Shown here one piece after another: positions 1-64,000 of a DNA stretch of 64,000 nucleotides; the first letter of the stretch is position 1; each line of letters opens with the position of its first letter. The position numbers were made by a program, and so were the translations under genes. Where the stretch lies: IMG/VR virus record IMGVR_UViG_3300050343_000218. One strand, given 5' to 3'. This DNA comes from a virus. The notes beneath the pieces are model-generated. The model had not been told where the DNA came from, made no database searches, and saw nothing but the letters and a program-made list of their open reading frames with translations.

Positions 1-611
1 TCACCAATCACAGTGTTGGTTGTGGAAACTGTCGTAGTGCCGCCAAGAACAGTTAGTTCTCCGTTGATTACAACGTTGTTTGCAACTTCGAGATCTTCTG
101 TAGGAGAACCAACTCCAATGCCTACCTTACCTTCTCCAGTAACAACAATGGCATCTGTAAGATTGTTAGCAGAGGATCCACTAGTTCCGCTAGCTTTGGA
201 TGTCTTGAGTCTGATGTAACCACCAGTAGCAGATCCAGTACCAGCACCACCTGCAATGGTAATATCGGAACCAGAAACGTCAACTCCAACTGCATCATCT
301 CTAGAAACTTTACCAGTAACGTTTAGAGAAGTTGCGACAGTAGCAGAGTTAAAATTAAATGTGCTAGTGGTATCGATCTTAGGTGGAGTAACTGATCCGT
401 CTCTAAGCACCGAAGTGTCAATTGCCTCAAGCCCTACAGAGGTACTGAGTTTTTCTGTGGTGATGGAGTTATCTGCTAACTTCAGGGTAGTAACAGCGCC
501 ATTTCTGATAGTGGAAGTTGTCACCGCTTGGGTGCCTACACCACTATCCAGTTTGGCGTCACTGACTAGCCCATCATTTAAACCAGTTCTCCTGATTCGT
601 GTAAGCGCCAT
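1..611 (-). CDS. Tail fibre-like structural protein, N-terminal part (runs off the window start)
   Basis: Manual translation from ATG at 611: MALTRIRRTGLNDGLVSDAKLD...AVTTLKLADNSITTEKL...GKVGIGVGSPTEDLEV...TTTVSTTNTVI. AVTxxKL and GIG..P motifs are typical of cyanophage fibres. Follows a TATAAATA late promoter. Absent from the ORF track because it has no stop in the window. Confidence 0.8.
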   Translation of the reverse strand, partial: MALTRIRRTGLNDGLVSDAKLDSGVGTQAVTTSTIRNGAVTTLKLADNSITTEKLSTSVGLEAIDTSVLRDGSVTPPKIDTTSTFNFNSATVATSLNVTGKVSRDDAVGVDVSGSDITIAGGAGTGSATGGYIRLKTSKASGTSGSSANNLTDAIVVTGEGKVGIGVGSPTEDLEVANNVVINGELTVLGGTTTVSTTNTVIG

Positions 612-635
612 TGTTTAAACAGATCCTTATGTGAG

Positions 636-643
636 TATTTATA
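636..643 (-). promoter_or_regulatory. T4-type late promoter TATAAATA
   Basis: Plus strand tatttata at 636-643 is the exact gp55 consensus on the minus strand, 25 nt upstream of the ATG at 611. Confidence 0.85.
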
Positions 644-887
644 GTTTGGAAATAAGTTCCTTTAAAAGAGATTTGATGTCGGAAACATCTTTCTTTAAAT
701 TATCAATTTCATCTGCATAACTAATATTTCTTTCGGCAAGCATTTTTGAACGCTTGTATGCCTCAAAGGAGCTTTTATCGTGATTGATAATCGCTCCCGA
801 TTCGTCACGATGGAGATCATCGTGACCCTTTACCTTATGGTAGTTGTAATTTTTAGCCCACATTTCAGCAAGTATTGTACTAGGCAT
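639..887 (-). CDS. Small conserved cyanophage protein (82 aa)
   Basis: KVKGHDDLHRDESGAIIN...C-terminal coiled coil. TAATG overlap with the upstream gene; an alternative start lies at 863. Confidence 0.75.
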   Translation of the reverse strand: MPSTILAEMWAKNYNYHKVKGHDDLHRDESGAIINHDKSSFEAYKRSKMLAERNISYADEIDNLKKDVSDIKSLLKELISKL

Positions 888-3800
888 TAATAAGTTGCAA
901 TTGCTCTAAGGTCCCTAATTCTAGGGGGCATAGATGGATTGCGTGACTTCAATACAACTTTGATAGCGAAAGAATTAAAATCTTTCAATCCATTAATAGT
1001 AAATGAGTATTCTTTGAAGTCTTCTTCGGATTCAGTAATTGGCGAGAAGTTTGTACCTGTGGAAGGCGAAACAGTCTTGTCAGGAACACCAGTGGTGTTA
1101 AAGTATGTCCAGTTGATTTCTTTAAAGAACACCTGTTGTGACGCTCTCTTAGTTTTATACATCAACGAAATGTCGTCTATTTCTTGTAGAGCAGCAGTCA
1201 GTTTGACTGTAATACCACTACCAGGATTATCTAGCGAAATTTCTTTAGTGACATAATTTGCGACGTTAGAAGAATTCTTAAGTCTTTCAGGTGTGTATAA
1301 GAAACCATAAGCTTCATATACAGTTTTAATTTCCTGAGGAACATTGAAACTCTTATTGATAACATCAAAACCAGCTTCGTACAGTCCAGTAGTGCTATCA
1401 CCAGAACCGATTAAATCTCCAGCAACAAACAATGAATTGTTAGAAGAGAAGATCAAACGATAGTTTTCTTGGTTCCAACGATTAGCAACGGCAGTCTTAG
1501 AATCATCATCTAACGCAACGTTACTTCCAGGATCAATATCGAATTGTGCGAGAGAAAGATCTCCAGCAATTTTTAGAGGTAAAGTAAACCCTGTAGCTGC
1601 ACCACTCACAGGATTAGTGGTACTGCCATCAAAGTTCCACTCTTTATTATAAGAAGATGAACCACTGAATTCAGGTTCTTCACCAATAATGAAACCATCA
1701 CCTTCGGTAATTCTCACATACATCTCACCAGGAGAAGATGCATCCCAGTAAGACAGAACACCCTTAGTGCCAGATGTCTTACCAGTAATAACTTGTCCTT
1801 CGCCAGAAGTAACTTCAAACGTTTGAGCAGAACCAAGAGTTGCAGGAGAAGCTGCATTATCCGTTAGTCTCATAACAACTGTCTTATAAACTTCAACCTG
1901 CTGAACTTTCTTCCCGTATCTATCTTCAGTACCATTCGGAGACTCAGCACGGTTGGTGGTGAGAATTGCCTTTGGATTCTTGAGGTTTATAATAGGAGAA
2001 AGATTTGGATTAGTGGTAGAAAGTGTAGCACTAACGGTCATTGATCTCTTATCGTTCATACGATCAGAATATATCTTCTCGTTCAGCTTAGAAGCGATAA
2101 CTCTTTGAGTTGGGAAGTAGTATTCTTTATTGAGAATAATATCAACTGGTTTTTCAATCTCATAGTCAACGATAGTTTCTCTGCTATCGATAGGTTTGAT
2201 CTTAGTAGTCTCAACCATAGTTGAGAGTGTCGTTTCAGGGTAATCAATAGCATCAATTTTAATGACTGCTTTCTCATACTTAATTTGCCCAAGAGCAACA
2301 CCAATATTACCACCACCAGTACCATTACCGCCTGCAACAGTAGGCATCTCCACAGTATAGAAATCGATACCAGCATTAATAACAGGTAAGATTTGATTGT
2401 TTAAAGTAGTAGTCGAATAACCACCGACACCACCAACATTCTTCAGAGCAACAAAGGATCCAGGATTAAGACCGTGGTTTTTATGGTCAATTTTGATAAC
2501 CTTAGTATTGGCACCAAACAGCTGACTCGAAGTAGTACCAGAACCATCAGCATCAGTTCTGACAGGACTTGGTGGAAGGTTGTCATATCCCATATCATCA
2601 TTGACGAGACGAACAACACCAATCTTAGTAATATCAAACTGTGCTCTAAAGATATCAAACTTCAGGTCTTCGTATTGGTTCGCGGTCCAAAGAGTGCTAT
2701 TCTGAGATTTAAACAGCGAACCAAGCAAAGGCTGAGTAGTAACTGTAGAGTTACTGTTAATTTCAGTCTCACCGAGGCGAGAAATGAATGTTTGGTACTG
2801 AGTGCTATTTGTTTCGATGAGAAGAGCATACTCACGGTCATTTTCTAGATATATCGGGTAATCGAAATGGAACTCTGTAGGAATAAGTGCCTTGCTATCT
2901 GTAGCAACACCCATCCTAACTGCAGGTTTGTTATACTTAATAATTGCTGTAGCAGATGCCAGCTGTGTGGCATTAGTACTAACAATCAATACACTTGGAG
3001 GAATTGTATACTCGGTACCACCTAAAGTAGGATTAATTTCATAGATCTTTTGATCTGTGACACTAGGAACTGCAGTAGCTGTAACGCCACCAGGCAATTG
3101 AGGAGATTCAATTGTGACAGTTGTCGAACCTGCATACCCATCTCCAAGATCGTCCATAATAATACGAGAGATGTATCCAGAATCCTGAACGATTTCCACA
3201 GATACAATCTCGTCACCAGATCTGCTGTTATTAGCAACAGTCAGTGAAGTGATAACCAGAGGTTCGCCAGCTATGAAACTCTCTTTGTTGTGGTCTCCCA
3301 AGATTAAAGTATAAACTTGAGTAGTTGCCAGATTGAAGTTGCCATTGACTTCAGGAACAGGAGTATTCTGAGAATCCAGAACTTTGATTAAAGGACCTTG
3401 TGCGTTAGAAGTATCGCCTTCGATGATCTCATTTTTAATGAGAGTGTGTCCACCACTACAAATAACACGAAGATAGGTGTTAGGATCTATTACAACTTCA
3501 GAACCAGGTATGACATTTTTAGAAGGTCTACCAGCAATAGTATCAACTAACTTCACCGAAATTGGCAAGATGGGATCTTTTTCCGAGAAGTACATATTTA
3601 CAGAAGATGCAAATACGCCACCATTAAAGCTTTCAACACGGAAAGTTTGTGCTAGTGGGTCAACAACAGAAACCTCTGGGTTGAGGATATTCTCTGTGTA
3701 CTGTGTACCATCTGTTTTCTCATCATCGCTAAGATTTTCAACAGCGATGATATCATTAGGAGCAGTTTCTTTAATTGCAGTTGCGAAGAAAGAAACATTG

Positions 3801-6800
3801 GCAAATGATTGAGGATGATGTCCGTTAGTGCTGCTGCTCGTAAACTTAATCTTCTTAACACCCAGAGGGAATTTAAGCCCAACAGACTCATCAAAAGTCA
3901 AGTCTTCGATGTTTTCTTCGTGGAAAGTGCCTAAGGATGGTTTTCTACCTGAAGGAATTAGAATAATACCAGAAGCATTTCCAGCATCATCTGTTACTAT
4001 ATTGTCTCCCCAAGACCTGAGGGAAGATCCAGGAATGCCAGAATAGTTACGATCTGGTACCACATACCCACCGATATTGATATTATCCAAGAAAGTATGC
4101 AATCTAGTATTAGGTTTCATCTTACGAAGATGGAACTCAACATATTGCTCTTTCACATACAGAGTGAATGAAGTAGAAAGAACTTTTTCTCCGATGGAAG
4201 TACTGCTTTGCTGTAAAGGAAGCTCTGTATTCTGAGATGCCAGATTAGAAGAACTGGTAATCTTAGACTGAATAACTTCAGCTTCTGCAGTTTGAGGAGC
4301 ATCAGAGCTTAGAGAATTGACATTGCTAAACTCGGAATCGTTACCAAGAATAGAGATCTTACTAACATCGTGAATTTGAGATAGGGCAACATCTCCATCG
4401 GTATAAACTTCCAGAGGATCTAATGTCTGGTTGTCGTTATTATTCAAAGATGGCAGACTATACTCATCGAACCACGGATCGACATTAGGAGAAAGAGCTG
4501 CAGTTCCCTTAAAGGCAAAGATAAGGAAAGGATTGACAGGAATAGTTTCTGTCGCAAAGTTGTTTTGAGCGAGAACTTTTGTGGTGAATGGTAGAGTAAC
4601 CATACCTTTATTGACCACATAACCAGACAAAAGTCTAGAAGTTGGATTTGGATCGTGCTCAAGCAAAGTAACACTAGTCTCTTTAGACTCGGGACGCATC
4701 GAACCACGAGTGAGATCAAGAGCGCACTTATAATCAACGCTGTTGATATTAGAGAGATTGAAGTTCTCGAAGTTATCGACAGCAAAACCAGACTTAAATC
4801 TATCAAGACCAGTTTGACCATCCTTAATTTGAGTGTTAAGAGCTGACTGTTCTAAGATAGACAGCATTGTATATCTCTCGACACGTTCGATTCTCTTCTC
4901 CAATTTGGAGATATCGCGCATTGTAAAACGCTTGTTTTCCACAGGGAAAACTTTGATTTTTCTGAGATTTTCAGTAAACGCAGGAATGTAAATCTTGAAG
5001 ATCTTAATAGCTTCGTCAATTGTTTGTGCAGACTGAGGATCGTTAGAACCAGCACCTTTTTTAACAATAAAGTTACCGTCTTTCTTCAAGTAAATAGTAT
5101 CAATTCTGTCAACGTAGTATTCATACTGACAAGCAAAGGTGTATGGAATACTGGCAGAGCTTTGTGTGTCAGCAGGAAGTGCTGCAGTAACACCACCACT
5201 TGTAAACACTTCAGAAACATTGGATGATGGATCCATCACACTGGCATTCAGATAACCAGGAATAAATGCTGATGTACCAACCAAAGGACGGAAGTCAATT
5301 ACATCTGCTAAAGACTTGCTGCCATATACATTAGAAGTAAATTTGGGAACTTCAGAATATGAAACACCGTTCTCGTGGAGATAAGAATCAACTGCAAAGA
5401 AGTCTCCTTCCGAATGCTTGAAATAATCAAATCCAATAACTAGGGTACCAGTAGGAGTTCTGAAACCAGGTTTTCTAATTAATGCAGATGTGTCATACAA
5501 AGAATCTCTTTGACCATCATCGAATAAGAAGTAATCTGTAATATCAATTCCACTGTTACCTAGAATAGTTCCATCTTCATCAACAGACGGTGCAATACCA
5601 GCTTGCCCTTCATAGACATAACGCAACTTGTATACATCGGAGAAAGACTTGACCTGACCAGTTGGATTGTCGTAATCATCGCCTCTAATTGGGATAATAT
5701 CGTTATCGATATCCGAAGCAATAGAAATTCTTTTCTTCTTGACAGATGTTTTTAGTTTTGGTTTTGCGTTTGCAGTCTCAATAGTACAACTGATTTTCAA
5801 CTTCATATCTGCCAGATTCAGAGCACCTGCTTGATAGAAGTAATCGGGTGGAAGCTTGATGGCAATAGTGCCAGCAGTATTTCCCTCAGAACCACTAGTG
5901 ATCGAGATCATCGAACGATCAATATAGAGAATATCTCCTTCTCTCACTAGATCACCAGTAGCACCGCCATATCTTGTAGTAGTAGCACCAGCAGTATAGA
6001 TCTCCATTACATAATCGCTTTGATTAAATGGAGCAAATTGCTGTTGACCAAAGTCAAGCTGTGCAGCAATAGTAATTTCGTTTGTGGTACCATCAACAGT
6101 AACTGATTCAATAAATTGCTTTCTTGAGAAATAAGTAATCTCAGTATTTGCATCATCCGAAAGAATCGAATAAATTTTACTGTTTGGCAGAGGAAGAACT
6201 AGACTTGATTTTCCAGAATTTTCAATTTTTGCACGAATCTTAGAAACAGTATTAGAATCGAAGTTAGCTAAGAGACGCTGTTTTAAATAAATTCTGGCAA
6301 CTGTATCGGTAGTAGCATTGCAAGCATACGCAACTTCATAACGATACGTAACACCATCAGCAGTGATTTGAATTAAATCATCTTCTTTAAGTTCATCTGC
6401 AGGACGTGCACTATAGTTAGTAGCTTCAATAAAGTCGCAATCTGTTCTGCCAGAATACTGTAGGTTGTTGGTGATAGTTTTAAATTCTGTATAATCGGTA
6501 TCTGCATACTGAATATCTGCAGAGAACGTTCTAGAACTATTACCGTGTGTCATTCCAACGGAACGAAGATCTTCCGTACCAAACGTTTGAATGACATTCT
6601 TATAAAGGAATGCTTTTACATAAGCATCTGGATCGCTAGCACTGTGTACACCACCAACATCAATAACTTCAACAATTGGAGGACTGAGGAATTTATCAGA
6701 AATCTCTCTCCTACCTAATTCGGTGAAAGTAACAGAGTGGACATAATCCTGCTGACCATCGATGCCGTCAACAGCAGTCTCTCTTCTAACAGTAGTGTAG

Positions 6801-9136
6801 TTACCGCGATATTGTCTCTGACCAATTTTCAACTCCATCTGATCAGAATAATTTTCACCACCATAAGGAACAGTGAAGTGACTAATACGACCTTCTACAG
6901 CAATGACAGCAGCTTTGGCACTGTCATCCATATCAAAAATTTCTTCTCCCTCTTCAAACTCTCCAATAACATTTGATAGTACAATTGTATTAGAATGAGA
7001 TAAAGTTGCATTCTCGGGATCATTTTGCCCAACCGACAACCCACCTTCGATAACAGCAGTGGCACCAGAGATAGAACCCTGGATATTAGAACCAGTTTCA
7101 AATGCGTGGATACCAGTTAAAACAATCTTGGTGAAAAGAATGGGGTTGGTATAACTGAATGTGAATGTAGAGTCTTGCTGATTACTAGAAGCAACAACGC
7201 CACGAGTTTTATCAAATCCAACAGGAACTGTTTGGAATTTGAAGTCTCTTGCAATAGCTCTACCAATGATAGGGTGCACTGGAAGAGTATAGTCTAGAAC
7301 CATACCATAATAAGTTGCACCAGTATTGTTACCATATAGAGAGATACCATTACTAGCGCCACCACCAGAACCTCCCAGCTTTACAGGACCGTGTGCTTGG
7401 TAAGATTGATGAATGCTGTATAGAGTTGCAATAGGACCTCTTAGAATCAGTTCGTGCACAACGTGCTCCGAACCAGATTCATTCATACCACCAGTAGCAC
7501 TATCTTCGCTCCAAGGAACGTTTCTATCTCTATCCGTATTGTATTTTTGATTAAATCTTGCGGCAACAACTTTAATCTCATCATAAGAGGTGCCATTAAA
7601 GTGGAACACAGATGCTGAAGTGCCAACCTTCAAGTCGGTGTAAACAATATCTGTAGTATTAGTTGCAAGGTCAATAGGCTCACCATTGACAGGATCGACA
7701 CCAGGATATACCCATACTGTCATAGTTGCAGCATCGGTATTATAAGTTGTTCCTCTTAGATCGCTAGCAACAAAAATGCCTGTATCTTGACTGTTTTTGG
7801 AACCATTATCGCCAAGATAAGAATCAATAAATTTTCTATAAAAATTAGCTTTCTTAAATGGTGTAGATTCTCCATCAGAAGTAGCACTAATAGGAACAGA
7901 ACCGTGAACTCCACGTATACCAACTGTAGGCAAAGGTGTGGAATATAGTCTGGTATTTTCTCTACTCTGAGTATCTTTTGCTTTATCTAATTCGAGATAC
8001 TTAGTATCTGTACTTTCTACTTCGTAACCACGAACATAAGCTTTACCAGGACCGATGCCAACAATAAACTTTCCATCAGCTGCCAGTTCAGATAAACCGT
8101 TGACTAGACCAGTTGATGAATTGACATCATAGTAACCAGATCCATCAGCGTTGTAATATTCTTTAAGGTCGGCAATAAAATTCTTTACGATATAATCGCC
8201 AGACTCGTCATAAGTTCTACGTGCCAGAATCTCTTCAATCTGACTAGGTGAAGTTTGAGTAATTTGTCTCTGGATTTTACCTTCTTCCAGGAAGACAAGC
8301 TGAACAAAGTTTTTATTTGATGGAGCGTCAACAGCAAACTTTTGAAGATTCAAAGTAATCTTCAGTCTATGAGCTCCAGGTGCAGAATAGTTAGAGTAAC
8401 CCTGAGCGTTATCCTTCAGCGAAGGATCGTCTTCTGGAGTGACAATTGATTCTGTAATATCCCAACCAATCTTATAAGAAGAAATAGCACTGTATTTCTC
8501 TAGAATAAGAGTTTGAGATTCGTTCTGGACAAAATGTCCATTAATAAAGTAAATGCCTTTCTGAACGTTTACAGCAGAACCAAAACCCATAGCAGTAGTA
8601 TCTGCTGGTTTGATTCCATCTGTACCTACAACTAGAGTCGGATCGTTATCCGTTGTAGGAGTTTCTAATTTGAGAGATTCGCCCTGTCTAAACCTAACGT
8701 CAGTATTATCAGAACCTGAACTGACATACTTAACAAAAATAGTATCAGCGTCTGTTGTAGTTTCTAAAGCGTGATTATCAACAAATGCCTTAACACCAGA
8801 AGTCTGACCGACAAGAATCTTGCCGACCAGCTGAGAAATATTGTATTTGACGAAATTAATTTCGCCATTTACGTTTTGTGCAACCTGAGAGACGCTACTT
8901 AACTTAACATAGTCATACGTATTAGAATACGAGACTTCGCCAGGGATCACCATTTGACCCTGTTTGAACATACTATTGCCGACTTGTTCGACCTGATCCT
9001 GCAGCATAGACTGCAGCTGAGTTAACTCTCTCGCTTGGATTGAGTAACCAGGTCTGAACAGAATCCTATAGAAGTTTTTCCCCGTATCAAAATCGTCAAA
9101 ATACGGGGATCTATTCAGGTTAGTGTTTTGTGGCAT
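887..9136 (-). CDS. VrlC-like / DUF4815-type large virion structural protein (2749 aa)
   Basis: N-terminus MPQNTNLNRSPYFDDFD...RILFRPGYSIQARELTQLQS, internal LARRTYDESGDY and RFKSGFAVDNF, C-terminal FAIKVVLKS...PRIRDLRAIA. Position after gp8 is as in cyanomyoviruses. Confidence 0.85.
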   Translation of the reverse strand: MPQNTNLNRSPYFDDFDTGKNFYRILFRPGYSIQARELTQLQSMLQDQVEQVGNSMFKQGQMVIPGEVSYSNTYDYVKLSSVSQVAQNVNGEINFVKYNISQLVGKILVGQTSGVKAFVDNHALETTTDADTIFVKYVSSGSDNTDVRFRQGESLKLETPTTDNDPTLVVGTDGIKPADTTAMGFGSAVNVQKGIYFINGHFVQNESQTLILEKYSAISSYKIGWDITESIVTPEDDPSLKDNAQGYSNYSAPGAHRLKITLNLQKFAVDAPSNKNFVQLVFLEEGKIQRQITQTSPSQIEEILARRTYDESGDYIVKNFIADLKEYYNADGSGYYDVNSSTGLVNGLSELAADGKFIVGIGPGKAYVRGYEVESTDTKYLELDKAKDTQSRENTRLYSTPLPTVGIRGVHGSVPISATSDGESTPFKKANFYRKFIDSYLGDNGSKNSQDTGIFVASDLRGTTYNTDAATMTVWVYPGVDPVNGEPIDLATNTTDIVYTDLKVGTSASVFHFNGTSYDEIKVVAARFNQKYNTDRDRNVPWSEDSATGGMNESGSEHVVHELILRGPIATLYSIHQSYQAHGPVKLGGSGGGASNGISLYGNNTGATYYGMVLDYTLPVHPIIGRAIARDFKFQTVPVGFDKTRGVVASSNQQDSTFTFSYTNPILFTKIVLTGIHAFETGSNIQGSISGATAVIEGGLSVGQNDPENATLSHSNTIVLSNVIGEFEEGEEIFDMDDSAKAAVIAVEGRISHFTVPYGGENYSDQMELKIGQRQYRGNYTTVRRETAVDGIDGQQDYVHSVTFTELGRREISDKFLSPPIVEVIDVGGVHSASDPDAYVKAFLYKNVIQTFGTEDLRSVGMTHGNSSRTFSADIQYADTDYTEFKTITNNLQYSGRTDCDFIEATNYSARPADELKEDDLIQITADGVTYRYEVAYACNATTDTVARIYLKQRLLANFDSNTVSKIRAKIENSGKSSLVLPLPNSKIYSILSDDANTEITYFSRKQFIESVTVDGTTNEITIAAQLDFGQQQFAPFNQSDYVMEIYTAGATTTRYGGATGDLVREGDILYIDRSMISITSGSEGNTAGTIAIKLPPDYFYQAGALNLADMKLKISCTIETANAKPKLKTSVKKKRISIASDIDNDIIPIRGDDYDNPTGQVKSFSDVYKLRYVYEGQAGIAPSVDEDGTILGNSGIDITDYFLFDDGQRDSLYDTSALIRKPGFRTPTGTLVIGFDYFKHSEGDFFAVDSYLHENGVSYSEVPKFTSNVYGSKSLADVIDFRPLVGTSAFIPGYLNASVMDPSSNVSEVFTSGGVTAALPADTQSSASIPYTFACQYEYYVDRIDTIYLKKDGNFIVKKGAGSNDPQSAQTIDEAIKIFKIYIPAFTENLRKIKVFPVENKRFTMRDISKLEKRIERVERYTMLSILEQSALNTQIKDGQTGLDRFKSGFAVDNFENFNLSNINSVDYKCALDLTRGSMRPESKETSVTLLEHDPNPTSRLLSGYVVNKGMVTLPFTTKVLAQNNFATETIPVNPFLIFAFKGTAALSPNVDPWFDEYSLPSLNNNDNQTLDPLEVYTDGDVALSQIHDVSKISILGNDSEFSNVNSLSSDAPQTAEAEVIQSKITSSSNLASQNTELPLQQSSTSIGEKVLSTSFTLYVKEQYVEFHLRKMKPNTRLHTFLDNINIGGYVVPDRNYSGIPGSSLRSWGDNIVTDDAGNASGIILIPSGRKPSLGTFHEENIEDLTFDESVGLKFPLGVKKIKFTSSSTNGHHPQSFANVSFFATAIKETAPNDIIAVENLSDDEKTDGTQYTENILNPEVSVVDPLAQTFRVESFNGGVFASSVNMYFSEKDPILPISVKLVDTIAGRPSKNVIPGSEVVIDPNTYLRVICSGGHTLIKNEIIEGDTSNAQGPLIKVLDSQNTPVPEVNGNFNLATTQVYTLILGDHNKESFIAGEPLVITSLTVANNSRSGDEIVSVEIVQDSGYISRIIMDDLGDGYAGSTTVTIESPQLPGGVTATAVPSVTDQKIYEINPTLGGTEYTIPPSVLIVSTNATQLASATAIIKYNKPAVRMGVATDSKALIPTEFHFDYPIYLENDREYALLIETNSTQYQTFISRLGETEINSNSTVTTQPLLGSLFKSQNSTLWTANQYEDLKFDIFRAQFDITKIGVVRLVNDDMGYDNLPPSPVRTDADGSGTTSSQLFGANTKVIKIDHKNHGLNPGSFVALKNVGGVGGYSTTTLNNQILPVINAGIDFYTVEMPTVAGGNGTGGGNIGVALGQIKYEKAVIKIDAIDYPETTLSTMVETTKIKPIDSRETIVDYEIEKPVDIILNKEYYFPTQRVIASKLNEKIYSDRMNDKRSMTVSATLSTTNPNLSPIINLKNPKAILTTNRAESPNGTEDRYGKKVQQVEVYKTVVMRLTDNAASPATLGSAQTFEVTSGEGQVITGKTSGTKGVLSYWDASSPGEMYVRITEGDGFIIGEEPEFSGSSSYNKEWNFDGSTTNPVSGAATGFTLPLKIAGDLSLAQFDIDPGSNVALDDDSKTAVANRWNQENYRLIFSSNNSLFVAGDLIGSGDSTTGLYEAGFDVINKSFNVPQEIKTVYEAYGFLYTPERLKNSSNVANYVTKEISLDNPGSGITVKLTAALQEIDDISLMYKTKRASQQVFFKEINWTYFNTTGVPDKTVSPSTGTNFSPITESEEDFKEYSFTINGLKDFNSFAIKVVLKSRNPSMPPRIRDLRAIATY

Positions 9137-9154
9137 CTCTTAGGTCTCTTTTAA

Positions 9155-10975
9155 TTAGAACTCAACAACGAGTTTAATGTCTTCAATCTGGTCAGAAGCA
9201 CGAGAAATTGCACGACGGTTCTCAATATAGATGATGTCACCAGAGTTGCCTTCGATTTCGGGATTAGCGAGACCAGAAGCAAAGATAACACCGCCGTCAG
9301 TCTGACCACCAGGAGTATTATATGTACTATTTACCGTAGCAGTAGAAAGCGAAGTTCCGCCAGAAACTGTATCAGCACCATTGCTGAAATCATACACAAC
9401 GCCGTTATGTGTGTGACGGTCAGGAGACTGGAAGTACTTAACGATGTTGTAGGTTACGCCGTCAACAGTACCCTTCCAAGAAACTACAGTTGCTTTAGCA
9501 ACAACTGTATCGCCATTGCCATCGGTATAAGTTTGTGAAATTTCTTCGTCAACGAAGAAATCGCCAGATGGGTTCTGCAGCTTAAGTGCAGGAGTTGCAC
9601 TCAGGTTGTCAGCAGTAGCGAAATCGGTAGAGTTGTAGTTGTATGGGTCGCGCAGCAAACCGATACGACGGAAGTCGTTATCAGTTGGGAAGTCGCCTTC
9701 GCCTTCATCGTAGGTCAAGCGAGTGTTAATCATCACACGCTTACCACCCAATTCCTCTACAGGATCCTTTCCGTGTCCACCTTGAGGGGGGATAATCACT
9801 TCCAGGGCACCACCAGTAGCATCGGTGTTAGCGTCGATGTTAGAGGGGGTTGTGAGAGCAGCATCGCTATAGACATCGCTCAAATTAATTGAAGCGTATG
9901 TGTATCCTGTACCAGAAGCTTGAAGACTTGCTTCGACAATAGCACCTGAATCAACAACTAGTTTAGCAATACCAGCACTACCATTACCTTGAATAGGAGC
10001 ATAGTAGGTACCAGGGTCATAGTTGGTACCAGAATCAGTAATAAGAATATTATCGATAGCACCATCAACAGCAGAAGTAATAACTGCAGTTTCTTCCACA
10101 ATAGGAAGGAAGTCAGTGGAGAGGAACTTCAGCACACTATCGGTAGGGATGGTGTACATATACTTCCAAACGTATGGACGCTTACCATCCGTACGGAATC
10201 CAGGGTTGCCAGCATCTTCAGGTTCGATGAAAATACCAGAGATTGACTGAACTTTAGTTGGTTCTGTTACAGAAACAACACCGTTAGGATCGGTAGGGGT
10301 CTGACCGTTGTAGATGCATTTGAAAACCTCATAGCTGCTGTTCATCACATAGAATGTGGCAGCAAACAATGAAGATGAACCTGTAGCAGAAGTTTTAGCA
10401 CTGCTATAATCAGGCTTGTACATATCGTACACAGTGTTAGCGCCGAAGTTATAACGCTTGACCACAAAGGTCACGTCATCTTTTTTCACACGCTTGAGTG
10501 AGATCATATCATCGAAGATCTCAAACTTTTCTTCTTGCGAGTCGAAAGGTTGTGTAGGAGTGTTCTCTGTACCAGTTCTCCATACACCAGCTTTACCAGT
10601 AGCACCAGAAGTATTACCTGTTACAGCGACTCCAGCAACAAAGTTGGAGTTCTGTCCCGAAGCGCCATTGACGCCAGAGAGAAGGACTGAATTGGGAAAC
10701 ACTTTTTCGACCGTGCCGTAAACGGTAGCGCCACCAGGGTAAGAACTACCTTGGTAGACGATCTCGCCTTCCTGGAAAGTGTTATTGATAGCATATAGTT
10801 CTAAATATGCACGCCATTCTTGGGGGCGTCCAATAAAGAAGTATAGTCGAGTACGTTGGGTGCCAGACTCAGCTGCTGTTTCCTCTGAGGGGGAAGCAGT
10901 GTCGGGTTCCGCCAGCGCCTCAACGAACTGCTGTGCATTATGAATTCTAAAAAGATCAGTGATAATTGCAGACAT
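9155..10975 (-). CDS. gp8: Baseplate wedge subunit gp8
   Basis: MSAIITDLFRIHNAQQFVE, YFFIGRPQEW, YVWKYMYTI, IIPPQGGHG.DPVEELGG.RVM, C-terminal GDIIYIENRRAISRASDQIEDIKLVVEF. Confidence 0.92.
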   Translation of the reverse strand: MSAIITDLFRIHNAQQFVEALAEPDTASPSEETAAESGTQRTRLYFFIGRPQEWRAYLELYAINNTFQEGEIVYQGSSYPGGATVYGTVEKVFPNSVLLSGVNGASGQNSNFVAGVAVTGNTSGATGKAGVWRTGTENTPTQPFDSQEEKFEIFDDMISLKRVKKDDVTFVVKRYNFGANTVYDMYKPDYSSAKTSATGSSSLFAATFYVMNSSYEVFKCIYNGQTPTDPNGVVSVTEPTKVQSISGIFIEPEDAGNPGFRTDGKRPYVWKYMYTIPTDSVLKFLSTDFLPIVEETAVITSAVDGAIDNILITDSGTNYDPGTYYAPIQGNGSAGIAKLVVDSGAIVEASLQASGTGYTYASINLSDVYSDAALTTPSNIDANTDATGGALEVIIPPQGGHGKDPVEELGGKRVMINTRLTYDEGEGDFPTDNDFRRIGLLRDPYNYNSTDFATADNLSATPALKLQNPSGDFFVDEEISQTYTDGNGDTVVAKATVVSWKGTVDGVTYNIVKYFQSPDRHTHNGVVYDFSNGADTVSGGTSLSTATVNSTYNTPGGQTDGGVIFASGLANPEIEGNSGDIIYIENRRAISRASDQIEDIKLVVEF

Positions 10976-11008
10976 TGGATTTTCGTATACTGAGACTGGA
11001 TCCGTGGT

Positions 11009-11021
11009 TATTTATATTTAG
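11009..11021 (-). promoter_or_regulatory. Overlapping late promoters CTAAATA/TATAAATA upstream of gp8
   Basis: Minus strand reads CTAAATATAAATA in the gp7-gp8 gap. Confidence 0.8.
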
Positions 11022-11030
11022 TGACTTTAA

Positions 11031-14000
11031 TTATAGTTTATTCGCAGACATCACGACTGTTCCCTTTGGATATGTGGGTTCGCCGTCAGTGTCATCAAGC
11101 CACCAAGTTCTGAGACCGAAGTAGTCAGCACCACCTGCTTGAATACTAAGTTGCTGGAAGTACATTCGGTATGCGTTGCCATTATTAATTTCTGTTTGGA
11201 TAGTAGCAGGGATATTCAATGTAGTTGTGCTCCAATCTCCCCCAGCAGCATCACCAGAGGACCAAACATTTCCTGCTTTTACATAATTTGTATTTGCAGA
11301 CCAGAACCATAGTTCTAAATCTTGCCCTGGATATTCACCGCCATTAGATCCAGTACCTCGTATATATTCAACAGTAATAGTGTTGTGATTCTGGAAAGAT
11401 TGAATCTCATTAGCTGTACTGAAAGTCCAGTGGATTATTCTATTGCTACCAACGTTACCGCCATAGAATAAGTAATATTGAACATCGGAAATAAATCCTC
11501 CATTGTAACTCAATCCAGTACCACCGTTAGATAGACTCACATATTGCGTAAGTTTGGTGTTAGTCATAGCGGCAAATCTGGAACCTTCTTCCACTGTGCT
11601 CAAAGGATTCAATCTTTGGACTCCTAAGAATCTATCCGATGTGGAAGAAGTGTAAGTCATTTCTTCTCTCTTATCCGCAGCTACATCGGCAATAATTAAC
11701 TTACCGCCAGATGCAGGGAATCCTTTCGTACTGTTTACTAACAGAACATCATCCCCAAAGGTATTATCAAGAATCATAGCTTTGCTGGTAGTTCTGAAAT
11801 GTATTTCGGAACCTTGCTGATAACGGAAGTAGTTTTGATCTCCCTCAGCATATACCTGAGAATTGAGGATATCGGGATTCTCGAAATCGCCAATCGTAAG
11901 GTTTGGATACAAATTAGACCAGAAGTCAAGGTTCATATCACCCATTACATAATTAATCTGCCTACCAGCAGAATCGGTATAGTAACCATTCTGTCCGATA
12001 GAATTATTAGATTGGGGTTGAATTTCAAACTTCATAGACTCCAACGAACCGATAGTCAGTCCAAGAGAACCCGTGTTGTAAGTGTCAAAACCAATCAGAT
12101 TAGGATTATTGAAAGCTCTCTTTTCAATAACACCAGCATTATATTGAACTTTAGTCTCAGTTTTCTTGTACTTAGTAAGTGCACAAGAGATTCCTTGTAC
12201 ACCACCAGTCATCTGAGACTGCAGAACTGTAGTTTCCTTCCAATAGCAACGAACATCTTCTGGTGCCAGATTGATGTAGATCTCAGGCTGAGGATGCATC
12301 TTATTAGTAAGATCCAGAATTTTCTGAATAATTACTCGACCATCATAGTATTTTTTAACTTGATAGATCGGTGCACCAGCATTACCAAATACAAGGTTAT
12401 CACCAGCAGGAGCGTAGGAGTTGAACAGAGTCCAACGGGTCCTATCGCCACCTTTGAAGATGGTTTGCAAGAAGCTTTGAACACCGACAGGAGAGTCAAT
12501 AGTCGGAGGTTCAATACCAAATGTCGTGAAATTGGCAACACTCAGAGGATCCTTACGGAACACAAAGTAACCTCTAGTAAAGAGGATTTGAGGAGGAACT
12601 TTATAACCAGAACCAGAAGAAATAAGCTCGGTATCAACAATTTCTCCACGAACAACAATTGCAGTAGCACGAGCGCCACCACCAGTAGGAGAACCTAAAG
12701 AATCGCCATTAGAATCTGTGACAGGTGAAGATCTAAAGATCATCACGGGAGGTTCGCGATAATTTTTGGAGATCTGAGGATTTAGTTGATCGTCATAAAT
12801 TGAAGATGTAAAGTCATACTCCCCAGGTTCATTATTTGCACTGGCATTCATAGGAACGAATCCGTTACCTAATAAATTCTCACCTTTGTTCCAAACATTT
12901 GCTTGCTTCCATTCTCTGAAAGATTCGTAGTATGCAGAATTGTCTCTTCTAGTCAAGACAACACGATTAACACCACCAGGTTCTAAGTACTGCAATGCGA
13001 TAGCATTTGTACTAGGTGTAGCTTCAACGTAAATTCTTTCTCCAGTACGGAAAGTGTTAACGTCGGGATCTGTATAAACAACGGGAGTAGTGCCATCAAT
13101 ATATTCACTTCTAAATTCAATTGCCTTATCTTTAGGAGCATATGCTTTGACAACTGCTCTCCAAATAACAGGACTAGAAGTATCATTCTGATCTTGATAT
13201 TGAACAACTTCGTCACCAGGTAAGAACTCCACACCTTCAGTTCTAGAAGATTGTAAAGTGTGGAATCTTACTTCAGCGTCGATTTTAGCAATTGCTTGAG
13301 CGCCAAAACCCTCAATCTGTCCAGAATAAGGACCAACGTTAAGAACAACTTCATATTCGTAACTTCTAAAGAAAGAAGACACGATACCAGAAGTATCAGA
13401 ATCATAACCAGAAGTGACCAGTGCATCTCTAGCAGCTCTCACAATACCACGAGTCTCTGCCTCGCCATCAATTTTGATTAAGTCACCCTGACTGAGATTA
13501 GACTTGATTCTATCCTGTCTGTTGAATAGTTTTTCTCTAAAGTCTTCATTGACTTGCTCTTCAACATCTAGAATTTGCAGCTCAATAATAGGAGCAGTTG
13601 ATCCTCTGTCTCTAGTAACACTTAAGGTACCATTCAACCAGTTTGATTTCTGTGCAGTCACACCCTCCACAAAAAGAACATTCTGCTGACCAGGAGTCCA
13701 CGCTTGCTTATAAATTCTACCCCGTGCAAACGAATAAGGATATTCTCTTACAATGTTAGTTACAGGTTCTGTAGAAACCCAACATTGAGCACCTTCCAAA
13801 GGTAGCAAAATCTGTTGATCCAGAGTTAACTTAAAGAACTTCTTAAATGTGCCAGGTGGTTCGATATTATAACCGATCAAAACACGCTCAGGGTCCAAAC
13901 CATAGAAGTAAAGAATGAAGCAAGCAGAACCAAAGGCAGGAGCTTCATTAAATACGACAAGGTTGTCTTCCACACGATATGCTACGCGGTTGACCTGCAT

Positions 14001-17000
14001 AACACCATTCAGGATGACAACGAGATTTTGCGATCTTTCTGAATAGAAAGGAACGCCACTTCTTTCCAAATCGAAGATAGTTTGAGCATCATTAAACTGA
14101 GACTCAATAGAATCCAGTTTGTAATACTTACCTTGCTTGAATCCGAAGAATTTTTGCTGGATACCAGGGTTGATAGAAGATACGCTTTGAGTAGTTGCCG
14201 TAAGAAGAGAAGCTTCAGACTGGATATCTTCACCCTGTAGGAAGTCCTTCTTAGTCATCTCAACTTGAATTCTGTTGGGATTTGGGAAGTCCTGTGCAAC
14301 ATTCAGCAAATGATTGGTATTGTTAAATGCAGCTTCTGAAATTGTTGTAGTGACAATATTGAAAAGAACATTAACTGCAGATTCGACCTGTTGGCAATAT
14401 GGATTAGCAGCATCTATAGTGATTGTCAAATCACGAGTTGGAGTCAAGGTGCTGAACTCAGTTGGCCAAACTAAAGGTAGTGTTCTTGCAACGTTTGCTT
14501 CAAATGTGCTAGGAGTTTGGATAGCATTACCAACCAAATCTACCAAAACACCGATAGCGGATTCTACAGATGCACACTCATTTGTCTCAACAGTAATGCT
14601 GTTATCAAACACCTGAGTGACTCCGTGGGTACCAGCTGGTGTGATAACGTTGTTGCGAATGACATCAGCAGCGAGAGTTTTGACATTTGCAAATACTTGT
14701 AGGGTTTCGGGTACTTTCTGGGTAATATGATTCAGATATCCATCTCTATCGACATAGAGTTCTGCAGCATCCCAGACTTTGTTGTTGCCACCATATTGTA
14801 AGTTCCAAGCTATAGCTTTTAGCATATCCTTAACATCATCGCAACAATCATCAGAACTTCCAGGAGAAGATGCACGAGGATATGCCTTCGCTACTGTGTA
14901 ATTGTCCAGATCACAGGTGAATGAAATACCATTTGTCAACAGTCTGATGCTAGTTCCTTGAGCAAGAGTATGAGTGCCGATATCCAGCATCATCATTCCA
15001 GTCAGAGGATCATAGGTACCGTTAGTAGGTGTGAAAGTTACTTCAGCAGACACACCAACATTAACCGTAAATGTATCAGTGGTAACACTAGTGACTGCTA
15101 ATTGCTGTCCAGATGCAGGGTCAGTAGAACGAGGATAACTATGCGGTGTAGCATTCTGATCCATCGAGCATCTGAATATAAATGCGTCATCTGCAATAGT
15201 AACTGTACTGCTAGTCGTAAGAGTGTGCCCAACAACTGTCATTACAAACTCACCAGTTGCTGGATCGTAAGTAGCATCAGTCGGAGTTAAAGCAGGACCA
15301 GAAGTTACTTGTATTGAATTTGCAGCAACTTCTTGCAATGTATGAGTATAGTTACCACCAGTGATAACAGAATTGGCAAGTGCACTATCGAAAGTATGTG
15401 CATCTATAGAATCTGATTTGCCAACATCGACAGTAATAGTTGTTGCAGTGGCAGAAACAATCGATACAGCAGTATTGAAAGCAGGGTCTGAAATCGTTCC
15501 GCCACCAGCAAGCATCATAGCGACAGCTTCTTCAGCAATGAAGTTACGGTTAGCATTTAATAGATTAGCGCTATCAATAAATTCGTCTGCGACAGCATTT
15601 GTCTTATTGTAAACATCGTTATACTTACCGATGCTATTTGCAGAAGAACTTACAAACGAATGACTATATTGCTCACCAGCTGGTGAAGCACCAACATTTA
15701 TAGTAACATCATCGCCAGAAATTGATACAATAGACAGAATAACACCTGCAGCAGGATCTGTACTGCGAGGATAGCTATGCTGCGTTTGATTGCTATCCTT
15801 ATCGCAAGTAAATACAAGTGAATCAGTTGCAATTGCAACTTTGTCACTAGAAGACAGTTCGTGACCAGGGAGTGTAAGGACTAGGACACCGCTAGATGCT
15901 GTATAAAGAGCATTTGTAGGTGTCATACTGAACGTCGTATCAGCAAAACGTTGTTGACTAGTGAGATTGCCAATACCAAAGTGATTACGAATAGTAAGGA
16001 TAGACATATCCTTAAAATACTTCATCGCCCATAGTGTAGCTTCAACTTCACCTTCAATATGCTTAAGATCCGAGTTAGGGTCAGCAGGATTGAGCAAATA
16101 CTCTTTAGCAGCATCCCAAGTATTACTATTGCCACCAAGTTGCAAATCTCTAGAAATATTTTTCAGAACAGATTTGAGATCAGTGATACACTGGTTTCTA
16201 CCTAGACCAGGATAAGTGAATCCATCAAACTTACTGGTATCATCTAAAATTCCAACAGCTTCTTCAGCAAGAATTGTACTGTTGTCAGCTAATAGATCTG
16301 CAGCATTGAGGAATCTGTGATCGACAAAGTAACGTTTAGCGACAATCTCGCCACGTGCTCCAGATGTCTGTCCAACAACAAAATCATTAACTAAGAAGTT
16401 AGTTGCATCAGTAATATCCAGCTCTAGGATCTTACCAACTTGTCTAGGAGGTTCTGTAAAGGTAACTTCGCCTGCACCACCTTCCACAAGGTTGTATGCG
16501 ACTCCAGGTTCTTGAAGAACACCATCCAAAGAGATGAATACGTGGTCGTCATTGACAATTTCAATACCGAGATCGAAATTAGTACTAGTACCATCAAACT
16601 GTGAGGTAATATTATTTGCCTCAAGCATATAACGGTCATTGTTAATATTGTCTTGGAATTTAATTGACTTACCGTAGAAATTAACTCCAGGAACATTAAT
16701 GCCAGTCTTAGCATCAACAAATGGTCCGAGAGGAGCTTCAGCAAATGTAATTGTACTACCAGAGACAGTATATGCAGTATCGGGATCCTGCAGCACACCA
16801 TCTAGAGTTACCAGCAATTGCTGTGCTTTGTATGGCACCAACGGTTCATTGATATCTTTTTTGAACAGCGTAAAGGTTCTTGTGCCAGTAACCGAACCGT
16901 CTACTTGCACCTCACCATCGAATTCAGGAGATACGGCAAGGTCAAATACCTCGATCTCTACATTGTTACGCTCACTGTAGTTAAGAGTGCCAAGACCACG

Positions 17001-20000
17001 CTGCTGTCTGAATGTATCAACTCTGACGTGAGATTGAGTAATTCTCGTAGCTTTATGACTAGTAGTAACTCCTAAAACACCAGGTTCAATAATACTAATG
17101 ACAGCACCAAAACCATTGTCCTTAGTGCCAGACTGAGGAGTGTCAATAGTTGCTGGTTGCTCGGCATCACCGAAAGATTCGATTAGAACTTCACCAAACA
17201 GGTTAAATCCTGCAGGGTGAGTGAACTTCTTAACAAAGTCTCTCCAGTCATTAATAGAAATGGTGGATTTAACCACATAAGAATAATCTTGATAGTAAAT
17301 ACCATCTTGAATCTTCTGCGACACAGCAGACAGCTTACTACGGTCAGTTTGGAAGTTACCAATCGATGTGCTAGTAGGTCCAATAACAGGATCAATCTTA
17401 GCAACGTAAATCTTCTGAATATCAGCTGTGCTGCGAAGCGCTTCGCCATAAAGAGGATATCGTTGATCAAATTTACCCTGAACCTGCTTAATTCGCAGAA
17501 TGTTCATACCATTGATCCAATAGTCAACACGACCAAATGCGATCATCTTCCCATTGGCATCTCTCTGAGTAATTTGTTCACCATTTAAGAATGCCCTATC
17601 AGGGAAGTTTCTTAAAGTCATCACAATAGGAGGATTGACCTGTGGCAGCAATGATGGATCATTATTAAAGTTTTTACCAGAAGAAATAATCTCTAAAGTG
17701 GCAAGCCTACCAATATTCTCGCCGTGAGCATATAGTTTTGCGTCAGACTCATATAGTCTCACAGTAGTATCAGGACCATATCCAGAACCTTCTTCTGTAG
17801 GCACAATACGACCAACAGCACCTTGATTAGTCAGCTCAACACGGAACTGAGCATTAGCGCCACCACCAGTGTTCTCAAGTAAAACCTTGGGTTGGGAGTA
17901 GTTTAGTCCCGTATCAATAATGTTTACCGAAGTAATCTTGCCATCTTCGATTAAAGGAGTAAATGCACCTCTAAACCTCTTATTCAAGAAGACACCAGGA
18001 AGTTGTGGGGGTAATGTGAAGTTCTTACCACCACTAATAACTTTAACGTTCTTAATGCTACCAATAGCATACAGAGAATCTGTAAAGTACTGAACGTTTG
18101 TAAATCCTTCTTGCTGAGGTGCCTTGGGTAGTCTATAAGCAAATTCGTATTCAAAGCCATAGAATACAGCGTGCTTACCAGCAAATGGATCTTCTACAAG
18201 AGTAAAGAATTGATCTTCCGAATTAATTTTGCTTAAGGGTTCATCATAATAGATTTTAGGAGGAACAGCAATAACTGGTTTTTGCTCCCAATTAGTTCCG
18301 TCAATAGGAATACCGTAACCTAGCTGGAAAGAAGTGTATGAACCAGAGAATCCAGGTTTTTCGATGGACTCAAATGCCTGAAGAAGATTTCTAGTTCTAT
18401 AAACATTCTCGTAGAACTTAAGATGTCTACCAACCAAGGTAGGACTACTAGTATCAAAGATGTATCGATATGTTCTTTGAATATCAAGACTAATGTTCTT
18501 AAACCATTCAGACTCACCATCTTTACGGAATCTGAATCTGAGAGACGTGTCAGTAACACTATCAATCTGTGCTTGCTTGGTTGGAGTGCTTTCATCTACA
18601 AAAATAGAATTATCTGCAATAATCTGGTCACCCTCATTTACATAGTAAACATCAAGCTGTTGCGTAGATGGATCATAGTTATCAACATATGCATTACTAG
18701 ATCCAAAATTAACAACACTGTCTTTAGTAAATCTATATGTCTTTGTGACCAATTCTACGGCAATGTCATCTAAATGATCGACAATTTCTGTATTTTGAGC
18801 TCCTCTGATAACTGTAATGATATTTCCAGTTACACTGACAACTTCTAATCTTTCTTCAGTGATTTGTATGATATCTCCAGTAGAAATACCATTTGAGTTG
18901 TCAACGATCAATTCAGTTTCATTGTAACCAAATCCAGCTGCATCAACAAAGAAAGATGGTTTCTGACTTTGCACATTGCCACCAAGTGTGCCAACCGCTA
19001 CACTGACTACATCACCGTATTGATATCCAGCACCGCCATCAGCAATCACAGCAGTTGCAACTCTACCGTTGGCATCTGTAGTAATATTAAGCGAACCGTG
19101 AGTCACACCAAGTCTGCCTTCGCCAAAGAATTCTGCAGTGACGCCAGTATAAGTTTGACTTGGCGCAAATGATGTTCCAGCACCAATAATAGAAATTCTA
19201 GAAAGACCAGAATAATTAATCGCAGTAGATCTTTCAATATTATTCAGCTGAATAGTATGATACTTCTTAGTTTCTACATCATACCTTTGAGTAGCGATAC
19301 TTGAGTTTGGTTCGACAGTAACGATGACATCATCACCAACCGCAAGACCGTGGAATTTATCTTTAGTTTTCAGTACCGCAATATTATCTTCGATGTCAAG
19401 AAGTTTAAAATCTTTAGAAAGAGATCTAATATTGACAATAGTTGCAGAAACAGCACCAATGTTGACTCCGTTACCAATAGCAAAATATCCAATGTTGGTA
19501 TAACTACTTCTTGGAATTGTGATGGTTGTAACGCCATCTTCGTCTAGTGTTGTGTTCTCGTCAGGGTTTGCAAGCTGCAATTCGACAATAACTGTATTTT
19601 TGTCAAAAACGTTTCTTAAAACCTTACCAACAGCAACTTCGTGAGCAACACCAGCAGACTGCACTTGTAAAACCACTTCGCTGCCAATATCAGCGATAAT
19701 AGTGTTGTCAAATGTCAGATTGTAAATTTCGGTTGTGGAACTAATAGTATCGGTTAAATTGAAAGTTCCTGTAACATCTTTTACAACAAAACGATCATTT
19801 TCTTCAATTTGACCAATTACCTTAGCAGAAGCTCCAGTATTGTTCTGAGTAATCACAGTTTCGTGATTTAGGAACAATATGTTGTTTGTAATCAGATAAT
19901 TGTTCTTTGGATTATTGCAAGACAGTTGTTCAACTTCTTGTCCTTGAATTTCATTGACAGCAGCAAATAAACCATCTCCACTGTCATTTGCTGCATTATC

Positions 20001-22949
20001 AACGAAAATAACATCTTCGTTGGTAAAGTTCTGAGAAGAACTATGTACTTCGATATTTGTAACAGGACCATAGTTGACACCACTGACTCTCGATGTCAGA
20101 AGCTCACCAGACTCCTCACTAGCGTTCACACGCCGTCTACGGACGTTATAAGGTAGATCACGTTGTCTGGCACTTAATTTCCAGTTCTCTTCGACAGGGA
20201 CGTTATAAAATGCCTCTCCGATTGAATATGGGAACGATGGACCCTCGTTCTCATCGGTAGTCATAAAATATGCATACACACCATCGGGAAATTCAGGTGT
20301 GGTGCAGAAACGACCGTTATTAGCGTCTAGATCTCCCAAACGTTCGATATACTCGTAATCGTTAACAAAACGACCCAAAGAATAAGTAGTTTCGCTAGGA
20401 GAGTCATTTCCCCGAGTTGTTTTTATTCTCCAGGAAGATTGGAGACGTTTGATAGTTGGACTAGCAGCTTGAACGTCTTGATATGGATTATCGTAACCAA
20501 ATGATCCATAAATCGGATTTCCGTCATATGCCCATCCCAAAATCGGAGAATGTGACTTGATTGTCAAAGGGTTGCCTTGACTATCGACGTTATCGACTCT
20601 CAGGATCTTCAGAGAGGTGGGTGCAATGATATGACTGTACGCATACCCATAATTGATGTCAGGACTCTCATAAACGATACCAGAGGTGTTTCCGTTGTCT
20701 ACAGTTTCCTCAAAGTACGTATTAAATTTCCATTGCGTCAGTTCTGCCTCTGCAGCTGCAATTTGGTGCTTAGGAGCAAGGGTAACAGTAGTTGTATCTT
20801 CTTGATAATCAAAACCGCCAGACAATTGTGTAAATCCAGTAATCTGACCAGTACTAGTATCAATTTGGCAAGTAAACAAAGCACCTTTGCCTTTACCGCT
20901 AGCATCGTAGATAAAAACGTTGGGAGGTTCAGTATAGTCTTGACCAGCATCAATAATCTGAGCTTGAGAGTTAATTGACAGACTAATAGTAGCAATCTGT
21001 CCTTGCTGGATCAAAACCGTGAATTGTCCGCCACTACCAGAGCTTAATTCAACTGTAGGAGGAGATGAATATCCAGATCCATTATTTGTGAGTACAATAT
21101 TGGTAACTTCGCCTAAACCATTCAATTCAGCATAAGCTTCGGCATTTCCTGCAATATTAACAGTAGGAGGAGTTGTATATCCTCTACCACTATCTGTAAG
21201 TACAATTTTATCTACAGCACCGAATTCGATACCGTTTGGAGACCTATGATTGAGTAGAGGGACACCATTGACAAGAACACCGACTTCTCTGTTGGTAGAA
21301 TACTGCTTAACAGATGCATCAATTGGTGTTCTGGGAATAATCTTAAGATGTTCTTGATCTTGAGGAACACTAGTGTTATCAAAAGGTCCAATTGAATAAG
21401 ATGGGAATCCAGATGATGCAATATAGTAATTTTTGGTATCTCTGTAAATTGCAGAGACATCAGAAAGCAATTTGTTCTTAATTTCGGTTGATCCAATATT
21501 GCTAGGATCAAATGCAGCTAATTTGCTAAAGTTTTCGTTAACAACCCATTCATTAGTAAGAGGAAGGTCGTCAAAGAATCCAGAAGACGAAAACTCGACC
21601 ATATTGTCGATAGCGATATATGGAATGCCACCATCTTCAACGTCAAAGGTATTTTGATCGCCTGTTTCGCCATAGATCAAGGAAGACGACTCTAATTCTA
21701 GTCCTTCGCTAGTGAGACCAGAAACAAGACCGTAAATCCTTAATTGAGTTTCTCTCGGAATCCCAAATTCGTCAGTATACCTACCAGTAAGATTATTCTT
21801 AGTAAAACAACGTACGCTTTTCTTATGGAAGTATGATCTCTTGCTTGCAACATCTTTTATAGCTGAATCTCGCTCAGCAATGATAAACTGAGTTGCAGTT
21901 TTGGTGCTATATGTAATTTCTTCTGTTCCGATAACAACTCGACCATCTCTTTCAGGAAAACCGATTGTAGAGAACACATCAATGCGATCTCCAACTCCAG
22001 CATTCTGAGAAAGAGCATTCATCAGGAATGTACGGCGAGCAATCGAGAATTTGCCCTCTTTACTTCCAGGAGAAATAGTCAGAGTGTATAATCTACTACC
22101 TTGATATGGTTCACCGACAATATTGTCGATGATTGCAAGAGCAGCTGTCAGTTCTGGGTTATATGGGTCGGGTACTTGTCTAATTTCATTACCAACAACC
22201 TCACGGATGTCACCAGAGATAACTTCGACTAGTAAAAGCTCTTTACTATTCCAACCAGACTCCGAACTCTTGAAAACATTCTCTTTCGGATAGAAAATGT
22301 CTGGTTTGACACTAAAAAGAATCTGGAAAATGAATTCCAAAGATTGTGGCGTACCTTTGACTTGATAAAAGTCCTTGATACGCTTAACGAGCAAGTTTTT
22401 GTTGCTCTGGTCTCTAAGATACTGATATGGGAAACCAGAAGTATATTGCTCTTCGTATTGTTTGATTAATCCTGCCAGCAGCAGGTTGCTTAGGTTGCTA
22501 ACTTCAGCAAATTGTTTATGGACATCTGTATTACTGTCAACAAAGCTGATATCATTGTATAAATCGCCAATTGTCGTTTTTGCACTATATCCTCTAATGC
22601 AATTTTGAAACTGGGTATCGTTTTTAGTCTCATACAGGAAAATTTCCTGATCGATCATTATCAGACCGTTCTTATCAGGAAATCCGTCAGTCTTATCAAC
22701 TGTAATATGAATGTTTGCTGAACCATCAGCAATTTCTTGCTCTAGGGAACAAGTTTTGACAAGAATTTCAGGAGAGAAGGTATCAACGTCAAGATACTTC
22801 TCAAAATTCTGAATAATACTAGTAGGTCCCTCTCCGATAGAGAGTGCTTCGTAGTATTTCGACAGAAAATTAGTTACGAGGGGGTAATCCTCGACAATGA
22901 AATCAGGAAGCTGATTTTCAATCAGTGCTGCGAGACTAGGACCTTGCAT
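11031..22949 (-). CDS. gp7: Baseplate wedge initiator gp7, giant cyanophage form (3972 aa) with a YHYH-type domain and internal repeats
   Basis: N-terminal QLPDFIVEDYP...KRIKDFYQVKGTPQSLEFIF, IQDGIYYQDYSYVVKS...HPAGFNLFGE, and position between gp6 and gp8. Confidence 0.88.
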   Translation of the reverse strand: MQGPSLAALIENQLPDFIVEDYPLVTNFLSKYYEALSIGEGPTSIIQNFEKYLDVDTFSPEILVKTCSLEQEIADGSANIHITVDKTDGFPDKNGLIMIDQEIFLYETKNDTQFQNCIRGYSAKTTIGDLYNDISFVDSNTDVHKQFAEVSNLSNLLLAGLIKQYEEQYTSGFPYQYLRDQSNKNLLVKRIKDFYQVKGTPQSLEFIFQILFSVKPDIFYPKENVFKSSESGWNSKELLLVEVISGDIREVVGNEIRQVPDPYNPELTAALAIIDNIVGEPYQGSRLYTLTISPGSKEGKFSIARRTFLMNALSQNAGVGDRIDVFSTIGFPERDGRVVIGTEEITYSTKTATQFIIAERDSAIKDVASKRSYFHKKSVRCFTKNNLTGRYTDEFGIPRETQLRIYGLVSGLTSEGLELESSSLIYGETGDQNTFDVEDGGIPYIAIDNMVEFSSSGFFDDLPLTNEWVVNENFSKLAAFDPSNIGSTEIKNKLLSDVSAIYRDTKNYYIASSGFPSYSIGPFDNTSVPQDQEHLKIIPRTPIDASVKQYSTNREVGVLVNGVPLLNHRSPNGIEFGAVDKIVLTDSGRGYTTPPTVNIAGNAEAYAELNGLGEVTNIVLTNNGSGYSSPPTVELSSGSGGQFTVLIQQGQIATISLSINSQAQIIDAGQDYTEPPNVFIYDASGKGKGALFTCQIDTSTGQITGFTQLSGGFDYQEDTTTVTLAPKHQIAAAEAELTQWKFNTYFEETVDNGNTSGIVYESPDINYGYAYSHIIAPTSLKILRVDNVDSQGNPLTIKSHSPILGWAYDGNPIYGSFGYDNPYQDVQAASPTIKRLQSSWRIKTTRGNDSPSETTYSLGRFVNDYEYIERLGDLDANNGRFCTTPEFPDGVYAYFMTTDENEGPSFPYSIGEAFYNVPVEENWKLSARQRDLPYNVRRRRVNASEESGELLTSRVSGVNYGPVTNIEVHSSSQNFTNEDVIFVDNAANDSGDGLFAAVNEIQGQEVEQLSCNNPKNNYLITNNILFLNHETVITQNNTGASAKVIGQIEENDRFVVKDVTGTFNLTDTISSTTEIYNLTFDNTIIADIGSEVVLQVQSAGVAHEVAVGKVLRNVFDKNTVIVELQLANPDENTTLDEDGVTTITIPRSSYTNIGYFAIGNGVNIGAVSATIVNIRSLSKDFKLLDIEDNIAVLKTKDKFHGLAVGDDVIVTVEPNSSIATQRYDVETKKYHTIQLNNIERSTAINYSGLSRISIIGAGTSFAPSQTYTGVTAEFFGEGRLGVTHGSLNITTDANGRVATAVIADGGAGYQYGDVVSVAVGTLGGNVQSQKPSFFVDAAGFGYNETELIVDNSNGISTGDIIQITEERLEVVSVTGNIITVIRGAQNTEIVDHLDDIAVELVTKTYRFTKDSVVNFGSSNAYVDNYDPSTQQLDVYYVNEGDQIIADNSIFVDESTPTKQAQIDSVTDTSLRFRFRKDGESEWFKNISLDIQRTYRYIFDTSSPTLVGRHLKFYENVYRTRNLLQAFESIEKPGFSGSYTSFQLGYGIPIDGTNWEQKPVIAVPPKIYYDEPLSKINSEDQFFTLVEDPFAGKHAVFYGFEYEFAYRLPKAPQQEGFTNVQYFTDSLYAIGSIKNVKVISGGKNFTLPPQLPGVFLNKRFRGAFTPLIEDGKITSVNIIDTGLNYSQPKVLLENTGGGANAQFRVELTNQGAVGRIVPTEEGSGYGPDTTVRLYESDAKLYAHGENIGRLATLEIISSGKNFNNDPSLLPQVNPPIVMTLRNFPDRAFLNGEQITQRDANGKMIAFGRVDYWINGMNILRIKQVQGKFDQRYPLYGEALRSTADIQKIYVAKIDPVIGPTSTSIGNFQTDRSKLSAVSQKIQDGIYYQDYSYVVKSTISINDWRDFVKKFTHPAGFNLFGEVLIESFGDAEQPATIDTPQSGTKDNGFGAVISIIEPGVLGVTTSHKATRITQSHVRVDTFRQQRGLGTLNYSERNNVEIEVFDLAVSPEFDGEVQVDGSVTGTRTFTLFKKDINEPLVPYKAQQLLVTLDGVLQDPDTAYTVSGSTITFAEAPLGPFVDAKTGINVPGVNFYGKSIKFQDNINNDRYMLEANNITSQFDGTSTNFDLGIEIVNDDHVFISLDGVLQEPGVAYNLVEGGAGEVTFTEPPRQVGKILELDITDATNFLVNDFVVGQTSGARGEIVAKRYFVDHRFLNAADLLADNSTILAEEAVGILDDTSKFDGFTYPGLGRNQCITDLKSVLKNISRDLQLGGNSNTWDAAKEYLLNPADPNSDLKHIEGEVEATLWAMKYFKDMSILTIRNHFGIGNLTSQQRFADTTFSMTPTNALYTASSGVLVLTLPGHELSSSDKVAIATDSLVFTCDKDSNQTQHSYPRSTDPAAGVILSIVSISGDDVTINVGASPAGEQYSHSFVSSSANSIGKYNDVYNKTNAVADEFIDSANLLNANRNFIAEEAVAMMLAGGGTISDPAFNTAVSIVSATATTITVDVGKSDSIDAHTFDSALANSVITGGNYTHTLQEVAANSIQVTSGPALTPTDATYDPATGEFVMTVVGHTLTTSSTVTIADDAFIFRCSMDQNATPHSYPRSTDPASGQQLAVTSVTTDTFTVNVGVSAEVTFTPTNGTYDPLTGMMMLDIGTHTLAQGTSIRLLTNGISFTCDLDNYTVAKAYPRASSPGSSDDCCDDVKDMLKAIAWNLQYGGNNKVWDAAELYVDRDGYLNHITQKVPETLQVFANVKTLAADVIRNNVITPAGTHGVTQVFDNSITVETNECASVESAIGVLVDLVGNAIQTPSTFEANVARTLPLVWPTEFSTLTPTRDLTITIDAANPYCQQVESAVNVLFNIVTTTISEAAFNNTNHLLNVAQDFPNPNRIQVEMTKKDFLQGEDIQSEASLLTATTQSVSSINPGIQQKFFGFKQGKYYKLDSIESQFNDAQTIFDLERSGVPFYSERSQNLVVILNGVMQVNRVAYRVEDNLVVFNEAPAFGSACFILYFYGLDPERVLIGYNIEPPGTFKKFFKLTLDQQILLPLEGAQCWVSTEPVTNIVREYPYSFARGRIYKQAWTPGQQNVLFVEGVTAQKSNWLNGTLSVTRDRGSTAPIIELQILDVEEQVNEDFREKLFNRQDRIKSNLSQGDLIKIDGEAETRGIVRAARDALVTSGYDSDTSGIVSSFFRSYEYEVVLNVGPYSGQIEGFGAQAIAKIDAEVRFHTLQSSRTEGVEFLPGDEVVQYQDQNDTSSPVIWRAVVKAYAPKDKAIEFRSEYIDGTTPVVYTDPDVNTFRTGERIYVEATPSTNAIALQYLEPGGVNRVVLTRRDNSAYYESFREWKQANVWNKGENLLGNGFVPMNASANNEPGEYDFTSSIYDDQLNPQISKNYREPPVMIFRSSPVTDSNGDSLGSPTGGGARATAIVVRGEIVDTELISSGSGYKVPPQILFTRGYFVFRKDPLSVANFTTFGIEPPTIDSPVGVQSFLQTIFKGGDRTRWTLFNSYAPAGDNLVFGNAGAPIYQVKKYYDGRVIIQKILDLTNKMHPQPEIYINLAPEDVRCYWKETTVLQSQMTGGVQGISCALTKYKKTETKVQYNAGVIEKRAFNNPNLIGFDTYNTGSLGLTIGSLESMKFEIQPQSNNSIGQNGYYTDSAGRQINYVMGDMNLDFWSNLYPNLTIGDFENPDILNSQVYAEGDQNYFRYQQGSEIHFRTTSKAMILDNTFGDDVLLVNSTKGFPASGGKLIIADVAADKREEMTYTSSTSDRFLGVQRLNPLSTVEEGSRFAAMTNTKLTQYVSLSNGGTGLSYNGGFISDVQYYLFYGGNVGSNRIIHWTFSTANEIQSFQNHNTITVEYIRGTGSNGGEYPGQDLELWFWSANTNYVKAGNVWSSGDAAGGDWSTTTLNIPATIQTEINNGNAYRMYFQQLSIQAGGADYFGLRTWWLDDTDGEPTYPKGTVVMSANKL

Positions 22950-22952
22950 TTA

Positions 22953-24767
22953 TCAGATTAATGATTCTTTCTTGATTAGGAAGACGCTACTTGTCAAATC
23001 TAAAGTTAGATATGCTTCACGGAGTGCATTGATGTCTTTATTTTTAGGAGAGACTCTAAGTTCAATCCTATCGTCATCATACGTTCCCCTGATTATATTT
23101 AACCGATTCAACATTACCTCTCCTTTGAGGTAATCAATCGTTCCTTGCTGTGCATTTAGCACAAAACGATCTTTTGTAGTTGCATCGATCTTATAAAGAT
23201 AGACATTGCCGACTTGATCGTCAGCTAAGTAAACAACATCGTTTGGATAGTCAGCAAGTACAAATCCTGTACTCTGAACTGATGGATCGGTACATCCGCT
23301 CCTGACAACATTTTGATAACAGATTTCGTACTGAGCAACAGTGTTCAATACTGGAATGAAATCTTTTCTGAGCGTTACTGAAGTTTCGTTAGATGTAATA
23401 GCAGAGTTGGTGGCATCAATGATACCAACAATTCGACTATATTTAAAACGTCCGTTAAATTTCTCTAAATCAGAACTACCTTTATAGCTAGTAAGAGAAT
23501 TAAGAACCTCAGCTTTAATTTGAGACTCATTGAGAGTCGTTTTAGACTGATTGTAATATACAACCGAATCTAGTTCGACATATGTAATGGAAGGGTCAAC
23601 GATTTCTGGTGTGACAGAAACCACGGCATACTTCTTAAGTTCTGCCGAAATTAAGTTTTTCGTATATTGCGACAGTTTAGTTGCAAAACGAGGTTTAATT
23701 ACAATTTTGACTTTTCCGTATTCTGGCGGGTCAGCTTCTTCTCCACCAAAGCAAACAATGTCAGCAATCGCAGGGTAAATACTACGGATAACTGATTCGT
23801 AGTCATCTGCGGTAACTGCTCTATTTTGCGCATTGAAAACTTTTGGAGCGTTTCTTTTAATACTATCGATTGATTCAAGTTTTTCTCCTCCTGATGCAGC
23901 TGCAACAGTAGTAAGGTTTATTTGCGGTGCATAATTAATATTACCTACTGAATCTTCAATTACAGCAGAAAAGGTGAATACCTGAGCGGCATTAGCAACT
24001 TCTCCATTAGTAACGATATAAGAGACTTCAATAAAGTTATTAGTAGTAAGTTTTGTTCCTAATACACCATCTCCAAATATAATTTCATATCTTTCGTCCT
24101 CTCCTTCTTGTAAGAAGAAAACATTAGATTCTCCATTATGCCCTATAATATTAGAAGCTAATTGATATTCAGTAATATTTGTATTATCTAAAGTTTCCCT
24201 AACAGTTACTTTAATAGTGCTAGTATCAATATTTGGATTCCTTAGGATAAATCTCTGAGGAATAGCAGCATTAAATGTAAAGTTTTCAACTACGTAGTTG
24301 CCTTCTTTAATTTCAATATCATTAAAGGTTGCAACATCAAGAGAATCAACACTCGCAATATAGTCTCTTATTGTAATAAAGGAATATGAAACGCCATTAA
24401 TTCTGGTGAGAAATTGTGAACCTCTAGGAAGGGTAACAATCTCAGGAACGCTAGCGTCAGCTATGTAATTAGCAGTAACGGTAACTATAGCTGTTGGTGC
24501 TACCGATGACTTGGGAACATATCCGATTTGCTTTGCCAGAGACACTACGTTGTCTCTCAGAGTGGCGGAAGGCAAGAATGCCTCATTGACTACCATATTG
24601 GCGTTAAACGCCGTGTAGTACGTATTATAGGCAAGTAAATCGATCAGAGTCGATAAGGTCGAGCCTTCAAAATCGTAATCAGTAAAATCGCTATTAGATC
24701 GCAGGTACTCTTTTAGAGCAGTTTTGACCTGATCAAAATCTAAATTTGCAACCTGAATGTAAGACAT
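22953..24767 (-). CDS. gp6: Baseplate wedge subunit gp6
   Basis: LDFDQVKTALKEYLRSNSDFTDYDFEGS, LLAYNTYY, ESIDSIKRNAP...QNRAVTADDY, GTIDY..GEV. Confidence 0.95.
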   Translation of the reverse strand: MSYIQVANLDFDQVKTALKEYLRSNSDFTDYDFEGSTLSTLIDLLAYNTYYTAFNANMVVNEAFLPSATLRDNVVSLAKQIGYVPKSSVAPTAIVTVTANYIADASVPEIVTLPRGSQFLTRINGVSYSFITIRDYIASVDSLDVATFNDIEIKEGNYVVENFTFNAAIPQRFILRNPNIDTSTIKVTVRETLDNTNITEYQLASNIIGHNGESNVFFLQEGEDERYEIIFGDGVLGTKLTTNNFIEVSYIVTNGEVANAAQVFTFSAVIEDSVGNINYAPQINLTTVAAASGGEKLESIDSIKRNAPKVFNAQNRAVTADDYESVIRSIYPAIADIVCFGGEEADPPEYGKVKIVIKPRFATKLSQYTKNLISAELKKYAVVSVTPEIVDPSITYVELDSVVYYNQSKTTLNESQIKAEVLNSLTSYKGSSDLEKFNGRFKYSRIVGIIDATNSAITSNETSVTLRKDFIPVLNTVAQYEICYQNVVRSGCTDPSVQSTGFVLADYPNDVVYLADDQVGNVYLYKIDATTKDRFVLNAQQGTIDYLKGEVMLNRLNIIRGTYDDDRIELRVSPKNKDINALREAYLTLDLTSSVFLIKKESLI

Positions 24768-25165
24768 TATCGAGTTCTCTCTAAGAAGAAGTCTATTTCG
24801 CGTACCTGAACGTCAGTGTTGACACCTATGATTTCAAATGCAAGAACTACATCGAAACCATTGCGCTCGTAGTTTAAGTCAACATCAACCCGAACAAGAT
24901 CGACTCTTGGTTCATACTTTCTAATGACGTACTCAATTTCCTGACTGATCAGAGAAGCTGTAGCAGCGTCGAGAGGTTCAAACAGATAATTGGCAATATC
25001 ACTGCCAAGATCGGGTCTATAGAACCTCTCGCCTTTACGAGTAGAAATAATATTGTACAATGCCCTTTTCACTGCAGTTTCACCTGTAGTGTTGAGTACA
25101 TCCTTAGTAACGGGATTGATACCCATCGAGATGGATAAATCCTTGAATTTAACCTCTCTTGGCAT
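24767..25165 (-). CDS. gp25: Baseplate wedge subunit gp25
   Basis: FKDLSISMGINPVTKD...AVKRALYNII.TRKGERFYRPDLGS...YEPRV, directly upstream of gp6. Confidence 0.95.
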   Translation of the reverse strand: MPREVKFKDLSISMGINPVTKDVLNTTGETAVKRALYNIISTRKGERFYRPDLGSDIANYLFEPLDAATASLISQEIEYVIRKYEPRVDLVRVDVDLNYERNGFDVVLAFEIIGVNTDVQVREIDFFLERTR

Positions 25166-25193
25166 TGTAGTTTAGGGATCTAAGGTATGTATA

Positions 25194-25340
25194 TCAGTTC
25201 TCTGACCTTTCTGTAGGAACTGATTTCTTTTCGCTAGATTTTCGCATCAATGCATCAGCCCGTTGATCGGTGATGAGCACCATACCAGATTTCTCAAACT
25301 GGTCTGAATAGTCTACAGGTGTCTTTCTCGGAATTGGCAT
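25194..25340 (-). CDS. Small conserved hypothetical protein (48 aa)
   Basis: Manual translation MPIPRKTPVDYSDQFEKSGMVLITDQRADALMRKSSEKKSVPTERSEN fills the gap before gp25. Below the ORF-track cutoff. Confidence 0.7.
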   Translation of the reverse strand: MPIPRKTPVDYSDQFEKSGMVLITDQRADALMRKSSEKKSVPTERSEN

Positions 25341-25397
25341 CAATTTGTTCCTATTGGGTAAGCAGGAAAACTTTTTACGGGGTTTTATCCCGACGCT

Positions 25398-26051
25398 TTA
25401 TTTATTGTCTGACTCTTCGGGCGTTTTCCAGAAGTAATCATCTGTATCTCCTAGTCTACCCCATCTCACACCGTTCTCAACTTGATAATACTTGGTCGAA
25501 ACCTTGAAATCAGGTGTCTTGGGTGTATCTGGAGTGATTGACAAGTCATACAACCGCATTCGGTTGTTAGGATATAGAGCAAATTGACCATTGTCGAGCT
25601 CAATACAGTTGTGAGACTTATGTTCTTGCGGATTTTCGCTCACATTCGTGTTTGTAACATCACAATCAGAGTGATAGTTGTCCAAAGTGAACAAATATGA
25701 ACCTTTTTGCTCCCCATAATTGCGGGTATACAAAGAAACGTCCATACTGCCAATGAATTGCTTCTCGACTACCCTCAAACCATAATCCATACAGTTCCAA
25801 AACTGCAAATTTGGCAAATCTAAGTCTGGGGTAGGTGTTTCGGGACGACTAACAAAGGCACTGATCGGAAGCTTGTCGTAAAGAGCGCCATATTCGGGTA
25901 AATATGTCTCAAAATAAAAAGCACGTCCAGGAATCGACTTAGCCGATACCCAAACGCCCTCAACAAACTCACCGTGTCCGTCAATATGGTCTCTAAGATA
26001 CTCTTTTCGGACCCATACTGTACGGGAAGGTAAATTAATTACTAATTGCAT
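25398..26051 (-). CDS. Conserved cyanophage hypothetical protein (217 aa)
   Basis: NLP...WVRKEYL.DH..GHGEFVEGVWVSAKSIPGRAFYFETYLPEYGA.YDKLPISAF resembles a recurrent cyanomyovirus gene upstream of gp25. Confidence 0.85.
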   Translation of the reverse strand: MQLVINLPSRTVWVRKEYLRDHIDGHGEFVEGVWVSAKSIPGRAFYFETYLPEYGALYDKLPISAFVSRPETPTPDLDLPNLQFWNCMDYGLRVVEKQFIGSMDVSLYTRNYGEQKGSYLFTLDNYHSDCDVTNTNVSENPQEHKSHNCIELDNGQFALYPNNRMRLYDLSITPDTPKTPDFKVSTKYYQVENGVRWGRLGDTDDYFWKTPEESDNK

Positions 26052-26202
26052 CTAATTCCCACGTAGGTGGATGAAATTGGCAGTACTCATTGAAGATGAT
26101 TTTCATCTCTTTATCAGTTAGTTCCGCGTTCCTTGCTGCTTTGGGTAAATTCCATTTAGCAGCCCATAACATTTCCATCGATTCGCGGGTATTAGGTCTC
26201 AC
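26035..26202 (-). CDS. Small conserved hypothetical protein (55 aa, GTG start)
   Basis: MRPNTRESMEMLWAAKWNLPKAARNAELTDKEMKIIFNEYCQFHPPTWELDAISN. GTGA overlap with the upstream stop codon. Confidence 0.75.
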   Translation of the reverse strand: MRPNTRESMEMLWAAKWNLPKAARNAELTDKEMKIIFNEYCQFHPPTWELDAISN

Positions 26203-26336
26203 TTACCTTGTCCGCGATACTGTTTTTGCTTAGCATTGCGGGAAGAAGCTGCAAGTTTTGTATTTGCAGACTTGCCTTGACGTGTTTTCTTTGGTTTTGC
26301 AGGCATATACCCGCCGATTGATCCATAAAGGGCCAT
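26199..26336 (-). CDS. Small basic protein (45 aa)
   Basis: MALYGSIGGYMPAKPKKTRQGKSANTKLAASSRNAKQKQYRGQGK. The KKTRQG...YRGQG pattern recurs in cyanophages. Confidence 0.75.
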   Translation of the reverse strand: MALYGSIGGYMPAKPKKTRQGKSANTKLAASSRNAKQKQYRGQGK

Positions 26337-26338
26337 AA

Positions 26339-27028
26339 TTAATCGCAAATAATGTCAGAGTTGTCAGTTGAAGCGCGGTTGTTTTGCAATCCACCTTTAC
26401 CACCAATTGTTTTGGTGATTGTTGGATCTACATTCACACCTGGAGCAGCTGCATCGATATCGAATGAAGCGTCACCTCCACCGCTACCACCTCCACTGCC
26501 GTCTGAACCGCCTGCAAGACCTGCAAGCATACCAGCGATAGTAAAGATACCAGCGGCAGCGCCGATGGCAGCAACAGCACCTAGACCAGCTCCTGCAGCG
26601 GCAGTAGCCATAGAGGTTGCTGCGCCTCCACCAGTGCATAATAGCACAGTTGGTGATCCTATGGCAACAGCTGAACCGCAGTTGATTGGATCAGAGATCC
26701 TTGCAAGAGGTAATCTAGTGGCACACATCTTTGGAGCAAGTGCTACTAGGATAGCATCCGTCTCTGCATCCAGAGTTTTTGCCGTAGGTACTGGAATTGC
26801 GGGAACATCTGTACCAGCCATTACTGTTTTGCAAACAGCTTCCACTTGTCCAGGGTGGCAAGCAGGATTTTCTCCGCAAGGTTTGCAGTGGGGAAGACGG
26901 GGTGCCTTGTCGTGCAGCGGTTGAACCTTAGTGACAAGCACTGTTGTGACTAAAGATGGACCATATGTCATCGGTGGCCAACAGATGTGCCCCGTGCAAG
27001 TGCCAGTAACTAGACCTAATGCAGCCAT
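26339..27028 (-). CDS. gp5.4: PAAR-like spike-tip protein (gp5.4-like) with a Gly/Ala-rich C-terminal extension
   Basis: TCTGHICWPP, PHC...CHPG, LPLARISDPINCGSAVAIGSPTVL are PAAR-like motifs with Cys/His ligands, located in the baseplate operon. Confidence 0.75.
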   Translation of the reverse strand: MAALGLVTGTCTGHICWPPMTYGPSLVTTVLVTKVQPLHDKAPRLPHCKPCGENPACHPGQVEAVCKTVMAGTDVPAIPVPTAKTLDAETDAILVALAPKMCATRLPLARISDPINCGSAVAIGSPTVLLCTGGGAATSMATAAAGAGLGAVAAIGAAAGIFTIAGMLAGLAGGSDGSGGGSGGGDASFDIDAAAPGVNVDPTITKTIGGKGGLQNNRASTDNSDIICD

Positions 27029-30000
27029 TTAAATCCTAGTATGTAATAATGTGTGGTCTCCACGCAGATGTTGAGCAATCGTAGTCTCTTTTCTGCCTCT
27101 TTGTATATTTAGAAGCTTTGTTGAACCATCGTTCATAGACTGTTTACCGTCATAATGCGCAATTTCTCTACTATTAGCGTAATTAAATGCCGTGCCACGG
27201 TCCTCACCAACAAAAAGACGCGCAATTGCAGTAGCTGGTACTACACTAGGAGCGGAAAATGTCAAAGATGCACCCGCTTGAGTTGTATCAGACTCGTATG
27301 TCATCAAAATCGTGCGCTCAGTATTGATAGAATACGTTCCAGCGTCCACTGCATCGGTCATTGTTATTTGATTATTGTTAATATCAATCGCTGCAATACT
27401 AATAACGCCGCCACCAGATCCTTTAACTCCTTCAACGCGCAGTCCAGGTGCAACATCCTCAATTTCTGCATTAAAAAGTATTTCGGTAACTGTAACAACA
27501 GTTGTTCCGTCAGCAGTAATATTCATTGCAACTCCAGGAATCAATCTTAAAACCTCATTGTATGACATTGCACCTCCATCTAGACTGATACGAACACCAA
27601 CAAATAGTTTTTCGTAGAAGTCCATTTCAGCAAATCCAACATTTTGGATAAAACGACTATTAGCAGTGATATCTCCAGTACCAGTAATCTCTGGATTAGG
27701 CAGATCGATAGTTACAACTGGTTCTTGAACATAACCCTTTCCAGGATTGATTATATTAATTGATGTAACACGACCTTGAGTAACAATAGCTTCTACAGTT
27801 GGTGCTCTTCCATCTTCCAAATCAGGAGCATTGAATGAAACGTTAGGTGTATTCATATACCCAAGTCCAATATTGATTGGTCTAACTTCTTCTACACCTT
27901 TACCTTCAATATCATAATTGTTCATTTCGATATAACCATACTCAGGAAGATCCGCTGTATCAAAATCTACTACTCTTAACTCACTTTCCTCTGTATTCAT
28001 AAACTCTGACAGCTGTGCCATTAGAGTATTGTTATCAGGATTCCCCTGTGCATCAACAGCTGCTATTAAATTGTCTCTATGTGTGCTCCAATCAGACTCA
28101 ATGGTCAAGTCAGTATTGAACGTCTTAGAGAATGCCCCTCCAAAAGAAGGGTTTCCAACTGTAGTAGTTGTTTCTGATTCTGGTGTTCCTGTATCTCCTG
28201 GTACATTAGGATCAGGTGGCACCGCAGGATTTGTGGTAGTCTGCGTATATGATGGTGTAGTACAAACCCAGATACCTGTTATTGTAATAGGTAAAACTCT
28301 TTCTCCTGTTCTATGGGGATCGTATCTAAAGATAGACCACTTAAGTCGCTCGGATGGTGGCGGAACACTTCTGAATCCGTGAGTATACATCTCTTGAGCT
28401 ATTTCCACATAAGATACAGTGGGAACAACTGTTTTCATATCATTAAACGCAAGATCCATATAATCTTGTGCAGCGATTGCATAATCAAATGCATCACCTA
28501 GTTCGCAAAAGAATGTCTTGGACTCTTTAAACATATCGCCACTGTCATTATAATTCGGTTCCAGCTTCTTATTACCGATATCTTCCTCGTCCTCAACGCA
28601 TTCAACAATCTCTTTATAATTGTTATCGATCTCTGCGCTCTTACTCAGTCCTCTAGTATCAATTTTAAATTTATCTTTATCTAAAGGTACATCACAAATG
28701 ACGAAATCTTTGATAGCTTCAAAGTAACCCTCAAACCCATCTTTCAATCCCTTCTCAACACATCTATTTCTTTTATTTTTAAGTGGAAGACCCTCACCAC
28801 CTATCTCCTCTCCAATTATAATTGTCTTTGTTTGAGTGCCACTTTCTCCCTTCTGAGTCCAGGTCTCGCCAGCAATCTCGATAGTACCTAATGCAGTTTG
28901 AGCAGTGTCTGGATTATCATCCCACTGCAGCTCTAGTTCAATCTCAACACGTCCTTCAGTTGCAATTGCTAGATTTAATCCGCCACTTCCTCTCGCTTCT
29001 CGATTCGGGTCAAATGCAAACTTAGCTGATCCACCGTATACAGTTCTGATGAAGAAACTAGCATTAGCATCATCTCCGTCATTATCTAATAAACGAATAG
29101 CAGTTCCACTCTGATCGAGCATCTTTGGTTCGCCACCAGTAGCTACTGCAGCATAACCTGAATCTAAGTTTGCTTCTGCTAAACCTCTAAACGTAATTGG
29201 TGTAAAGACAGCATTCTCTAGTGTTGCATCAGTACCTAATAGCGCTACAGCTTTAAACACACCACTGTTAACAGAGTTTGCTCTTGTACTCTGCCTACTA
29301 CACATATTCTCTTTTGTGCCCCAAGTATCTGTATGTTGATCAGACACTGCTTTCATAAAAGGTTTTAGCTCACAGTCAATAGGACTATCTTTACCATAAC
29401 TTTTTGTCCATCCATCTAATTGATCGATGTATTCTGTAACGTCCTCACAAACGTCCAGGAGCACGTCGCATTTCGGTGGTAGGTACTTTGTGTACCCAAC
29501 CTTCTTTGGATAGGTATAGAACCCGCTTATGGTACCAATCAGAGGTACTTGCGATGCAACAAACGTTGGTACTCCCAGAAATGATAATCCAATTGATGAT
29601 TGAGCTTCAACATCATTGTATCCTGAGATGCACTCGGCGGTCGCCCCGCTGGAAGACCCTGTTACGTTATGCCCAGGAAATCCACCACTCGCTGTACCTT
29701 CCTCAAACTCAATAATATGCAAAGCATTCGATTCATTATACCTATGCCAATCCTTTACAGTAGCAGTCGCACCATTTGCTCCTGTCACTGTCTCCCCTGG
29801 TTTAAATTCTCCAGCGGGATTGCGAACAGCAACGCGCTCCGTAAAGCTATCGCATATCCATAGCGTATAGTATTGCTCGTCCCCTGTTACATTTATTTTT
29901 ACGGGAGAATACTGCTGACAATTATCCTCAGTCGTCTGTGCTCCTAATGTTGTCAGATTAAAATAATACTCGAAATACTGTTCGTCCGTATTAATACCAA

Positions 30001-30160
30001 GACGTGGAATAGTTTCTTCGGACGAAAAGAATCCTCTACCGAGAAATCCAAACCCTCCGCCAATTGGTGATCCATATGGTGACGTGATTGTTAAACCACC
30101 CTCAGCACCATATGGACTCGATCCATATGTAAATCCAGGTCTACCTGTACCGTACGTCAT
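27029..30160 (-). CDS. Uncharacterised virion structural protein (1043 aa)
   Basis: Contains gp7-like modules (INIGLGYMNTPNV, IINPGKGYVQEPVVTI, terminal IQRGRKETTIAQHLRGD) and a WDDNPDTAQTALGTIEI motif. Abuts the PAAR gene. Confidence 0.8.
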   Translation of the reverse strand: MTYGTGRPGFTYGSSPYGAEGGLTITSPYGSPIGGGFGFLGRGFFSSEETIPRLGINTDEQYFEYYFNLTTLGAQTTEDNCQQYSPVKINVTGDEQYYTLWICDSFTERVAVRNPAGEFKPGETVTGANGATATVKDWHRYNESNALHIIEFEEGTASGGFPGHNVTGSSSGATAECISGYNDVEAQSSIGLSFLGVPTFVASQVPLIGTISGFYTYPKKVGYTKYLPPKCDVLLDVCEDVTEYIDQLDGWTKSYGKDSPIDCELKPFMKAVSDQHTDTWGTKENMCSRQSTRANSVNSGVFKAVALLGTDATLENAVFTPITFRGLAEANLDSGYAAVATGGEPKMLDQSGTAIRLLDNDGDDANASFFIRTVYGGSAKFAFDPNREARGSGGLNLAIATEGRVEIELELQWDDNPDTAQTALGTIEIAGETWTQKGESGTQTKTIIIGEEIGGEGLPLKNKRNRCVEKGLKDGFEGYFEAIKDFVICDVPLDKDKFKIDTRGLSKSAEIDNNYKEIVECVEDEEDIGNKKLEPNYNDSGDMFKESKTFFCELGDAFDYAIAAQDYMDLAFNDMKTVVPTVSYVEIAQEMYTHGFRSVPPPSERLKWSIFRYDPHRTGERVLPITITGIWVCTTPSYTQTTTNPAVPPDPNVPGDTGTPESETTTTVGNPSFGGAFSKTFNTDLTIESDWSTHRDNLIAAVDAQGNPDNNTLMAQLSEFMNTEESELRVVDFDTADLPEYGYIEMNNYDIEGKGVEEVRPINIGLGYMNTPNVSFNAPDLEDGRAPTVEAIVTQGRVTSINIINPGKGYVQEPVVTIDLPNPEITGTGDITANSRFIQNVGFAEMDFYEKLFVGVRISLDGGAMSYNEVLRLIPGVAMNITADGTTVVTVTEILFNAEIEDVAPGLRVEGVKGSGGGVISIAAIDINNNQITMTDAVDAGTYSINTERTILMTYESDTTQAGASLTFSAPSVVPATAIARLFVGEDRGTAFNYANSREIAHYDGKQSMNDGSTKLLNIQRGRKETTIAQHLRGDHTLLHTRI

Positions 30161-30360
30161 AACCCTATTTCTTGCCTCAGTTCAATTGCTTGTACACGCT
30201 TCTCTAAATCCTCTAAGTACTTCCCTAACGGTTCGTGCTCAGTACGCCCTGGACGCTTAAAGAAAAACTTTGACCCTGACATAGCTCCAGGTACTTGCTT
30301 GATCTCTTCTTCAAGTTGCTTGACTCTTGCTTCAAGTTCCTTGATATAATTTCTCATCAT
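30157..30360 (-). CDS. Hypothetical coiled-coil protein (probable start 30360; the ORF track extends it to 30465)
   Basis: MMRNYIKELEARVKQLEEEIK... is preceded by AGG. ATGA-type overlap with the next gene. Confidence 0.7.
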   Translation of the reverse strand: MMRNYIKELEARVKQLEEEIKQVPGAMSGSKFFFKRPGRTEHEPLGKYLEDLEKRVQAIELRQEIGL

Positions 30361-30379
30361 CCTAGGATCATCTGTGATC

Positions 30380-30592
30380 TCAGGTGGCGTTTGGATTGAC
30401 TTTGACGACTCTTGCATTTGGTTTCGTTTTTTTGATGGATAGCAGATTTCTCTCTGCGGTTTCAATTGACCTGAAATGATGTGCTAGCTCAGGGTCGGGA
30501 CTCCAACTAGAATCCTCCTTCCAATATATCATACCCTTCACAAAATTACCAACGTGTGGTGCTGCTATCGTCCAATACTGTTTACGTGCCAT
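30380..30592 (-). CDS. Hypothetical protein (70 aa), first gene of the late baseplate operon
   Basis: MARKQYWTIAAPHVGNFVKGMIYWK... lies downstream of the CTAAATA site. Confidence 0.7.
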   Translation of the reverse strand: MARKQYWTIAAPHVGNFVKGMIYWKEDSSWSPDPELAHHFRSIETAERNLLSIKKTKPNARVVKVNPNAT

Positions 30593-30649
30593 TCCAAAAA
30601 ACCTCTAAGGGCGTTTTTTACTTGGGAAAAATATTTTTTATTCCTTCAA

Positions 30650-30656
30650 TATTTAG
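30650..30656 (-). promoter_or_regulatory. Late promoter CTAAATA
   Basis: Plus strand tatttag in the non-coding gap heading the structural operon. Confidence 0.7.
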
Positions 30657-30700
30657 CTGTCGAATTCGGTTCGTTATAGATTGCCCTACACGAATTCTCT

Positions 30701-30737
30701 ATACAAACCCCCCCTTTAATTAACAGTTAGCGGGGGG
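30701..30737 (-). terminator. Probable terminator ending the early-gene block
   Basis: Minus strand CCCCCC-N17-GGGGGGG followed by TTTGTAT, just after the last small early gene. The loop is long, so this is tentative. Confidence 0.45.
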
Positions 30738-30763
30738 ACAGTTGTTGTTACTTAGTGCTGTAC

Positions 30764-30898
30764 CTATTTGCAATACTTAGCGTCTACCTGGCAGAACTGC
30801 TCCATTCTCGCATCCTGCATTTCAGAGACAGAGGTGATGACGTTGGTGCCGATGACGGTTCCGAATGCCAGGACAGAGAAGAGGAGGATGATTCGCAT
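30764..30898 (-). CDS. Small membrane/exported early protein (44 aa)
   Basis: MRIILLFSVLAFGTVIGTNVITSVSEMQDARMEQFCQVDAKYCK has a hydrophobic N-terminus and its own promoter at 30920-30977. Confidence 0.75.
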   Translation of the reverse strand: MRIILLFSVLAFGTVIGTNVITSVSEMQDARMEQFCQVDAKYCK

Positions 30899-30919
30899 TT
30901 GGTTGCTTTGCTTTCTAGA

Positions 30920-30977
30920 ATTCTACAGGGTCAGGGGTCAGTCCCTGTCGCTGATGTTCCACCTAGTGAATTGGCAC
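30920..30977 (-). promoter_or_regulatory. Early promoter (-10 TAGAAT plus dyad)
   Basis: -10 at 30920-30925. Dyad GTTCCA-N10-TGGCAC at 30956-30977. Confidence 0.75.
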
Positions 30978-31120
30978 TCCTCTACGGGTTGACCGTCTCG
31001 GAAGGCAGCACGGATCAGAGCACGGCGGCGTGATTCTTCCTTCTCTTGATCAAGGCAGCGTTGAGCGATGGAAGCGAGTCGATCGGATGATGCCAAGATG
31101 CCGTTGCCGTAGTTTTTCAT
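30938..31120 (-). CDS. Hypothetical early protein (probable start 31120, 60 aa)
   Basis: MKNYGNGILASSDRLASIAQRCLDQEKEESRRR... has an A/C-rich leader and TAGACT at 31144-31149. The longer ORF-track start overlaps the nuclease gene. Confidence 0.65.
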   Translation of the reverse strand: MKNYGNGILASSDRLASIAQRCLDQEKEESRRRALIRAAFRDGQPVEECQFTRWNISDRD

Positions 31121-31157
31121 TTGGTTGCTTTGCTGTTGTGAATAGTCTACCATATCT

Positions 31158-31691
31158 TCAGACGATGCGGCGTCCGTGGTAACGGATCTCTGATGATGTG
31201 AGCGTGGCACCGATGCGGGGATCTTTGGCGTTGCCGTTGCGCTTGCCTTCGTACTGCTTGGCAACCTTAGGCAGGAGCAGAGACAGCACGGTGTCTGAAT
31301 CCATCACCCAGATCTCAGCAACACGACACCCCTCATACCTGGCATAATAGTGGCGAGCATAGCAACCAATCTTATGGTCGATCAGATATGCCTCTTGATC
31401 CTCCCAACTAGGTTGGACGCTGATGCCGTTATACGTGGCACTGATCGTCTTGCCTATGGTAGACTTGTACTCCACAGGGGTGCCGTCTGCCTCGTAGGCA
31501 TCAGCGCCGCTGTAGCTGTCTGCTACCGTGTGACCTAGTAGGCACGCCATATGGATTTCACGACTGCGAGCATATGACATCGGGTCGCCTGCCTTCAGTT
31601 CGTCCGCTGCTTTGTACAGGGCATCGAATGCCTCTAGGTACTGCTTCTGAGCTTCGGTGAGGGTGACGCCGTTGGTTGTGCTGTAGGTCAT
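31158..31691 (-). CDS. PvuII-like PD-(D/E)xK restriction-type endonuclease
   Basis: GHTVADSYSGADAYEADGTPVEYKST aligns with PvuII [25 protein letters not shown] (D-x9-E-x-K). YARYEGCRVAEIW and KDPRIG...HGRRIV also match the PvuII C-terminus as I recall it. Confidence 0.75.
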   Translation of the reverse strand: MTYSTTNGVTLTEAQKQYLEAFDALYKAADELKAGDPMSYARSREIHMACLLGHTVADSYSGADAYEADGTPVEYKSTIGKTISATYNGISVQPSWEDQEAYLIDHKIGCYARHYYARYEGCRVAEIWVMDSDTVLSLLLPKVAKQYEGKRNGNAKDPRIGATLTSSEIRYHGRRIV

Positions 31692-31719
31692 CGGTTGCTT
31701 TGTTTGGTTGCTTGTGCTT

Positions 31720-31761
31720 ACAATAGTCGATCAGGGGGGAGAGTCATCCCCCTGTGTGACA
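31720..31761 (-). promoter_or_regulatory. Early promoter (-10 TATTGT plus proximal half-site)
   Basis: -10 at 31720-31725 and GTGACA at 31756-31761, the same 36-nt register as the other promoters. Confidence 0.65.
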
Positions 31762-31763
31762 GT

Positions 31764-31985
31764 TCAGAGTTCGGCTAGCATCTCGTCCATCTCATCCGTG
31801 TCCACATCGTCAGACAACCAGCTGATGCCGTCCCCTGTGATATACTCGCCATACTCATCAATCCAACGCTTTGCCCACTTGCGATACCCTAGATTCTGGT
31901 TTGCTTTGGCGTGACGGTAGATCGTCTCATCGTTGCCGATCCACAGAGCGACGTTCCAAGTGGCGTGGTTTGCCCATCCGTTCAT
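31764..31985 (-). CDS. Conserved phage early hypothetical protein (73 aa)
   Basis: NGWANHATWNVALWIGND motif, recurrent in phage early genes. Confidence 0.8.
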   Translation of the reverse strand: MNGWANHATWNVALWIGNDETIYRHAKANQNLGYRKWAKRWIDEYGEYITGDGISWLSDDVDTDEMDEMLAEL

Positions 31986-32013
31986 TTGGTTTCCTCGTTT
32001 GGTTGTTGAGTAA

Positions 32014-32071
32014 AGTCTACAGGGTCAGGGGTAGGAATCTAGTAGCTTTGTGGCAGTTCGCTACGTGTCCC
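32014..32071 (-). promoter_or_regulatory. Early promoter (-10 TAGACT plus dyad)
   Basis: -10 at 32014-32019. GTGGCA-N10-TGTCCC at 32050-32071. Confidence 0.75.
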
Positions 32072-32239
32072 ATATGGACCGCCCATCGCTGGACCGTCTC
32101 CCTCTTCCTTGGGTCGTACCATAGCAGCGGCAGAATGGAGAGAATCCGATGCTGTGATCTGGATCCCCTCCCTGATGCTTTCATTAGTAACGACAGCACC
32201 TGCAGCGAAAGCGGCAGCGTATGAAAGAATTTTAAGCAT
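32039..32239 (-). CDS. Small early protein with a hydrophobic N-terminus (66 aa)
   Basis: MLKILSYAAAFAAGAVVTNES..., preceded by a promoter and A/C-rich leader. Confidence 0.7.
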   Translation of the reverse strand: MLKILSYAAAFAAGAVVTNESIREGIQITASDSLHSAAAMVRPKEEGDGPAMGGPYGTRSELPQSY

Positions 32240-32266
32240 TTGGGTTTGGTTTGTTTGCTTGTGTGT

Positions 32267-32324
32267 ATACTAGACGATCATAGGCAGTCGTCTATAGCTT
32301 TAAAGACACTTCGCACATCGTCCA
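32267..32324 (-). promoter_or_regulatory. Early promoter (-10 TAGTAT plus degenerate dyad)
   Basis: -10 at 32267-32272. AAGACA-N10-CGTCCA at 32303-32324, inside the upstream gene. Confidence 0.55.
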
Positions 32325-32490
32325 TCTCATCCGAGATATCGTCACGATCAAACAAAGCATCCTCAATCAATGCCTCCAATGATGCATCCCTGCTGGCAGT
32401 GTCAAAGATCTCACCAGCACAATCCTGAATTTCGTTCCACATAATTTTGTCGTAATGAAGGGCAATTGAACAGGGGTCGGAATAGGTCAC
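32278..32490 (-). CDS. Acidic hypothetical early protein (70 aa)
   Basis: ORF with a 4-nt overlap to the upstream gene, co-oriented with its neighbours. Confidence 0.7.
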   Translation of the reverse strand: MTYSDPCSIALHYDKIMWNEIQDCAGEIFDTASRDASLEALIEDALFDRDDISDEMDDVRSVFKAIDDCL

Positions 32491-32684
32491 AGAATGCCTA
32501 GGGCAACTGCTTCCATTACGTCGCCATACTCTCCGACGATTTCACCGAAGGAATCACGGATGTATGCATACTTACCAGATTCATCGTGCATAGCGTAGCA
32601 GATGTCCATAGCACGGTCGATGTCCGTGGTGAACTCGGTCTCCCCTAGTGCAGGGCAGTTGATTTCGTAGGTTTCGTTTGTCAT
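32487..32684 (-). CDS. Hypothetical early protein (probable start 32684, apparently leaderless)
   Basis: MTNETYEINCPALGETEFTTDIDRAMDICY... The ATG is 6 nt downstream of the -10 box CATACT. Confidence 0.75.
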   Translation of the reverse strand: MTNETYEINCPALGETEFTTDIDRAMDICYAMHDESGKYAYIRDSFGEIVGEYGDVMEAVALGIL

Positions 32685-32690
32685 ACAGAC

Positions 32691-32748
32691 AGTATGGCAG
32701 ATTTTGGGGCGTTTAGGGGAAAAGGGTTGACACTTCTTCAACTGTCAC
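32691..32748 (-). promoter_or_regulatory. Early promoter (-10 CATACT plus dyad)
   Basis: -10 at 32691-32696. TTGACA-N10-TGTCAC at 32727-32748. Confidence 0.75.
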
Positions 32749-32952
32749 AGCGGCGCTGAATTCGGCGTTGTAACGTGAGACAATGTAAGATAGATCTTTT
32801 GAGTCTAGATCTTTGTACATAGTGTGGAGGGTGTCGATGTAAGGTTCGCCTGGTACTTCTTTCATTCGATGTACAACAAGCTCCTTAATCAGACTGTCTC
32901 TAGTGATAGTCATTAGAGTGAATGTGTGATGGGGATATTTAGTCCCCATCAT
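32713..32952 (-). CDS. Hypothetical early protein (79 aa)
   Basis: ORF tiles between its neighbours. The true start may be the internal MTITRD. Confidence 0.65.
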   Translation of the reverse strand: MMGTKYPHHTFTLMTITRDSLIKELVVHRMKEVPGEPYIDTLHTMYKDLDSKDLSYIVSRYNAEFSAAVTVEEVSTLFP

Positions 32953-32959
32953 AATGTGA

Positions 32960-33280
32960 TCAAGCGAAGAGATAACCAGACTCGAAAGGTTTCACTTCGT
33001 TGTTGTCACGAATGAACCACTGAAAGTCTTTCTGAAAGACACCATCAGTGAGTGCATCACAGAACTCATTGATGATAACATTCAAACGAGACTTGGTGGT
33101 GTTAGACTGCCAACCGCCATCAAAGATGCGAACATTGTTATCAGTCACGGTTGCAATGTGATTGCCGTGAAGATAAACTAGTGAAGCATTGTTGTCGTTA
33201 GTGAAAACCTCGGTGTTAGCAGACTTCCAGCACTTGTTTGCTTGGATGGCGGCGAGCATTTGGGATTCGATCTTACGCAT
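32960..33280 (-). CDS. Conserved cyanophage early protein (106 aa)
   Basis: MRKIESQM..AI...W.SANTEV...VYLHGNHIA...FDGGWQSNTTKSRLN pattern. Confidence 0.85.
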   Translation of the reverse strand: MRKIESQMLAAIQANKCWKSANTEVFTNDNNASLVYLHGNHIATVTDNNVRIFDGGWQSNTTKSRLNVIINEFCDALTDGVFQKDFQWFIRDNNEVKPFESGYLFA

Positions 33281-33309
33281 TTGGTGTCGGAGTTGTTTGA
33301 CTTGAGATT

Positions 33310-33368
33310 AGTATGGCACCGATCAGGGTGCTTTGCAAGCGATAGTGGACACTAGGTCAACTGTCCAC
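33310..33368 (-). promoter_or_regulatory. Early promoter (-35 TTGCAA, 17 nt, -10 CATACT, perfect dyad)
   Basis: GTGGACA-N10-TGTCCAC at 33345-33368. Confidence 0.85.
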
Positions 33369-33389
33369 GGGCGGCTGAATCAGTTTGTG

Positions 33390-33680
33390 TTACTTAGTCT
33401 CCACTAATTCCTGCTGATATGACATAAATTGCTCCTCTGTTGCTTCATCCACTGCCTCTTGAATCACTTGATAGATGTAATCAACGTTGCCTACATCATC
33501 AAAGATACGTGCAATCAGTGCAGGATTTTCTACCTGTTGATCATAATCAACCTCACCATCTTCATCCTTTACGTGTATATCTTCCTTGGTATAAATCCAC
33601 GCTGCACATTCTGCATCCTCTCCCTGTTCTTTGATCATCGATGATACTCGGTCTTGAAGTTGCTTGAGAGTGTAGTTCAA
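33390..33680 (-). CDS. Acidic hypothetical early protein (96 aa, TTG start)
   Basis: YTLKQLQDRVSSMIKEQGEDAECAAWIYTKED..., behind its own promoter. Confidence 0.75.
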   Translation of the reverse strand: MNYTLKQLQDRVSSMIKEQGEDAECAAWIYTKEDIHVKDEDGEVDYDQQVENPALIARIFDDVGNVDYIYQVIQEAVDEATEEQFMSYQQELVETK

Positions 33681-33707
33681 AATGATACGAATTCATTTGA
33701 TGTATAC

Positions 33708-33766
33708 ACTATGGCATAAAAAAAGGGGTCTTGCAACCCCTAGTGGACAGCTTAGAAACTGTCACA
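33708..33766 (-). promoter_or_regulatory. Early promoter (-35 TTGCAA, 17 nt, -10 CATAGT, dyad)
   Basis: GTGGACA-N10-TGTCACA at 33743-33766. Confidence 0.85.
33715..33741 (-). terminator. Intrinsic terminator overlapping the -35 box of the next promoter
   Basis: Minus strand AGGGG-TTGCAAGA-CCCCT followed by a T run. Confidence 0.7.
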
Positions 33767-33816
33767 TCAAATAGTTTTCCACAGGTTTCTGATGTAATGT
33801 GGAGCACTGTGACGGT

Positions 33817-34215
33817 CTAGTCACCGACCACAACAGCATCAGGTGGCATTGTGCTACCTGTGAAACCGTCCCAACCCTTCTCAGTCATATCATCAGTGAG
33901 CTCTAGAATGTAATCTAGTTTTAGATTAGTCATACTAACTCTTTGATTAATAAACTTACCAATTGATACATCTTCTCTTTGGATTGTATCTTCTTCTGTT
34001 TCTAAAATGTTATCTTCTTCATCTCTATCTTGTTCAGCTTCTAGTTTACCACAGAGTTGCATAAAAGCTGACTGAAATTCATCTAAGTCTTCACATTTAT
34101 ATCCATATTGCTTACTAGTATTGCTTTTGTATACTAGTTTAACAACAGAACTATCGTAGTCTAGTTCCATATATTCAATAGCTGAACTAGGTAGTTCTTC
34201 GTACTTAGTAGTCAT
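33817..34215 (-). CDS. KTSC-like domain protein with an acidic C-terminus (132 aa)
   Basis: SSAIEYMELDYDSSVVKLVYKSNTSKQYGY resembles the KTSC pattern SSxIxxxxYDxxxxxLxVxFxxxxxYxY. Confidence 0.6.
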   Translation of the reverse strand: MTTKYEELPSSAIEYMELDYDSSVVKLVYKSNTSKQYGYKCEDLDEFQSAFMQLCGKLEAEQDRDEEDNILETEEDTIQREDVSIGKFINQRVSMTNLKLDYILELTDDMTEKGWDGFTGSTMPPDAVVVGD

Positions 34216-34289
34216 AGTAGTCTTAGTTATAGTAGTATTATACCATACTATAGGTATAGTATACGTGTAGTGTGGTTAAAGTTTAAAAA

Positions 34290-34384
34290 GTAAGATTTTA
34301 ACTTTTTGAACTTTCTTAATTTCTTATCTTTTTGAGTTTTTTGACTTTTTGGGATTTTGAACTTTCTGAGTTTCTTGACTTTCG
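34290..34384. repeat. Strand-asymmetric imperfect ~9-nt tandem repeat tract
   Basis: Minus strand ...AAAGTCAAG AAACTCAGA AAGTTCAAA ATCCCAAAA AGTCAAAAA ACTCAAAAA GATAAGAAA TTAAGAAAG TTCAAAAAG..., in a non-coding gap. Confidence 0.7.
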
Positions 34385-34486
34385 GTAGATTGCGTGCTAA
34401 GACCCCAACAGTCCCGCAGCTAACCGTAGATAACTCATAGTATACGAAGAATAGAACACACTAGGTATGTTTATTTAACCATTTAG

Positions 34487-34519
34487 TTTTCCACAGGTTT
34501 TTCCACAACCTTTTCCACA
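34487..34519 (+). promoter_or_regulatory. Three tandem DnaA-box-like 9-mers TTTTCCACA
   Basis: Exact copies start at 34487, 34499 and 34511 (12-nt period). A fourth is at 33775. Confidence 0.7.
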
Positions 34520-34556
34520 GGCACTGTATAGTAACTGTGGAGACACTAGGTGGTGA

Positions 34557-34748
34557 CTAGGGAGCTGCTGTGCGGAGCACTACAGTATATTGTTCTAATG
34601 ATTGGTTAATGTTAGAGTATTTGGTTTGTATGTAAGGTGAGACGAATAGTTGTTTGAATGTAGTAGTTTTAATGATACGTATGTCATTAGTGGATAGTTT
34701 ACCCCATCTACAGTAAGCGAAGAGTAGTGTATAAGCTGTTAGTATCAT
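34557..34748 (-). CDS. Hypothetical protein (63 aa)
   Basis: ATGA overlap with the upstream ORF. No recognisable motif. Confidence 0.45.
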   Translation of the reverse strand: MILTAYTLLFAYCRWGKLSTNDIRIIKTTTFKQLFVSPYIQTKYSNINQSLEQYTVVLRTAAP

Positions 34749-34969
34749 TTGTATTGATCTAACACTTGAGCAATGATTTTAATAGACTCTTGAAACTCTT
34801 CAGCATCTTGTCCACCTTGTACGATGTATGCTAGTTCTTCTAGTGCATCATCAACAGTTAGTCTATTGTTTAACGTTTCACGGTAGTGTGCAACAGCGAG
34901 CATTTCTTCGTGAGTCATTGCCTTATAGGTTGATGGTGTCATTATACAGGAGATGGGGGTGAGTGTCAA
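34745..34969 (-). CDS. Hypothetical protein (74 aa)
   Basis: Tiles in a minus-strand operon. Confidence 0.65.
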   Translation of the reverse strand: MTLTPISCIMTPSTYKAMTHEEMLAVAHYRETLNNRLTVDDALEELAYIVQGGQDAEEFQESIKIIAQVLDQYK

Positions 34970-35224
34970 CTAGTATCTAGTAGGGATATTCTTAGATTGT
35001 GTCACTTGTTCTTGTGTCACAGTGTTGTCTAGATCAGTAGGGCGTTGACCTAAGATGAGAGACTGTACGACCTTCGCCTTTTTAATGTTATTATCCATTG
35101 CGTTAATAGATCTAGTGATGCACTCATTGATATCATCATACATTTCAGTTGATGTTGATAGAGGATCACAGATGTATGCATCTAGGATAATTTGTAGTTC
35201 AGCTTTCAGTTGTTGGGAAGACAT
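34970..35224 (-). CDS. Hypothetical protein (84 aa)
   Basis: Tiles in a minus-strand operon. Confidence 0.65.
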   Translation of the reverse strand: MSSQQLKAELQIILDAYICDPLSTSTEMYDDINECITRSINAMDNNIKKAKVVQSLILGQRPTDLDNTVTQEQVTQSKNIPTRY

Positions 35225-35654
35225 AGTATTTGTAATGGGTGAAAGGTTTAGGGTGATGTAAGGTTAGGAACTTAATAGCGTGTTCTTCACATTGAAACCA
35301 AGCTATACGTTTTTCAGACTTAAGTTCAACTCTATAAGGGAAGGTAGGATGAGGGAATAGTTTAAGTTCCCGTGATCTAGTAGGTTTAAACTCTAGTTTC
35401 TTTACCTTCGCTTTCCGAGTTGTACCAGAACTCTTCTTTGTCTTTTTCTGTTGCTGTGGTGATGTTAGGGTTGATAGGTTTTGGTTTAAGGACTGCTGTG
35501 TTTTTACCTTGGGTGCTGGTTTGGTTTTGTTCGAGGTAGTTTTTGATGAGGGCTTTAAAGTCTTCTTTGGTGTAGGTGTTGAGGATGCTTTCTTTCGGGT
35601 CTGTTTCATCCCAGTCGATGTTGAAGCTTCCGTCTTCGTTTTGCGTGACATCAA
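35199..35654 (-). CDS. Basic low-complexity protein (up to 151 aa) overlapping the 90-aa gene in another frame
   Basis: The C-terminal FPHPTFPYRVELKSEKRIAWFQCEEHAIKFL looks like a real cyanophage domain. The only ATG codons (35651 and one shortly after) lie inside the 35386-35658 gene. Confidence 0.55.
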   Translation of the reverse strand: MMSRKTKTEASTSTGMKQTRKKASSTPTPKKTLKPSSKTTSNKTKPAPKVKTQQSLNQNLSTLTSPQQQKKTKKSSGTTRKAKVKKLEFKPTRSRELKLFPHPTFPYRVELKSEKRIAWFQCEEHAIKFLTLHHPKPFTHYKYYVFPTTES

Positions 35655-35658
35655 TCAT
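35386..35658 (-). CDS. Conserved cyanophage hypothetical protein (90 aa)
   Basis: MIDVTQNEDGSFNIDWDETDPKESILN.YTKEDF pattern. Confidence 0.7.
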   Translation of the reverse strand: MIDVTQNEDGSFNIDWDETDPKESILNTYTKEDFKALIKNYLEQNQTSTQGKNTAVLKPKPINPNITTATEKDKEEFWYNSESEGKETRV

Positions 35659-35695
35659 TGCCTAGTTAAATAGATGTAATTGAACGTATTCTACT

Positions 35696-35872
35696 ATGAG
35701 TTGTCGAAATTGCCAAGAGGTTGACTTGGATGATCTTGAAGATCAGATGTTTGCTCATTTGATAACAGAAATGGAAGAAGGCTTTACAGTGAAGCTAGAT
35801 GATGGTACAATCATTATCTTCGATAGTTTTGCGGAAGCAAAGGAGTTTATTTTTGATGGCGGATTACGCTAG
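35696..35872 (+). CDS. Small acidic protein (58 aa)
   Basis: Manual translation MSCRNCQEVDLDDLEDQMFAHLITEMEEGFTVKLDDGTIIIFDSFAEAKEFIFDGGLR. It follows TTAAATA at about 35666 and overlaps the oxygenase start. Confidence 0.65.
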   Translation: MSCRNCQEVDLDDLEDQMFAHLITEMEEGFTVKLDDGTIIIFDSFAEAKEFIFDGGLR

Positions 35873-36545
35873 AGAAGTAATAGAACATCGTACTGAGCAC
35901 GATACATTAATTAGAGAGTATCCTAATCATATACCACCACAAGTGTGTGATATGATTTGTGACTACACTGATCGCATTGAAGCAGGTCAGGAGCTTGGTG
36001 ATATCCATCGAGATAATGATACCTTCATCCGTAAAGATATCCAGTATTGGATGACTGAAGATTGCAATCCACGGTTACGTAATAGTATACTGAAAGGATG
36101 GGGTAAACTAATGAAGAATCAATATCTAAATGAGTTTACACAGCTTGGATTGAATGATTTCTGGATGAGTGCAGTTAAGATTCAGAAGACATATGCTGGT
36201 GGTGGATTTCATCGTTGGCACTATGATAACAATGGATTTGTAGTAATGGAACGTGAGTTTGTCATTACTTCATACCTTAATGATGTACATAATGGTGGAG
36301 AGACAGAGTTTCTTTATCAAGGTGTACGTGTGAAACCAGAGAAGGGAAAGACTGTAGTATTTCCAGCTGGTTATACACATATGCATAGAGGAAATCCCCC
36401 AATCGGTGGTACAAAATACATTGCAACAACGTGGGGGAATAGAATTCCTCGCATTGATGATAGAACAGAAGACCCAAGTATGGGTCATTATATCCGTCCT
36501 GCTGATCATATCATTGATCAGTATGGTGCTGGTGGATACGGTTAG
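35856..36545 (+). CDS. 2OG-Fe(II) oxygenase (probable start 35856)
   Basis: GGGFHRWHYD...YLNDVHNGGETEF...FPAGYTHMHRGNPP..GTKYIATTW gives the HxD...H facial triad. Confidence 0.9.
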   Translation: MADYAREVIEHRTEHDTLIREYPNHIPPQVCDMICDYTDRIEAGQELGDIHRDNDTFIRKDIQYWMTEDCNPRLRNSILKGWGKLMKNQYLNEFTQLGLNDFWMSAVKIQKTYAGGGFHRWHYDNNGFVVMEREFVITSYLNDVHNGGETEFLYQGVRVKPEKGKTVVFPAGYTHMHRGNPPIGGTKYIATTWGNRIPRIDDRTEDPSMGHYIRPADHIIDQYGAGGYG

Positions 36546-36724
36546 AAATCCGTATCATATTTACTATAGAGATAAGCTAGCACCTCATCTCTATATTCTA
36601 GTAACTCGTTATAACACACTTGGTTGTGTGCACATTGACGAAGTGCAGAATCTGGTTTGTATACTGATTCAATAAACAAACCCAATGCACGTCTACGTTT
36701 ATCTTCCTTACATTCATCAGTCAT
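36542..36724 (-). CDS. Conserved cyanophage hypothetical protein (60 aa)
   Basis: RRRALGLFIESVYKPDSALRQCAHNQ.CYNELLEYR pattern. Confidence 0.75.
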   Translation of the reverse strand: MTDECKEDKRRRALGLFIESVYKPDSALRQCAHNQVCYNELLEYRDEVLAYLYSKYDTDF

Positions 36725-37120
36725 TTATGATCTCCTCTTGTCAAATAAGTGTATTGATTGCTCGCCATCAAGATAAGCTAAGATAGCATTGGTGCGATTT
36801 AAGTGATCCTGAAAGTAATCCTGTAAACTGTACAATCTTGTCCTGAGATCCGACACGAAGTCGTATGGAGTAAACTCTGTATCGTTTGTAATGTACTCCA
36901 ACAGTATGTCATCCAGTGAACCCATCAGGTGCTCACGATATTTATCCTTCGGTGTTACTGATTCGTCCGAGTTCGTGTCCAAGGTAGAGGTAGAGGTCTC
37001 CACACTTGGTGTGATGACTACGCTCGATGGTTTTTTGTTGGGACTTTGAGAGGAACTGGAGGGCATCTGTGAGGACTTTAATTTCATTGGAGGAAAGAAG
37101 GACTGGTTGACGCATAACAA
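36725..37120 (-). CDS. Hypothetical protein (131 aa) with a Ser/Thr-rich N-terminus
   Basis: ORF tiles between its neighbours. Confidence 0.7.
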   Translation of the reverse strand: MLCVNQSFFPPMKLKSSQMPSSSSQSPNKKPSSVVITPSVETSTSTLDTNSDESVTPKDKYREHLMGSLDDILLEYITNDTEFTPYDFVSDLRTRLYSLQDYFQDHLNRTNAILAYLDGEQSIHLFDKRRS

Positions 37121-37136
37121 TAATAAGTCAATGACA

Positions 37137-37277
37137 TTATAACATAGAAGCTTCTATAATGTCTAACATCTCTCCACACTCATCAGCAGTGTCCTCATCA
37201 GCTAACACTGCATAATCCTCAACTGCATCAGCGAGGATTTCCATCTGGACCTTAGTTAGTGTGATAGTATATTCCAT
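37137..37277 (-). CDS. Small acidic protein (46 aa)
   Basis: MEYTITLTKVQMEILADAVEDYAVLADEDTADECGEMLDIIEASML. TGATG overlap with the upstream gene. Confidence 0.7.
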   Translation of the reverse strand: MEYTITLTKVQMEILADAVEDYAVLADEDTADECGEMLDIIEASML

Positions 37278-37531
37278 CAACCCACTGCCATTGGAGTGTA
37301 CTCAGAGCGAGGCATCTGAGACATATTGTATCCATTAACTGTAGCACCGTTAGCGATGCGTGTCTCCCACTCGTTACGTGCTGTGAGTGATGTCACTGTG
37401 CTGTAGGACTTGAGACCGTTAGCATTCCAGGTGACACGCTTCTGGAAACGCTTGACGATCACGTCATCACCTTCAGCGATGAATGCCTCAGGGAAGAAAT
37501 CAACTGTGCAGACGTTGTTGGAGATTTGCAT
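37277..37531 (-). CDS. Conserved cyanophage early protein (84 aa)
   Basis: MQISN...VDFFPEAFIA...VKRFQKRVTW pattern, with its own promoter. Confidence 0.8.
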   Translation of the reverse strand: MQISNNVCTVDFFPEAFIAEGDDVIVKRFQKRVTWNANGLKSYSTVTSLTARNEWETRIANGATVNGYNMSQMPRSEYTPMAVG

Positions 37532-37558
37532 TTGAGTGGGGTTGTTTGGTATGTACTT

Positions 37559-37616
37559 ATTATAGCGGGTCAGCGGGTCAGCGCAGCCCGTGTTGGGACA
37601 CTTCGACAGGTGTCAT
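37559..37616 (-). promoter_or_regulatory. Early promoter (-10 TATAAT plus dyad)
   Basis: -10 at 37559-37564. GGGACA-N10-TGTCAT at 37595-37616. Confidence 0.8.
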
Positions 37617-37814
37617 AGCCTGGACAGTGAGACGCTTCCATCCACGCACGTCGCGAATGCCTTCGATCATCTCGCTCACAACACGCTCCAGTTGACGCTC
37701 ACGACCCTTGACAGTGGTGCACTTGCCACACTTGCGGAACAGTTCGCTCACAGTGCTGTCTTCGTTGGTGATGAAGATGTGGTAGTGTGTGTGCTTGACT
37801 TGGGTGACTGCCAT
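37578..37814 (-). CDS. Hypothetical early protein (78 aa)
   Basis: ORF directly behind the promoter at 37837. Confidence 0.75.
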   Translation of the reverse strand: MAVTQVKHTHYHIFITNEDSTVSELFRKCGKCTTVKGRERQLERVVSEMIEGIRDVRGWKRLTVQAMTPVEVSQHGLR

Positions 37815-37836
37815 TGGGTGCCTTGCTGATGTACTT

Positions 37837-37894
37837 ATTATAGCGTGTGGAGTGGATCAGACCATACGGACTGTGACACTATGAGTACCGTCCT
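37837..37894 (-). promoter_or_regulatory. Early promoter (-10 TATAAT plus dyad)
   Basis: -10 at 37837-37842. GTGACA-N10-CGTCCT at 37873-37894. Confidence 0.75.
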
Positions 37895-38018
37895 TATCCA
37901 GCTGACGGCAGAGCAATTCGGAATGTATGCTACGTGCCAACTGCTGGTCAAGCGTCTCGTAGCACACTTCACCCTCTTCAGGAGTGACAGCATTGATCTG
38001 ATAGTAGGAACCGATCAT
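37857..38018 (-). CDS. Small early protein (53 aa)
   Basis: MIGSYYQINAVTPEEGEVCYETLDQQLARSIHSELLCRQLDKDGTHSVTVRMV. TGATG coupling with the upstream gene. Confidence 0.7.
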   Translation of the reverse strand: MIGSYYQINAVTPEEGEVCYETLDQQLARSIHSELLCRQLDKDGTHSVTVRMV

Positions 38019-38170
38019 CAGTAGAGTTCTCCGTCTTTAGCTTTGGGGAAGGAATGCACAATCTCCACAATAGTCTGAACCATCTCACCTTGCGCATCTG
38101 CTGGCAGTGCGGTGACATAGAGCAGACCGAGACCGCAGATGAAGGTTGATAGCAACCAAGATTTGCGCAT
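38018..38170 (-). CDS. Small exported early protein (50 aa)
   Basis: MRKSWLLSTFICGLGLLYVTALPADA|QGE... is signal-peptide-like with an A-x-A site. Confidence 0.7.
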   Translation of the reverse strand: MRKSWLLSTFICGLGLLYVTALPADAQGEMVQTIVEIVHSFPKAKDGELY

Positions 38171-38195
38171 CAGTGGGTTTCTTGCGTATGTACCT

Positions 38196-38253
38196 ATTAT
38201 AATGCCCCCATCACGAAGTGACAGGGGCTCTGTGCCAGCTCTTTAACTGAACA
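38196..38253 (-). promoter_or_regulatory. Early promoter (-10 TATAAT plus dyad)
   Basis: -10 at 38196-38201. GTGCCA-N10-TGAACA at 38232-38253. Confidence 0.75.
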
Positions 38254-38404
38254 CTGGTAGGACATCGATGCACGTTATAGTGGGATCCTTAGCAAGGTTC
38301 TCCATAAGGTGCTCAACAGACTCAAGATCATATAATACCACTGATTGGCGAGCGGTAAATCCACTTTTTTTCTTCGGTTGTCTCCACTGTACGCTCCACT
38401 TCAT
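38243..38404 (-). CDS. Small hypothetical protein (53 aa) overlapping the lysozyme 3' end
   Basis: MKWSVQWRQPKKKSGFTARQSVVLYDLESVEHLMENLAKDPTITCIDVLPVFS resembles the cyanophage MKY.V.W..PKKKG...Q family. Confidence 0.65.
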   Translation of the reverse strand: MKWSVQWRQPKKKSGFTARQSVVLYDLESVEHLMENLAKDPTITCIDVLPVFS

Positions 38405-38891
38405 TGATTTTAGTGATGTAATTGTTTGTATAGGACCACCTCTGACCTGTCGTACCCCAACGAATCCACGAAAAAGATGCGTCTTGATACTGTTGGAGCG
38501 GAAGTCCTGGTGTGTTGAACACGGAACGCACTAACGTATAGTCATATTCATTGACTAGGTAGCGCATTTGTCCTTCAACAGTGCTGGGATCACACCCATA
38601 ATTGCTACAGAATGTACCAAGACCCTTGATACGTCCCGCAGATGTCCACTGAAGAAGACCAAATCCTCCGCTCGTGTTCTTATAGCAGTCCATATAGGAT
38701 ACTGCTAGCGTAGGAAAGTAACCCTCACACGCTAGCGGGTTGAATTGTGATTCTTGTTTAATGTTACCAAGAATAACAGCAGCTGCATTTTTATCTGTGA
38801 CGCCATCTTCTTGTAGGACATTTAAAACGGTGTTTTCAACAGGACTGCAAAGGGCACAAACAAGGGCAATTGGTGCAAGGGGACTAGTCAT
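38328..38891 (-). CDS. Phage tail lysozyme-type (Phage_lysozyme2-like) cell-wall hydrolase with a hydrophobic N-terminus
   Basis: AAAVILGNIKQES.FNP...GGFGLLQWTS.GR...STVEGQMRYLVNE. Confidence 0.85.
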   Translation of the reverse strand: MTSPLAPIALVCALCSPVENTVLNVLQEDGVTDKNAAAVILGNIKQESQFNPLACEGYFPTLAVSYMDCYKNTSGGFGLLQWTSAGRIKGLGTFCSNYGCDPSTVEGQMRYLVNEYDYTLVRSVFNTPGLPLQQYQDASFSWIRWGTTGQRWSYTNNYITKINEVERTVETTEEKKWIYRSPISGII

Positions 38892-38928
38892 AGGTTCTAG
38901 GGGTGTTGTAGGGGATTATAGAGGGGTC

Positions 38929-39126
38929 TCACGAGACCTGCTCGAAGTCTTCAATCTGATCTACACTCACACGATGCTCACCAGCAATCATATAATAATG
39001 ATTAGGGGTGCCATTCTCTTGCTCTTGTATACCAAGATACTTGAGTTCAGAGTCTTCAAAGTTGTGCTCACGCATTACAGCTTGTATCTTGAGATGCAAG
39101 AGTTCGTTCTTCTGAGGTACCAACAT
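38929..39126 (-). CDS. Hypothetical protein (65 aa)
   Basis: LLHLKIQAVMREH...LKYLG...HYYMIAGEHRV.VDQIEDFE, a cyanophage-like pattern. Confidence 0.75.
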   Translation of the reverse strand: MLVPQKNELLHLKIQAVMREHNFEDSELKYLGIQEQENGTPNHYYMIAGEHRVSVDQIEDFEQVS

Positions 39127-39355
39127 AGACCTTGTGCAATTGTGTAAGTGAAGTGATCTTTTTTTCGGGATGTACCACGCATTCCTTCCATTTATAACGT
39201 GGTACGACTACACACGTAATGTTATAGGGACAGCGTGCAAATTCATCTTGGAGCTCACATTTGATGGTGACGGTGATGTAATCATCATCCACAAACCATA
39301 CCATACCACTGATGTTACAGTGGGGGACATCTAACCAGTCTCCAATCTCAAACAT
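39068..39355 (-). CDS. Hypothetical protein (95 aa)
   Basis: G.VWFVDDDYITVTIK...CVVVP pattern. TGATG coupling with the upstream gene. Confidence 0.7.
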   Translation of the reverse strand: MFEIGDWLDVPHCNISGMVWFVDDDYITVTIKCELQDEFARCPYNITCVVVPRYKWKECVVHPEKKITSLTQLHKVYVGTSEERTLASQDTSCNA

Positions 39356-39654
39356 CAGCTGTGAATAGGTGCAGTGATAGTATCTTTGACATAACAGCTC
39401 TTACCTGTCAACCATTTAGGATACTCTGCATCTTCCATTGCAAGTAGACATTGCATCTGATTGTCAAAATAGTATACATCGTGCCAATGGTTACTATATT
39501 CTCTCTTCTCTTGCAGACGATAGTCAGGCTCACCATTCTCTAGTGTGCCACACGAGACAAAGCGGAAACCGTCACGCTCAAGGATGGTTTTGGTCACAAT
39601 ACGTGCAATCATTGGATCAAGGGATAGTTTAATAGAAAATAGTTTGAATGTCAA
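39355..39654 (-). CDS. Conserved cyanophage hypothetical protein (99 aa)
   Basis: ILERDGFRFVSCG.LE.NGEPDYRLQ...HW.DVYYFDNQMQCLLAMED.EYPKWL. Confidence 0.75.
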   Translation of the reverse strand: MTFKLFSIKLSLDPMIARIVTKTILERDGFRFVSCGTLENGEPDYRLQEKREYSNHWHDVYYFDNQMQCLLAMEDAEYPKWLTGKSCYVKDTITAPIHS

Positions 39655-40019
39655 CGATACAGGTAACCACCTGCCCAGTCACAATTCTCAAACAACCACT
39701 CACGCTCGGTGATGATTAAGAGATTAAAGCGCACACCCTTAGCAGGTGCTTTGTATGATGCTGGCTTGTATACTTCACCTGTCTTCTTGTCAATGAATGC
39801 GTGCACTGATTCAGTTTGACCATTGACGCACTGCATCACTTTGTGATACTTACGACCAGAAGAGATCAACGCATAAGAATAGTTCTGACCATTAGGATGT
39901 GAACGCTGATGAGACTGTTGCAGTGCATCGCACAACATCAAACCATACTTAGTGACGTTGAGTTGGTTGGTGTTGCGAGCATCTTGTGCTGCGCAGTATG
40001 TAGCGAAGTCAGTGGTCAT
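39651..40019 (-). CDS. Conserved phage early protein (122 aa)
   Basis: GRKYHKV...SVHAFIDKKTGEVYKPASYKAPAKGVRFNL...CDWAGGYLY motif. Confidence 0.85.
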   Translation of the reverse strand: MTTDFATYCAAQDARNTNQLNVTKYGLMLCDALQQSHQRSHPNGQNYSYALISSGRKYHKVMQCVNGQTESVHAFIDKKTGEVYKPASYKAPAKGVRFNLLIITEREWLFENCDWAGGYLYR

Positions 40020-40044
40020 TGCGTTGTCCCTCGATTACCTTTGT

Positions 40045-40103
40045 ATTATACAGCTGATGGGTGGTCAGTCATCGGTGTCTGTGCCACCTTCTGAACTGGT
40101 CAC
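40045..40103 (-). promoter_or_regulatory. Early promoter (-10 TATAAT plus dyad)
   Basis: -10 at 40045-40050. GTGCCA-N10-TGGTCAC from 40081. Confidence 0.75.
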
Positions 40104-40322
40104 CTTGCCGTAGTCTAGCTCAGCATCGTAGGCAGAATTGAATGCATCACACAAAAACTTGAGTGAGGGATCCTCTTGTGGTTTTGGTACAGCACCACGC
40201 TTACGGAGCTGTCTCCACGTCTGTGCAGGTTTGTGAGCACGCTGAGCACGGTAGAAGGGTTCAAGAGCAGCAGCATCCTTGACGCTGAGTGTGTGGCGAG
40301 GAGGGAGGGTGCCTTGTGTCAC
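40065..40322 (-). CDS. Hypothetical early protein (85 aa, GTG start)
   Basis: First ORF behind the promoter at 40344. Confidence 0.7.
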   Translation of the reverse strand: MTQGTLPPRHTLSVKDAAALEPFYRAQRAHKPAQTWRQLRKRGAVPKPQEDPSLKFLCDAFNSAYDAELDYGKVTSSEGGTDTDD

Positions 40323-40343
40323 AGGTCAATTGCGAATGATCAT

Positions 40344-40400
40344 AGTATACAACAAAAAACCCCCGCCAGTGGCAGGGGTGGACAGTTCACGAATCGGCAC
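40344..40400 (-). promoter_or_regulatory. Early promoter (-10 TATACT plus dyad), first of the early block
   Basis: -10 at 40344-40349. GTGGACA-N10-CGGCAC at 40378-40400. Confidence 0.75.
40351..40378 (-). terminator. Intrinsic terminator closing the tail-fibre island
   Basis: Minus strand CCCCTGCC-ACT-GGCGGGGG followed by TTTTTTGTT. Confidence 0.8.
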
Positions 40401-40632
40401 TAATTAATTTGTTTAGGATGGAATCGCTGTATCGTAGTTGAACTGTACGAAACACCTCACGCTTTTGCATATCAGTAGATTCACTAAACTTCAATGCAAC
40501 CATCTGTTCAGAGAACATAGTACGATAGGTTCGGATCATCTCTTTAAGATGACCCCGCTCCTCCAACGTGAGAGAAATCTCACGACATTGCATCATATCT
40601 TCGGTTGGTTGAGGAATAGAATGTGCGCCCAT
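40387..40632 (-). CDS. Hypothetical protein (81 aa)
   Basis: ORF between the 1391-aa gene and the terminator. Confidence 0.6.
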   Translation of the reverse strand: MGAHSIPQPTEDMMQCREISLTLEERGHLKEMIRTYRTMFSEQMVALKFSESTDMQKREVFRTVQLRYSDSILNKLISADS

Positions 40633-40660
40633 TTACTTTTTTAGCAACGCACACATTATA

Positions 40661-43600
40661 TCACGACTGCTTGTATTGTTGCAAGTCTTTTGTGCGAACC
40701 GTGAATGTTCCTTCGTTATCCACATTAGCTACGGTGTTACCAGCATACGTTGACCACGATCCATTTGCACTGGTGCTACCCCAGTAGAATCTAGTCCCAT
40801 CATAGTATGATGCTGTGCCAAGTTGATCCAGTTCGATAGAAAACAGAGCTTTACCTGTGATTGTGAGTGAGAAGTCAGTTGCATCCCAATATACAAACTG
40901 CGAACCAACCTCGGTGTATGCACTATCTTTATTAGACATATCCAAGGGCAACTTAGCAGTCAAGATCTGACGATCATTGGGAGTACCAGAGTTAGCACAG
41001 GTTGATGCAACCATCAATGTACCATATTGTGGTCCAAGTACAGCAATACCACCTGGTTGAGTGATACCAGACGTACTGATCTTACCTGCTCGTGTGATGT
41101 TAGCAGCATCAGGTGTTCTTCTGTATCCATTAGTACGCTCAGGCAGTGATGCAGTAGTTAACTCCAACACATATGAGTCAAGCTGAGAGAACTGATTGGT
41201 GACAGACAATGCTGCAAACAATCTATCTTGATACGAACCTCTAGTGTAGAACGTGCTAACAGCATCAGTCTGGATAGTAGACTCACTATCTCTCTTGTCA
41301 TCACGTGAACCACTGTTATCATCCAATTGCTGGATTCCAGGAGTTTCCACAAATCCAAAGCGCAAGTCTTTAACGATGTCAGCACCATTACCATTGTTAA
41401 TAACAAACGATGTTGAGCTGTGAGGACCATCATTATGTGACTTAGAACCACCAGCGCGTCTTCTAATATTACCAACAATCACAACAGCATTGGTGTCACC
41501 TGCTTGAGTTTCATCACCACCAACAGCAAACTTAAGACCGAAATCATTGAGCTGTTTATCATAATCATCAACACCCTTGCTGAATGCAAATGTCGAGAGT
41601 CTTAGATCATCACCAACAATGTATGCCCAGTTCTCACTAGCAGTTGTAACAGGAGTAATTCCATTCCATTTAGTTACACCGTACATACCACGTGTGGTTG
41701 TACCTGTACTGTCGTAAGTCTTACCTGCGTAACCAACATACAAGCGGTTGCCATCAGTACTATTGACTTGAGTAACATCGATGCCAAACACACCATCAAC
41801 AGCGTTACCTGATTGAGCACCACCCAGTAGAATAGTTCCACTGCTGTTACCCATACCAACAACAGTAGCACCACCTGAACCAGTAATACTGAGAGGAATA
41901 GAAGCTATAGCTCCATACTGTGTATTAGTACCACTAGAGGTTCGTGAGTAATGACCACCAATAAACAATACTGCAGTATTAGATGTATCTAAAGTGACAG
42001 CACAAGCGTGAATCTGGAAGTTCTCTGTTGCTGTGTCGAGTGTGGTAGCATCAGAATTGACATACTGATAATCCCACTGGAATGTCATATCCTTATTGTA
42101 ACAAGTGATATAACCACACCCAAAGTTGTTGCTGTTAGTTGTATCAGCAGTCCAACCAACTGTATAGATGTTACCAACTTCATCCACACATACATCTTTA
42201 GGGTAAGTGTTAAAGCCCGTGTCATAGATACGAGACTCAACACCACCAGTAGGAGTGTGACGAGTTAGCAATTGCTTGCGCAGTCCAGTGTTACCATCCC
42301 AATACTGAGATACAGATACCATTGCATTGAAATTCTCTTGCTTAGATATCTCTTGTATATCACCTAGAACACCAGCAGCATTAGACTTGGCGTAACTAGA
42401 AACATCGAAGTCTGTCTTTGCATTGTCAGTGTTAACTGTCTGGTCAACATAAACATATGCACCACAAGACTTCTGTACTTCAATTGCACTAGTCTCTGTA
42501 GTCTCTTCATATGTTTGTAAGAAGATGTTAGAAGAGCTTCTACGATCAGCACGATCCCATTGTCTATTGGAAGTGCTATCAATCTGCAGGTTAGTTGTTG
42601 GTCCCTGCCATAAGAATCTACCAGCATATGTACCATTATCCAATGTCACTAATCTAGCACCAGATGCCATCCAAGCATTGTAATTTCCTTGTGTACTTAC
42701 GTTGCCAAGACTTGTGGGGTTAGTTGCATTGCTTGCGTGTGTATTCCACAGAGCACAACATCTTAGCAGCTTATATGTTTCAAGGTTAGTAGCATTAGTG
42801 ATGGTAGTATCATACTTTGTTTCTTCCCAACATCTAACAGTACTAGCAGGAGTATATGAGAATCTTCTAGTTACGTTATGCTCCGCATCTTCGACAAGGA
42901 TAGGACCAATCAGGTCACCATTGTGAGGCAGCTTGAGGATTACATTATCAATGTAGTTACCAACTGTACCTATCATTCTATCACTGAACGTACGAGCAGT
43001 GAGAATCATATTGTTGAACGCATCAAAGTTAATGCTATCCAACAACACACCACCATCAGTTAGTGGTTCGTACTCATACTTAGGTTTCTCAGTTGGACTT
43101 GAGACTACATCTTTCAGCCCTCTAACTTCTCTGATGTAATCAATAGTTCCATCAAATTTGATTTTTGCAACAAATCCAAAGTAACTAAGTTTGTTAGTAT
43201 ATGTACTTCCTGAAGGACCGTGGTTTGATAAAACTACGTTTCCTACGTAATAGATACCATTTGCAAAAACCTTACTATCAGCAAAGTGGATATCTGCAGT
43301 GAATGCAGTGCCTCTATCATTAGTACTACCATTGTTAAAGTAGTTGTTCATATCCCTAATGCTAGAATTAGGAACTGCAAAGAATGTTCTTACCCAATCA
43401 ATTGCATTGGTGCCAATGTTCTTCTTATTCAGCTGAATAAGGTTAGAGTGACGACCTATCTGTACACGAGTAGACTGTGGTTGATTATCTCTACTAGCGG
43501 TATATCTACCAAGAATAACGTTTGGTGCTGGAGTTAGACCACCAGTGGAAACATATTCGTAAACTGTACCTTCTGATGTAGGCTCTGGTTCAACCTTACA

Positions 43601-44836
43601 AACTTTGACTGGTGCAGTACCATCCTTAGCATACCAAGTAAAATCAAAGTCATCATTATCCCAGTCAACACGCATAAATGCGCCAGTGTTGCCAGTGTTA
43701 ATGTTATCAGTGGTAGTACCAGTATCAAATAGTCCGAGATAATTAGAAGCAGTTTGGTTCTTATATAATTCTTCTTTGTTAGTTCCAGTCCAAGGAATCA
43801 ACAACTTACCATCTTTATCAAGGGTGATCTTTGCATTCTGATCCCACCCACCAGGATACACTAATTCTTTCGCTTGCACAGCTACCCCATTGAAGGGAAT
43901 CTGAAGTGCTTGCAATGTACTACGAGACTTTGATAGATCTGTAGTGGTAGCATTACCTGCTACTAGGATATAAAATTTCTCATTGGCAATATCAATTGCA
44001 ATGTTTGATGTTGATTGTGGACGCCCACCAAATGCAGGACCGTCAAGTGAGAATGCTTCATAGCTTTCTTCACCACCAAATGCATATCCAAGATTAACTA
44101 GGTTATCAGTTGTAGGATTAACAAAGTTACTCTGAGAGTCGTGCATCGTATCCTGTTGAGGATGACGAGGTTCGCTTGATTCAAATCCAGTACCACGATA
44201 TGATCTTACCTTAGTAATCTTAAGATCAGGTGCACCCATCTTGGCAGTACACATCTCACTGCTAGTATCATTTCTATTCTCAAACACATTAGCGTGTTCA
44301 AAATTATTTGATACGTTGAGATTATTGATTGATGCAGGATATGTTGCAGAGTTAGATGAATTCCAGATGTTCTCCCATACTCTGTTACCAGCAGAGCTGA
44401 TCTTCATAATATGATAGGTCGCATCATTGGTGGAGTCATTCCACCCAACGTTGGAATAATTAAAACGCTTTAAGTTATAGTTATTGACACCGTTCTCATT
44501 TGTGGTCACCATAAAACAGACAAAGATACTATTGTCTGTTGTGTTACAAGCTAAAGCACAGGGATATACATTATTGGCAGATGAAAATGTATACTGCCAA
44601 GAAACAGCACCAATAGCACCAATCTTGGCAACTACAGTGTTGTATAAACCAGTAAGAGTATTTCTTTCTCCATTAACAGTGTACACCTCACCAGATGATG
44701 AGGTGGCGACATCATACATTCCAGATGGTTGTCTATAACTGGAATTATCGTGTGTGTCGCGCTTTGCTTCTACAAGGGTATAGAAATTTCCGCCGCCACC
44801 AGACGACATCATCCCTTTAGCTGCGAATAAAGGCAT
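40661..44836 (-). CDS. Large beta-rich (beta-propeller-like) tail tip / receptor-binding candidate (1391 aa)
   Basis: N-terminal MPLFAAKGMMSSGGGG and blade-like repeats (KIGAIGAVSWQY, KISSAGNRVWEN, KIKFDGTIDYIR, VDEVGNIYTVG). Confidence 0.7.
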   Translation of the reverse strand: MPLFAAKGMMSSGGGGNFYTLVEAKRDTHDNSSYRQPSGMYDVATSSSGEVYTVNGERNTLTGLYNTVVAKIGAIGAVSWQYTFSSANNVYPCALACNTTDNSIFVCFMVTTNENGVNNYNLKRFNYSNVGWNDSTNDATYHIMKISSAGNRVWENIWNSSNSATYPASINNLNVSNNFEHANVFENRNDTSSEMCTAKMGAPDLKITKVRSYRGTGFESSEPRHPQQDTMHDSQSNFVNPTTDNLVNLGYAFGGEESYEAFSLDGPAFGGRPQSTSNIAIDIANEKFYILVAGNATTTDLSKSRSTLQALQIPFNGVAVQAKELVYPGGWDQNAKITLDKDGKLLIPWTGTNKEELYKNQTASNYLGLFDTGTTTDNINTGNTGAFMRVDWDNDDFDFTWYAKDGTAPVKVCKVEPEPTSEGTVYEYVSTGGLTPAPNVILGRYTASRDNQPQSTRVQIGRHSNLIQLNKKNIGTNAIDWVRTFFAVPNSSIRDMNNYFNNGSTNDRGTAFTADIHFADSKVFANGIYYVGNVVLSNHGPSGSTYTNKLSYFGFVAKIKFDGTIDYIREVRGLKDVVSSPTEKPKYEYEPLTDGGVLLDSINFDAFNNMILTARTFSDRMIGTVGNYIDNVILKLPHNGDLIGPILVEDAEHNVTRRFSYTPASTVRCWEETKYDTTITNATNLETYKLLRCCALWNTHASNATNPTSLGNVSTQGNYNAWMASGARLVTLDNGTYAGRFLWQGPTTNLQIDSTSNRQWDRADRRSSSNIFLQTYEETTETSAIEVQKSCGAYVYVDQTVNTDNAKTDFDVSSYAKSNAAGVLGDIQEISKQENFNAMVSVSQYWDGNTGLRKQLLTRHTPTGGVESRIYDTGFNTYPKDVCVDEVGNIYTVGWTADTTNSNNFGCGYITCYNKDMTFQWDYQYVNSDATTLDTATENFQIHACAVTLDTSNTAVLFIGGHYSRTSSGTNTQYGAIASIPLSITGSGGATVVGMGNSSGTILLGGAQSGNAVDGVFGIDVTQVNSTDGNRLYVGYAGKTYDSTGTTTRGMYGVTKWNGITPVTTASENWAYIVGDDLRLSTFAFSKGVDDYDKQLNDFGLKFAVGGDETQAGDTNAVVIVGNIRRRAGGSKSHNDGPHSSTSFVINNGNGADIVKDLRFGFVETPGIQQLDDNSGSRDDKRDSESTIQTDAVSTFYTRGSYQDRLFAALSVTNQFSQLDSYVLELTTASLPERTNGYRRTPDAANITRAGKISTSGITQPGGIAVLGPQYGTLMVASTCANSGTPNDRQILTAKLPLDMSNKDSAYTEVGSQFVYWDATDFSLTITGKALFSIELDQLGTASYYDGTRFYWGSTSANGSWSTYAGNTVANVDNEGTFTVRTKDLQQYKQS

Positions 44837-44839
44837 TTA

Positions 44840-45757
44840 TCAGAACTCCTGACCAGATGTGAACCCGTAGTAAACAGTACCGCCGTTAAATGTGGTAAAG
44901 AGGAAAATGTCAGTCGCGTTAGGGTTAGATGAAACAGTAGGAACCACTGCACCTGCCCATTTAACAGTTCTGCCAACAAATGTACTTAGATCAACAGTTC
45001 TACCGCCAGTACTATCTTGTGTCAACACAAGAACAAAGCTGGTAGATGCACCTGCTTGCTCTCCAGTAACCTGGAAAGTGGTAATATCCTCAGTAAGACT
45101 AACTGTATGGATAGCAGACTGAGACAGGTCAATAGAAACATTGCCTGTGCCAATTGAATCTAGAACGACAGTTTCAGAATAAGATGCGACGTGAACTCTA
45201 GCAGGATTTGATCCAACCAAATGAGTGAAGTAATCAGCACTTTCATCCCATACTACTTTAGAGTTTAGTGACGTGCCTCGCTCAACTTCGACACCAGCAA
45301 CACCATCAGCGTGAGTAACACCAGCTCCAGTCTCACCACTGTTCAGAACAATTGTGTTGTCTGCAATTGTTGTGTTAGTGGTATCAACTGTTGTAGTTGT
45401 TCCACTGACAGTGAGATTACCTGTAATAGTGGCATTGGGTGCTGTAAGTGTATCAGTCGCAGCATCATAACTGAATCCTGTTTCTCCACCAAACCCAGTG
45501 CCAGATTTATATTGTACTTGACCATCTGCATCACCACCTGAAGCAGACTCAGTACCACGTGCTAAGTATTCCCAGTGCGAATCAACCGCATTGTTTGTAG
45601 ATGGTACGTTTCCAGTAGTGTCCGTGACACAAATATATGCAGAGGTAGTAGCACCGTCATAATAACTAACGGCATCATCTATCTCATAAGCGGTGGCACC
45701 AGCGTAAGTACCTCTCCACTTAATTTTAATCTTGCCAACATCGATTGTGAGAGCCAT
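44840..45757 (-). CDS. Tail fibre adaptor-like protein (305 aa)
   Basis: MALTIDVGKIKIKWRGTY..., GQVQY..G..FGGE linker, C-terminal VKWAGAVVPTVSSNPNATDIFLFTTFNGGTVYYG domain. Confidence 0.8.
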   Translation of the reverse strand: MALTIDVGKIKIKWRGTYAGATAYEIDDAVSYYDGATTSAYICVTDTTGNVPSTNNAVDSHWEYLARGTESASGGDADGQVQYKSGTGFGGETGFSYDAATDTLTAPNATITGNLTVSGTTTTVDTTNTTIADNTIVLNSGETGAGVTHADGVAGVEVERGTSLNSKVVWDESADYFTHLVGSNPARVHVASYSETVVLDSIGTGNVSIDLSQSAIHTVSLTEDITTFQVTGEQAGASTSFVLVLTQDSTGGRTVDLSTFVGRTVKWAGAVVPTVSSNPNATDIFLFTTFNGGTVYYGFTSGQEF

Positions 45758-45786
45758 CTAACTCAAGGATACTTGTTCTCTTAGTT

Positions 45787-45794
45787 TATTTATG
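45787..45794 (-). promoter_or_regulatory. Late promoter CATAAATA
   Basis: Plus strand tatttatg, about 30 nt upstream of the ATG at 45757. Confidence 0.7.
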
Positions 45795-45799
45795 GGCTA

Positions 45800-46429
45800 T
45801 TAGATTGTATAGTAGACAAAACAACGTTTGTACGTGCCTTGACAAGGGTCGCCATAAGAACCATTGTTAGAATTTACAGTAACTTCAGATACACCACCAT
45901 TAGATAGTAATTGTGATCCAGAATTACATCCACCAGTGGATGCAGTTATGGTCTGAGTTGCATCTTGCTGCTGCGATGTTAATCCACTCCAACTTGCATT
46001 AGGTGTGCCATACGATTCAAATTGTTTAGCAATTAGAGTAGAACCAATCTGTCTTTGAGTGAAGTCTCTAGTTTCACCATCAATAGTAATAGTGAAACTA
46101 AATGTTGACCCAAAATCTGAAGCTCTTAAAGTATAATTATTACCCTCATTCACCTGGTTTCCTGCATATCCAAATGCTGAGGTAGTTCCAGAAAGAACTA
46201 ACTCATAAGCTCCATTTGTCCCTAATGACAATCCAGGTAAGAGATTGCCATCTAAACGATATACATCAACATTCTCTGCTATAACAAAAGATACTATAGA
46301 TCCAGTTGATTGTTGAGGAAGTGCCGCATTATTAGCATAATTCCAAGAAAGTGGACCCAAATTAGCTCCACCACCACCAGATCCTGCTGCAAAAATAACA
46401 CCTTTTGAAAAACCAATCGGAGGACTCAT
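45800..46429 (-). CDS. Small tail tip protein with a C-terminal galactose/rhamnose-binding-lectin-like segment (probable start 46429)
   Basis: MSPPIGFSKGVIFAAGSGGGG with ATGA overlap. The C-terminal FESYGTPN...NNGSYGDPCQGTYKR resembles SUEL-lectin YG.P...FGDPC.GTxK motifs. Confidence 0.7.
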   Translation of the reverse strand: MSPPIGFSKGVIFAAGSGGGGANLGPLSWNYANNAALPQQSTGSIVSFVIAENVDVYRLDGNLLPGLSLGTNGAYELVLSGTTSAFGYAGNQVNEGNNYTLRASDFGSTFSFTITIDGETRDFTQRQIGSTLIAKQFESYGTPNASWSGLTSQQQDATQTITASTGGCNSGSQLLSNGGVSEVTVNSNNGSYGDPCQGTYKRCFVYYTI

Positions 46430-47685
46430 TGGAAATCTAATCCTCCAACAAAACCAAGCCAAGAAAGACCATTGTTAGTAGTAGATAGAGTAACAACATC
46501 AATTCTACCTGAAGTTGTGGACATCGTAGGAATTGTACCACTTGCCCATTTAGTATTGGTTGGCCAAGCTACACTGTAACTACCGTTAGATGTCATTACC
46601 AATGTAATAGAGACAGCACGAGAGTTTTCAGGTAGAGTAACAGTCATAGAACTGATGATCTCTGTCCGTGTAATAGTAAACACAGAAGCAGTTGTTGCAT
46701 CAAGATCGACTACTCCAGAAGCGATAGTAACATTACTTACAGCTTCATCAAAGCAACCATTAATTCTAATTGGAGTATTGACTTGCAATAAAGCAGAGGT
46801 CAGCATAAACTTGTTAGTACCACCCAGATCCATATTGACCGTAGGAGCACTAGTATCTGCATTAGATAAAGTAAAGACACCACCGTCATTAACCAAGGAA
46901 ACTGGTTCATTTCTTAGTGAGTTTTTATGTAAATGAACACCAGATTTTTGTGCCTGTGATGTGTTTGGCATCACCTCAATGAACGTACCAAATGCATTGG
47001 TATGATCAGATCTAAAGCGAGCGACTACATCATCTGCAGTTGCAGTTGCAATTGATTTAACGTCCAATCGTACAGCAGGCACAGATGTACCAACACCAAC
47101 ACGATCATTGGTTGAATCAAACATCAAACCACTAGTTTTAACAGAAAATCCTGTACTAGAAGCTATAGTAGTGGCAGTGATAGTAGCAGGCAATCTTGCG
47201 TTATCAATAGTGCCACTAGTGATTTGAGGTCCACTAATATTATATGTGAGCTGATTAGCACCTTCCCAGATACTACTAGCACGGAACGTTCCCGTAACAT
47301 CCAGATCATATGCAGGAGATCCTGCAGCACTACCAGTCACTGCAATCGAAGGAACTGAGAGAAGATCAGTAGCAGGATCAAATGTAAATCCAGCTTCAGC
47401 ACCCAGTGCTAAACCAGATCGATACTGAACCTGATTAGATGTGGTACCACCAGGTTGCAAACCACCAGCGAGACCACCACCAGCAAATAGATTCCAGTAA
47501 CCAGTGTTTACTGTACCAGTGACTGATGGTCCTTGATTTGTATGTGCAGCAACGCAAATGTAAGTACTAACGGTACTTCCGTCGTCATACCATACTAGAT
47601 CATCAACCACATAGTCTGTGGAAGATGACCAGTTGCCTTGCCAAGTAAGTTTAATCTTACCAACGTCGATGAAAAATTCTGCCAT
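46426..47685 (-). CDS. Tail fibre adaptor-like protein (419 aa), paralogue of 44840-45757
   Basis: MAEFFIDVGKIKLTWQGNW..., NQVQYRSG, DRVGVGTSVP, C-terminal TKWASGTIPTMSTTSGRIDVVTLSTTNNGLSWLG. Confidence 0.8.
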   Translation of the reverse strand: MAEFFIDVGKIKLTWQGNWSSSTDYVVDDLVWYDDGSTVSTYICVAAHTNQGPSVTGTVNTGYWNLFAGGGLAGGLQPGGTTSNQVQYRSGLALGAEAGFTFDPATDLLSVPSIAVTGSAAGSPAYDLDVTGTFRASSIWEGANQLTYNISGPQITSGTIDNARLPATITATTIASSTGFSVKTSGLMFDSTNDRVGVGTSVPAVRLDVKSIATATADDVVARFRSDHTNAFGTFIEVMPNTSQAQKSGVHLHKNSLRNEPVSLVNDGGVFTLSNADTSAPTVNMDLGGTNKFMLTSALLQVNTPIRINGCFDEAVSNVTIASGVVDLDATTASVFTITRTEIISSMTVTLPENSRAVSITLVMTSNGSYSVAWPTNTKWASGTIPTMSTTSGRIDVVTLSTTNNGLSWLGFVGGLDFQ

Positions 47686-49632
47686 TTATCTTACTGTGAC
47701 GACAAGATGCCCACTACTATCTATATTGAATTCCAGACCGCTTGGTGCGAAGAACTGGTGTGTATTCAAATTAGATGAATATTCGGCATAAGAAACGTTT
47801 GTTTGTCTACCAGCATATACAATTGTTAAGTTTGTATCACCTGGTTGAGGTTTGCGAATGATGTAATAATCACCAGCATCACCAGACTCTTTCCAGTTTG
47901 CACCGTTATAAGTCTTGAATGTACTTTGAGCAGTATTATAGAATACTTGACCCACTGTGGGTGCTGCAGGATCAACAGCACCACTGATATCAATCTTAGG
48001 TGATGTTACAGCGCCATTATCAAGTTTAGATGTCTCTACAGCACTGTCACGCATTGTAGCTGCAGTAACTGCTTGAGATCCAGGGGTTTGATTCAATTTA
48101 GGTTCAGTTACAGCTCCATTTTGGAGGTTATCTGTAATAATACCACCCTGAGCAATTTTAGCTGCAGTGACAGCATCATCTGCAAGTTTTGGTGTCGTTA
48201 CACTTAGGTTAATGATCTTATTGGTTGACACCGAAAGATCATCTAGTGTGTCTGTCTGGACTCTTGTGAAGTCTTGCAGCGTACCAGTTGCGGTTGAAGG
48301 CGACTGGAATACATACCCTGCTGAATAAGCAGAGTAGATGCTGCTATTATAATAACGAACCCTAACGTAATAGTTAGTGGAAGGACGAATAGAGTCAAGA
48401 GGAATTGGGAATGTAGTTTTGTTTGTATTATCTTCTGTTGCAACGATCACTAGATTGGCGAAAGCTGCATCAGTTGCAACTTGCCAGTCACTATTAATGT
48501 GTGATTGTGTCGTTGATTGTGTAGCAACAAATGGTGATGTAACCACGTCTAGTCTATCGTAGATAGTAGATTCGATAACACTACTAACAAACGGACACTG
48601 TATTTCTCCAGGAACAGCAACAGTATTAAACTGTACAGGTTCTGACCATTCAGAATACCAATACTGTGCCTGCAAGTCAACATACTCGTAACGAACACGT
48701 ACAAAGTATGTCTTAGCTTCTTCTAGGATACCTAAAGAAAGAGTGAGACTTGTCTTATTGTTAATGTCATTCTGTGCTCTATGTACAAGACCACTAGTAT
48801 TATCAATCTGTGGTGATGGTGCACCAGATGCTCCAGGTGCACTGCCTGAGCTGCTACCAAATGTAGGAGAAAATGCAACTTCCCAGGTACTTGATACGTG
48901 AGTAGCACCATTACTACCAGTAAATCCACTGGATGTAATTGTAGGTGTAATGATTACATTAGAAGCATCAGCTACAGGAGAAAGAATAGCAGGACGATTA
49001 ATCTTAGGGTTAACATTAATCTGAGTGTCAGTATAGAATGATACTGGACTACTATAACTTGAGTACGTACCCAGGTTATCCTTATATCTTATTCTCACAT
49101 AATATAGATTATTATATGAAAGAGTTTGTGGAGTATATTGCGTCAGACTTGAGGGTGAATCGATCAGCTCCTCAACTATAGTAGTAAAGAGAAGATCGCT
49201 AGCGATCTGCCAATCAGTTCTAGTGTGAGTATTACCACCAACAAATGCAGATGATGTAATAACAGGAATCAATGGGGTTGGAGAAGAGATAGTAACAACA
49301 GGTGTTTCAATTGGAAGACCCGTGTTAAATTCTGCTACCTGTGACCAGTTAGAAATCTCAGATGCATCATCGCGATGTCTAACACGAACATAATAGAACG
49401 TGTCAGATACTAACGTAGCAGCTGGAATTGTCAGACTATTTAAGTTGACAGTATCATTCTGATTGTAAACTAATGATGCTGATGAGAAGGTATCCGATGT
49501 GGCGACTTGCCAGTCTGTCGAGTCGTGAGTACCAACTCCAGCTTCCCCAAAGAACGTTGTAGCGTTCAATGTGGGAGTTAGGGAAGATGGTGACGGAATG
49601 CTTCCCAACGCTGGTGGGTAAATTAATGCCAT
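47686..49632 (-). CDS. Structural protein with four Fn3-like repeats and AVTxxKL fibre repeats (648 aa)
   Basis: Four HxxxxW(Q/E)(V/I)A...F...Y(Y/F)VR(V/I)RY repeats, then AVTAAKIA / AVTEPKL / AVETSKL. Confidence 0.8.
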   Translation of the reverse strand: MALIYPPALGSIPSPSSLTPTLNATTFFGEAGVGTHDSTDWQVATSDTFSSASLVYNQNDTVNLNSLTIPAATLVSDTFYYVRVRHRDDASEISNWSQVAEFNTGLPIETPVVTISSPTPLIPVITSSAFVGGNTHTRTDWQIASDLLFTTIVEELIDSPSSLTQYTPQTLSYNNLYYVRIRYKDNLGTYSSYSSPVSFYTDTQINVNPKINRPAILSPVADASNVIITPTITSSGFTGSNGATHVSSTWEVAFSPTFGSSSGSAPGASGAPSPQIDNTSGLVHRAQNDINNKTSLTLSLGILEEAKTYFVRVRYEYVDLQAQYWYSEWSEPVQFNTVAVPGEIQCPFVSSVIESTIYDRLDVVTSPFVATQSTTQSHINSDWQVATDAAFANLVIVATEDNTNKTTFPIPLDSIRPSTNYYVRVRYYNSSIYSAYSAGYVFQSPSTATGTLQDFTRVQTDTLDDLSVSTNKIINLSVTTPKLADDAVTAAKIAQGGIITDNLQNGAVTEPKLNQTPGSQAVTAATMRDSAVETSKLDNGAVTSPKIDISGAVDPAAPTVGQVFYNTAQSTFKTYNGANWKESGDAGDYYIIRKPQPGDTNLTIVYAGRQTNVSYAEYSSNLNTHQFFAPSGLEFNIDSSGHLVVTVR

Positions 49633-49656
49633 TTTGCTTGTTTGCTATACTTTAAT

Positions 49657-52600
49657 TTATGCGCAAGTGGGGTTACAATCGCCTAGGTAAGAGAACAGAA
49701 CTGGCCACGGAGCAGGGATCTGGAAGTCCAATGCTCTAGGTGCAATTCCATCAGTTACCTTAATTTGTGCAACACCTTCCATACCGATGATCGGTTGTTC
49801 ACCGTGACCACGGTCGCGGAGGGGTTTAATGAAGTTACAGAAGTAATCATTAGATGGTGTAATGCAAGCACCGTTAGAGGTGTATGCAAAATCATAAGTG
49901 TGGTCCTGGCAAGGATCAGCAACTGCCACAAGGTTAATCAAGTCAACCAAATCGAATGGAGACTCAACCAGCTCCACCCACAATGTGTAGACCTTTTGAG
50001 TACCACGTGCAGGGAAGATAGCAGGTTGAATGTCATTCTTAACAGAGAAGTCAACAGGAAGGTTGACGTTAGTGTCACCACGGAAAGGACACTCGCGAAG
50101 TACTCCAGTTGCCGCGGCCAATTGACCACTATAAGTAGAGAAGTCGCCAGTATTAACAATCGTAGGAGCGTTAGCGTGGGCAGGATTATTTGTAGTGTAA
50201 ACAGTTCTAGTACCACTATCAACGTTTTCCATATAAGGGAACTCATTGATCAGACGCAATCTCCAGGTAAACTGACCAGCATCGATTGTGTAAGAGACCG
50301 TCACATCTTGTGACTGGTTGTTACTCACAGTCAGATTCTGTGCACCTTTGTAGTAATCTTGTACTTGCAAGGTGTTGATGTCAATGTAAGGCAGTGCACT
50401 CAAAGGTGCAGGACCCACGTCAATAACGAAAGAGCGAACTAAGACGTTACCAAAGTAATCGCCACAAGTCAGAGTAGTATCAACGAAGCCTTGATCGTGA
50501 CGCAGATAACCATTAGAAACGGTACCAGTCCAACCATTAGCATACTCATACCACCACATACCCATTTCAGGTGGGTTAGCAATAGCACTGATTTCGTTCG
50601 ACACAGAAGATAATGCATCGCCATTACCAACCACAACTTGATAAGCATACGGGTCATTTACACCACTTGGGATGCCCTTACAAGGAAGGTCAGTAACACG
50701 AAGCACAGTACCATCGTTTGCCAACGGAGGCTGTAGTTGTGAAGAAGATTGAACAGGAATTTCAATCTGAGGACCACCATAGTTCACACGAAGTGGGAAG
50801 TCTTCATCGAATGAAACGTAGTTCGCTTCGTAGATGCTAGCACCATCGAGAACACAAGAAGAATGATATGCAGTAGTATTGTTACCGTAATCTCTCCTGG
50901 ATCTATAATGTGGTGACTTGAGAGGAACATAAGTAGAACTGGTGTTAGCAACAGTGTCCCAGTTATAGGACTTAACGCCAGTAGAGGTATCATAACTATA
51001 AAGCTTTCTGTACCAGTTGAACTCGATGTTCTGGTCAGTACAAACAAGATTCACTGGGTAACGACCATCCTTAGGGGATTTGTTACTAGACTGATACGGT
51101 AACGTGTTAGGGAAGTGTGTTAAAGCACCATACTCAGTCACAACAGAGTAAGAACTCGAAGTGATTGATGTAGCGCCAGATTCCATTGTCAGCAGAGGTT
51201 GTGCAGGAACTGCAGGGATATTAGTAAGACCAAGCTGTAACGTATTGGAAAGCAATGCATTGAATACGCTGGTGAAATCAAGGTGCTGTGTAGCAAATGT
51301 AGTACCACCTGCCTGACCGAAGTAGAAGACAGAACCAGCTTGAGCTTCATCAACGATAAGATCGACCCAAGCACCTGGTGTGCCAGGAGTACCGTAACGT
51401 CTAACGTTAGTGCCAATGTATGCACTACCAGTAGCAGATTCTCTCAGTTCTAGGTTCTTACCAACCCAGGAAGCATCGCTAATATCAAAGCGATACGTAG
51501 CACCTTTGGGTACTTCAAACACAGTAGAACCAGACTCGTTAATGACAGTAGCATAGTCATTACCAGTAGCAACTAGATTGAATGTCAAGCGATAACGCAT
51601 CTTGAGGCGGAAGAAATCTTGATCATAATTCCACCATTTGTTAACAATGAGGAAAGAGATTGCAATTTCGTGTCCTGTGACATCTTCAAAAGTCTCATTG
51701 TAAGAGTAGAATTGATCTCTCGCTGCCAAATTATTCTCGAACCAATCGCCTTCTTCAATCTGACAAGATTGACCAGCAGCAACAGGACCAGTAGAATACT
51801 CGTTAATGTTATGCCATATGAAACCTGCACCTTTATCTCCCCAAATTTGCCACTGAGGAAGATAATCAAATTGAGTATTTTCGTAACCAGTTTGATATGC
51901 AAGAACACTGAATGACTTATAGCTCAGAGGACGTGAATACCACTTATTCTCTTCCCAGATAAGATCATCATTAGGTTGTCCGTCTTTCTTAGTGACAGTC
52001 AAGTAATCAATTGTTCTCGAAGCACCACCAGTCTTCAGCGCAACATTCTGTACTGTAACAGTAGTGTTAGTAAGCTGAATAGTATACTCTTGAGTCTGAC
52101 CAGAAATATTTTCTTCTACAGTCAGTGTCAAGTCAAGGGTTGTGTTGTTGATCAACGTACCACTCAAGACACCAGTTTCGGTATCGAATGCAAGACCAGT
52201 ACCAACAATAGAATCACCAGTCAGTGAATAATCTCTATCGAGAATTGTCTCTGCAGCATATGTTCTTAAGAAAGAAACACCAAGCTGAAGGTTGATAACA
52301 TCACCGATGTTAAATGTACCCAAAGCACCTGCAGGTGTGTACCACGTGGTCAACAGGTTGATATAAGGAGAGAACAGACCGCGAACATAACCGCCATCAA
52401 CACCCTTATCTGTAGGAAGGTAAACGATCTCATCACCTTCACCATTTCCAGCATCTTCTTGAGCTTCAGTCTGGAAATATAGTTTGTTGCCAACAGGATT
52501 TTCATCCATCCAGCGTTGGATACCATCAGCACGTTGATGAGTACCGTTCAAATTAGCAATCTTGATCAGATTGCCACCAGTTTCAGACTGAACACCAGTA

Positions 52601-55600
52601 AACTGAGCAGCATCAGGTTCAATTGTAATTCTGCTGTTAGCAGTATCAACATCAGTAATGGTTTGCCAGTATCTCTGAAGCACGTTGAATTGCACACCAC
52701 CAATGTCATAGACATAGGAGGATCCTTCTACAGCATTACCACCAGGATAGACAGGATCTGAGTAGAAGTAGTCACCCATTATGTAAGGATATGCAGGAGC
52801 TCCATTCTGATCTTCAGTGATGAAGTAAGCATAGGTTCCATTCGGATAGTCAGGTGTCACACAGTAGCGACCATTTCTGCTATCAACGTCACCGATGATA
52901 ATACGCTCACCCATATTAGAGTGATTGTAGCAGAAGTAGTACAACACGTGGGGAGCATTTGATGCAGGAGTATACTCAATGCTTCTCAAAGTAGCAGTGT
53001 CAAATCCTGCGACATATTCAGAATATGTTACTACAACATCTTCCAACTTGTACACAACACCGATTGTATAAACAGCGTTAACATCACCAGGAGACGATCC
53101 TGCAACGTGCCAACCTTGTGCTTGAGCATCACCATTAGTTGATAGCAGCATCATATGGCTGGTATTTGAACTATCAGAAAGGTTAAAGGTATACTTTCTA
53201 CCTTTCTTAAAGTTAAATGATGGTTTCTCAGCAGAACCACTTAATGTTCCACCAGAGATATAATAGCGACCACCACTACCACTAACAGTAGCAGCTGCAG
53301 CTTGAACATTGTAAGTAATGTCAGTAATATTATCTTCTTCGCTACCGCCTTGGAATTCAAAGTCTTCGTTAAAAGATCCAATAGGATAGGTTGTTTTGTC
53401 TGGACGTGATCCAAACATATCAGGAACTCTATTCTCTAGTTTCGGCAGATATGCAGGCTTCATACGAATAACCGCACTGCTATTGTCATCACGATCAGAA
53501 TAACCGTAAGGACCATAGATTGGATAACCGTCAAATGTCATACCAAGAATCTTGGAGTGACCGTTAGTATGACGCTTGTAATCACCCTGAACATTGCTGT
53601 TCACGACAGATTGATTACCCATACGTGGATGATTCACACAGACATAATACAGCAATGCAGGAGAGTTTTGAGGAACAACGATTGTAACCGTACGAGTAGT
53701 AGCACTATTGAAGCTATTGCTGAAAGTAACAGCATCAACTGCAGCACCATCCAATCTGTAAGTAACACCATCGCTATAACGAACACCACCATTATGAATA
53801 CCATCATCAGTGGTGGAGAAGTACATCGGGTGATTATCATTAGAAGAATCACTTAGATCAAAGATGTAAGTGTTACCTCTAGTGAAGTCCAGTTGTGGAG
53901 CTTCAACGTTAACGGTGTACGTATCACCACGGAGTACATAGTTATTAAGACTACCTTGATTGTAGTAAGGAGCTGATGCTGACTTAGTATCAGTGGTAAT
54001 AATATAGTTAACAGTACGATATCCTAGATCGTAGTAAGATTGAGACAGATAGTTAGAACCAGAAACAGCAACGGTGCCGTATGCACTCAACAGTTTGCTT
54101 GAGTTATAACCATAAACGTTAGCAGCACTTGGATAACCACCATAAGAGTCTTCACCCACGAGGTTACCATTAGTAACTGTATTGTATGTCCAACCAGGAG
54201 TAGGACCATTCTCGAAGGAATAGTGGTACAGGAATGTACCAGTAGTAGTAATACCGAAAGCATTTACACTGCGTAAAGGCTTCATCTCTACCAAGCTGGC
54301 AGATGCATAGTTAGTACCACCTCTCCAGTTAAAGTTCTGGTTAAAGGATTGCTTATCAATACTATTTGGGTTACCTGCAGTAATAGCAATCTGTGCAACA
54401 GATGTTGCTTGCACACCACCACTAACGTTTGGAGGATTAATAGTAACAGTAGGAGAAGTTGTGTATCCAGAACCCTGTTCAATCAAGTTAAGACCAGAAA
54501 CATAACCATCTAGCACTGAGATATTAGGAGATGCTACTGTACCAACACCGCCGCCACCACTAAATGTGATGTTAGCGTAAGTATAACCAACACCTTGATC
54601 AGTTACATTAATAGTATCAACTACACCAATTTGTGTACCAATCGTACACACAGAAGATGCAGGTTGCTCAAAGATTGGGTTTTGCGGTGCAGTGTCAGCT
54701 TCAGTGACTGGTTCGCCGTAGTACCTATCTCCTAGAATATATGGGAATGCAGGATTAGCAGAAGCATCGAATGTAGTGAAGTATGCATATGTGCCGCCAG
54801 GGAATTCAGGAGTGACACAGTAGCGACCATTGCAACGATCTAAGTTGCCACCACCAAGGTACTGATAGTCTTCCACAAATGAACCCATCGGATATGCCGT
54901 AGTAGACGGAGCATAACCAACTGGTTCAGTCAGAGTAATCGTACCTGTCATTGCCTGATGATTTTCGCAGACGTAATAATAAGTTCCAGGGGCTGTAGTT
55001 GTAGTACTCCACAACAACGTAGCATTGTAGCTACCATTGTTAACAACACCAGCAACAACTTGTGCAGGGTTATAAGGTGCAGGAACTTTCTGAATCCAGA
55101 AAGGATGAGTAATTGTAGTTCCACCGCCACCACCAGCAGACTGGATAGTGATAGTACCGACCATACCGCCGTGATACTCACACTGATAATAGTAAGTACC
55201 AGCAGAACCAATACCTGGAGTCCAAGCGACAGTACCAGACTGAGTACCTTGATTACTAACACCAGAGATTTGATTGCCAGTACCAGTACCAGCTGCAGTT
55301 TTTAGATAGAATGGGTGACCAGATGCAGACACCGTGAAGTTAATAGTATCACCTTCATAGAATGTCAGACTAGGATCAGATCCACTAACGTTGCCAGTTC
55401 TATCAGAACCAGAGACAGTGTAATCGCTAAAACCACTTGCAGTAACAACTAAGTTATAAGTTGCAGGTGTACTACCACCGCCACCACCAGTAGTATAAGA
55501 AGCATTGACGTTGAACACAAGGTTGTCGCCAATGTTAGCAGCGATTGCAATATCACTACCAATTGCTTCTCCAGTAAAATCAAAGTCTAAGCTATCATCA

Positions 55601-58600
55601 GCAGTAACACCCCAGGTGTACGTAGATCCACTATATTGTGTCCCATCACGCTCTCCCTTAACACCCCAAGAACTTTGCATTCTTGAAAGTGTGGTGGGTG
55701 AACCAGGACTTGAATAACCAATAGGACCGTAGATTGGATAACCATCGTATGCATAACCAATCACAGGAGAGTGATGAGTTGCATTAATAATATCTGCAGT
55801 TGTATGCGAAGGAAGAGCTGCAGTGTTTGTAGTTGTAGTCACAGATGCAGCATTGCCGTATCCAGAATACAATGAGCAGTAGTAGTAGAGATTAGGGGTG
55901 TCAGGTTGAACTTGAAGATATAAACCTGTACCAGATACACCGTCACCAGGTGTACCTTGATAACGATATCCAATCTCGTATGCAACACCGCCTTGAGTAT
56001 GCACACCATCCTGAGTTTCAGAGATTCTGAAAGGATAACCAGCGTTACTTACATCACTCTGATCAAAGTAATAAGTATTACCTTCAGTGAGAATGATATT
56101 AGGTGTCAGACCATTGTTAAGGTAGTACTTGTTACCACCACCAGGATCATTAATGGTTACAGTATAGGTTGTAGAAGAACCTTTCCAAGTATTAACTAAG
56201 AAATTACCTGTAATGTAGTGATACATACCAGAACCATCTACAACACCGCTACCATTATCAGCGCCAAATGCAGTAGAGTTGAAAATTTTGTTGAAGGTAT
56301 ATCCATCAGGACAACCAGTACCATCAGGCAAATCAACATTCAAACCGTGCGAAAGATGACGCAGTTGTACACCATTCAGCGCCATACCAATAGAAGGTTG
56401 AGCTAAAGTAGATGTAGGAGATTCATCGGAAATATTTCTACCACCACGATAAACCCAGGTATGGTTGTAAGACTGACCTGTAATAGTATTGGAGTTATTG
56501 CTATTTGGGAAAGCTCCATACAATGCAGGTTGAGGCAGGTTATCTGCAATAACCGTCAGCAATCTTGTAGTCTGATTCAGTGACGAAGAGGTAGTAGAAC
56601 CACCGCCAGACACGAAAGAACTATCAGGAGCGTGGATAGTGTTACCTTGATTAGCTGCAGCAGAGATTGCAATGCCAACAGTAGGTGCCTCAGAATATCC
56701 TGATCCAGGATTAGAAATATTAACCGCACTAACGATACCATCAGTAATGACAGCTACAGCAGTAGCACCAGATCCACCACCACCAGTAAATGTAACTGCA
56801 GGAAGGTTTAGAGGATTATAACCAGAACCACCATTAGTAACCGTAACAGAATCAATACCACCACCAGTTAGAGAGATAACAGCTGTTGCAGTTGCGCCAG
56901 TACCATCACCAGCGATATCAACAGTAGGAGCTTCGGTATATCCAGCACCACTTTGATCAACGTTGATGCTTGTAATATTACCACCAGTCAGTGTGATGTC
57001 TGCGGTTGCAGTTGCACCAGTACCGCCACCACCAGTAAATGCAACAGATGGGACAATAGTATAACCAGAACCTTGATTCTGGATAGACAAGGTAGAAACA
57101 TAACCAGTAGTACCACCAGAAGGGAATACACCAGCAAGACCAGGAGCAGGATCGTTATCAGTGACAAGATTCAACAATCCGCCAGCTTGATAATATGCTG
57201 CTGTCGGTGATCCATCACTACTAACCCAAACGTCAGTGATGATATCCACTGAAGGAACTGCCTCAGGGATACGGAACTGCATCTTATCACCAACAGTAGC
57301 ATCGAATCTAGAGAATTCACTACCCAATGTGATAGACATTTCATTGGTGCCAGCACCAACAGCAATGTAAGTATTGATGCCATCGAGAGTAATCTCATCG
57401 ATGTCATTAGTAGGATAAACGTTTACACTACCACCACCATATTCTTCACCAACAGCGGATTGCGTTCTCTCGTAATCCCAATCAATTTCTCTACGAATCC
57501 ACTCTTTAGCAAGTTTAGGAACAGATTTGCCTTCATATGTTGCTCTGTTCTCATATCCTTTCTTGCCCAAATACTGCGCGATAACGCCAGCAGTCAGAGG
57601 ACCAGAGAATGAAGTACCACGAATATAAGCATAATAAATGGAACCAACAGAGCTGTAAGAACTGTTGGTGTTCCAATAATACTGAGGGCAGTAAATTGAT
57701 TCTCCAGGACCACTGGTGGTAACACCAGTACCATAGTTTGAGAATCCTGAGAATGTATTATTATATGCCGTAGCACCGACAGAAATCTTGTCGCTAATAC
57801 CCTCCATATTATATCTGTAGTCCTGAGGACCAGCAGTACGAGGACCAGGATTAAACTTAGCTTGGAATCCACCGTACTTAAAGTTATAACCGTAACCGTT
57901 ACCAGCAGAGCGAACGAATACGATTCCGTTTTCTACACAAAGATTTTCATAGTCGTCCATAGCAGTGTCTGCTTCATATGAACCACTATCGAATCCAGGT
58001 TCGTTCTGAGGAACGTAACGATAGACTTCAGACGGAATAGTACCAACACCCAGAGAAGCATTGATAATAGCTGGTCTAGTACTTCCTTTATAGTTAGGAT
58101 GAGCAGGATCGTTATGGTTGATGATTGCTAGTAGAGCAAACACATATGTGGACAATAGACCACTACCAGCGCTGTTCTGACATTTCAGTGCATAGAATCT
58201 AGTCTTACGTGCAACACCGTGCTCCAGACCACCAATTAGAATGGCACATTGACTACCGTGACCATTGTCATCTTCGTTAGAGTTTGCCTCACCATTTACA
58301 GTGTATCCTGAATTGTATCCAGGAACTTCATAGACACGATATTCAGCCTGATTAATAGCAGTATTGTAGTCATCAGCATAATCAGGGTGGAATAGTTCAG
58401 GGTGCAAGTTAGCACCAGTAACGTTAGTAGGACGTGATGCACCACGAATACCAGTATCAATAACATAACAGTCAACACCCTCACCGTGCTCGGTGTAAGA
58501 GTACAGACCATAATTCAGTGAATTTTGTTGCTGAGTGATACGTGCAAGATACCACTTACTAAAGATTGCGACTTTACAATGATCGGTAGCATTTAAGAAT

Positions 58601-59346
58601 CCACCGCCACGCAAACCAACTCTTGAGGTTTCGTTAGCATAAAGATAAAGCTGCTGCGGAGTTGTCTGCGAAACAGTTAGTGTTACTTCAGCACCAGTGG
58701 TACCAGGAGTAGCAGTTCTGGAGACACCAACCACATAGTTAGTACCGCCATTATGAGTACCATCAGGAGTCTCAGAGAAAGCTAAAGTATAACCAAAGTT
58801 AGAGTTATCAGAAACATCAATAACTAATTCGTGTCCAGGAAAAACATATGTCAGGTCAGGAGCTTGTGATCCGTTGATGTATAACTTAGGACCACTAGTA
58901 GTATTAACAACAGTAGCAGCGATTGAATACTGAGTACCAGAACCAACGTTATAAGGAATAACGTTGCCGTAATCGCTAGGTTTAATTTGACGTGCTAGCG
59001 CATCAATGTCTTCGTTGTCAGTTGATAAAGACTCTGCAATTGCTCTTCTATCAAAAGAACCACCTTGCACATCAACTTCTTCTAATCCATATGTCTGTGA
59101 ATCATCAGTTTCTACCCCCGTTAGGTAAATTTCTCTATCCCAAACAGCTCCAATAACCTCAGGGAATTCATCTCCCTTTAATATTTGTACAAAGTTATCG
59201 TCTTTTACGTCGAAATCTAAGAATAAAGTCTTAAGACGACTCAGATCTTCGGTGTTCTGAAGTGATGTAAAACGCTGTTTCGCTCTTTCGATGACAGCGC
59301 TGGCTTGATTTTCCTTAGAAATTCTCGCAATAATTCTATTGCTCAT
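49657..59346 (-). CDS. Giant multidomain virion protein: S8 subtilisin-like protease + YHYH domains + cupredoxin-like modules (3229 aa)
   Basis: S8 motifs VIDTG / GHGSQCA / SAGN / GTSFSGP. YHYH-family motifs SPVIGYAYDGYPIYGP and NGRYCVTPEFP. Four CxxHxxM motifs. Preceded by a late promoter. Confidence 0.88.
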   Translation of the reverse strand: MSNRIIARISKENQASAVIERAKQRFTSLQNTEDLSRLKTLFLDFDVKDDNFVQILKGDEFPEVIGAVWDREIYLTGVETDDSQTYGLEEVDVQGGSFDRRAIAESLSTDNEDIDALARQIKPSDYGNVIPYNVGSGTQYSIAATVVNTTSGPKLYINGSQAPDLTYVFPGHELVIDVSDNSNFGYTLAFSETPDGTHNGGTNYVVGVSRTATPGTTGAEVTLTVSQTTPQQLYLYANETSRVGLRGGGFLNATDHCKVAIFSKWYLARITQQQNSLNYGLYSYTEHGEGVDCYVIDTGIRGASRPTNVTGANLHPELFHPDYADDYNTAINQAEYRVYEVPGYNSGYTVNGEANSNEDDNGHGSQCAILIGGLEHGVARKTRFYALKCQNSAGSGLLSTYVFALLAIINHNDPAHPNYKGSTRPAIINASLGVGTIPSEVYRYVPQNEPGFDSGSYEADTAMDDYENLCVENGIVFVRSAGNGYGYNFKYGGFQAKFNPGPRTAGPQDYRYNMEGISDKISVGATAYNNTFSGFSNYGTGVTTSGPGESIYCPQYYWNTNSSYSSVGSIYYAYIRGTSFSGPLTAGVIAQYLGKKGYENRATYEGKSVPKLAKEWIRREIDWDYERTQSAVGEEYGGGSVNVYPTNDIDEITLDGINTYIAVGAGTNEMSITLGSEFSRFDATVGDKMQFRIPEAVPSVDIITDVWVSSDGSPTAAYYQAGGLLNLVTDNDPAPGLAGVFPSGGTTGYVSTLSIQNQGSGYTIVPSVAFTGGGGTGATATADITLTGGNITSINVDQSGAGYTEAPTVDIAGDGTGATATAVISLTGGGIDSVTVTNGGSGYNPLNLPAVTFTGGGGSGATAVAVITDGIVSAVNISNPGSGYSEAPTVGIAISAAANQGNTIHAPDSSFVSGGGSTTSSSLNQTTRLLTVIADNLPQPALYGAFPNSNNSNTITGQSYNHTWVYRGGRNISDESPTSTLAQPSIGMALNGVQLRHLSHGLNVDLPDGTGCPDGYTFNKIFNSTAFGADNGSGVVDGSGMYHYITGNFLVNTWKGSSTTYTVTINDPGGGNKYYLNNGLTPNIILTEGNTYYFDQSDVSNAGYPFRISETQDGVHTQGGVAYEIGYRYQGTPGDGVSGTGLYLQVQPDTPNLYYYCSLYSGYGNAASVTTTTNTAALPSHTTADIINATHHSPVIGYAYDGYPIYGPIGYSSPGSPTTLSRMQSSWGVKGERDGTQYSGSTYTWGVTADDSLDFDFTGEAIGSDIAIAANIGDNLVFNVNASYTTGGGGGSTPATYNLVVTASGFSDYTVSGSDRTGNVSGSDPSLTFYEGDTINFTVSASGHPFYLKTAAGTGTGNQISGVSNQGTQSGTVAWTPGIGSAGTYYYQCEYHGGMVGTITIQSAGGGGGTTITHPFWIQKVPAPYNPAQVVAGVVNNGSYNATLLWSTTTTAPGTYYYVCENHQAMTGTITLTEPVGYAPSTTAYPMGSFVEDYQYLGGGNLDRCNGRYCVTPEFPGGTYAYFTTFDASANPAFPYILGDRYYGEPVTEADTAPQNPIFEQPASSVCTIGTQIGVVDTINVTDQGVGYTYANITFSGGGGVGTVASPNISVLDGYVSGLNLIEQGSGYTTSPTVTINPPNVSGGVQATSVAQIAITAGNPNSIDKQSFNQNFNWRGGTNYASASLVEMKPLRSVNAFGITTTGTFLYHYSFENGPTPGWTYNTVTNGNLVGEDSYGGYPSAANVYGYNSSKLLSAYGTVAVSGSNYLSQSYYDLGYRTVNYIITTDTKSASAPYYNQGSLNNYVLRGDTYTVNVEAPQLDFTRGNTYIFDLSDSSNDNHPMYFSTTDDGIHNGGVRYSDGVTYRLDGAAVDAVTFSNSFNSATTRTVTIVVPQNSPALLYYVCVNHPRMGNQSVVNSNVQGDYKRHTNGHSKILGMTFDGYPIYGPYGYSDRDDNSSAVIRMKPAYLPKLENRVPDMFGSRPDKTTYPIGSFNEDFEFQGGSEEDNITDITYNVQAAAATVSGSGGRYYISGGTLSGSAEKPSFNFKKGRKYTFNLSDSSNTSHMMLLSTNGDAQAQGWHVAGSSPGDVNAVYTIGVVYKLEDVVVTYSEYVAGFDTATLRSIEYTPASNAPHVLYYFCYNHSNMGERIIIGDVDSRNGRYCVTPDYPNGTYAYFITEDQNGAPAYPYIMGDYFYSDPVYPGGNAVEGSSYVYDIGGVQFNVLQRYWQTITDVDTANSRITIEPDAAQFTGVQSETGGNLIKIANLNGTHQRADGIQRWMDENPVGNKLYFQTEAQEDAGNGEGDEIVYLPTDKGVDGGYVRGLFSPYINLLTTWYTPAGALGTFNIGDVINLQLGVSFLRTYAAETILDRDYSLTGDSIVGTGLAFDTETGVLSGTLINNTTLDLTLTVEENISGQTQEYTIQLTNTTVTVQNVALKTGGASRTIDYLTVTKKDGQPNDDLIWEENKWYSRPLSYKSFSVLAYQTGYENTQFDYLPQWQIWGDKGAGFIWHNINEYSTGPVAAGQSCQIEEGDWFENNLAARDQFYSYNETFEDVTGHEIAISFLIVNKWWNYDQDFFRLKMRYRLTFNLVATGNDYATVINESGSTVFEVPKGATYRFDISDASWVGKNLELRESATGSAYIGTNVRRYGTPGTPGAWVDLIVDEAQAGSVFYFGQAGGTTFATQHLDFTSVFNALLSNTLQLGLTNIPAVPAQPLLTMESGATSITSSSYSVVTEYGALTHFPNTLPYQSSNKSPKDGRYPVNLVCTDQNIEFNWYRKLYSYDTSTGVKSYNWDTVANTSSTYVPLKSPHYRSRRDYGNNTTAYHSSCVLDGASIYEANYVSFDEDFPLRVNYGGPQIEIPVQSSSQLQPPLANDGTVLRVTDLPCKGIPSGVNDPYAYQVVVGNGDALSSVSNEISAIANPPEMGMWWYEYANGWTGTVSNGYLRHDQGFVDTTLTCGDYFGNVLVRSFVIDVGPAPLSALPYIDINTLQVQDYYKGAQNLTVSNNQSQDVTVSYTIDAGQFTWRLRLINEFPYMENVDSGTRTVYTTNNPAHANAPTIVNTGDFSTYSGQLAAATGVLRECPFRGDTNVNLPVDFSVKNDIQPAIFPARGTQKVYTLWVELVESPFDLVDLINLVAVADPCQDHTYDFAYTSNGACITPSNDYFCNFIKPLRDRGHGEQPIIGMEGVAQIKVTDGIAPRALDFQIPAPWPVLFSYLGDCNPTCA

Positions 59347-59380
59347 TGCACGAATTGAATACAGTACTTTCCCTGAAAGT

Positions 59381-59388
59381 TATTTATG
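59381..59388 (-). promoter_or_regulatory. Late promoter CATAAATA
   Basis: Plus strand tatttatg, 35 nt upstream of the 3229-aa gene start. Confidence 0.7.
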
Positions 59389-60049
59389 ATCTCAGATCGC
59401 CTTTAGTTCGTAGTAAATGCATTTTCTGTTCGTCTATGATTCTAACCATTTCCCATTCAGGAGAATCTGGACTGTATTCTGTATTAGTAATACATTCTTG
59501 CATTCTTGCAAATGCCAGACGATCCATAGGATCTTTGAGTCTAGACTGAGCCCAAAGCACTGCTACTTTCCTTTCACCAGCAGTTACAGGTTTAACTCTA
59601 TGTGGTATTCCAGTAGGGTAACTAAATGCCCACCCTGCTGGTAACTTAACACTAATCAGTTCAGTGCCAAGTTTAATCTCCAATTCCCCACCTTCATAGT
59701 CTTCATTTAAAAAAACTGTGGTACTAACATCAGATCGTAAATCTTGATTAGAACCCATATGTGCGTGATCGGTATGCCAATCATAATGGCATCCTACACC
59801 ATACTTACAAAAATGTGGTAACGTATAAGCACAGCTCAGCATTGAGTCGCGTACAACATCACAATTATCCATAGAACCTTCCAATATACTCCAGCACGCA
59901 TATGCAGACTGTTTGTCTATTTGGAAATTATTCTTTACTCGTTTATCGCTACTGCCAGATTCTTTACCATCCTCCCAGGTACCAGCATCACAAAGATTTA
60001 ATATATGCCCGACTTGGACGGAATTCAAAAGTTCATAACGATAAAACAT
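59384..60049 (-). CDS. PKHD-type (PiuC/YbiX-like) 2OG-Fe(II) hydroxylase
   Basis: YDWHTD...STTVFLNEDYEGGELEI...YPTGIPHRVKPVTAGERKVAVLWAQS. Confidence 0.9.
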   Translation of the reverse strand: MFYRYELLNSVQVGHILNLCDAGTWEDGKESGSSDKRVKNNFQIDKQSAYACWSILEGSMDNCDVVRDSMLSCAYTLPHFCKYGVGCHYDWHTDHAHMGSNQDLRSDVSTTVFLNEDYEGGELEIKLGTELISVKLPAGWAFSYPTGIPHRVKPVTAGERKVAVLWAQSRLKDPMDRLAFARMQECITNTEYSPDSPEWEMVRIIDEQKMHLLRTKGDLRS

Positions 60050-60051
60050 AA

Positions 60052-60702
60052 TTAAGAGGGTTTAGTAGGCCAACCAGTAAAGTTTTCAGGATCGTAGGGA
60101 TCATCTGTTTGAGCAGCAGGAAGATCTCTAAGTAATGTACGATATGCTGCCCATTCAGCTTTTTTCTCATCAGTAAGAGGAGAATCAGCCATCTGGGTCC
60201 AATCACAATCAAGTAGACGAGTGTGTCTCGCGTGCTTCAATGTTTTCATATTCTCAGGAACACCTTCGGTAAGGTATCTGTGAGCATCAAATTGTTCTTC
60301 TACAACTGCCGCCTCAGCTGCAATATGCTCTGCCGTAAGTTCTTCTAGTCTAGTCCTAAGAGCATTGTAAATCTTATCTGCTTCTGCCGTACTAGGACCA
60401 CCATTCAGAGGCGTTTTATTATAGTTACTAGGAATCTCTCCAGAACACTCTGTGTTCTCTGTGATATAAAAAGATGGTGAGATAATTCCGTCCCCATCAT
60501 CTGAAGATAACCAATAGTACATCATCTCAAATTGATCAACACCAGGAACATCCCAAATGCCAACCAAAAGAGGTGCCACTAATGTATTATATTCTTCGCC
60601 AATATCAAAGAAGAGAGTAGTTCCAAAAGGAGCGTGGTACGTACCAATCACCTTCTGAATATTGTTAATAACTAATGCTGCTTTTCCAAAATCTCTTGCC
60701 AT
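60052..60702 (-). CDS. Protein with a C-terminal phage tail (fibre) assembly chaperone domain
   Basis: RLLDCDWTQMADSPL...KAEWAAYRTLLRDLP...WPTKP is the typical tail assembly chaperone signature. Confidence 0.85.
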   Translation of the reverse strand: MARDFGKAALVINNIQKVIGTYHAPFGTTLFFDIGEEYNTLVAPLLVGIWDVPGVDQFEMMYYWLSSDDGDGIISPSFYITENTECSGEIPSNYNKTPLNGGPSTAEADKIYNALRTRLEELTAEHIAAEAAVVEEQFDAHRYLTEGVPENMKTLKHARHTRLLDCDWTQMADSPLTDEKKAEWAAYRTLLRDLPAAQTDDPYDPENFTGWPTKPS

Positions 60703-60703
60703 T

Positions 60704-61351
60704 TTATGCGTTGTGATAGTACCAACCAGTCAAGATATATTTATTGCCTTTTAATACTGTATTTCCTCTGTGGGGATGCGTAAAACCAGCTGGCCAAACT
60801 ACAACAGTTCCTGCAGGAGGTTTAACCCGACGTTTTTGCATCAAAAACTCAGTCTCACCAGCTTCATAATCATCATTCAAATATATCGCCCACACTAAAC
60901 ACCGAGAAGAATGGTTAAGACCCATAGCCTCATAATGCCAGACGTGATATCCACCACCTTCCTCTGTTTTTTGCAACTTGATGCAACTACTAATCAGTGA
61001 TTCGCCTGCAAGCTGTGGAAACTCACCAATGTAATGTTCAACAGTTGATGCCAAATATTGATTAGTGCATTGCTGCAACTCAAGATTTTGATGAGTAATC
61101 AGGGTTTGTTTATCATATCTACCCTGCTTCCCTTGAGGAAACTGAAATCTACCGTCAGCAATATCACCGTTATCCATTGAGGATCCGATAACACTAGCGT
61201 GAGATTCTAGATCATCAAACCAATCAATATATTTCTGACACTCGGATTTGGGCATAAAACTATCCCAAACACCAATAAAATCATCAAAGTTTGATTTAGT
61301 CAAGTTCTCATCGAGCATCAGCTCTAGAGGACGAATAGGTGTAATGTCCAT
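60704..61351 (-). CDS. 2OG-Fe(II) oxygenase
   Basis: GGGYHVWHYE...YLNDDYEAGETEF...WPAGFTHPHRGN...KYILTGW. Paralogue of 35856-36545. Confidence 0.9.
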   Translation of the reverse strand: MDITPIRPLELMLDENLTKSNFDDFIGVWDSFMPKSECQKYIDWFDDLESHASVIGSSMDNGDIADGRFQFPQGKQGRYDKQTLITHQNLELQQCTNQYLASTVEHYIGEFPQLAGESLISSCIKLQKTEEGGGYHVWHYEAMGLNHSSRCLVWAIYLNDDYEAGETEFLMQKRRVKPPAGTVVVWPAGFTHPHRGNTVLKGNKYILTGWYYHNA

Positions 61352-61354
61352 TAA

Positions 61355-64000
61355 TTAAACGATTTTAAGTCCGCATTCTGTGTAGTTACCCTCAAGACCA
61401 CCATAGGTTGCCCTGAGAGCAATTTCATTGCTGGTACCAACTCCGATACCATTAGCATCATTATAGATCGCAGTGTTCAGATCTGTCAAGTTATTGTATG
61501 TGGTACCGAAATTATTGATGAAGTTGTTCATCCAACCATCAAAGGCAACAGCATCAGGTCTTCTATCAAGAATAACCTGATAACTACCGAGAATTTGCGT
61601 ACCAATCTGACCGTATGTAAATGTACCTACAGCTGTAGTATTTGCATATGAAGAATTGGTAGTCTGAACAAAGTATCGATTCTGACCAGCGTTAAATGCG
61701 TTAAGGGTACCATCATTATACTTGAGATAACCAAAGAATGTGTCACCATAACCTGCAGCACTTGTACCCGTACCAGTGGTGCAATTCACGGTCACTGTTA
61801 CTTCAGCATCAGCAACTCCTGCAGGACCAGACACATCGATATCATAGAGTGTAGTCTCTGTCGGAGAAACAGTAGTAGTACCACTAACAGTAGATGCACC
61901 GAAACTAGAACTTACAACAGTAGTAGCATCTGTAGATGTCCAAGTCAAAGTAGACGTGGAAACAGGATTTGTTGCTCCAGTGCCAATCTCAAGGACAGCT
62001 GGTACAGCAGATAGGACAACTGTAGGTAGTTGAGTTACGGATATAGTAACATTTTCCGTAGTAGTACCAGCAGCATTTGTAGCAGCAATAATAAATTGTG
62101 TACTAACATCTGGCGATATACTGATGGTAGTTCCACCCAGAGATGTCAAAGAATTCCATATTGTATTTGCAGGAACGGAAGAGTACGTAACACTATCAGC
62201 TCCACTAATCGTAAGTTCAATTTGTGCGCCAGGATCAGCACCTATATTAATAGAATTAATATCAGATGTCATCGTTACTACTGGTTGAGCAAGAGGATTG
62301 ACCGTAACAGTTATATTCTCTGTAGTAGATCCATTCGCATTACTCAACGTAACGTAGTACGAAGTGTCTGCCGTAAGTTGAACGTCTGCAAAAGCTTCTT
62401 TAGGATCATTGACTCCAGGAATGTCACTGCCAACAAATGTATCAGAATCTGGAGAAGCGTATTGAACACGTGTAAATCCATTATAATCAATTGTCTGTGG
62501 TGTCGCTGTAAGAGCGATCGTTGGTGCTGCACCAATATTAAGTGTAACGGGAATAGTTGCTGTTGTCTGACCATATGCATTACTAACAGTAACTGAATAT
62601 GTTATATCAGCAGTTGGAATAATAGAAATTGTTTCACCTGTCGGGACAGTAGCACCAAAGTTAGATCCGACAAGAGATGTTGCACCAGGAGCAGCATAAG
62701 TAATGCTTGTGGCGCTTCCAGGTTCGACAAGAGAAGGTAGTGCCGATATCGTAACTACTGGAGCAACAGCATATGTTACGCTGGCAGTTCCTGTTTTAAC
62801 TAAGTTAGTACCATCATAAATTTCAATCGTATAATTAGCAGCTGTCCCACCTAATGCAGGACCTTCAAGTACCATCGATACAGTATCACCAACAATATAT
62901 CCACTCTTAGTATTGGTACCTGTGCCCTGCACATTAATTGGTGTGGCACCAACATCAGCTCCACTAGTCTTCTTGACAAGGACGGTAAAACTATAAACAC
63001 CATCACAATCTGTAATCTGGAAAGATGTTGCAACAGTTCCAGATGCAGTGGCAACTGTTTCATCTAGAGGTCCAAAATCACCAGGAACGTTATCTCCAGT
63101 ATCAGCTGGTGGTGCAGGTGCAACATATGCTGCAGCACTTACGCCCAAGAAAATCATATAAGCTGTTTCTTGATAGGAAGGAGTAATCGTAGGGTCAGCA
63201 TTCAAACCAACACTGACACCTAAAGTAAATGATACATTATCAGCATTTGCCTGTTGCGAACCAGTAGTAAGTCCTACAGATCCACCACCAGCTTTAGCTT
63301 CAAGAATGCAATCTCCAGTGTTTTCTTGGCATTGACCTATGTTGTTAATATCTCCGTTAAGGAATGCAGCTCTCCACGCATCAATACCGCCTCGTTGTGC
63401 TTCCCAAGCTGTGCCCAAGTGAGCGTTACCAGCATTGGCTCCGATCGAATCGCCAAAACTTCTATGATAAGAAGTAGTAGCCCATATAGTACCGCTAAAA
63501 GCTATCCAATGCGCGTGAGGTTGTGATGTAAAAGCTCTATTACCTGCAGTAGCTGCAGCTAGATCTTGAAAATTTGAAGTGTGCGCAACGTTGGAATTAC
63601 TTTTAACCCCAGTTTCACCATTTCCAGGACTGGTTCTATCAAGAGTTTTACTATTACCACTTCCAGTATTAGTTACAATTGCTTTTCCCGTAGGGTCGTG
63701 ACTATGAGATGGATAGTTTTGCGCCGTGTGATTAGAAGTATGTCCACTATTCACCTTCAAGATACTGTTTGCAACCAAAGAGGTGGCAATAGTAGGCGAT
63801 GTTTTATTTAAAGTAATGCTAGGGTTGCCAATAACTTGCACTCTAGCGGCAACATCAGAAATACGCATAACGTTTTTACCGCCATACGTTCCACATACAT
63901 TCGTACCATAACCACTCGGACCACCTAAGTGAGCTTCCAATTGTGGAGATGAACTAACTTCTGGTCTAAGTCTACCTGTACCAATAGCTTTTTTATCTCT
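61355..64000 (-). CDS. Tail-associated structural protein with tandem Ig/PKD-like repeats, partial (start lies beyond the window)
   Basis: The frame is open from 64000 (RDKKAIGTGRLRPEVSS...). About four repeats of P(V/T)(V/I)x(I/L/M)x(A/S)xP...T(Y/F)x(V/I)xxxN/G. His-containing collar-like segment near the N-terminus. Confidence 0.8.
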   Translation of the reverse strand, partial: RDKKAIGTGRLRPEVSSSPQLEAHLGGPSGYGTNVCGTYGGKNVMRISDVAARVQVIGNPSITLNKTSPTIATSLVANSILKVNSGHTSNHTAQNYPSHSHDPTGKAIVTNTGSGNSKTLDRTSPGNGETGVKSNSNVAHTSNFQDLAAATAGNRAFTSQPHAHWIAFSGTIWATTSYHRSFGDSIGANAGNAHLGTAWEAQRGGIDAWRAAFLNGDINNIGQCQENTGDCILEAKAGGGSVGLTTGSQQANADNVSFTLGVSVGLNADPTITPSYQETAYMIFLGVSAAAYVAPAPPADTGDNVPGDFGPLDETVATASGTVATSFQITDCDGVYSFTVLVKKTSGADVGATPINVQGTGTNTKSGYIVGDTVSMVLEGPALGGTAANYTIEIYDGTNLVKTGTASVTYAVAPVVTISALPSLVEPGSATSITYAAPGATSLVGSNFGATVPTGETISIIPTADITYSVTVSNAYGQTTATIPVTLNIGAAPTIALTATPQTIDYNGFTRVQYASPDSDTFVGSDIPGVNDPKEAFADVQLTADTSYYVTLSNANGSTTENITVTVNPLAQPVVTMTSDINSINIGADPGAQIELTISGADSVTYSSVPANTIWNSLTSLGGTTISISPDVSTQFIIAATNAAGTTTENVTISVTQLPTVVLSAVPAVLEIGTGATNPVSTSTLTWTSTDATTVVSSSFGASTVSGTTTVSPTETTLYDIDVSGPAGVADAEVTVTVNCTTGTGTSAAGYGDTFFGYLKYNDGTLNAFNAGQNRYFVQTTNSSYANTTAVGTFTYGQIGTQILGSYQVILDRRPDAVAFDGWMNNFINNFGTTYNNLTDLNTAIYNDANGIGVGTSNEIALRATYGGLEGNYTECGLKIV

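Follow-up and report, generated by a model that had tools for sequence, protein, structure and literature searches.

Phased DnaA boxes in a conserved cassette of T4-like cyanophages, a candidate docking site for host DnaA

T4-like cyanophages rank among the most abundant viruses of the sea, and we know of no replication origin mapped so far in any of them. Helicase loading in T4-type phages is carried out by the phage itself, without need of DnaA. What, then, is the role of a cluster of cyanobacterial-type DnaA boxes in such a genome? The cluster was noticed in a sequence-only reading of IMG/VR virus record IMGVR_UViG_3300050343_000218, 64,000 nt of which are analyzed here as a whole (the window), and that reading proposed either an origin driven by the host initiator or a sink for host DnaA. 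In the full-text literature on cyanophage DnaA boxes and replication origins, we found no published description of the cassette in which the boxes lie.

The − strand is coding over 92–93% of the window and all genes flanking the array lie on that strand, so the boxes are antisense to their neighbors. The array was said to occupy the largest non-coding gap, and indeed no ORF-free gap of the window is bigger than 34216–34556 (341 bp), whether ORFs are counted from 40 or from 50 aa upward; the gap also holds the lowest-stability 100 bp of the entire 64 kb (34228–34327). The 9-mer TTTTCCACA occurs on the + strand at 4935, 33775, 34487, 34499, and 34511 and nowhere on the − strand. These five copies compare with 0.89 expected, a count of five being reached in 0 of 100 shuffles, and the copy at 4935, inside a 2749-aa ORF, is compatible with chance. 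The last three copies form the tandem array that had been described, with an exact 12-nt period (Tandem Repeats Finder, 34487–34522, 3.0 copies), and the fourth copy at 33775 was likewise correctly placed, as was the 17-mer TAGTTTTCCACAGGTTT, identical at 33772 and 34484. The reported inverted copies are present as TGTGGAGCA (33798–33806), which starts 14 nt past the box at 33775, and TGTGGAGAC (34536–34544), which starts 16 nt past the third box; each matches the inverted box at 7/9 positions. The assignment of the 9-mer to cyanobacterial DnaA also holds, as it equals the published cyanobacterial box, which DnaA domain IV binds in vitro (PMC4674748). With the DnaA-box consensus TT(A/T)TNCACA in its cyanobacterial form, four perfect copies fall within 33775–34519. 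We rejected a strong genome-wide over-representation of the word: a reversed-word control had overstated its enrichment, which is only a modest 1.9–6.5-fold over an order-3 Markov expectation in four complete relatives. The signal is one of clustering, not copy number.

Features of the cassette and its surroundings (window positions; a dot marks features given without strand)
Feature	Position	Strand	Details
Intrinsic-terminator-like hairpin and T-run	33724..33741	−	Closes the transcription unit begun in the cassette
Secondary site	33775..33806	.	Perfect box 33775–33783, 14-nt gap, weak inverted box 33798–33806 (TGCTCCACA, − strand)
First gene downstream of cassette, phrog_4357	33817..34215	−	132 aa; flanked by both box sites
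Gene-strand promoter	34237..34245	−	Extended −10 TGgTATAAT, 21 nt ahead of ATG at 34215
Repeat tract	34296..34383	.	8–9-nt period; T-rich on + strand; repeated TTGAC/TTGAG/TTGAA words
Antisense σ70-like promoter module (predicted)	34375..34403	+	TTGACT (−35), 17-nt spacer, TGc-TAAGAC (extended −10)
Conserved AT-rich block	34464..34486	+	GGTATGTTTATTTAACCATTTAG; abuts T end of box 1
DnaA box 1	34487..34495	+	TTTTCCACA; invariant among relatives
DnaA box 2	34499..34507	+	TTTTCCACA; 12 nt from box 1, spacer GGT; invariant among relatives
DnaA box 3	34511..34519	+	TTTTCCACA; spacer ACC
Weak inverted box	34536..34544	−	GTCTCCACA on − strand, 7/9; convergent with box 3 over 16 nt
Conserved edge block	34555..34577	.	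GACTAGGGAGCTGCTGTGCGGAG; includes stop codon of ORF 34557–34748; kept in 14 cassettes
Small ORF	34557..34748	−	63 aa; upstream of cassette, no family match; antisense promoter points into it

A survey of relatives, which had been proposed as a check, found the array to be conserved and syntenic and not peculiar to one phage. The array core is ~90% identical and sits at the same genome position, in gene-free gaps, in many Kyanoviridae, including Syn1, S-RIM44, S-CAM1, S-CAM3, S-PM2, and Sf-CH11, with reduced versions in Syn9 and S-MbCM6; each of 10 genomes carries one main box cluster. At the place of box 3, relatives vary: some have a third box there, some have an inverted one, and some have neither. 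The secondary site of the window, flanked by the stop codon at 33817 on one side and the terminator-like hairpin on the other, has counterparts in Syn1, S-RIM44, and S-CREM1 at 0.6–1 kb from the main array.

The boxes belong to a single-copy cassette that reads, antisense to the genes, as a σ70-like promoter, an AT-rich block, and then the boxes. The promoter is predicted to start transcription at ~34407–34411 and is directed at the boxes. Of 28 cassettes retrieved via their boxes, 22 have its pattern, TTGAC(A/T)-N14-TG-N-TA(A/G)(A/G)(A/C)(C/T), upstream of the array, and its core, GYGCTAAGMC, is found once each in Syn1, S-PM2, and Syn9. Activity of this promoter is only predicted, as its −10 hexamer (TAAGAC) does not end in the T that is strongly conserved at that position, and a consensus scan did not call the promoter. 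The account of the locus in the sequence-only reading made no mention of this conserved promoter. The AT-rich and repeat tracts that it did place beside the boxes are both real, the repeat having a period of 8–9 nt over 34296–34383. The AT-rich block spans only 23 nt, and its alignment columns are almost invariant in 14 cassettes and also in a set of 78; a 20-bp window from 34458 over the block is in the 96th percentile of the whole window for low duplex stability. The block is short, and the sequence-specific conservation that it shows points to a binding site more than to an element that simply melts. The repeat tract sits between the antisense and gene-strand promoters and partly coincides with the lowest-stability stretch of the window, and comparable tracts occur in Syn1, S-RIM44, Sf-CH11, S-CAM1, and S-PM2; promoters are arranged back to back in S-MbCM6 and Syn9 as well.

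Retrieval by the promoter module alone yielded 82 non-redundant cassettes, which we scanned for boxes over 300 nt downstream and 60 nt upstream of the module. Perfect boxes were present in 40 of the 82, always downstream of the promoter at distances of 43–152 nt, and there were none in the 60 nt upstream. Cassettes without boxes have different repeats in the box slot, such as TTATTGATTCTCAA (11 of the 82), and the protein bound there must be something other than DnaA. Because about half of the cassettes have no box, DnaA cannot be essential to the core function of the cassette. The box cluster is also flipped relative to the promoter and AT-rich block in S-MbCM6 and Syn9, and the distance from promoter to cassette edge varies among cassettes by 10-nt steps. 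No neighboring gene within 3.5 kb was specific to box-bearing cassettes (at most 8/35, a count confounded by relatedness), and we identified neither a Rep-like gene nor an iteron set beside them.

The gap might instead encode a structured non-coding RNA, with the repeats as stems or protein-binding RNA motifs. The inverted copies could pair with the boxes, the sequence from the window is somewhat more stably folded than its shuffled versions (z of −2.3 and −2.6), and a candidate long-range pairing, judged by eye, of CCGCA close to the predicted start with TGCGG of the edge block shows wobble-compatible changes in a few sequences. That pairing breaks, however, in S-CAM1, S-PM2, and L013. Across 14 cassettes, RNAalifold gave −1.0 kcal/mol and essentially no consensus structure for the + strand, and −7.2 kcal/mol with two weak helices and almost no covariation for the − strand. 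Moreover, direct repeats in Syn1, S-H38, and S-CAM1 have no inverted partner and hence cannot be stems, and where both arms exist they retain the box sequence with no co-variation. Such an RNA is thus scarcely credible as the explanation, and the missing consensus structure together with the 10-nt steps in promoter-to-edge distance suggests an element that acts as DNA. Known RNA families were ruled out separately, as Rfam 15 matched nothing in 30000–38000 even with E values up to 1 allowed and the window contains no tRNA or tmRNA.

If the element is DNA, which protein binds it? The arrangement of the boxes is informative. Of the same-orientation box pairs in phage cassettes, 32 of 39 have 12-nt spacing, and 22 of those 32 have a GGT spacer; opposite-orientation pairs are most commonly convergent with a 14–15-nt gap. 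Box variants with one mismatch differ mostly at positions 1 and 3, and four of the five position-3 variants change T to A, yielding the E. coli consensus. Among 301 cyanobacterial genomes, 28 contain the same tandem pair; 16 of the 32 matches have the GGT spacer, and in four of five genomes checked the pair lies 150–430 bp upstream of dnaN. At the level of sequence, the phage grammar of 12-nt tandem and GGT spacer matches the dnaN-proximal oriC arrays of large cyanobacterial genomes. These features bear on the possibility that the likeness to DnaA boxes is coincidental and that the repeats bind another phage or host protein, for instance as iterons of an unrecognized phage initiator or regulator in the manner of T4 oriE. 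The other repeats that fill the slot elsewhere, including TTATTGATTCTCAA, are consistent with this idea, as are the 12-nt iterons of oriE, which have no known binder (PMC3016281). It would, however, require an exact match to the DnaA box of the host phylum among 262,144 possible 9-mers, leave the shared spacing, GGT spacer, and position-1/3 variants to chance, and sit uneasily with the lack of any box-specific gene within 3.5 kb. We regard it as improbable.

DnaA itself would have to come from the host. A phage-encoded DnaA was excluded by a Pfam family search, which found no DnaA match in Syn1 or S-PM2, and by tblastn, which found none in the window and none in the four phage genomes searched. 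Synechococcus WH7803, MIT S9451, and MIT S9507 each have one dnaA gene, and domain IV of the WH7803 protein aligns to that in the DnaA–DNA complexes 1J1V, 8BTG, and 3PVP with its RQ, LP.IG, and DHTTV motifs kept. The array is therefore probably a docking place for host DnaA, to judge by these motifs and the box grammar, and this place possibly coincides with the start of phage replication.

Does the array then work as a cyanobacterial oriC does? The two share the 9-mer, the 12-nt tandem spacing, and the preferred GGT spacer, whereas the phage cassette has far fewer boxes, no DnaA-trios, and no fixed orientation. Unwinding modules of bacterial oriC contain tandem boxes no more than 3 bp apart (PMC8287927), and the 3-nt spacers between boxes 1 and 2 and between boxes 2 and 3 agree with this. 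Basal unwinding additionally takes three or more DnaA-trios no farther than ~16 bp from the boxes; in 14 cassettes, the 40 nt to each side of the boxes contained no run of three (T/A)A(G/A) triplets on either strand. Box orientation toward the unwinding site also matters, as B. subtilis incC is inactivated by reversal (PMC6669920), and it is not fixed in the phages, given the flipped clusters of S-MbCM6 and Syn9. Free orientation and the absence of DnaA-trios make DnaA-driven unwinding of the oriC type unlikely, and the oriC-like layout originally proposed therefore fails on mechanism.

We also considered and rejected the array as a copy of the host origin. The region upstream of dnaN in WH7803 contains imperfect boxes only, which argues against copying; the picocyanobacterial host genomes searched had no such tandem box pairs; and perfect boxes in four marine Synechococcus genomes, at 14–28 per 2.4–3.3 Mb, are not enriched relative to a control word.

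This scarcity of perfect host boxes, including the imperfect set upstream of dnaN in WH7803, is what a DnaA sink would exploit. Each phage genome adds 4–12 perfect boxes, and tens of copies would, by our estimate, exceed the host sites, so that the boxes could titrate DnaA as phage genomes multiply and stop host initiation. E. coli datA is a high-affinity box cluster of this kind, located away from the chromosomal origin; it needs IHF and has no fixed promoter context. The cyanophage array resembles datA in being a cluster of DnaA boxes but differs in being bound to one promoter cassette, so that independence of context, expected of a sink, is not seen. A sink needs no fixed neighbors, yet the array is always in one cassette past one promoter; half of the cassettes have no boxes, and the Syn9 version is reduced; a genome offers three or four sites, few for a sink; and enrichment across the genome is modest. 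A sink is accordingly very improbable.

Cyanophages share the virus lineage and replisome type of T4. The T4 oriF and oriG promoters are MotA-dependent, and to our knowledge cyanophages have no MotA. In the iteron replicons P1 oriR, F, pSC101, and RK2, a small number of host DnaA boxes adjoin AT-rich DNA and repeats specific to the element but, unlike the cyanophage cassette, those replicons encode a Rep initiator with matching iterons. In T4, oriF and oriG consist of a promoter and a downstream unwinding element, and oriE of an early promoter and 12-nt iterons (PMC3016281); because of oriE, the earlier statement that T4 origins are of the R-loop type only is too simple. The cassette resembles oriE in combining a promoter with 12-nt repeats, a likeness of layout only, as the T4 iterons are not DnaA boxes. 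A further parallel is phage λ, where DnaA-footprinted boxes lie downstream of pO and pO activity modulates initiation at ori-λ (PMC3985674). In both phages, a promoter directed against neighboring genes has host DnaA boxes downstream and no DnaA is encoded by the phage. λ has two box-like sites whereas the cyanophage cassette has a phased perfect array; the λ oop RNA is short and terminated, whereas no terminator-like site occurs on the + strand of the window from 34403 to 35548; λ encodes its own initiator O with iterons, whereas no such gene was recognized beside the cyanophage cassette; and the two regions have no sequence relationship.

The λ comparison raises the possibility that the cassette is a DnaA-dependent transcription switch or insulator of the pO/oop type with no origin function. 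A DnaA roadblock would limit antisense RNA running into the upstream early genes, or would prevent early sense transcription from colliding with the divergent promoters, and early gene expression would track the state of host DnaA. Several observations fit: boxes occur only downstream of the promoter module and not in the 60 nt scanned upstream; free orientation and alternative repeats in the slot suit a generic block by bound protein; a perfect σ70 promoter at 34969–34941 feeds sense transcription into the cassette with no intervening terminator; the two footprinted λ boxes lie downstream of pO (PMC3985674); and DnaA is known to act both as an activator and as a repressor (PMC8203912). However, a short antisense RNA would find no terminator before 35548, and a switch alone leaves the AT-rich block, the melted tract, and the single-copy status unexplained. 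We consider a pure switch doubtful, though a serious contender; it is also compatible with an origin, the two being linked in λ.

Among these readings, we favor an accessory role for the boxes at what would be a transcript-primed origin. Specifically, the phased TTTTCCACA sites and their weak inverted partners may dock host DnaA as an accessory module of a single-copy control cassette, a proposal that we advance tentatively and place somewhat short of an even chance. Host σ70 RNA polymerase would start at the antisense promoter (34375–34403), and the transcript would cross the AT-rich block (34464–34486) and run into a short DnaA oligomer on the boxes (34487–34519). Bound DnaA would stall or limit the transcript beside easily melted DNA, and the stalled transcript would favor a persistent RNA–DNA hybrid that the phage replisome could extend, as at T4 oriF and oriG. 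The first round of phage replication would thereby be coupled to a replication-competent host, and the secondary site (33775–33806) may loop to the main array. The sites with their spacing, conservation, synteny, and constant place downstream of the conserved −35/extended −10 module are observed, as are the grammar shared with cyanobacterial oriC arrays, the lack of a phage dnaA, and the presence of a host DnaA with a conserved DNA-binding domain; DnaA binding, promoter firing, and an R-loop or replication start at the cassette are what we infer. A more specific form of this proposal is possible but rather unlikely: the cassette would be the one dedicated early origin, made of an antisense host-type promoter, the AT-rich block, and a plug-in protein slot, in which host DnaA, in about half of the lineages, fixes the point at which the primer transcript stalls to form an R-loop and gates replication by the state of the host initiator and hence by light and growth. 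Self-sufficient helicase loading in T4-type phages and the box-less half of the cassettes count against a DnaA origin. GC skew proved uninformative as a test: in Syn1, S-PM2, S-CAM1, and Syn9, it has no inflection at the cassette and tracks the coding strand, 83–89% of each genome being coding on one strand.

The cassette gives a precise place to look for the replication origin of a T4-like cyanophage, and its host-initiator sites suggest that phage development is tied directly, at the molecular level, to the replication competence of the host. If true, this would be the first case known to us of a T4-type phage, with its own replisome and helicase loader, using host DnaA sites. The modular slot, filled with DnaA boxes or other repeats according to lineage, offers a natural experiment on the role of the bound protein.

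Two neighbors of the cassette were also examined. The edge block was rejected as a regulatory motif in its own right: it is present in a single copy, and in S-CAM1, Sf-CH11, and S-PM2 it encodes the C-terminal (V/L)R.GTP* of a small upstream gene, though it is non-coding in Syn1; the ORF that ends in it in the window is otherwise not homologous. The 132-aa gene matched no Pfam family at or above the cut-off, and its assignment as a KTSC-domain protein was discarded, just one member having matched (E 0.02). Syn1, S-PM2, S-CAM1, Sf-CH11, and S-CAM3 each have a homolog of this gene at the corresponding position.

The source of the window is a T4-like cyanomyovirus, family Kyanoviridae, that infects marine Synechococcus. 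Genes near the site are 87–95% identical to those of Synechococcus phages S-MbCM6 and ACG-2014d, one uncultured IMG/VR contig is identical across the region, and − strand coding makes up 92–93% of the window in a crude ORF map. The sequence-only reading had proposed that a cluster of DnaA boxes here is an origin or a DnaA sink, and its description of the cluster (positions, 12-nt period, repeated 17-mer, inverted copies, and placement in the largest gap) was borne out. Scanning the whole window recovered the 9-mer TTTTCCACA five times on the + strand, compared to 0.89 expected and with none of 100 shuffles reaching five, and not at all on the − strand.

Features of the cassette and its surroundings, in window coordinates
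Feature	Position	Strand	Remarks
TTTTCCACA, main array	34487, 34499, 34511	+	12-nt array at 34487-34522 (Tandem Repeats Finder)
TTTTCCACA, secondary site	33775	+	
TTTTCCACA, isolated copy	4935	+	within giant ORF; chance level
17-mer TAGTTTTCCACAGGTTT	33772, 34484		identical copies
Inverted copy, secondary site	33798-33806		7/9 match, 14 nt after box
Inverted copy, main array	34536-34544		7/9 match, 16 nt after box
Gap	34216-34556		largest ORF-free stretch of window (ORFs >=40 or >=50 aa counted)
Element 1: promoter module (predicted)	34375-34403	+	TTGAC(A/T), 17-nt spacer, TG-N-TA(A/G)(A/G)(A/C)(C/T); perfect -35, extended -10
Element 2: variable stretch			40-130 nt, after promoter module
Element 3: AT-rich block	34464-34486		strongly conserved
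Element 4: two boxes, 12 nt apart			invariant
Element 5: third position			variable: further box, inverted box, or none
Element 6: edge block	34555-34577		conserved; takes in upstream gene's stop codon
Gene-strand extended -10, TGgTATAAT	34245-34237	-	21 nt before ATG of ORF 33817-34215
8-9-nt repeat tract	34296-34383		between the back-to-back promoters
Lowest-stability 100 bp of entire window	34228-34327		
TTGACA-17-TATAAT promoter, perfect	34941-34969	-	overlaps listed start of ORF 34745-34969
2OG-Fe(II) oxygenase gene (PF13640)	35799-36545	+	against nearly all other window genes

The feature is real and conserved, and it is very probably functional. The gap as a whole did not align to cultured phages, and the 60 nt around the boxes (34466–34525) were 84–92% identical to unannotated gaps in Syn1, S-RIM44, S-CAM3, S-CAM1, S-RIM32, Sf-CH3, Sf-FP1, and S-H38. 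Sf-CH11 gave a longer matching stretch with ~80% identity to the box region, S-CREM1 was 81% identical there, and S-PM2 and S-MbCM6 matched more weakly. The boxes belong to a gene-free cassette whose position is syntenic, in a block of small early genes, adjoining the 2OG-Fe(II) oxygenase gene and directly before a small conserved gene. Each of 10 complete genomes has one main cluster of 2–3 boxes, and several of them have a secondary site 0.6–1 kb onward in the gene direction, like that of the window; in Syn9 the array is reduced. The window's oxygenase gene is oriented opposite to that in Syn1, S-CAM1, Sf-CH11, and S-PM2. In the S-PM2 record AJ630128, tRNA-Leu and tRNA-Asn are annotated over the cassette and DnaA boxes (19177–19333; 1435–1591 of the fetched stretch L126) and other tRNAs within the oxygenase gene; such annotations look spurious. 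ARAGORN found no tRNA in the window. The 9-mer GCCTCTGCG occurs five times in the Syn1 genome, both strands counted (35 times the Markov-3 expectation), with one copy in the cassette edge block.

In aligned gaps, the cassette elements follow a fixed order on the strand bearing TTTTCCACA, antisense to the genes. We infer that the antisense module is a promoter because its −35 and the TG and TA of its −10 stay constant, unlike the spacer; the −10 hexamer lacks the usual final T, and a consensus promoter scan missed the module. The module core, GYGCTAAGMC, is single-copy in Syn1, S-PM2, and Syn9. Together with the gene-strand extended −10 upstream of ORF 33817–34215, the module gives two predicted promoters back to back, a pair likewise present in Syn9 and S-MbCM6. 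Measured from the −10, the cassette edge lay 137 or 147 nt away in 12 of the 14 sequences; this difference of one helical turn points to an architecture at the DNA level. First-box offsets also fall into 10-nt series (43/53/83, 65/75, and 107/117), the steps arising where 10-nt units, CACATTACNN for example, were inserted. The repeat tract consists of a series of −35-like words (TTGACT, TTGAGT, and TTGAAC, + strand); it sits within the downstream gene's 5′ leader in Syn1 and S-RIM44 and spans ~170 bp in S-PM2. For ORF 34745–34969, near the cassette, the ATG near 34917 is the probable true start, which gives ~57 aa.

A first set of cassettes was retrieved via the boxes; to avoid that bias, a second set was retrieved via the promoter module alone, giving 82 non-redundant cassettes that we scanned 300 nt downstream and 60 nt upstream. 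At least one perfect box lay within the downstream 300 nt in 40 of the 82, with two or more in 35 of these 40, and no perfect box lay in the 60 nt upstream (0/82). The 42 cassettes without any box retain the promoter and AT-rich block, and other repeats fill the slot, most commonly TTATTGATTCTCAA in direct and inverted copies (11/82). The box array is thus an optional addition to a promoter and AT-rich cassette. Of 39 neighbouring pairs in the same orientation, 32 had 12-nt spacing, with GGT as the 3-nt spacer in 22 of these 32; neighbours in opposite orientation were convergent in 15 of 16, most commonly with a gap of 14–15 nt. One-mismatch variants affected chiefly positions 1 and 3, and four of five position-3 variants changed T to A, which is the E. 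coli consensus. The TTATTGATTCTCAA cassettes (IMG/VR stretches L221, L228, L243, L244, L247, and others) carry a partial inverted copy ~12 nt off plus another direct copy, and the TTATTGATTCTCAA core, ATTGATTCTCAAT, is a near-palindrome. Other IMG/VR viral contigs (L020, L045, L063, L095, L106, and L109) bear multi-copy arrays of TTTTCCACAGGGTTTTCCACA then TTTTCCACATGA, located at most ~350 nt from one end of the fetched stretch in L020, L045, and L063; neither the cyanophage promoter nor its AT block is present in these contigs, so theirs is a different element with the same tandem grammar.

TTTTCCACA is the published cyanobacterial DnaA box and is bound in vitro by DnaA domain IV (PMC4674748). 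Syn1 and S-PM2 contained no DnaA family match, and tblastn of host DnaA against the window and four phage genomes returned nothing past weak P-loop similarity. One dnaA is present in each of Synechococcus WH7803 and two further marine strains, and the WH7803 DNA-binding domain aligns with solved DnaA–DNA complexes and retains the RQ, LP.IG, and DHTTV motifs. The position that we take to be E. coli His439 is Tyr in WH7803, as in M. tuberculosis. Tandem pairs with 12-nt spacing occurred in 28 of 301 sampled cyanobacterial genomes, compared to 0 of 301 for a reversed control word; half of the matches had a GGT spacer, and in four of five genomes checked the pair lay 150–430 bp upstream of dnaN within a typical oriC box cluster. 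Judged by its sequence, the phage array follows the grammar of real origins of large-genome cyanobacteria. This shared grammar makes a chance match to another protein's site unlikely, and we regard binding of the repeats by a non-DnaA protein as improbable. We consider it likely that DnaA binds the array, and assignment of the boxes as host DnaA boxes is well supported.

Three other readings were rejected. A copy of the host origin does not fit the host genomes searched: the tandem pair was found in none of the sample's small picocyanobacterial genomes, the region upstream of WH7803 dnaN has imperfect boxes only, and four marine Synechococcus host genomes, with 14–28 perfect boxes each and no more than the control word, do not share the cyanobacterial-origin grammar. 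An oriC-type unwinding module was discarded because DnaA-trios were absent on either side of the boxes in 14 cassettes and box orientation is not fixed. In S-MbCM6 and Syn9 the box cluster points the other way with respect to the promoter and AT block, whereas orientation is essential in the B. subtilis origin, which box reversal kills (PMC6669920). A recognisable structured RNA was dismissed since Rfam and tRNA scans gave no match at the site and the consensus fold was negligible (−1.0 kcal/mol on the + strand; two weak, non-covarying helices only on the − strand); we hold an RNA element to be extremely improbable. Separately, WH7803 carries at ~1.819 Mb (969–1021 of host stretch L213) a perfect convergent DnaA-box pair, 35 nt apart, that is kept in three marine Synechococcus (WH7803, MIT S9451 [L216], and MIT S9507) far from dnaN and dnaA. 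At a second conserved host locus (L214), TTTTTCACA-gc-TTTTCCACA is accompanied by an inverted box 293 bp away. In the hosts, both loci are candidates for DnaA regulation or DnaA control.

Five features have to be explained jointly: the cassette is single-copy; its predicted host-type promoter faces against the genes; its DNA is AT-rich and easily melted; the slot, always downstream of the promoter, appears to offer high-affinity sites, changeable in identity and orientation, to a tightly binding protein; and the secondary site brackets the first downstream gene. A promoter-coupled cis element, in which a slot-bound protein would meet the antisense transcript, fits these five best. We tentatively favour a replication origin at which DnaA would serve as a non-essential accessory. 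A pure transcription switch or insulator ranks second and seems somewhat unlikely, and a pure DnaA sink, which leaves the array's fixed context unexplained, is very improbable. In each of the four genomes tested, GC skew tracks the coding strand, and it is therefore uninformative among these readings. Examples of phages whose control or origin regions make use of host DnaA are already known, and what is new is the probable presence of such a region in a lineage not expected to have one; our literature search found no paper describing a cyanophage DnaA-box cassette. Phage precedents exist for a promoter-coupled element at an origin: T4 oriF and oriG combine a promoter with a downstream unwinding element to form a persistent R-loop that primes replication, and oriE has an early promoter and 12-nt iterons (PMC3016281). 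For DnaA boxes downstream of an antisense promoter, the precedent is lambda pO, which has footprinted boxes and influences how replication starts at the origin close by (PMC3985674).

Follow-up and report, generated by a model that had tools for sequence, protein, structure and literature searches.

We found that a virus encodes a giant protein of 3229 amino acids in which four small modules (B, C, D and E) are, as judged by sequence, type-1 'blue copper' sites, with a ligand set equivalent to that of plastocyanin and amicyanin. We estimate at about 65% the probability that these are four cupredoxin-fold type-1 sites with conserved ligands, each binding one metal ion, likely copper, on a predicted tail or baseplate appendage. 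Blue copper domains are best known as soluble electron carriers, and it was unexpected to see them, with ligand sets intact and under selection, used as parts from which phage tail and baseplate proteins are built.

Layout of the giant protein

The protein is the translation of a single open reading frame, P0001, located in the tail-fibre gene block of the window (the whole stretch of 64,000 nucleotides that was analysed). From N to C terminus, it comprises an S8-protease-like region, Gly-rich repeats of about 40 amino acids, two YHYH domains with nested cupredoxin modules, and a long C-terminal part. It contains seven homologous small beta-sandwich modules: N, A, B, C, D, E and T. The five central modules (A-E) are all placed in loops of the two YHYH domains, and module B is nested inside module C, flanked by Gly5 linkers. 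The features, in window positions, are as follows.

49657..59346, minus strand: giant ORF P0001, 3229 aa
58582..58929, minus strand: module N (aa 140-255), N-terminal, ligand-less
54652..56484, minus strand: YHYH copy 1 (aa ~955-1565), placed by PF14240 stretches and alignment to 10 canonical YHYH proteins; broken by A and by C/B
55837..56184, minus strand: module A (aa 1055-1170), ligand-less paralogue (GYPF...CSLYSGY) inserted in YHYH copy 1
55477..55614, minus strand: module C, N-terminal half (aa 1245-1290), ending at the B insertion point
55141..55476, minus strand: module B (aa 1291-1402), inserted in C; complete ligands His1344, Cys1389, His1392, Met1395
55162..55182, minus strand: CEYHGGM loop of module B (aa 1389-1395)
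54937..55140, minus strand: module C, C-terminal half (aa 1403-1470); His1414, Cys1460, His1463, Met1466
54949..54969, minus strand: CENHQAM loop of module C (aa 1460-1466)
52702..54249, minus strand: YHYH copy 2 (aa ~1700-2215), placed by PF14240 stretches and alignments; broken by D and E
53599..54015, minus strand: module D (aa 1778-1916), inserted in YHYH copy 2; His1839, Cys1903, His1906, Met1909
53620..53640, minus strand: CVNHPRM loop of module D (aa 1903-1909)
52897..53322, minus strand: module E (aa 2009-2150), inserted in YHYH copy 2; His2064, Cys2139, His2142, Met2145
52912..52932, minus strand: CYNHSNM loop of module E (aa 2139-2145)
51211..51549, minus strand: module T (aa 2600-2712), C-terminal, ligand-less

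This arrangement shows how giant phage appendage proteins are constructed: domains within domains within the loops of scaffold domains. The nesting of B in C had been missed by an earlier, preliminary description of this DNA.

The modules are related to one another by profile-profile comparison. With profiles from 18 orthologues of the giant protein (60-85% identity), hhalign linked D to E with a probability of 99.9%, A to D with 99.3% and A to E with 96.8%. Module C, once B had been excised from it, aligned to B over 94 columns (hhalign probability 99.5%), with GDNLVFNVNAS of module C corresponding to GDTINFTVSAS of module B. The ligand set is absent from modules N, A and T. The preliminary description had listed A and modules near both ends as copies that had lost the ligands, and such copies are real: the links N-A (99.0%), N-D (98.1%), N-T (97.1%), A-D and A-E all lie at 97-99%. 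Of the 18 orthologues, 16 have Tyr or Phe at the ligand positions of module A and two have Asn or Arg. Module A nonetheless retains a Cys though its other ligands are gone, and thus the retention of Cys is no proof of a metal site.

Pfam family PF14240 recognized the scaffold in which the central modules sit; the score of 139.5 bits exceeds the cut-off of 25, and the match falls into five stretches that make up two interrupted domains. Published predictions describe YHYH as a tail-associated hydrolase that depends on metal and has a His triad (PMC7824862; bioRxiv 10.64898/2026.10.18.759936), the conserved triad plus an Asp being the predicted metal ligands (PMC7824862). The canonical motifs AH, G.YHYH and HSP..DGYP are partly retained in the giant protein. 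Copy 1 reads YHYI (orthologue consensus YYYT) and keeps the HSP His as its sole retained His; copy 2 has YKRH in place of YHYH and contains the phage-type RHxxGHSK. Both copies are without the His pair that names the family, and the His of 'AH' is likewise absent. The YHYH metal site may be remodelled or dead. In the AF2 model of aa 1690-2215, the YHYH parts have pLDDT values of 20-30.

Among the PHROG families, the giant protein matches those labelled baseplate wedge, virion structural protein and tail-fibre connector; fibre genes lie next to its own. From these family labels, which derive in part from the shared modules themselves, and from the neighbouring genes, we infer that this marine cyanobacterial virus carries the protein on its virion, as an appendage of the tail or baseplate. 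The remaining ORFs of the window contained neither a cupredoxin module nor a C-x2-H-x2-M motif, and megablast of the region and of window positions 1-25000 against the phage collection gave no match.

Fold, ligand motif and conservation

The AlphaFold (AF2) models of modules B and D are confident (pLDDT 93-98 and about 90, respectively), and those of E range from 66 to 91. VIA-align matched module B to cupredoxin domains with Z scores of 10-10.7 (rmsd 2.2-3.3 A over 96-103 residues) and module D to laccase cupredoxin domains with Z scores of 8-8.7. The best Foldseek matches were cupredoxins, and for each of the two models all 50 of 50 VIA rows among the matches listed had a cupredoxin fold. 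For modules C and E, the fold follows from profile homology (to B and D, at the probabilities given above) together with moderate pLDDT. The cupredoxin fold that the preliminary description had proposed is therefore borne out by the confident models of B and D.

Sequence searches pointed the same way. Pfam PF00127 (Copper-bind) matched the whole protein at 23.3 bits and aa 1240-1570 at 29.5 bits, both above the cut-off of 21.2, with its best stretch at aa 1447-1472 in the C-terminal half of module C; module B alone scored 15.3 bits, under the cut-off. Modules A, D, E, N and T, scanned singly against Pfam, gave no cupredoxin match at E<=1, and for this reason their assignment rests on profile-profile homology and fold. 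Family PF25489 was absent from the Pfam matches at E<=1. In phmmer and hmmsearch comparisons with the PDB, only plastocyanin, amicyanin, pseudoazurin and copper nitrite reductase were matched at E values up to 0.01. The Cys, His and Met of the phage loop were aligned by HMMER in register with the ligands of plastocyanin and amicyanin. The upstream His fell opposite the plastocyanin ligand His (His37) in the 1b3i alignment only, and lay about 3 residues off in the 7zqe alignments. When the C-terminal half of module C was aligned alone, amicyanin His53 came to lie opposite Tyr; we regard this mispairing as an artefact of removing the N-terminal strand of module C, as the full-module 1b3i alignment pairs His with His.

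Two other origins or site types were rejected. A recent copy of petE is contradicted by the different loop length and by a match that is weak and at the domain level only; a CuA or multicopper-oxidase site would need a second Cys or a His-Cys-His motif, and neither is present.

The preliminary description had placed four amicyanin-like motifs in this protein. We found exactly four copies of C-x2-H-x2-M among the 3229 residues, where that description had put them, each with an upstream His (GHPF 1344, THPF 1414, NHPM 1839 and SHMM 2064) that precedes the Cys by 45, 46, 64 and 75 residues, respectively; its ranges, which begin at the His codon, are accurate to within one codon. Shuffling of the giant protein gave a chance expectation of 0.003 motifs per protein, with at least one motif in 59 of 20000 shuffles, and a chance origin of the four loops is thus ruled out. 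Because the modules are homologous repeats, however, the four copies are not independent events, and conservation is the better test of the motif.

We found that the ligands of modules B and E were unchanged in all 18 orthologues. Those of module C were intact in 13; the other five had lost the Cys (to Ser) and the His (to Ala) jointly. In module D, the axial position was Met in 12 orthologues, Gln in 3 and Glu in 1, and the Cys-His pair was lost in 2, one of which (P0007) also lacked the upstream His. The earlier suggestion of selective retention in four modules is thus borne out by B and E, and less strictly by C and D. Beyond the orthologues, the B-type family comprises 2587 cluster representatives at E<=1e-3. 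Among 212 distinct B-type instances, 205 had C-x2-H-x2-M, 1 had Leu, and 204 had the upstream His, while the four loop positions between the ligands each showed 2-3 bits of entropy. D/E-type modules in 115 other cyanophage YHYH proteins were more varied: 75 had C..H..M, 4 had Gln and 101 were ligand-less. Together, these sequence comparisons show that purifying selection acts on the ligands, which are kept in homologues while the intervening residues vary freely.

The module is widespread. Foldseek, at an rmsd of 1-2 A, placed it in the P-SSM2 'proximal tail fiber', the gp9 connectors of S-H34 and S-RIM14, and S8 proteins of ACG-2014e/h. More generally, Foldseek matched it to structural proteins, those of fibres and baseplates included, from many cultured phages of Synechococcus and Prochlorococcus. 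ACG-2014d gp074, encoded between gp9 and gp8, also carries it. Cyanophage fibre and baseplate proteins, and surface proteins of bacteria as well, thus commonly use the module as a building block, a point that had previously been overlooked. Our literature search found no paper describing cupredoxin modules in phage tail or baseplate proteins; the databases held automatic labels only, such as 'plastocyanin' (the IMG label of an identical-cluster protein) or 'YHYH domain-containing protein'.

Metal content and role of the sites

Under our preferred reading, each intact site would hold a single metal ion, likely copper: an invariant thioether Met with Gln as the recurrent substitute is a pattern that copper sites typically show and zinc sites do not. 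The virus particle thus probably carries bound copper. The modules would be displayed on loops of the two YHYH domains, and in each of them the metal would clamp the C-terminal ligand loop onto the beta-sandwich; this would stiffen the exposed modules and let them last in seawater, on or close to the surface that faces the host. Such a structural clamp is the leading candidate among the roles considered, although we hold it tentatively, at somewhat less than even odds. It fits the presence of ligand-less paralogues in the same protein, the repeated loss of sites C and D without loss of the module, and the constant retention of B and E. A type-1 site is nevertheless a specialised electron-transfer site, and a purely structural use of it would be unusual chemistry.

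If the sites hold copper, the virion has a metal requirement, with a possible effect on stability or infectivity in copper-poor or copper-toxic waters; the metal would also offer a handle for simple experiments and perhaps point to a new adsorption mechanism.

It is unlikely, in our assessment, that the sites are in practice occupied by zinc, by another metal or by nothing, with the ligands kept for loop packing or folding. Virions are assembled in the cytoplasm, where free copper is scarce, which counts against copper loading, and cupredoxins produced in the cytoplasm often acquire zinc; the sites could be zinc-filled, empty, or loaded with copper only after lysis. Paralogues without ligands still fold and have been maintained within this very protein, about 55% of the D/E-type modules in related phage proteins are ligand-less, and some orthologues do without site C or site D. 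These observations must be set against the near-absence of change at the four ligands in some 200 diverse instances in which the adjoining loop positions vary freely, and against the loss of Cys and His jointly rather than singly. Neither zinc nor packing, moreover, would demand an invariant Met with Gln as its sole recurrent substitute.

A redox relay, in which the type-1 sites exchange electrons with YHYH or another oxidase-like centre for attack on the envelope or for sensing of host redox state or light at adsorption, appears rather improbable. Type-1 ligand sets are specialised for electron transfer, and the restriction of the axial ligand to Met, Gln and rarely Leu is a natural set for tuning potential. 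In addition, the pattern in which modules are nested in a YHYH domain occurs twice, the D ligand loop lies about 17 residues ahead of the conserved RHxxGHSK of YHYH copy 2, the predicted activity of YHYH is itself metal-dependent, and one probably bacterial protein (P0353) joins multicopper-oxidase domains to YHYH. The preliminary description had raised electron transfer to a YHYH metal centre; this proposal is weakened by the absence of the His pair from both copies, by 92 shorter YHYH proteins, probably mostly bacterial, that are without the cupredoxin module, and by orthologues that have lost the D ligands and still have RHxxGHSK, so that there is no joint loss. Oxidative attack on the envelope and metal mimicry, which that description also put forward, are candidate roles on which our results bear in neither direction. 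We also found no His-Cys-His bridge of the nitrite reductase or laccase type, and the module occurs on LRR, Ig and NHL surface proteins without a catalytic partner. Finally, we know of no electron donor outside the cell, and no candidate electron-transfer partner emerged from the window or from the giant protein.

More broadly, it is doubtful that several redox-active blue-copper centres sit on the baseplate or fibre apparatus of marine cyanomyoviruses and act in infection, by electron exchange with or sensing of the host surface or by feeding a remodelled metal site in the YHYH domains that would attack the envelope oxidatively. Light-dependent adsorption, reported for some cyanophages, could be linked to such exchange or sensing. 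Were such centres real, an electron-transfer cofactor would be known for the first time from the adsorption machinery of a phage, and the surface ocean would contain a virus-bound pool of copper.

Least probable of all is a receptor-binding module, an adhesin for a host-surface molecule with the metal site or the surrounding patch in its binding surface: the module lies at the extreme C terminus in 101 of 224 instances (some possibly contig truncations), cultured cyanophages have it in gp9 connectors and in both proximal and long tail fibres, and in other proteins, one of them on a Bacteroidota-like contig, it is joined to domains of adhesin type (LRR, Ig and NHL), but the modules here are internal, in YHYH loops far from the C-terminal tip, and the B-type module, at 65-70% identity between cyanophage proteins and those of apparently bacterial contigs, is too conserved for a host-specific receptor surface.

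Comparison with known systems

Amicyanin of Paracoccus and Methylobacterium (PDB 1aac, 2qdv) has the identical minimal loop, Cys-x2-His-x2-Met. HMMER aligned the phage sequence GTYYYVCENHQAM in register with amicyanin GTYDYHCTPHPFM, with the module C loop opposite Cys92/His95/Met98. Amicyanin and the phage module are alike in consisting of one cupredoxin domain of about 105 residues with an upstream His, which is followed by the usual Asn in amicyanin and by Pro in the phage modules. The similarity is weak: the family profile gave E values of 0.0007-0.0025, and single-sequence queries reached 0.013 at best. Amicyanin is, furthermore, a soluble periplasmic carrier whose partner is methylamine dehydrogenase, whereas the phage modules have no known partner and are built into the interior of a predicted appendage protein of 3229 aa.

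The best PDB sequence match was plastocyanin (7zqe_M, 2plt, 1b3i), at E values of 1.8e-4 to 9e-4 (9e-4 for module B), a match that is weak and at the domain level (about 20 bits). Its Cys, second His and Met align with those of the phage module, but its loop is Cys-x2-His-x4-Met. Cyanophage PetE, a soluble plastocyanin, is a small auxiliary metabolic protein that works inside the host and not a structural domain (PMC3037559).

By structure, the closest relatives of module B were rusticyanin (2cal, 1rcy), the additional cupredoxin domain at the N terminus of nitrite reductase from Hyphomicrobium (2dv6_A), and small laccases with two domains. Rusticyanin is 28% identical to module B and has a longer loop, Cys-x4-His-x4-Met. 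The nitrite reductase offers a precedent, being an enzyme to which an extra type-1 domain has been fused. There and in laccase, however, the type-1 Cys is wired to the catalytic copper through a flanking His, a motif that is absent from the phage protein.

The nearest counterparts in architecture are cyanophage YHYH baseplate proteins. The ACG-2014d gp074 'baseplate wedge subunit' (YP_009133417.1) has a YHYH domain with a nested D/E-type module whose loop is CRYHGLM, and the 'YHYH domain-containing protein' of S-RIM2, S-RIM8 and ACG-2014b combines YHYH and a D/E-type module in a comparable way. These proteins share with the giant protein the phage-type RHxxGHSK...DGYPIYG; they are 1150-1700 aa long, with one YHYH domain and usually one ligand-bearing and one ligand-less module. 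The giant protein, in contrast, contains two copies of the YHYH domain and seven modules, one of them nested in another, along with an S8-protease-like region at the N terminus.

Cupredoxin modules in the giant protein

A regular-expression scan of the giant protein revealed exactly four C-x2-H-x2-M motifs, in agreement with the window coordinates of the four amicyanin-like copper loops proposed in the preliminary description; 20000 shuffles of the protein gave an expectation of 0.003 motifs per shuffle. The upstream His precedes the loop Cys by 45 (GHPF), 46 (THPF), 64 (NHPM) and 75 (SHMM) residues. Neither motif nor module was found in any other ORF of the 64-kb window, including its two further giant ORFs.

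49657-59346, minus strand: giant ORF, 3229 aa, containing all modules of interest
aa 1389, minus strand: CEYHGGM, loop of module B
aa 1460, minus strand: CENHQAM, loop of module C
aa 1903, minus strand: CVNHPRM, loop of module D
aa 2139, minus strand: CYNHSNM, loop of module E
887-9136, minus strand: further giant ORF, 2749 aa
11031-22949, minus strand: further giant ORF, 3972 aa

The only Pfam domains in the giant protein are YHYH (PF14240, 139.5 bits) and Copper-bind (PF00127), the latter scoring 23.3 bits with the whole protein and 29.5 bits with aa 1240-1570 against a cut-off of 21.2. Sequence matches in the PDB at E up to 0.01 were confined to plastocyanin, amicyanin, pseudoazurin and copper nitrite reductase, with their ligands in register with the Cys, His and Met of the phage loop; the upstream His lies opposite the plastocyanin ligand His in the 1b3i alignment and is offset by about 3 residues in the 7zqe alignments. 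AlphaFold2 models gave pLDDT values of 93-98 for module B and 63-86 for module C (56-row alignment), and of about 90 for D and 66-91 for E (18 orthologues as input). Foldseek ranked cupredoxin proteins best, and VIA-align superposed the module B model (Z 10.0-10.7, rmsd 2.2-3.3 Å across 96-103 residues) on the extra cupredoxin domain of Hyphomicrobium nitrite reductase, small laccases and rusticyanin (28% identity); module D reached Z 8-8.7. The predicted structures, confident for B and D, therefore bear out the modules' proposed cupredoxin nature.

Nested modules in a double YHYH scaffold

When the alignments of the single modules, built from 18 orthologues, were compared profile against profile, seven modules proved homologous and fell into two subfamilies, {N, A, D, E, T} and {B, C}, with a C-D match at 91% probability as the link between them. 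Module C is complete only when B is excised, whereupon 94 of its columns align to B at 99.5%, and B is bracketed by the linkers GGGGGS and GGGGG, 1 or 2 residues ahead of C's ligand His; B is thus a domain inserted within domain C. Pfam stretches and alignment to ten canonical YHYH proteins show that YHYH copy 1 (aa ~955-1565) is split by A and C(B), and copy 2 (aa ~1700-2215) by D and E. YHYH loops seem especially prone to taking up inserted domains, because a like Gly-rich repeat is also inserted in the YHYH domain of P0312, a 600-aa, NCBI-sourced, probably bacterial protein.

57457-58557, minus strand: subtilisin-like (S8) protease region, aa ~264-630; PHROG 3677 'protease', with VIDTG, GHGSQCA and GTSFSGP visible
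~56650-57130 and ~54370-54580, minus strand: Gly-rich ~40-aa repeats, aa ~740-900 and ~1590-1660, pattern …GSGYT..P.V.F.GGGG.GA.A.A…
53545-53571, minus strand: RHxxGHSK of YHYH copy 2, aa 1926-1934

Shorter related cyanophage proteins (1824-1970 aa) carry Pfam Peptidase_S8 and two CxxHxxM modules.

The giant protein matches the PHROG families baseplate wedge subunit, virion structural protein, tail-fibre connector and protease; the 'baseplate' labels trace back in part to its shared YHYH and cupredoxin modules. Its neighbours are genes for fibre proteins, a fibre chaperone and two 2OG-Fe(II) oxygenases. Because of these families and fibre-type neighbours, the protein is probably present in the virion. 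Directly upstream (59384-61351, minus strand), a tail-fibre assembly or chaperone gene lies between the two oxygenase genes.

Retention and loss of the ligands

Conservation of the ligands, named as a check in the preliminary description, held in part among 18 full-length orthologues (identity to the giant protein 70-85% across B/C and 60-80% across D/E). Modules B and E retain all four ligands in 18 of 18, but C keeps them in 13 and has Cys->Ser together with His->Ala in the remaining 5, and D has Met in 12, Gln in 3 and Glu in 1, with the Cys-His pair lost in 2 (one of which, P0007, has lost the upstream His too). Residues between the ligands are free to vary. In ligand-less module A (CSLYSGY, aa 1157-1163, 55858-55878, minus strand), Tyr replaces both His and Met; orthologues have Tyr/Phe at the ligand positions in 16/18 and Asn or Arg in two, and mostly keep the Cys (16/18).

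An exhaustive HMMER search with the B/C modules returned 2587 cluster representatives at E<=1e-3 (922 at 1e-10). C-x2-H-x2-M is present in 205 of 212 distinct B-type instances (Leu in 1), with a His 38-55 residues upstream in 204 and an entropy of 2-3 bits at the four loop positions between ligands. Among D/E-type modules of 115 other cyanophage YHYH proteins, which typically have one or two each, we counted Met in 75, Gln in 4 and Tyr in 2, and 101 were ligand-less. Joint ligand loss and recurrent Met->Gln are the behaviour expected of real type-1 sites. We conclude that the modules have the cupredoxin fold and ligand set and that the ligands are under selection. The intact sites presumably bind metal, and copper is the likely one, because the Met is invariant.

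Possible roles and related systems

In further proteins, the B-type module (65-70% identity) accompanies DUF285 repeats, Ig-like domains, NHL propellers or a type IX secretion sorting domain; the contig of one such protein has a SusC-like TonB receptor next to it. We favour a structural clamp as the role of the metal site (about 40% among the roles), because ligand-less paralogues sit in the same giant protein, some orthologues dispense with sites C and D, and the module is also found on surface proteins that are not enzymes. A redox role for the type-1-like sites is distinctly less probable, and receptor contact by the modules is more doubtful again; absence of function, or another metal, takes up the remainder.

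Three observations speak for coupling to a YHYH centre, though at low odds: only about 17 residues separate D's loop from the downstream RHxxGHSK, YHYH is a predicted metalloenzyme (PMC7824862; bioRxiv 10.64898/2026.10.18.759936), and multicopper-oxidase domains are fused to YHYH in one protein, a possible hint of a link to copper or oxidative chemistry. The electron relay suggested in the preliminary description is nevertheless weakened: canonical YHYH proteins share AH, G.YHYH and HSP..DGYPIYG, but the YHYH His pair is missing from both copies in the phage protein, of which the first retains only the HSP His and the second has the conserved RHxxGHSK instead; RHxxGHSK is retained in orthologues whose D ligands are lost, and 92 other, shorter YHYH proteins lack the cupredoxin module. 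Cyanophage YHYH domains (P0375-P0494) form a subfamily in which Y[FY]Y[TN] replaces the family-naming His pair and R-H-x2-G-H-S-K stands just ahead of DGYPIYG at 115 of 116 motif sites, so that its predicted metal site may be remodelled. The fusion protein (P0353, 1742 aa, metagenomic, probably bacterial) has precomputed Pfam PF07731 and PF07732 domains, YHYH and fn3.

In the literature searched on cyanophage, baseplate and virion copper binding, no account of a cupredoxin or copper site in a phage structural protein came to light; the cyanophage genome papers speak of soluble PetE only. An identical-cluster protein is named 'plastocyanin' in IMG, and most of the Atlas clusters nearest module B are viral and lack names. 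In BFVD, the module superposes (rmsd 1-2 Å) on parts of the P-SSM2 'proximal tail fiber' and the S-SCSM1 long tail fibre, of the S-H34 and S-RIM14 gp9 connectors, of a P-SSM5 S74-domain protein and of ACG-2014e and ACG-2014h proteins with an S8 domain. In ACG-2014d, a CRYHGLM module is nested in the single YHYH domain of the protein that lies between gp9 and gp8, and a CTAHGAM module closes gp9. The present locus contributes module-in-module nesting, a double YHYH scaffold and, across orthologues, a record of which sites are retained, which are lost jointly and where Met gives way to Gln. The module C loop matches amicyanin (Cys92-x2-His95-x2-Met98) residue for residue, and the recurrent phage substitution places Gln where stellacyanin, too, has Gln for Met.

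What the first reader, a model, noticed from the sequence alone, without database searches (positions are those of the whole stretch)
57540..59346. Intact subtilisin-family protease at the N-terminus of a 3229-aa late protein
The full S8 catalytic set is present: Asp in VIDTG (58456-58458), His in GHGSQCA (58258-58260), oxyanion Asn in SAGN (57898-57900) and Ser in GTSFSGP (57610-57612). It is preceded by an approximately 90-aa segment that could be an I9-like prodomain. The gene is late-promoter-driven and sits among tail genes. A virion-displayed protease could cut S-layer, giant surface proteins or pili to reach the receptor, or could mature the fibre complex (inference).
Basis: partly seen in the sequence, partly recalled or inferred. 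Interest (0 to 1): 0.78.

Follow-up and report, generated by a model that had tools for sequence, protein, structure and literature searches.

The report
Subtilisin zymogen heading cyanophage tail protein
A 3,229-residue late tail-region protein of an uncultured marine cyanobacterial virus begins with a complete, self-inhibited subtilisin-type protease, so the virus particle may carry a protein-cutting enzyme, which no one has tested.

Summary
ORF 49657-59346 (-) encodes 3,229 aa. Residues about 264-600 match Pfam Peptidase_S8 (E 4e-22) and resemble proteinase K and aqualysin. All four catalytic residues are invariant in 120 homologues that share 42-85% identity with this domain.

The prodomain idea is right in kind but wrong in layout. 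Residues 1-74 form a beta-alpha-beta-beta-alpha-beta domain. Two predictors dock it on the catalytic domain like an I9 propeptide, with its tail in the active-site cleft (complex score 0.70, best control 0.00). A disordered linker (75-137) and a copper-ligand-less cupredoxin-like module (138-250) separate it from the enzyme. Sequence models do not recognise it as I9.

The gene sits among fibre and baseplate genes, behind a CATAAATA late-promoter-like motif. Its P-HM2 orthologue is transcribed late.

The family is not new. Sullivan et al. 2010 listed an S8 peptidase in P-HM1 and P-HM2, and S-BM3's homologue is annotated "peptidase S8". This scan has also flagged it in other genomes.

Presence in the virion, enzyme activity and substrate remain untested.

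Best reading: an auto-activating protease zymogen on a virion appendage, with the target unknown. It is a new variant of a known kind, of moderate interest.

The parts
49657..59346 (-). Whole gene: 3,229-aa late protein (P0001). It holds the N-terminal protease unit, then beta-repeat, YHYH and cupredoxin-like modules, and a C-terminal ~1,000 aa of no known family.
59380..59387 (-). CATAAATA, a T4-type late-promoter-like motif 34 nt upstream of the ATG. It overlaps the stop codon of the upstream oxygenase gene.
   Evidence: All 7 ATAAATA in the window are on the minus strand; 5 lie 24-35 nt upstream of the start of an ORF of 200 aa or more.
59125..59346 (-). Residues 1-74: beta-alpha-beta-beta-alpha-beta domain, I9-propeptide-like in fold and predicted docking. 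The tail (about residues 70-80, ...WDREIYLTGVE) is predicted to lie in the active-site cleft.
   Evidence: (pLDDT 81-90). The sequence tests are weak or negative.
58936..59124 (-). Residues 75-137: variable linker with low-confidence structure. Much of it is missing in the shorter (~1,830-2,080 aa) relatives such as P-HM1, called the P-HM clade from here on.
   Evidence: gap fraction 0.77 at residues 76-100
58597..58935 (-). Residues 138-250: cupredoxin-like beta-sandwich that has lost the His/Cys/His/Met copper ligands. It is a paralogue of the internal modules at residues 1059-1164 and 1810-1910. The same module in P-HM-clade relatives keeps the ligands.
57547..58557 (-). Residues 264-600: S8 subtilase catalytic domain of the proteinase K / aqualysin type. 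It has family-specific conserved insertions between Asp and His (about 301-355) and at about 436-475 and 485-520.
58456..58458 (-). Catalytic Asp297 (VIDTG)
   Evidence: 120/120
58258..58260 (-). Catalytic His363 (GHGSQCA)
   Evidence: 120/120
57898..57900 (-). Oxyanion-hole Asn483 (SAGN)
   Evidence: 120/120
57610..57612 (-). Catalytic Ser579 (GTSFSGP)
   Evidence: 120/120

Best explanation
The first ~600 residues of this giant late protein form a complete subtilase zymogen. Residues 1-74 are an I9-like propeptide. They most likely act as the folding helper and cis-inhibitor of a proteinase-K-type S8 domain (residues 264-600). This keeps a broad-range protease silent while the protein is made in the cytoplasm of the infected cell; there is no signal peptide. 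The propeptide tail lies in the substrate cleft and is probably cut by Ser579 somewhere near residues 74-78. The conserved aromatic residue four positions after the invariant Asp70 is a plausible P1 residue (the one just before the cut). The rest of the chain is fibre/baseplate-type modules and is incorporated into the tail apparatus, so the particle would carry a protease. The most likely use is cutting proteinaceous host-surface material during adsorption. Shown: the intact, conserved S8 domain; the fold of the N-terminal domain; late transcription of an orthologue; the tail-gene context. Predicted: docking of the propeptide with its tail in the active site. Inferred: autocleavage, release of the propeptide, presence in the virion and the substrate.
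For: S8 identity and integrity: Pfam E 4.2e-22; PDB sequence matches to aqualysin and proteinase K; fold match Z 22.1, rmsd 3.1 A, 238 aligned to 4dzt. Selection: D297, H363, N483 and S579 are 120/120 in homologues 42-85% identical to this domain, where 17.5% of columns are invariant. The substrate-strand motifs (GSG at 394-396, S431 and G433 of SLG) are also kept. Propeptide: residues 1-72 fold as b-a-b-b-a-b with pLDDT 81-90. The best structural matches of the 700-aa model are pro-enzymes aligned from model residue 1-2 to about 645: PCSK9 5vla_A (Z 24.0, 291 aligned), unprocessed pro-subtilisin E 3whi_A (Z 23.1, 302 aligned) and pro-Tk-subtilisin 2z2z (Z 20.7, 310 aligned). Mature-only enzymes align about 238-250 residues. 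A separate two-chain prediction scored 0.70, with 0.00 for the best of 3 controls. That mark was reached by 58 of 80 solved complexes and 2 of 110 mismatched pairs. The runs agree in at least 82% of contacts, and partner pLDDT is at least 82. The interface joins propeptide residues 2-8, 35-42 and 66-80 to S8 residues 297-298, 363, 394-410, 431-435, 480-483 and 573-580, which is the active site and the cleft. In S-BM3-type relatives (P0125, P0127, P0128) the same N-domain abuts the S8 domain directly at about residue 89, the classical propeptide layout. Late and tail context: CATAAATA lies 34 nt upstream. PHM2_106 is 'Late (E)' like g13. Neighbours are a Phage_tail_APC chaperone, fibre-like proteins, and gp25/gp6/gp8 homologues. 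Parts of the protein match PHROG families labelled baseplate wedge subunit or virion structural protein.
Against: No experiment shows activity, autocleavage or presence in the virion for any family member. The published cyanomyovirus virion proteomes cover phages in which my search found no homologue of this domain. The N-domain is not recognised as I9 by sequence: Pfam finds nothing in 22 members, and an I9 HMM built from cellular relatives finds no phage sequence. The profile-profile comparison gives only P 0.011. On its own the domain matches only the generic ferredoxin-like fold, such as ACT, HMA and NGN domains, at Z 8-9. The complex pass may reflect the predictor's memory of solved pro-subtilisins. 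The second half of the S8 domain is modelled with low confidence (pLDDT under 50 at residues 481-579). If fibres attach by their N-termini as in T4, an N-terminal protease would sit near the particle rather than at the tip.
Confidence: 0.6

Rival explanations
1. Single-turnover, PCSK9-like module. The S8 domain cuts only its own propeptide, which stays bound and blocks the site for good. The folded domain then serves as a structural or adhesive head of the appendage, not as an enzyme acting on the host.
For: The top structural matches of the model are PCSK9 chains with the prodomain in place (Z 24.0). The propeptide is predicted to bind tightly across the active site. Catalytic residues would stay conserved under this model too, because self-cleavage needs them.
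Against: PCSK9 tops the list largely because its chain contains both parts; aqualysin and proteinase K are the closest by sequence. Nothing here distinguishes retention of the propeptide from its release.
Confidence: 0.17
2. Assembly or maturation protease. The domain trims the giant protein itself at further sites, or trims neighbouring fibre proteins, during tail-fibre assembly in the infected cell. It plays no part at the host surface.
For: The gene lies in a block with a tail assembly chaperone (Phage_tail_APC) and two 2OG-Fe(II) oxygenases, which suggests heavy post-translational handling of fibre proteins. This synteny is kept in about 13-15 related loci. Self-cleaving domains are known in phage fibres (peptidase S74 chaperone domains; my own knowledge).
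Against: Most cyanomyoviruses build related YHYH/cupredoxin giant proteins without any S8 domain. 385 phage records match the C-terminal modules, but only 7 records (4 cultured phages) hold the S8 part. So the protease is not needed to assemble such proteins. No conserved internal cleavage motif was identified.
Confidence: 0.15
3. Not a virion component: a late, non-structural protease used inside the cell or at lysis, for example to recycle host protein or weaken the envelope from within.
For: No proteomic evidence places any family member in a particle. There is no signal peptide, so the protein stays in the cytoplasm until lysis.
Against: The protein is 3,229 aa with modules shared with PHROG families labelled baseplate wedge subunit or virion structural protein. 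It lies between fibre genes. The P-HM1 orthologue sits immediately before neck genes gp13 and gp14.
Confidence: 0.06
4. Inactive relic: a subtilase fold kept only as scaffold.
For: None specific. The conserved insertions and a poorly modelled C-terminal half leave room for an altered cleft.
Against: All four catalytic residues and the substrate-strand motifs are invariant across 120 diverged homologues. A matching inhibitor-like propeptide is retained.
Confidence: 0.02

Closest known systems
Proteinase K / aqualysin I subfamily of subtilases (MEROPS S8A) with an I9 propeptide
   Same: Same catalytic order and motifs: D-T-G, H-G-T/S-x-C, S-L-G, A-G-N and G-T-S. Same W-x-L-x-R-I start of the mature domain, and the same fold. 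An N-terminal b-a-b-b-a-b domain is predicted to sit on the enzyme with its tail in the cleft.
   Different: There is no signal peptide. The propeptide is not detectable as I9 by sequence. Here it is separated from the enzyme by a linker and a cupredoxin-like domain. There are three conserved family-specific insertions. The enzyme is fused to about 2,600 further residues of phage appendage modules.
T4-GC 519 proteins of cultured cyanomyoviruses: P-HM1 PHM1_104 (1,832 aa), P-HM2 PHM2_106, the MED4-213 homologue CPMG_00018, and S-BM3 SBM3_00202 (annotated 'peptidase S8')
   Same: These are true homologues: 34-41% identity over 75-98% of the first 700 residues for the P-HM1, P-HM2 and MED4-213 proteins, and 42% over 37% for S-BM3. 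Sullivan et al. 2010 (PMC3037559) already list an S8 peptidase among the genes special to P-HM1 and P-HM2. PHM2_106 is transcribed late.
   Different: The window's protein belongs to a separate 3.2-kaa clade, known only from uncultured contigs. It has a longer linker, a ligand-less N-terminal cupredoxin module, and a different, much longer C-terminal part. In the P-HM clade the C-terminal ~166 aa resemble the N-terminus of the window's next gene.
Cell-envelope proteinases of Gram-positive bacteria (lactococcal PrtP, streptococcal C5a peptidase ScpA)
   Same: An analogy from my own knowledge: a pro-subtilase at the N-terminal end of a very long multi-domain chain that is anchored to a surface by its other end and cuts external proteins.
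   Different: This protein has no signal peptide and no LPXTG anchor. It lies in a phage structural-gene context, and no relationship beyond the shared S8 domain was tested.
PCSK9
   Same: Best structural match of the whole N-terminal model, with the prodomain docked (Z 24.0, rmsd 3.6 A, 291 aligned). It is a precedent for a subtilase that cuts only itself.
   Different: Only 19% identity. It is a eukaryotic secreted protein. The sequence of the window's domain is nearer to bacterial proteinase-K-type enzymes.
Peptidase S74 intramolecular chaperone domains of phage tail fibres and spikes
   Same: A self-cleaving protease/chaperone unit built into a phage appendage protein (my own knowledge).
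   Different: Those domains are C-terminal, have a Ser-Lys dyad and a different fold. No Pfam match was found in this protein.

Membership tests
Peptidase S8 (subtilase), Pfam PF00082 | Profile match above the curated threshold | tested here: met
   79.2 bits against a cut-off of 21.8, E 4.2e-22, residues 295-598. The scan of the whole 3,229-aa protein did not list this family.
Peptidase S8 (subtilase), Pfam PF00082 | Catalytic triad in the order Asp-His-Ser, with an oxyanion-hole Asn | tested here: met
   D297, H363, N483 and S579. They align with the aqualysin motifs and are 120/120 in homologues.
Peptidase S8 (subtilase), Pfam PF00082 | Subtilisin alpha/beta fold | tested here: met
   Aqualysin 4dzt Z 22.1, rmsd 3.1 A, 238 aligned; proteinase K 2prk Z 21.4; Foldseek E 4e-08. 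The model's pLDDT is low at residues 481-579.
Peptidase S8 (subtilase), Pfam PF00082 | Proteolytic activity | not testable with these tools
   Needs an enzyme assay.
Inhibitor I9 propeptide, Pfam PF05922 | Sequence profile match | tested here: inconclusive
   No Pfam match in 22 N-domains at E up to 10. An HMM built from cellular I9 domains finds none in the phage proteins. hhalign gives P 0.011 in the expected register. The Tk-subtilisin propeptide scores E 1.2.
Inhibitor I9 propeptide, Pfam PF05922 | b-a-b-b-a-b open-sandwich fold at the N-terminus of a subtilase | tested here: met
   E3-9, H12-25, E29-35, E40-45, H50-57, E64-69, with pLDDT 81-90. The fold is common, so the domain alone matches only generic ferredoxin-like domains.
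Inhibitor I9 propeptide, Pfam PF05922 | Sheet packs on the enzyme's surface helices, and the C-terminal tail occupies the substrate cleft up to the catalytic Ser | tested here: met
   This rests on prediction only. Pro-enzymes align from model residue 1-2 to about 645. The complex scores 0.70 against a best control of 0.00, and propeptide residues 70-80 touch 297-298, 363, 431-435, 480-483 and 573-580. The result may reflect likeness to solved pro-subtilisins.
Inhibitor I9 propeptide, Pfam PF05922 | Autocatalytic cleavage and inhibition of the mature enzyme | not testable with these tools
   Needs expression of wild type and Ser579Ala, followed by N-terminal mapping.
Cyanomyovirus T4-GC 519 family (P-HM1 PHM1_104 and relatives) | Homology of the N-terminal protease unit in a late structural-region gene | tested here: met
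   tblastn shows 34.7% identity over 98% of 700 aa, E 9e-84. The annotation was read. phrog_27200 scores E 7e-174.
Peptidase S74 tail-fibre intramolecular chaperone | Pfam match to a C-terminal self-cleaving domain | tested here: not met
   No such family appears in the Pfam scans of the whole protein or of the last 1,030 aa.
Virion structural protein | Detected in purified particles | not testable with these tools
   No proteome exists for a phage carrying this gene; the published ones are for S-SM1, S-PM2 and Syn9. The only support is context and PHROG labels.

The most novel reading that the evidence does not exclude
The phage particle carries a latent proteinase-K-like enzyme on a giant tail appendage. 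The enzyme is held off by its own propeptide inside the cell. Once in seawater or at the host, it becomes active and digests proteinaceous surface structures of marine Synechococcus or Prochlorococcus (S-layer, giant surface proteins) to reach the receptor. This would be a protein-cutting counterpart of the sugar-cutting depolymerases on other phage tails.
Probability: 0.25. Interest if true: 0.8.

Novelty: new variant of a known kind. Interest (0 to 1): 0.55.

Why it matters
Phage tail enzymes known to clear a path to the receptor are almost all glycan or peptidoglycan hydrolases. I found no paper in the held library describing a virion-borne subtilase of a phage.

This family is widespread in marine cyanomyovirus contigs: at least 120 clusters at 90% identity, and 112 IMG/VR stretches. 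It also has orthologues in cultured, tractable phage-host pairs, namely P-HM1 and P-HM2 on Prochlorococcus MED4 and S-BM3 on Synechococcus WH7803. That makes the question of whether phages use proteases on host surface proteins directly testable.

Surface proteins are a major axis of cyanobacterial resistance to phages (general knowledge, not checked here), so a proteolytic appendage would bear on host range in the ocean's main primary producers.

The finding also exposes an annotation gap. Pfam scans of the full-length 3.2-kaa proteins list only YHYH, so the protease goes unseen in this clade.

Tried and rejected
(1) A megablast search of phage records found nothing. The window's own assembly is not held, and the nearest held record (13 kb) lacks the gene.

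(2) I9 by sequence. Pfam on the 700-aa piece and on 22 N-domains gave no match. A profile search against PDB sequences gave only Tk-subtilisin propeptide at E 1.2. A home-made I9 HMM found none in the phage proteins. hhalign gave only P 0.011. I therefore do not file the N-domain as a sequence member of I9.

(3) A fold search with the N-domain alone returned only the common ferredoxin-like fold: ACT, HMA and NGN domains at Z 8-9, and Foldseek E at or above 0.011. This says nothing specific.

The 263 residues before the enzyme consist of the propeptide-like domain, a linker and a cupredoxin-like module.

(5) Literature searches for cyanophage or phage virion subtilases, for peptidase S8 in tails, for S-BM3 and for PHM2_106 found no functional study. 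The P-HM2 metabolic-model preprint infers virion content from T4 homology, not from proteomics.

(6) No tRNA genes are in the window.

(7) I considered a cell-envelope-proteinase relationship but kept it as an analogy only, because there is no signal peptide and no LPXTG anchor.
Full report
**What is in the sequence**

The minus-strand ORF 49657..59346 encodes 3,229 residues. Asp297 (GAT, 58456-58458) lies in VIDTG, and His363 (CAC, 58258-58260) in GHGSQCA. Asn483 (AAC, 57898-57900) lies in SAGN, and Ser579 (TCA, 57610-57612) in GTSFSGP.

A Pfam scan of the full protein lists only YHYH and a weak copper-binding match. The first 700 residues on their own match Peptidase_S8 at E 4.2e-22, with 79.2 bits against a cut-off of 21.8, over residues 295-598.

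By sequence, the nearest solved structures are aqualysin I (E 6.9e-14), a Meiothermus keratinase and proteinase K. The Asp, His and Ser regions all align, as does the W-x-L-x-R-I start typical of mature proteinase-K-type enzymes. PHROGs gives phrog_27200 (E 7e-174) and a 'protease' family, phrog_3677, over residues 264-630.

**Is the protease under selection?**

The large protein database holds at least 120 clusters of homologues. They fall into a ~3,230-3,320-aa clade, to which the window belongs, and a ~1,830-2,080-aa clade. IMG/VR holds 112 related stretches.

I aligned the N-terminal 800 residues of all 120. D297, H363, N483 and S579 are each 120/120. Identity to the query within the S8 region ranges from 42 to 85% (median 49%), and only 59 of 337 columns (17.5%) are invariant. 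The substrate-strand motifs are also kept (GSG at 394-396; S431 and G433 of SLG).

There are three family-specific insertions with invariant residues of their own. The first lies between Asp and His at about 301-355, with S304, R305, P306, H315, E317, Y336 and R337 invariant. The others lie at about 436-475 and 485-520.

An exhaustive HMMER search of 1.84 billion representatives found only 10 clusters below E 1e-30. Scores then drop to ordinary cellular subtilases, with 81 clusters below 1e-10 and 2,836 below 1e-3. This is therefore a narrow, phage-borne branch of S8.

**What precedes the enzyme**

The AlphaFold model of residues 1-700 (21-row alignment A1) has a mean pLDDT of 60. It divides as follows:

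- Residues 1-72 form a confident b-a-b-b-a-b unit (pLDDT 81-90).
- Residues 75-137 form a low-confidence linker.
- Residues 138-250 form a beta-sandwich.
- The S8 fold begins at about residue 262. Its second half is poorly modelled (pLDDT under 50 at 481-579).

The beta-sandwich is a paralogue of the protein's internal cupredoxin-like modules at 1059-1164 (E 3e-13) and 1810-1910 (E 2e-11). It has lost the copper ligands: Tyr replaces the first His, and A..E..V replaces C..H..M. The same module in the P-HM clade keeps GH...C..H..M.

**Is the N-terminal domain a propeptide?**

Sequence tests are negative or weak:

- Pfam I9 is not found in any of 22 N-domains.
- A profile of the N-domains against PDB sequences gives the Tk-subtilisin propeptide only at E 1.2.
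- An I9 HMM built from cellular relatives, 7 of 10 of which carry Pfam I9, finds many cellular I9 domains but none in the phage proteins.
- A profile-profile comparison gives P 0.011, although in the expected register, with ...PEV..A.WD... against ...P.V.yvE.D....
- The domain folded alone (pLDDT 76) matches only the very common ferredoxin-like fold.

Structural context speaks more clearly. In the second-look alignment of the 700-residue model, the best matches are pro-enzymes aligned from model residue 1-2 to about 645:

| Chain | Z | Residues aligned |
|---|---|---|
| PCSK9 5vla_A | 24.0 | 291 |
| Unprocessed pro-subtilisin E 3whi_A | 23.1 | 302 |
| ProN-Tk-SP 3afg | 21.6 | 306 |
| Pro-Tk-subtilisin 2z2z | 20.7 | 310 |

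Mature enzymes align only about 238-250 residues, starting from model residue 261. The N-domain is thus placed where a propeptide sits.

An independent two-chain prediction (S8 residues 255-620 with N-domain residues 1-85) scored 0.70, against 0.00 for the best of three controls. That mark was reached by 58 of 80 solved complexes and 2 of 110 mismatched pairs. The runs agree in at least 82% of contacts, and the partner's pLDDT is at least 82. The counts hold only roughly here, because my own alignments were used.

The interface joins the N-domain's strands (residues 2-8, 35-42, 66-70) to the S8 segment 394-410. It joins the tail 70-80 to residues 297-298, 363, 431-435, 480-483 and 573-580, that is, to the triad, the oxyanion Asn and the substrate strands. 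This is the textbook propeptide mode, and the pass may come from the predictor's memory of solved pro-subtilisins. It shows likeness, not binding.

Comparative anatomy agrees. In the S-BM3-type relatives (P0125, P0127, P0128) the same ~75-residue N-domain is followed almost at once by the W-H-L-D start of the enzyme at about residue 89.

Asp70 is invariant, and an aromatic residue four positions later (Tyr74 here, Phe elsewhere) is conserved in both layouts. I take a cut near residues 74-78 as the likely processing site. This is inference.

**Timing and neighbourhood**

CATAAATA lies at 59380-59387 on the coding strand, 34 nt before the ATG, and overlaps the stop codon of the preceding gene. 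ATAAATA occurs only 7 times in the window, against 14 expected, and always on the coding strand. Five occurrences lie 24-35 nt upstream of the start of an ORF of 200 aa or more. The other two lie ahead of possible small ORFs. That NATAAATA is the cyanomyovirus late-promoter motif is my own knowledge.

The P-HM2 orthologue PHM2_106 is classed 'Late (E)', the same class as g13, in the infection transcriptome of Thompson et al. 2016 (PMC5082946, supplementary file 3).

Upstream of the gene lie a 2OG-Fe(II) oxygenase, a Phage_tail_APC chaperone-type protein, a second oxygenase and a large structural protein. Downstream lie an Ig/fn3-bearing fibre-like protein of 648 aa and further fibre-like genes. 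Further on come homologues of gp25, gp6 and gp8, with a 3,972-aa ORF between gp6 and gp8. The upstream block is kept in the 3.2-kaa clade. In P-HM1 the orthologue lies directly before gp13, gp14 and gp15.

The phage itself is a distant, uncultured T4-like cyanophage. Its gp6 is at most 52% identical to that of any cultured phage, and the best matches are all Synechococcus phages. The longest contig carrying this exact protein is 185,752 bases.

**What is already known**

Sullivan et al. 2010 (PMC3037559) list "an S8 peptidase" among genes found only in P-HM1 and P-HM2. They name T4-GC518, whereas the GenBank record places the large protein in T4-GC 519. The S-BM3 homologue is annotated 'peptidase S8'.

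Among 50,697 phage records, only P-HM1, P-HM2, MED4-213 and S-BM3 hold the S8 part, while 385 records hold relatives of the C-terminal modules. The protease is therefore an accessory head on a common type of giant protein.

The published virion proteomes (S-SM1, S-PM2, Syn9) come from phages in which my search found no homologue of this domain. I found no functional study.

Earlier notes of this scan flag the same architecture in other genomes, including the idea of a propeptide separated by a cupredoxin-like module. I read them after reaching that view.

**How it most likely works**

Shown:

- a complete, conserved S8 domain;
- a conserved N-terminal b-a-b-b-a-b domain;
- a late, tail-gene context.

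Predicted:

- the N-domain docks as a propeptide, with its tail in the cleft.

Inferred:

- the protein folds in the cytoplasm as a self-inhibited zymogen;
- it cuts its own propeptide;
- it is built into the tail apparatus through its long C-terminal part;
- it presents a protease that acts outside the cell.

The rivals are these:

- A PCSK9-like single-turnover module whose propeptide never leaves.
- A fibre-maturation protease.
- A non-virion late protease.
- An inactive relic, which the conservation makes very unlikely.

The data here cannot separate the first two rivals from the main reading. The decisive experiments are simple and can be done in the cultured P-HM2/MED4 and S-BM3/WH7803 systems.

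**Verdict**

This is a new variant of a known kind, namely a proteinase-K-type pro-subtilase with a displaced propeptide, fused to a giant cyanophage appendage protein. It belongs to a family already noticed in annotation but never studied. Interest is moderate.

Noticed in passing
P0128 and P0127 (S-BM3-type relatives): In these relatives a plastocyanin-like module with His, Cys, His and Met in the usual pattern (e.g. ...SASGHPF...YVCQFHGGMTG...) is inserted inside the S8 domain. It sits in the loop that matches the window's insertion at about residues 436-475. The protease and blue-copper folds are thus nested there, not just adjacent.
   Followed up: partly
window 47686-49632 (-) and L001:13987-14484: The N-terminal ~170 residues of the window's next gene (a 648-aa fibre-like protein) are homologous to the C-terminal end of the P-HM-clade S8 proteins (phrog_27200 positions 1656-1828; tblastn hits in 62 loci). 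This points to a gene fusion or fission at that point and hints at which end joins the next fibre part.
   Followed up: partly
window 59384-61351 (-): Two 2OG-FeII_Oxy_3 oxygenases flank a Phage_tail_APC chaperone-type gene directly upstream of the protease gene. The block is syntenic in about 13-15 related loci of the 3.2-kaa clade. It may hydroxylate fibre proteins.
   Followed up: partly
window, whole; ATAAATA at 636, 11009, 25399, 36939, 45787, 59381, 60738: The motif is depleted (7 found, 14 expected) and occurs only on the coding strand. It mostly lies 24-35 nt upstream of start codons, and three copies overlap the stop codon of the preceding gene.
   Followed up: partly
P0001 whole protein against its first 700 aa: Pfam scans of the full-length 3.2-kaa proteins report only YHYH, and the precomputed labels for P0001-P0018 also lack PF00082. 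The isolated N-terminus scores E 4e-22. Automatic annotation therefore misses the protease in this clade.
   Followed up: yes
window 28000-36000: There is a G+C peak of 0.49 at 30-32 kb, and strong swings of GC and AT skew between 28 and 36 kb. The region holds many small ORFs, and no tRNA genes were found in the window.
   Followed up: no
window 49660-52749 (-), residues about 2200-3229: The last ~1,000 residues of the giant protein have no Pfam or PHROG match. Among the fetched loci they are found only in the nine whose sequence reaches that far.
   Followed up: no
window 22953-24767 (-): The gp6 baseplate homologue is at most 52% identical to that of any cultured phage, so the phage is a deep, uncultured branch of T4-like cyanophages.
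   Followed up: partly
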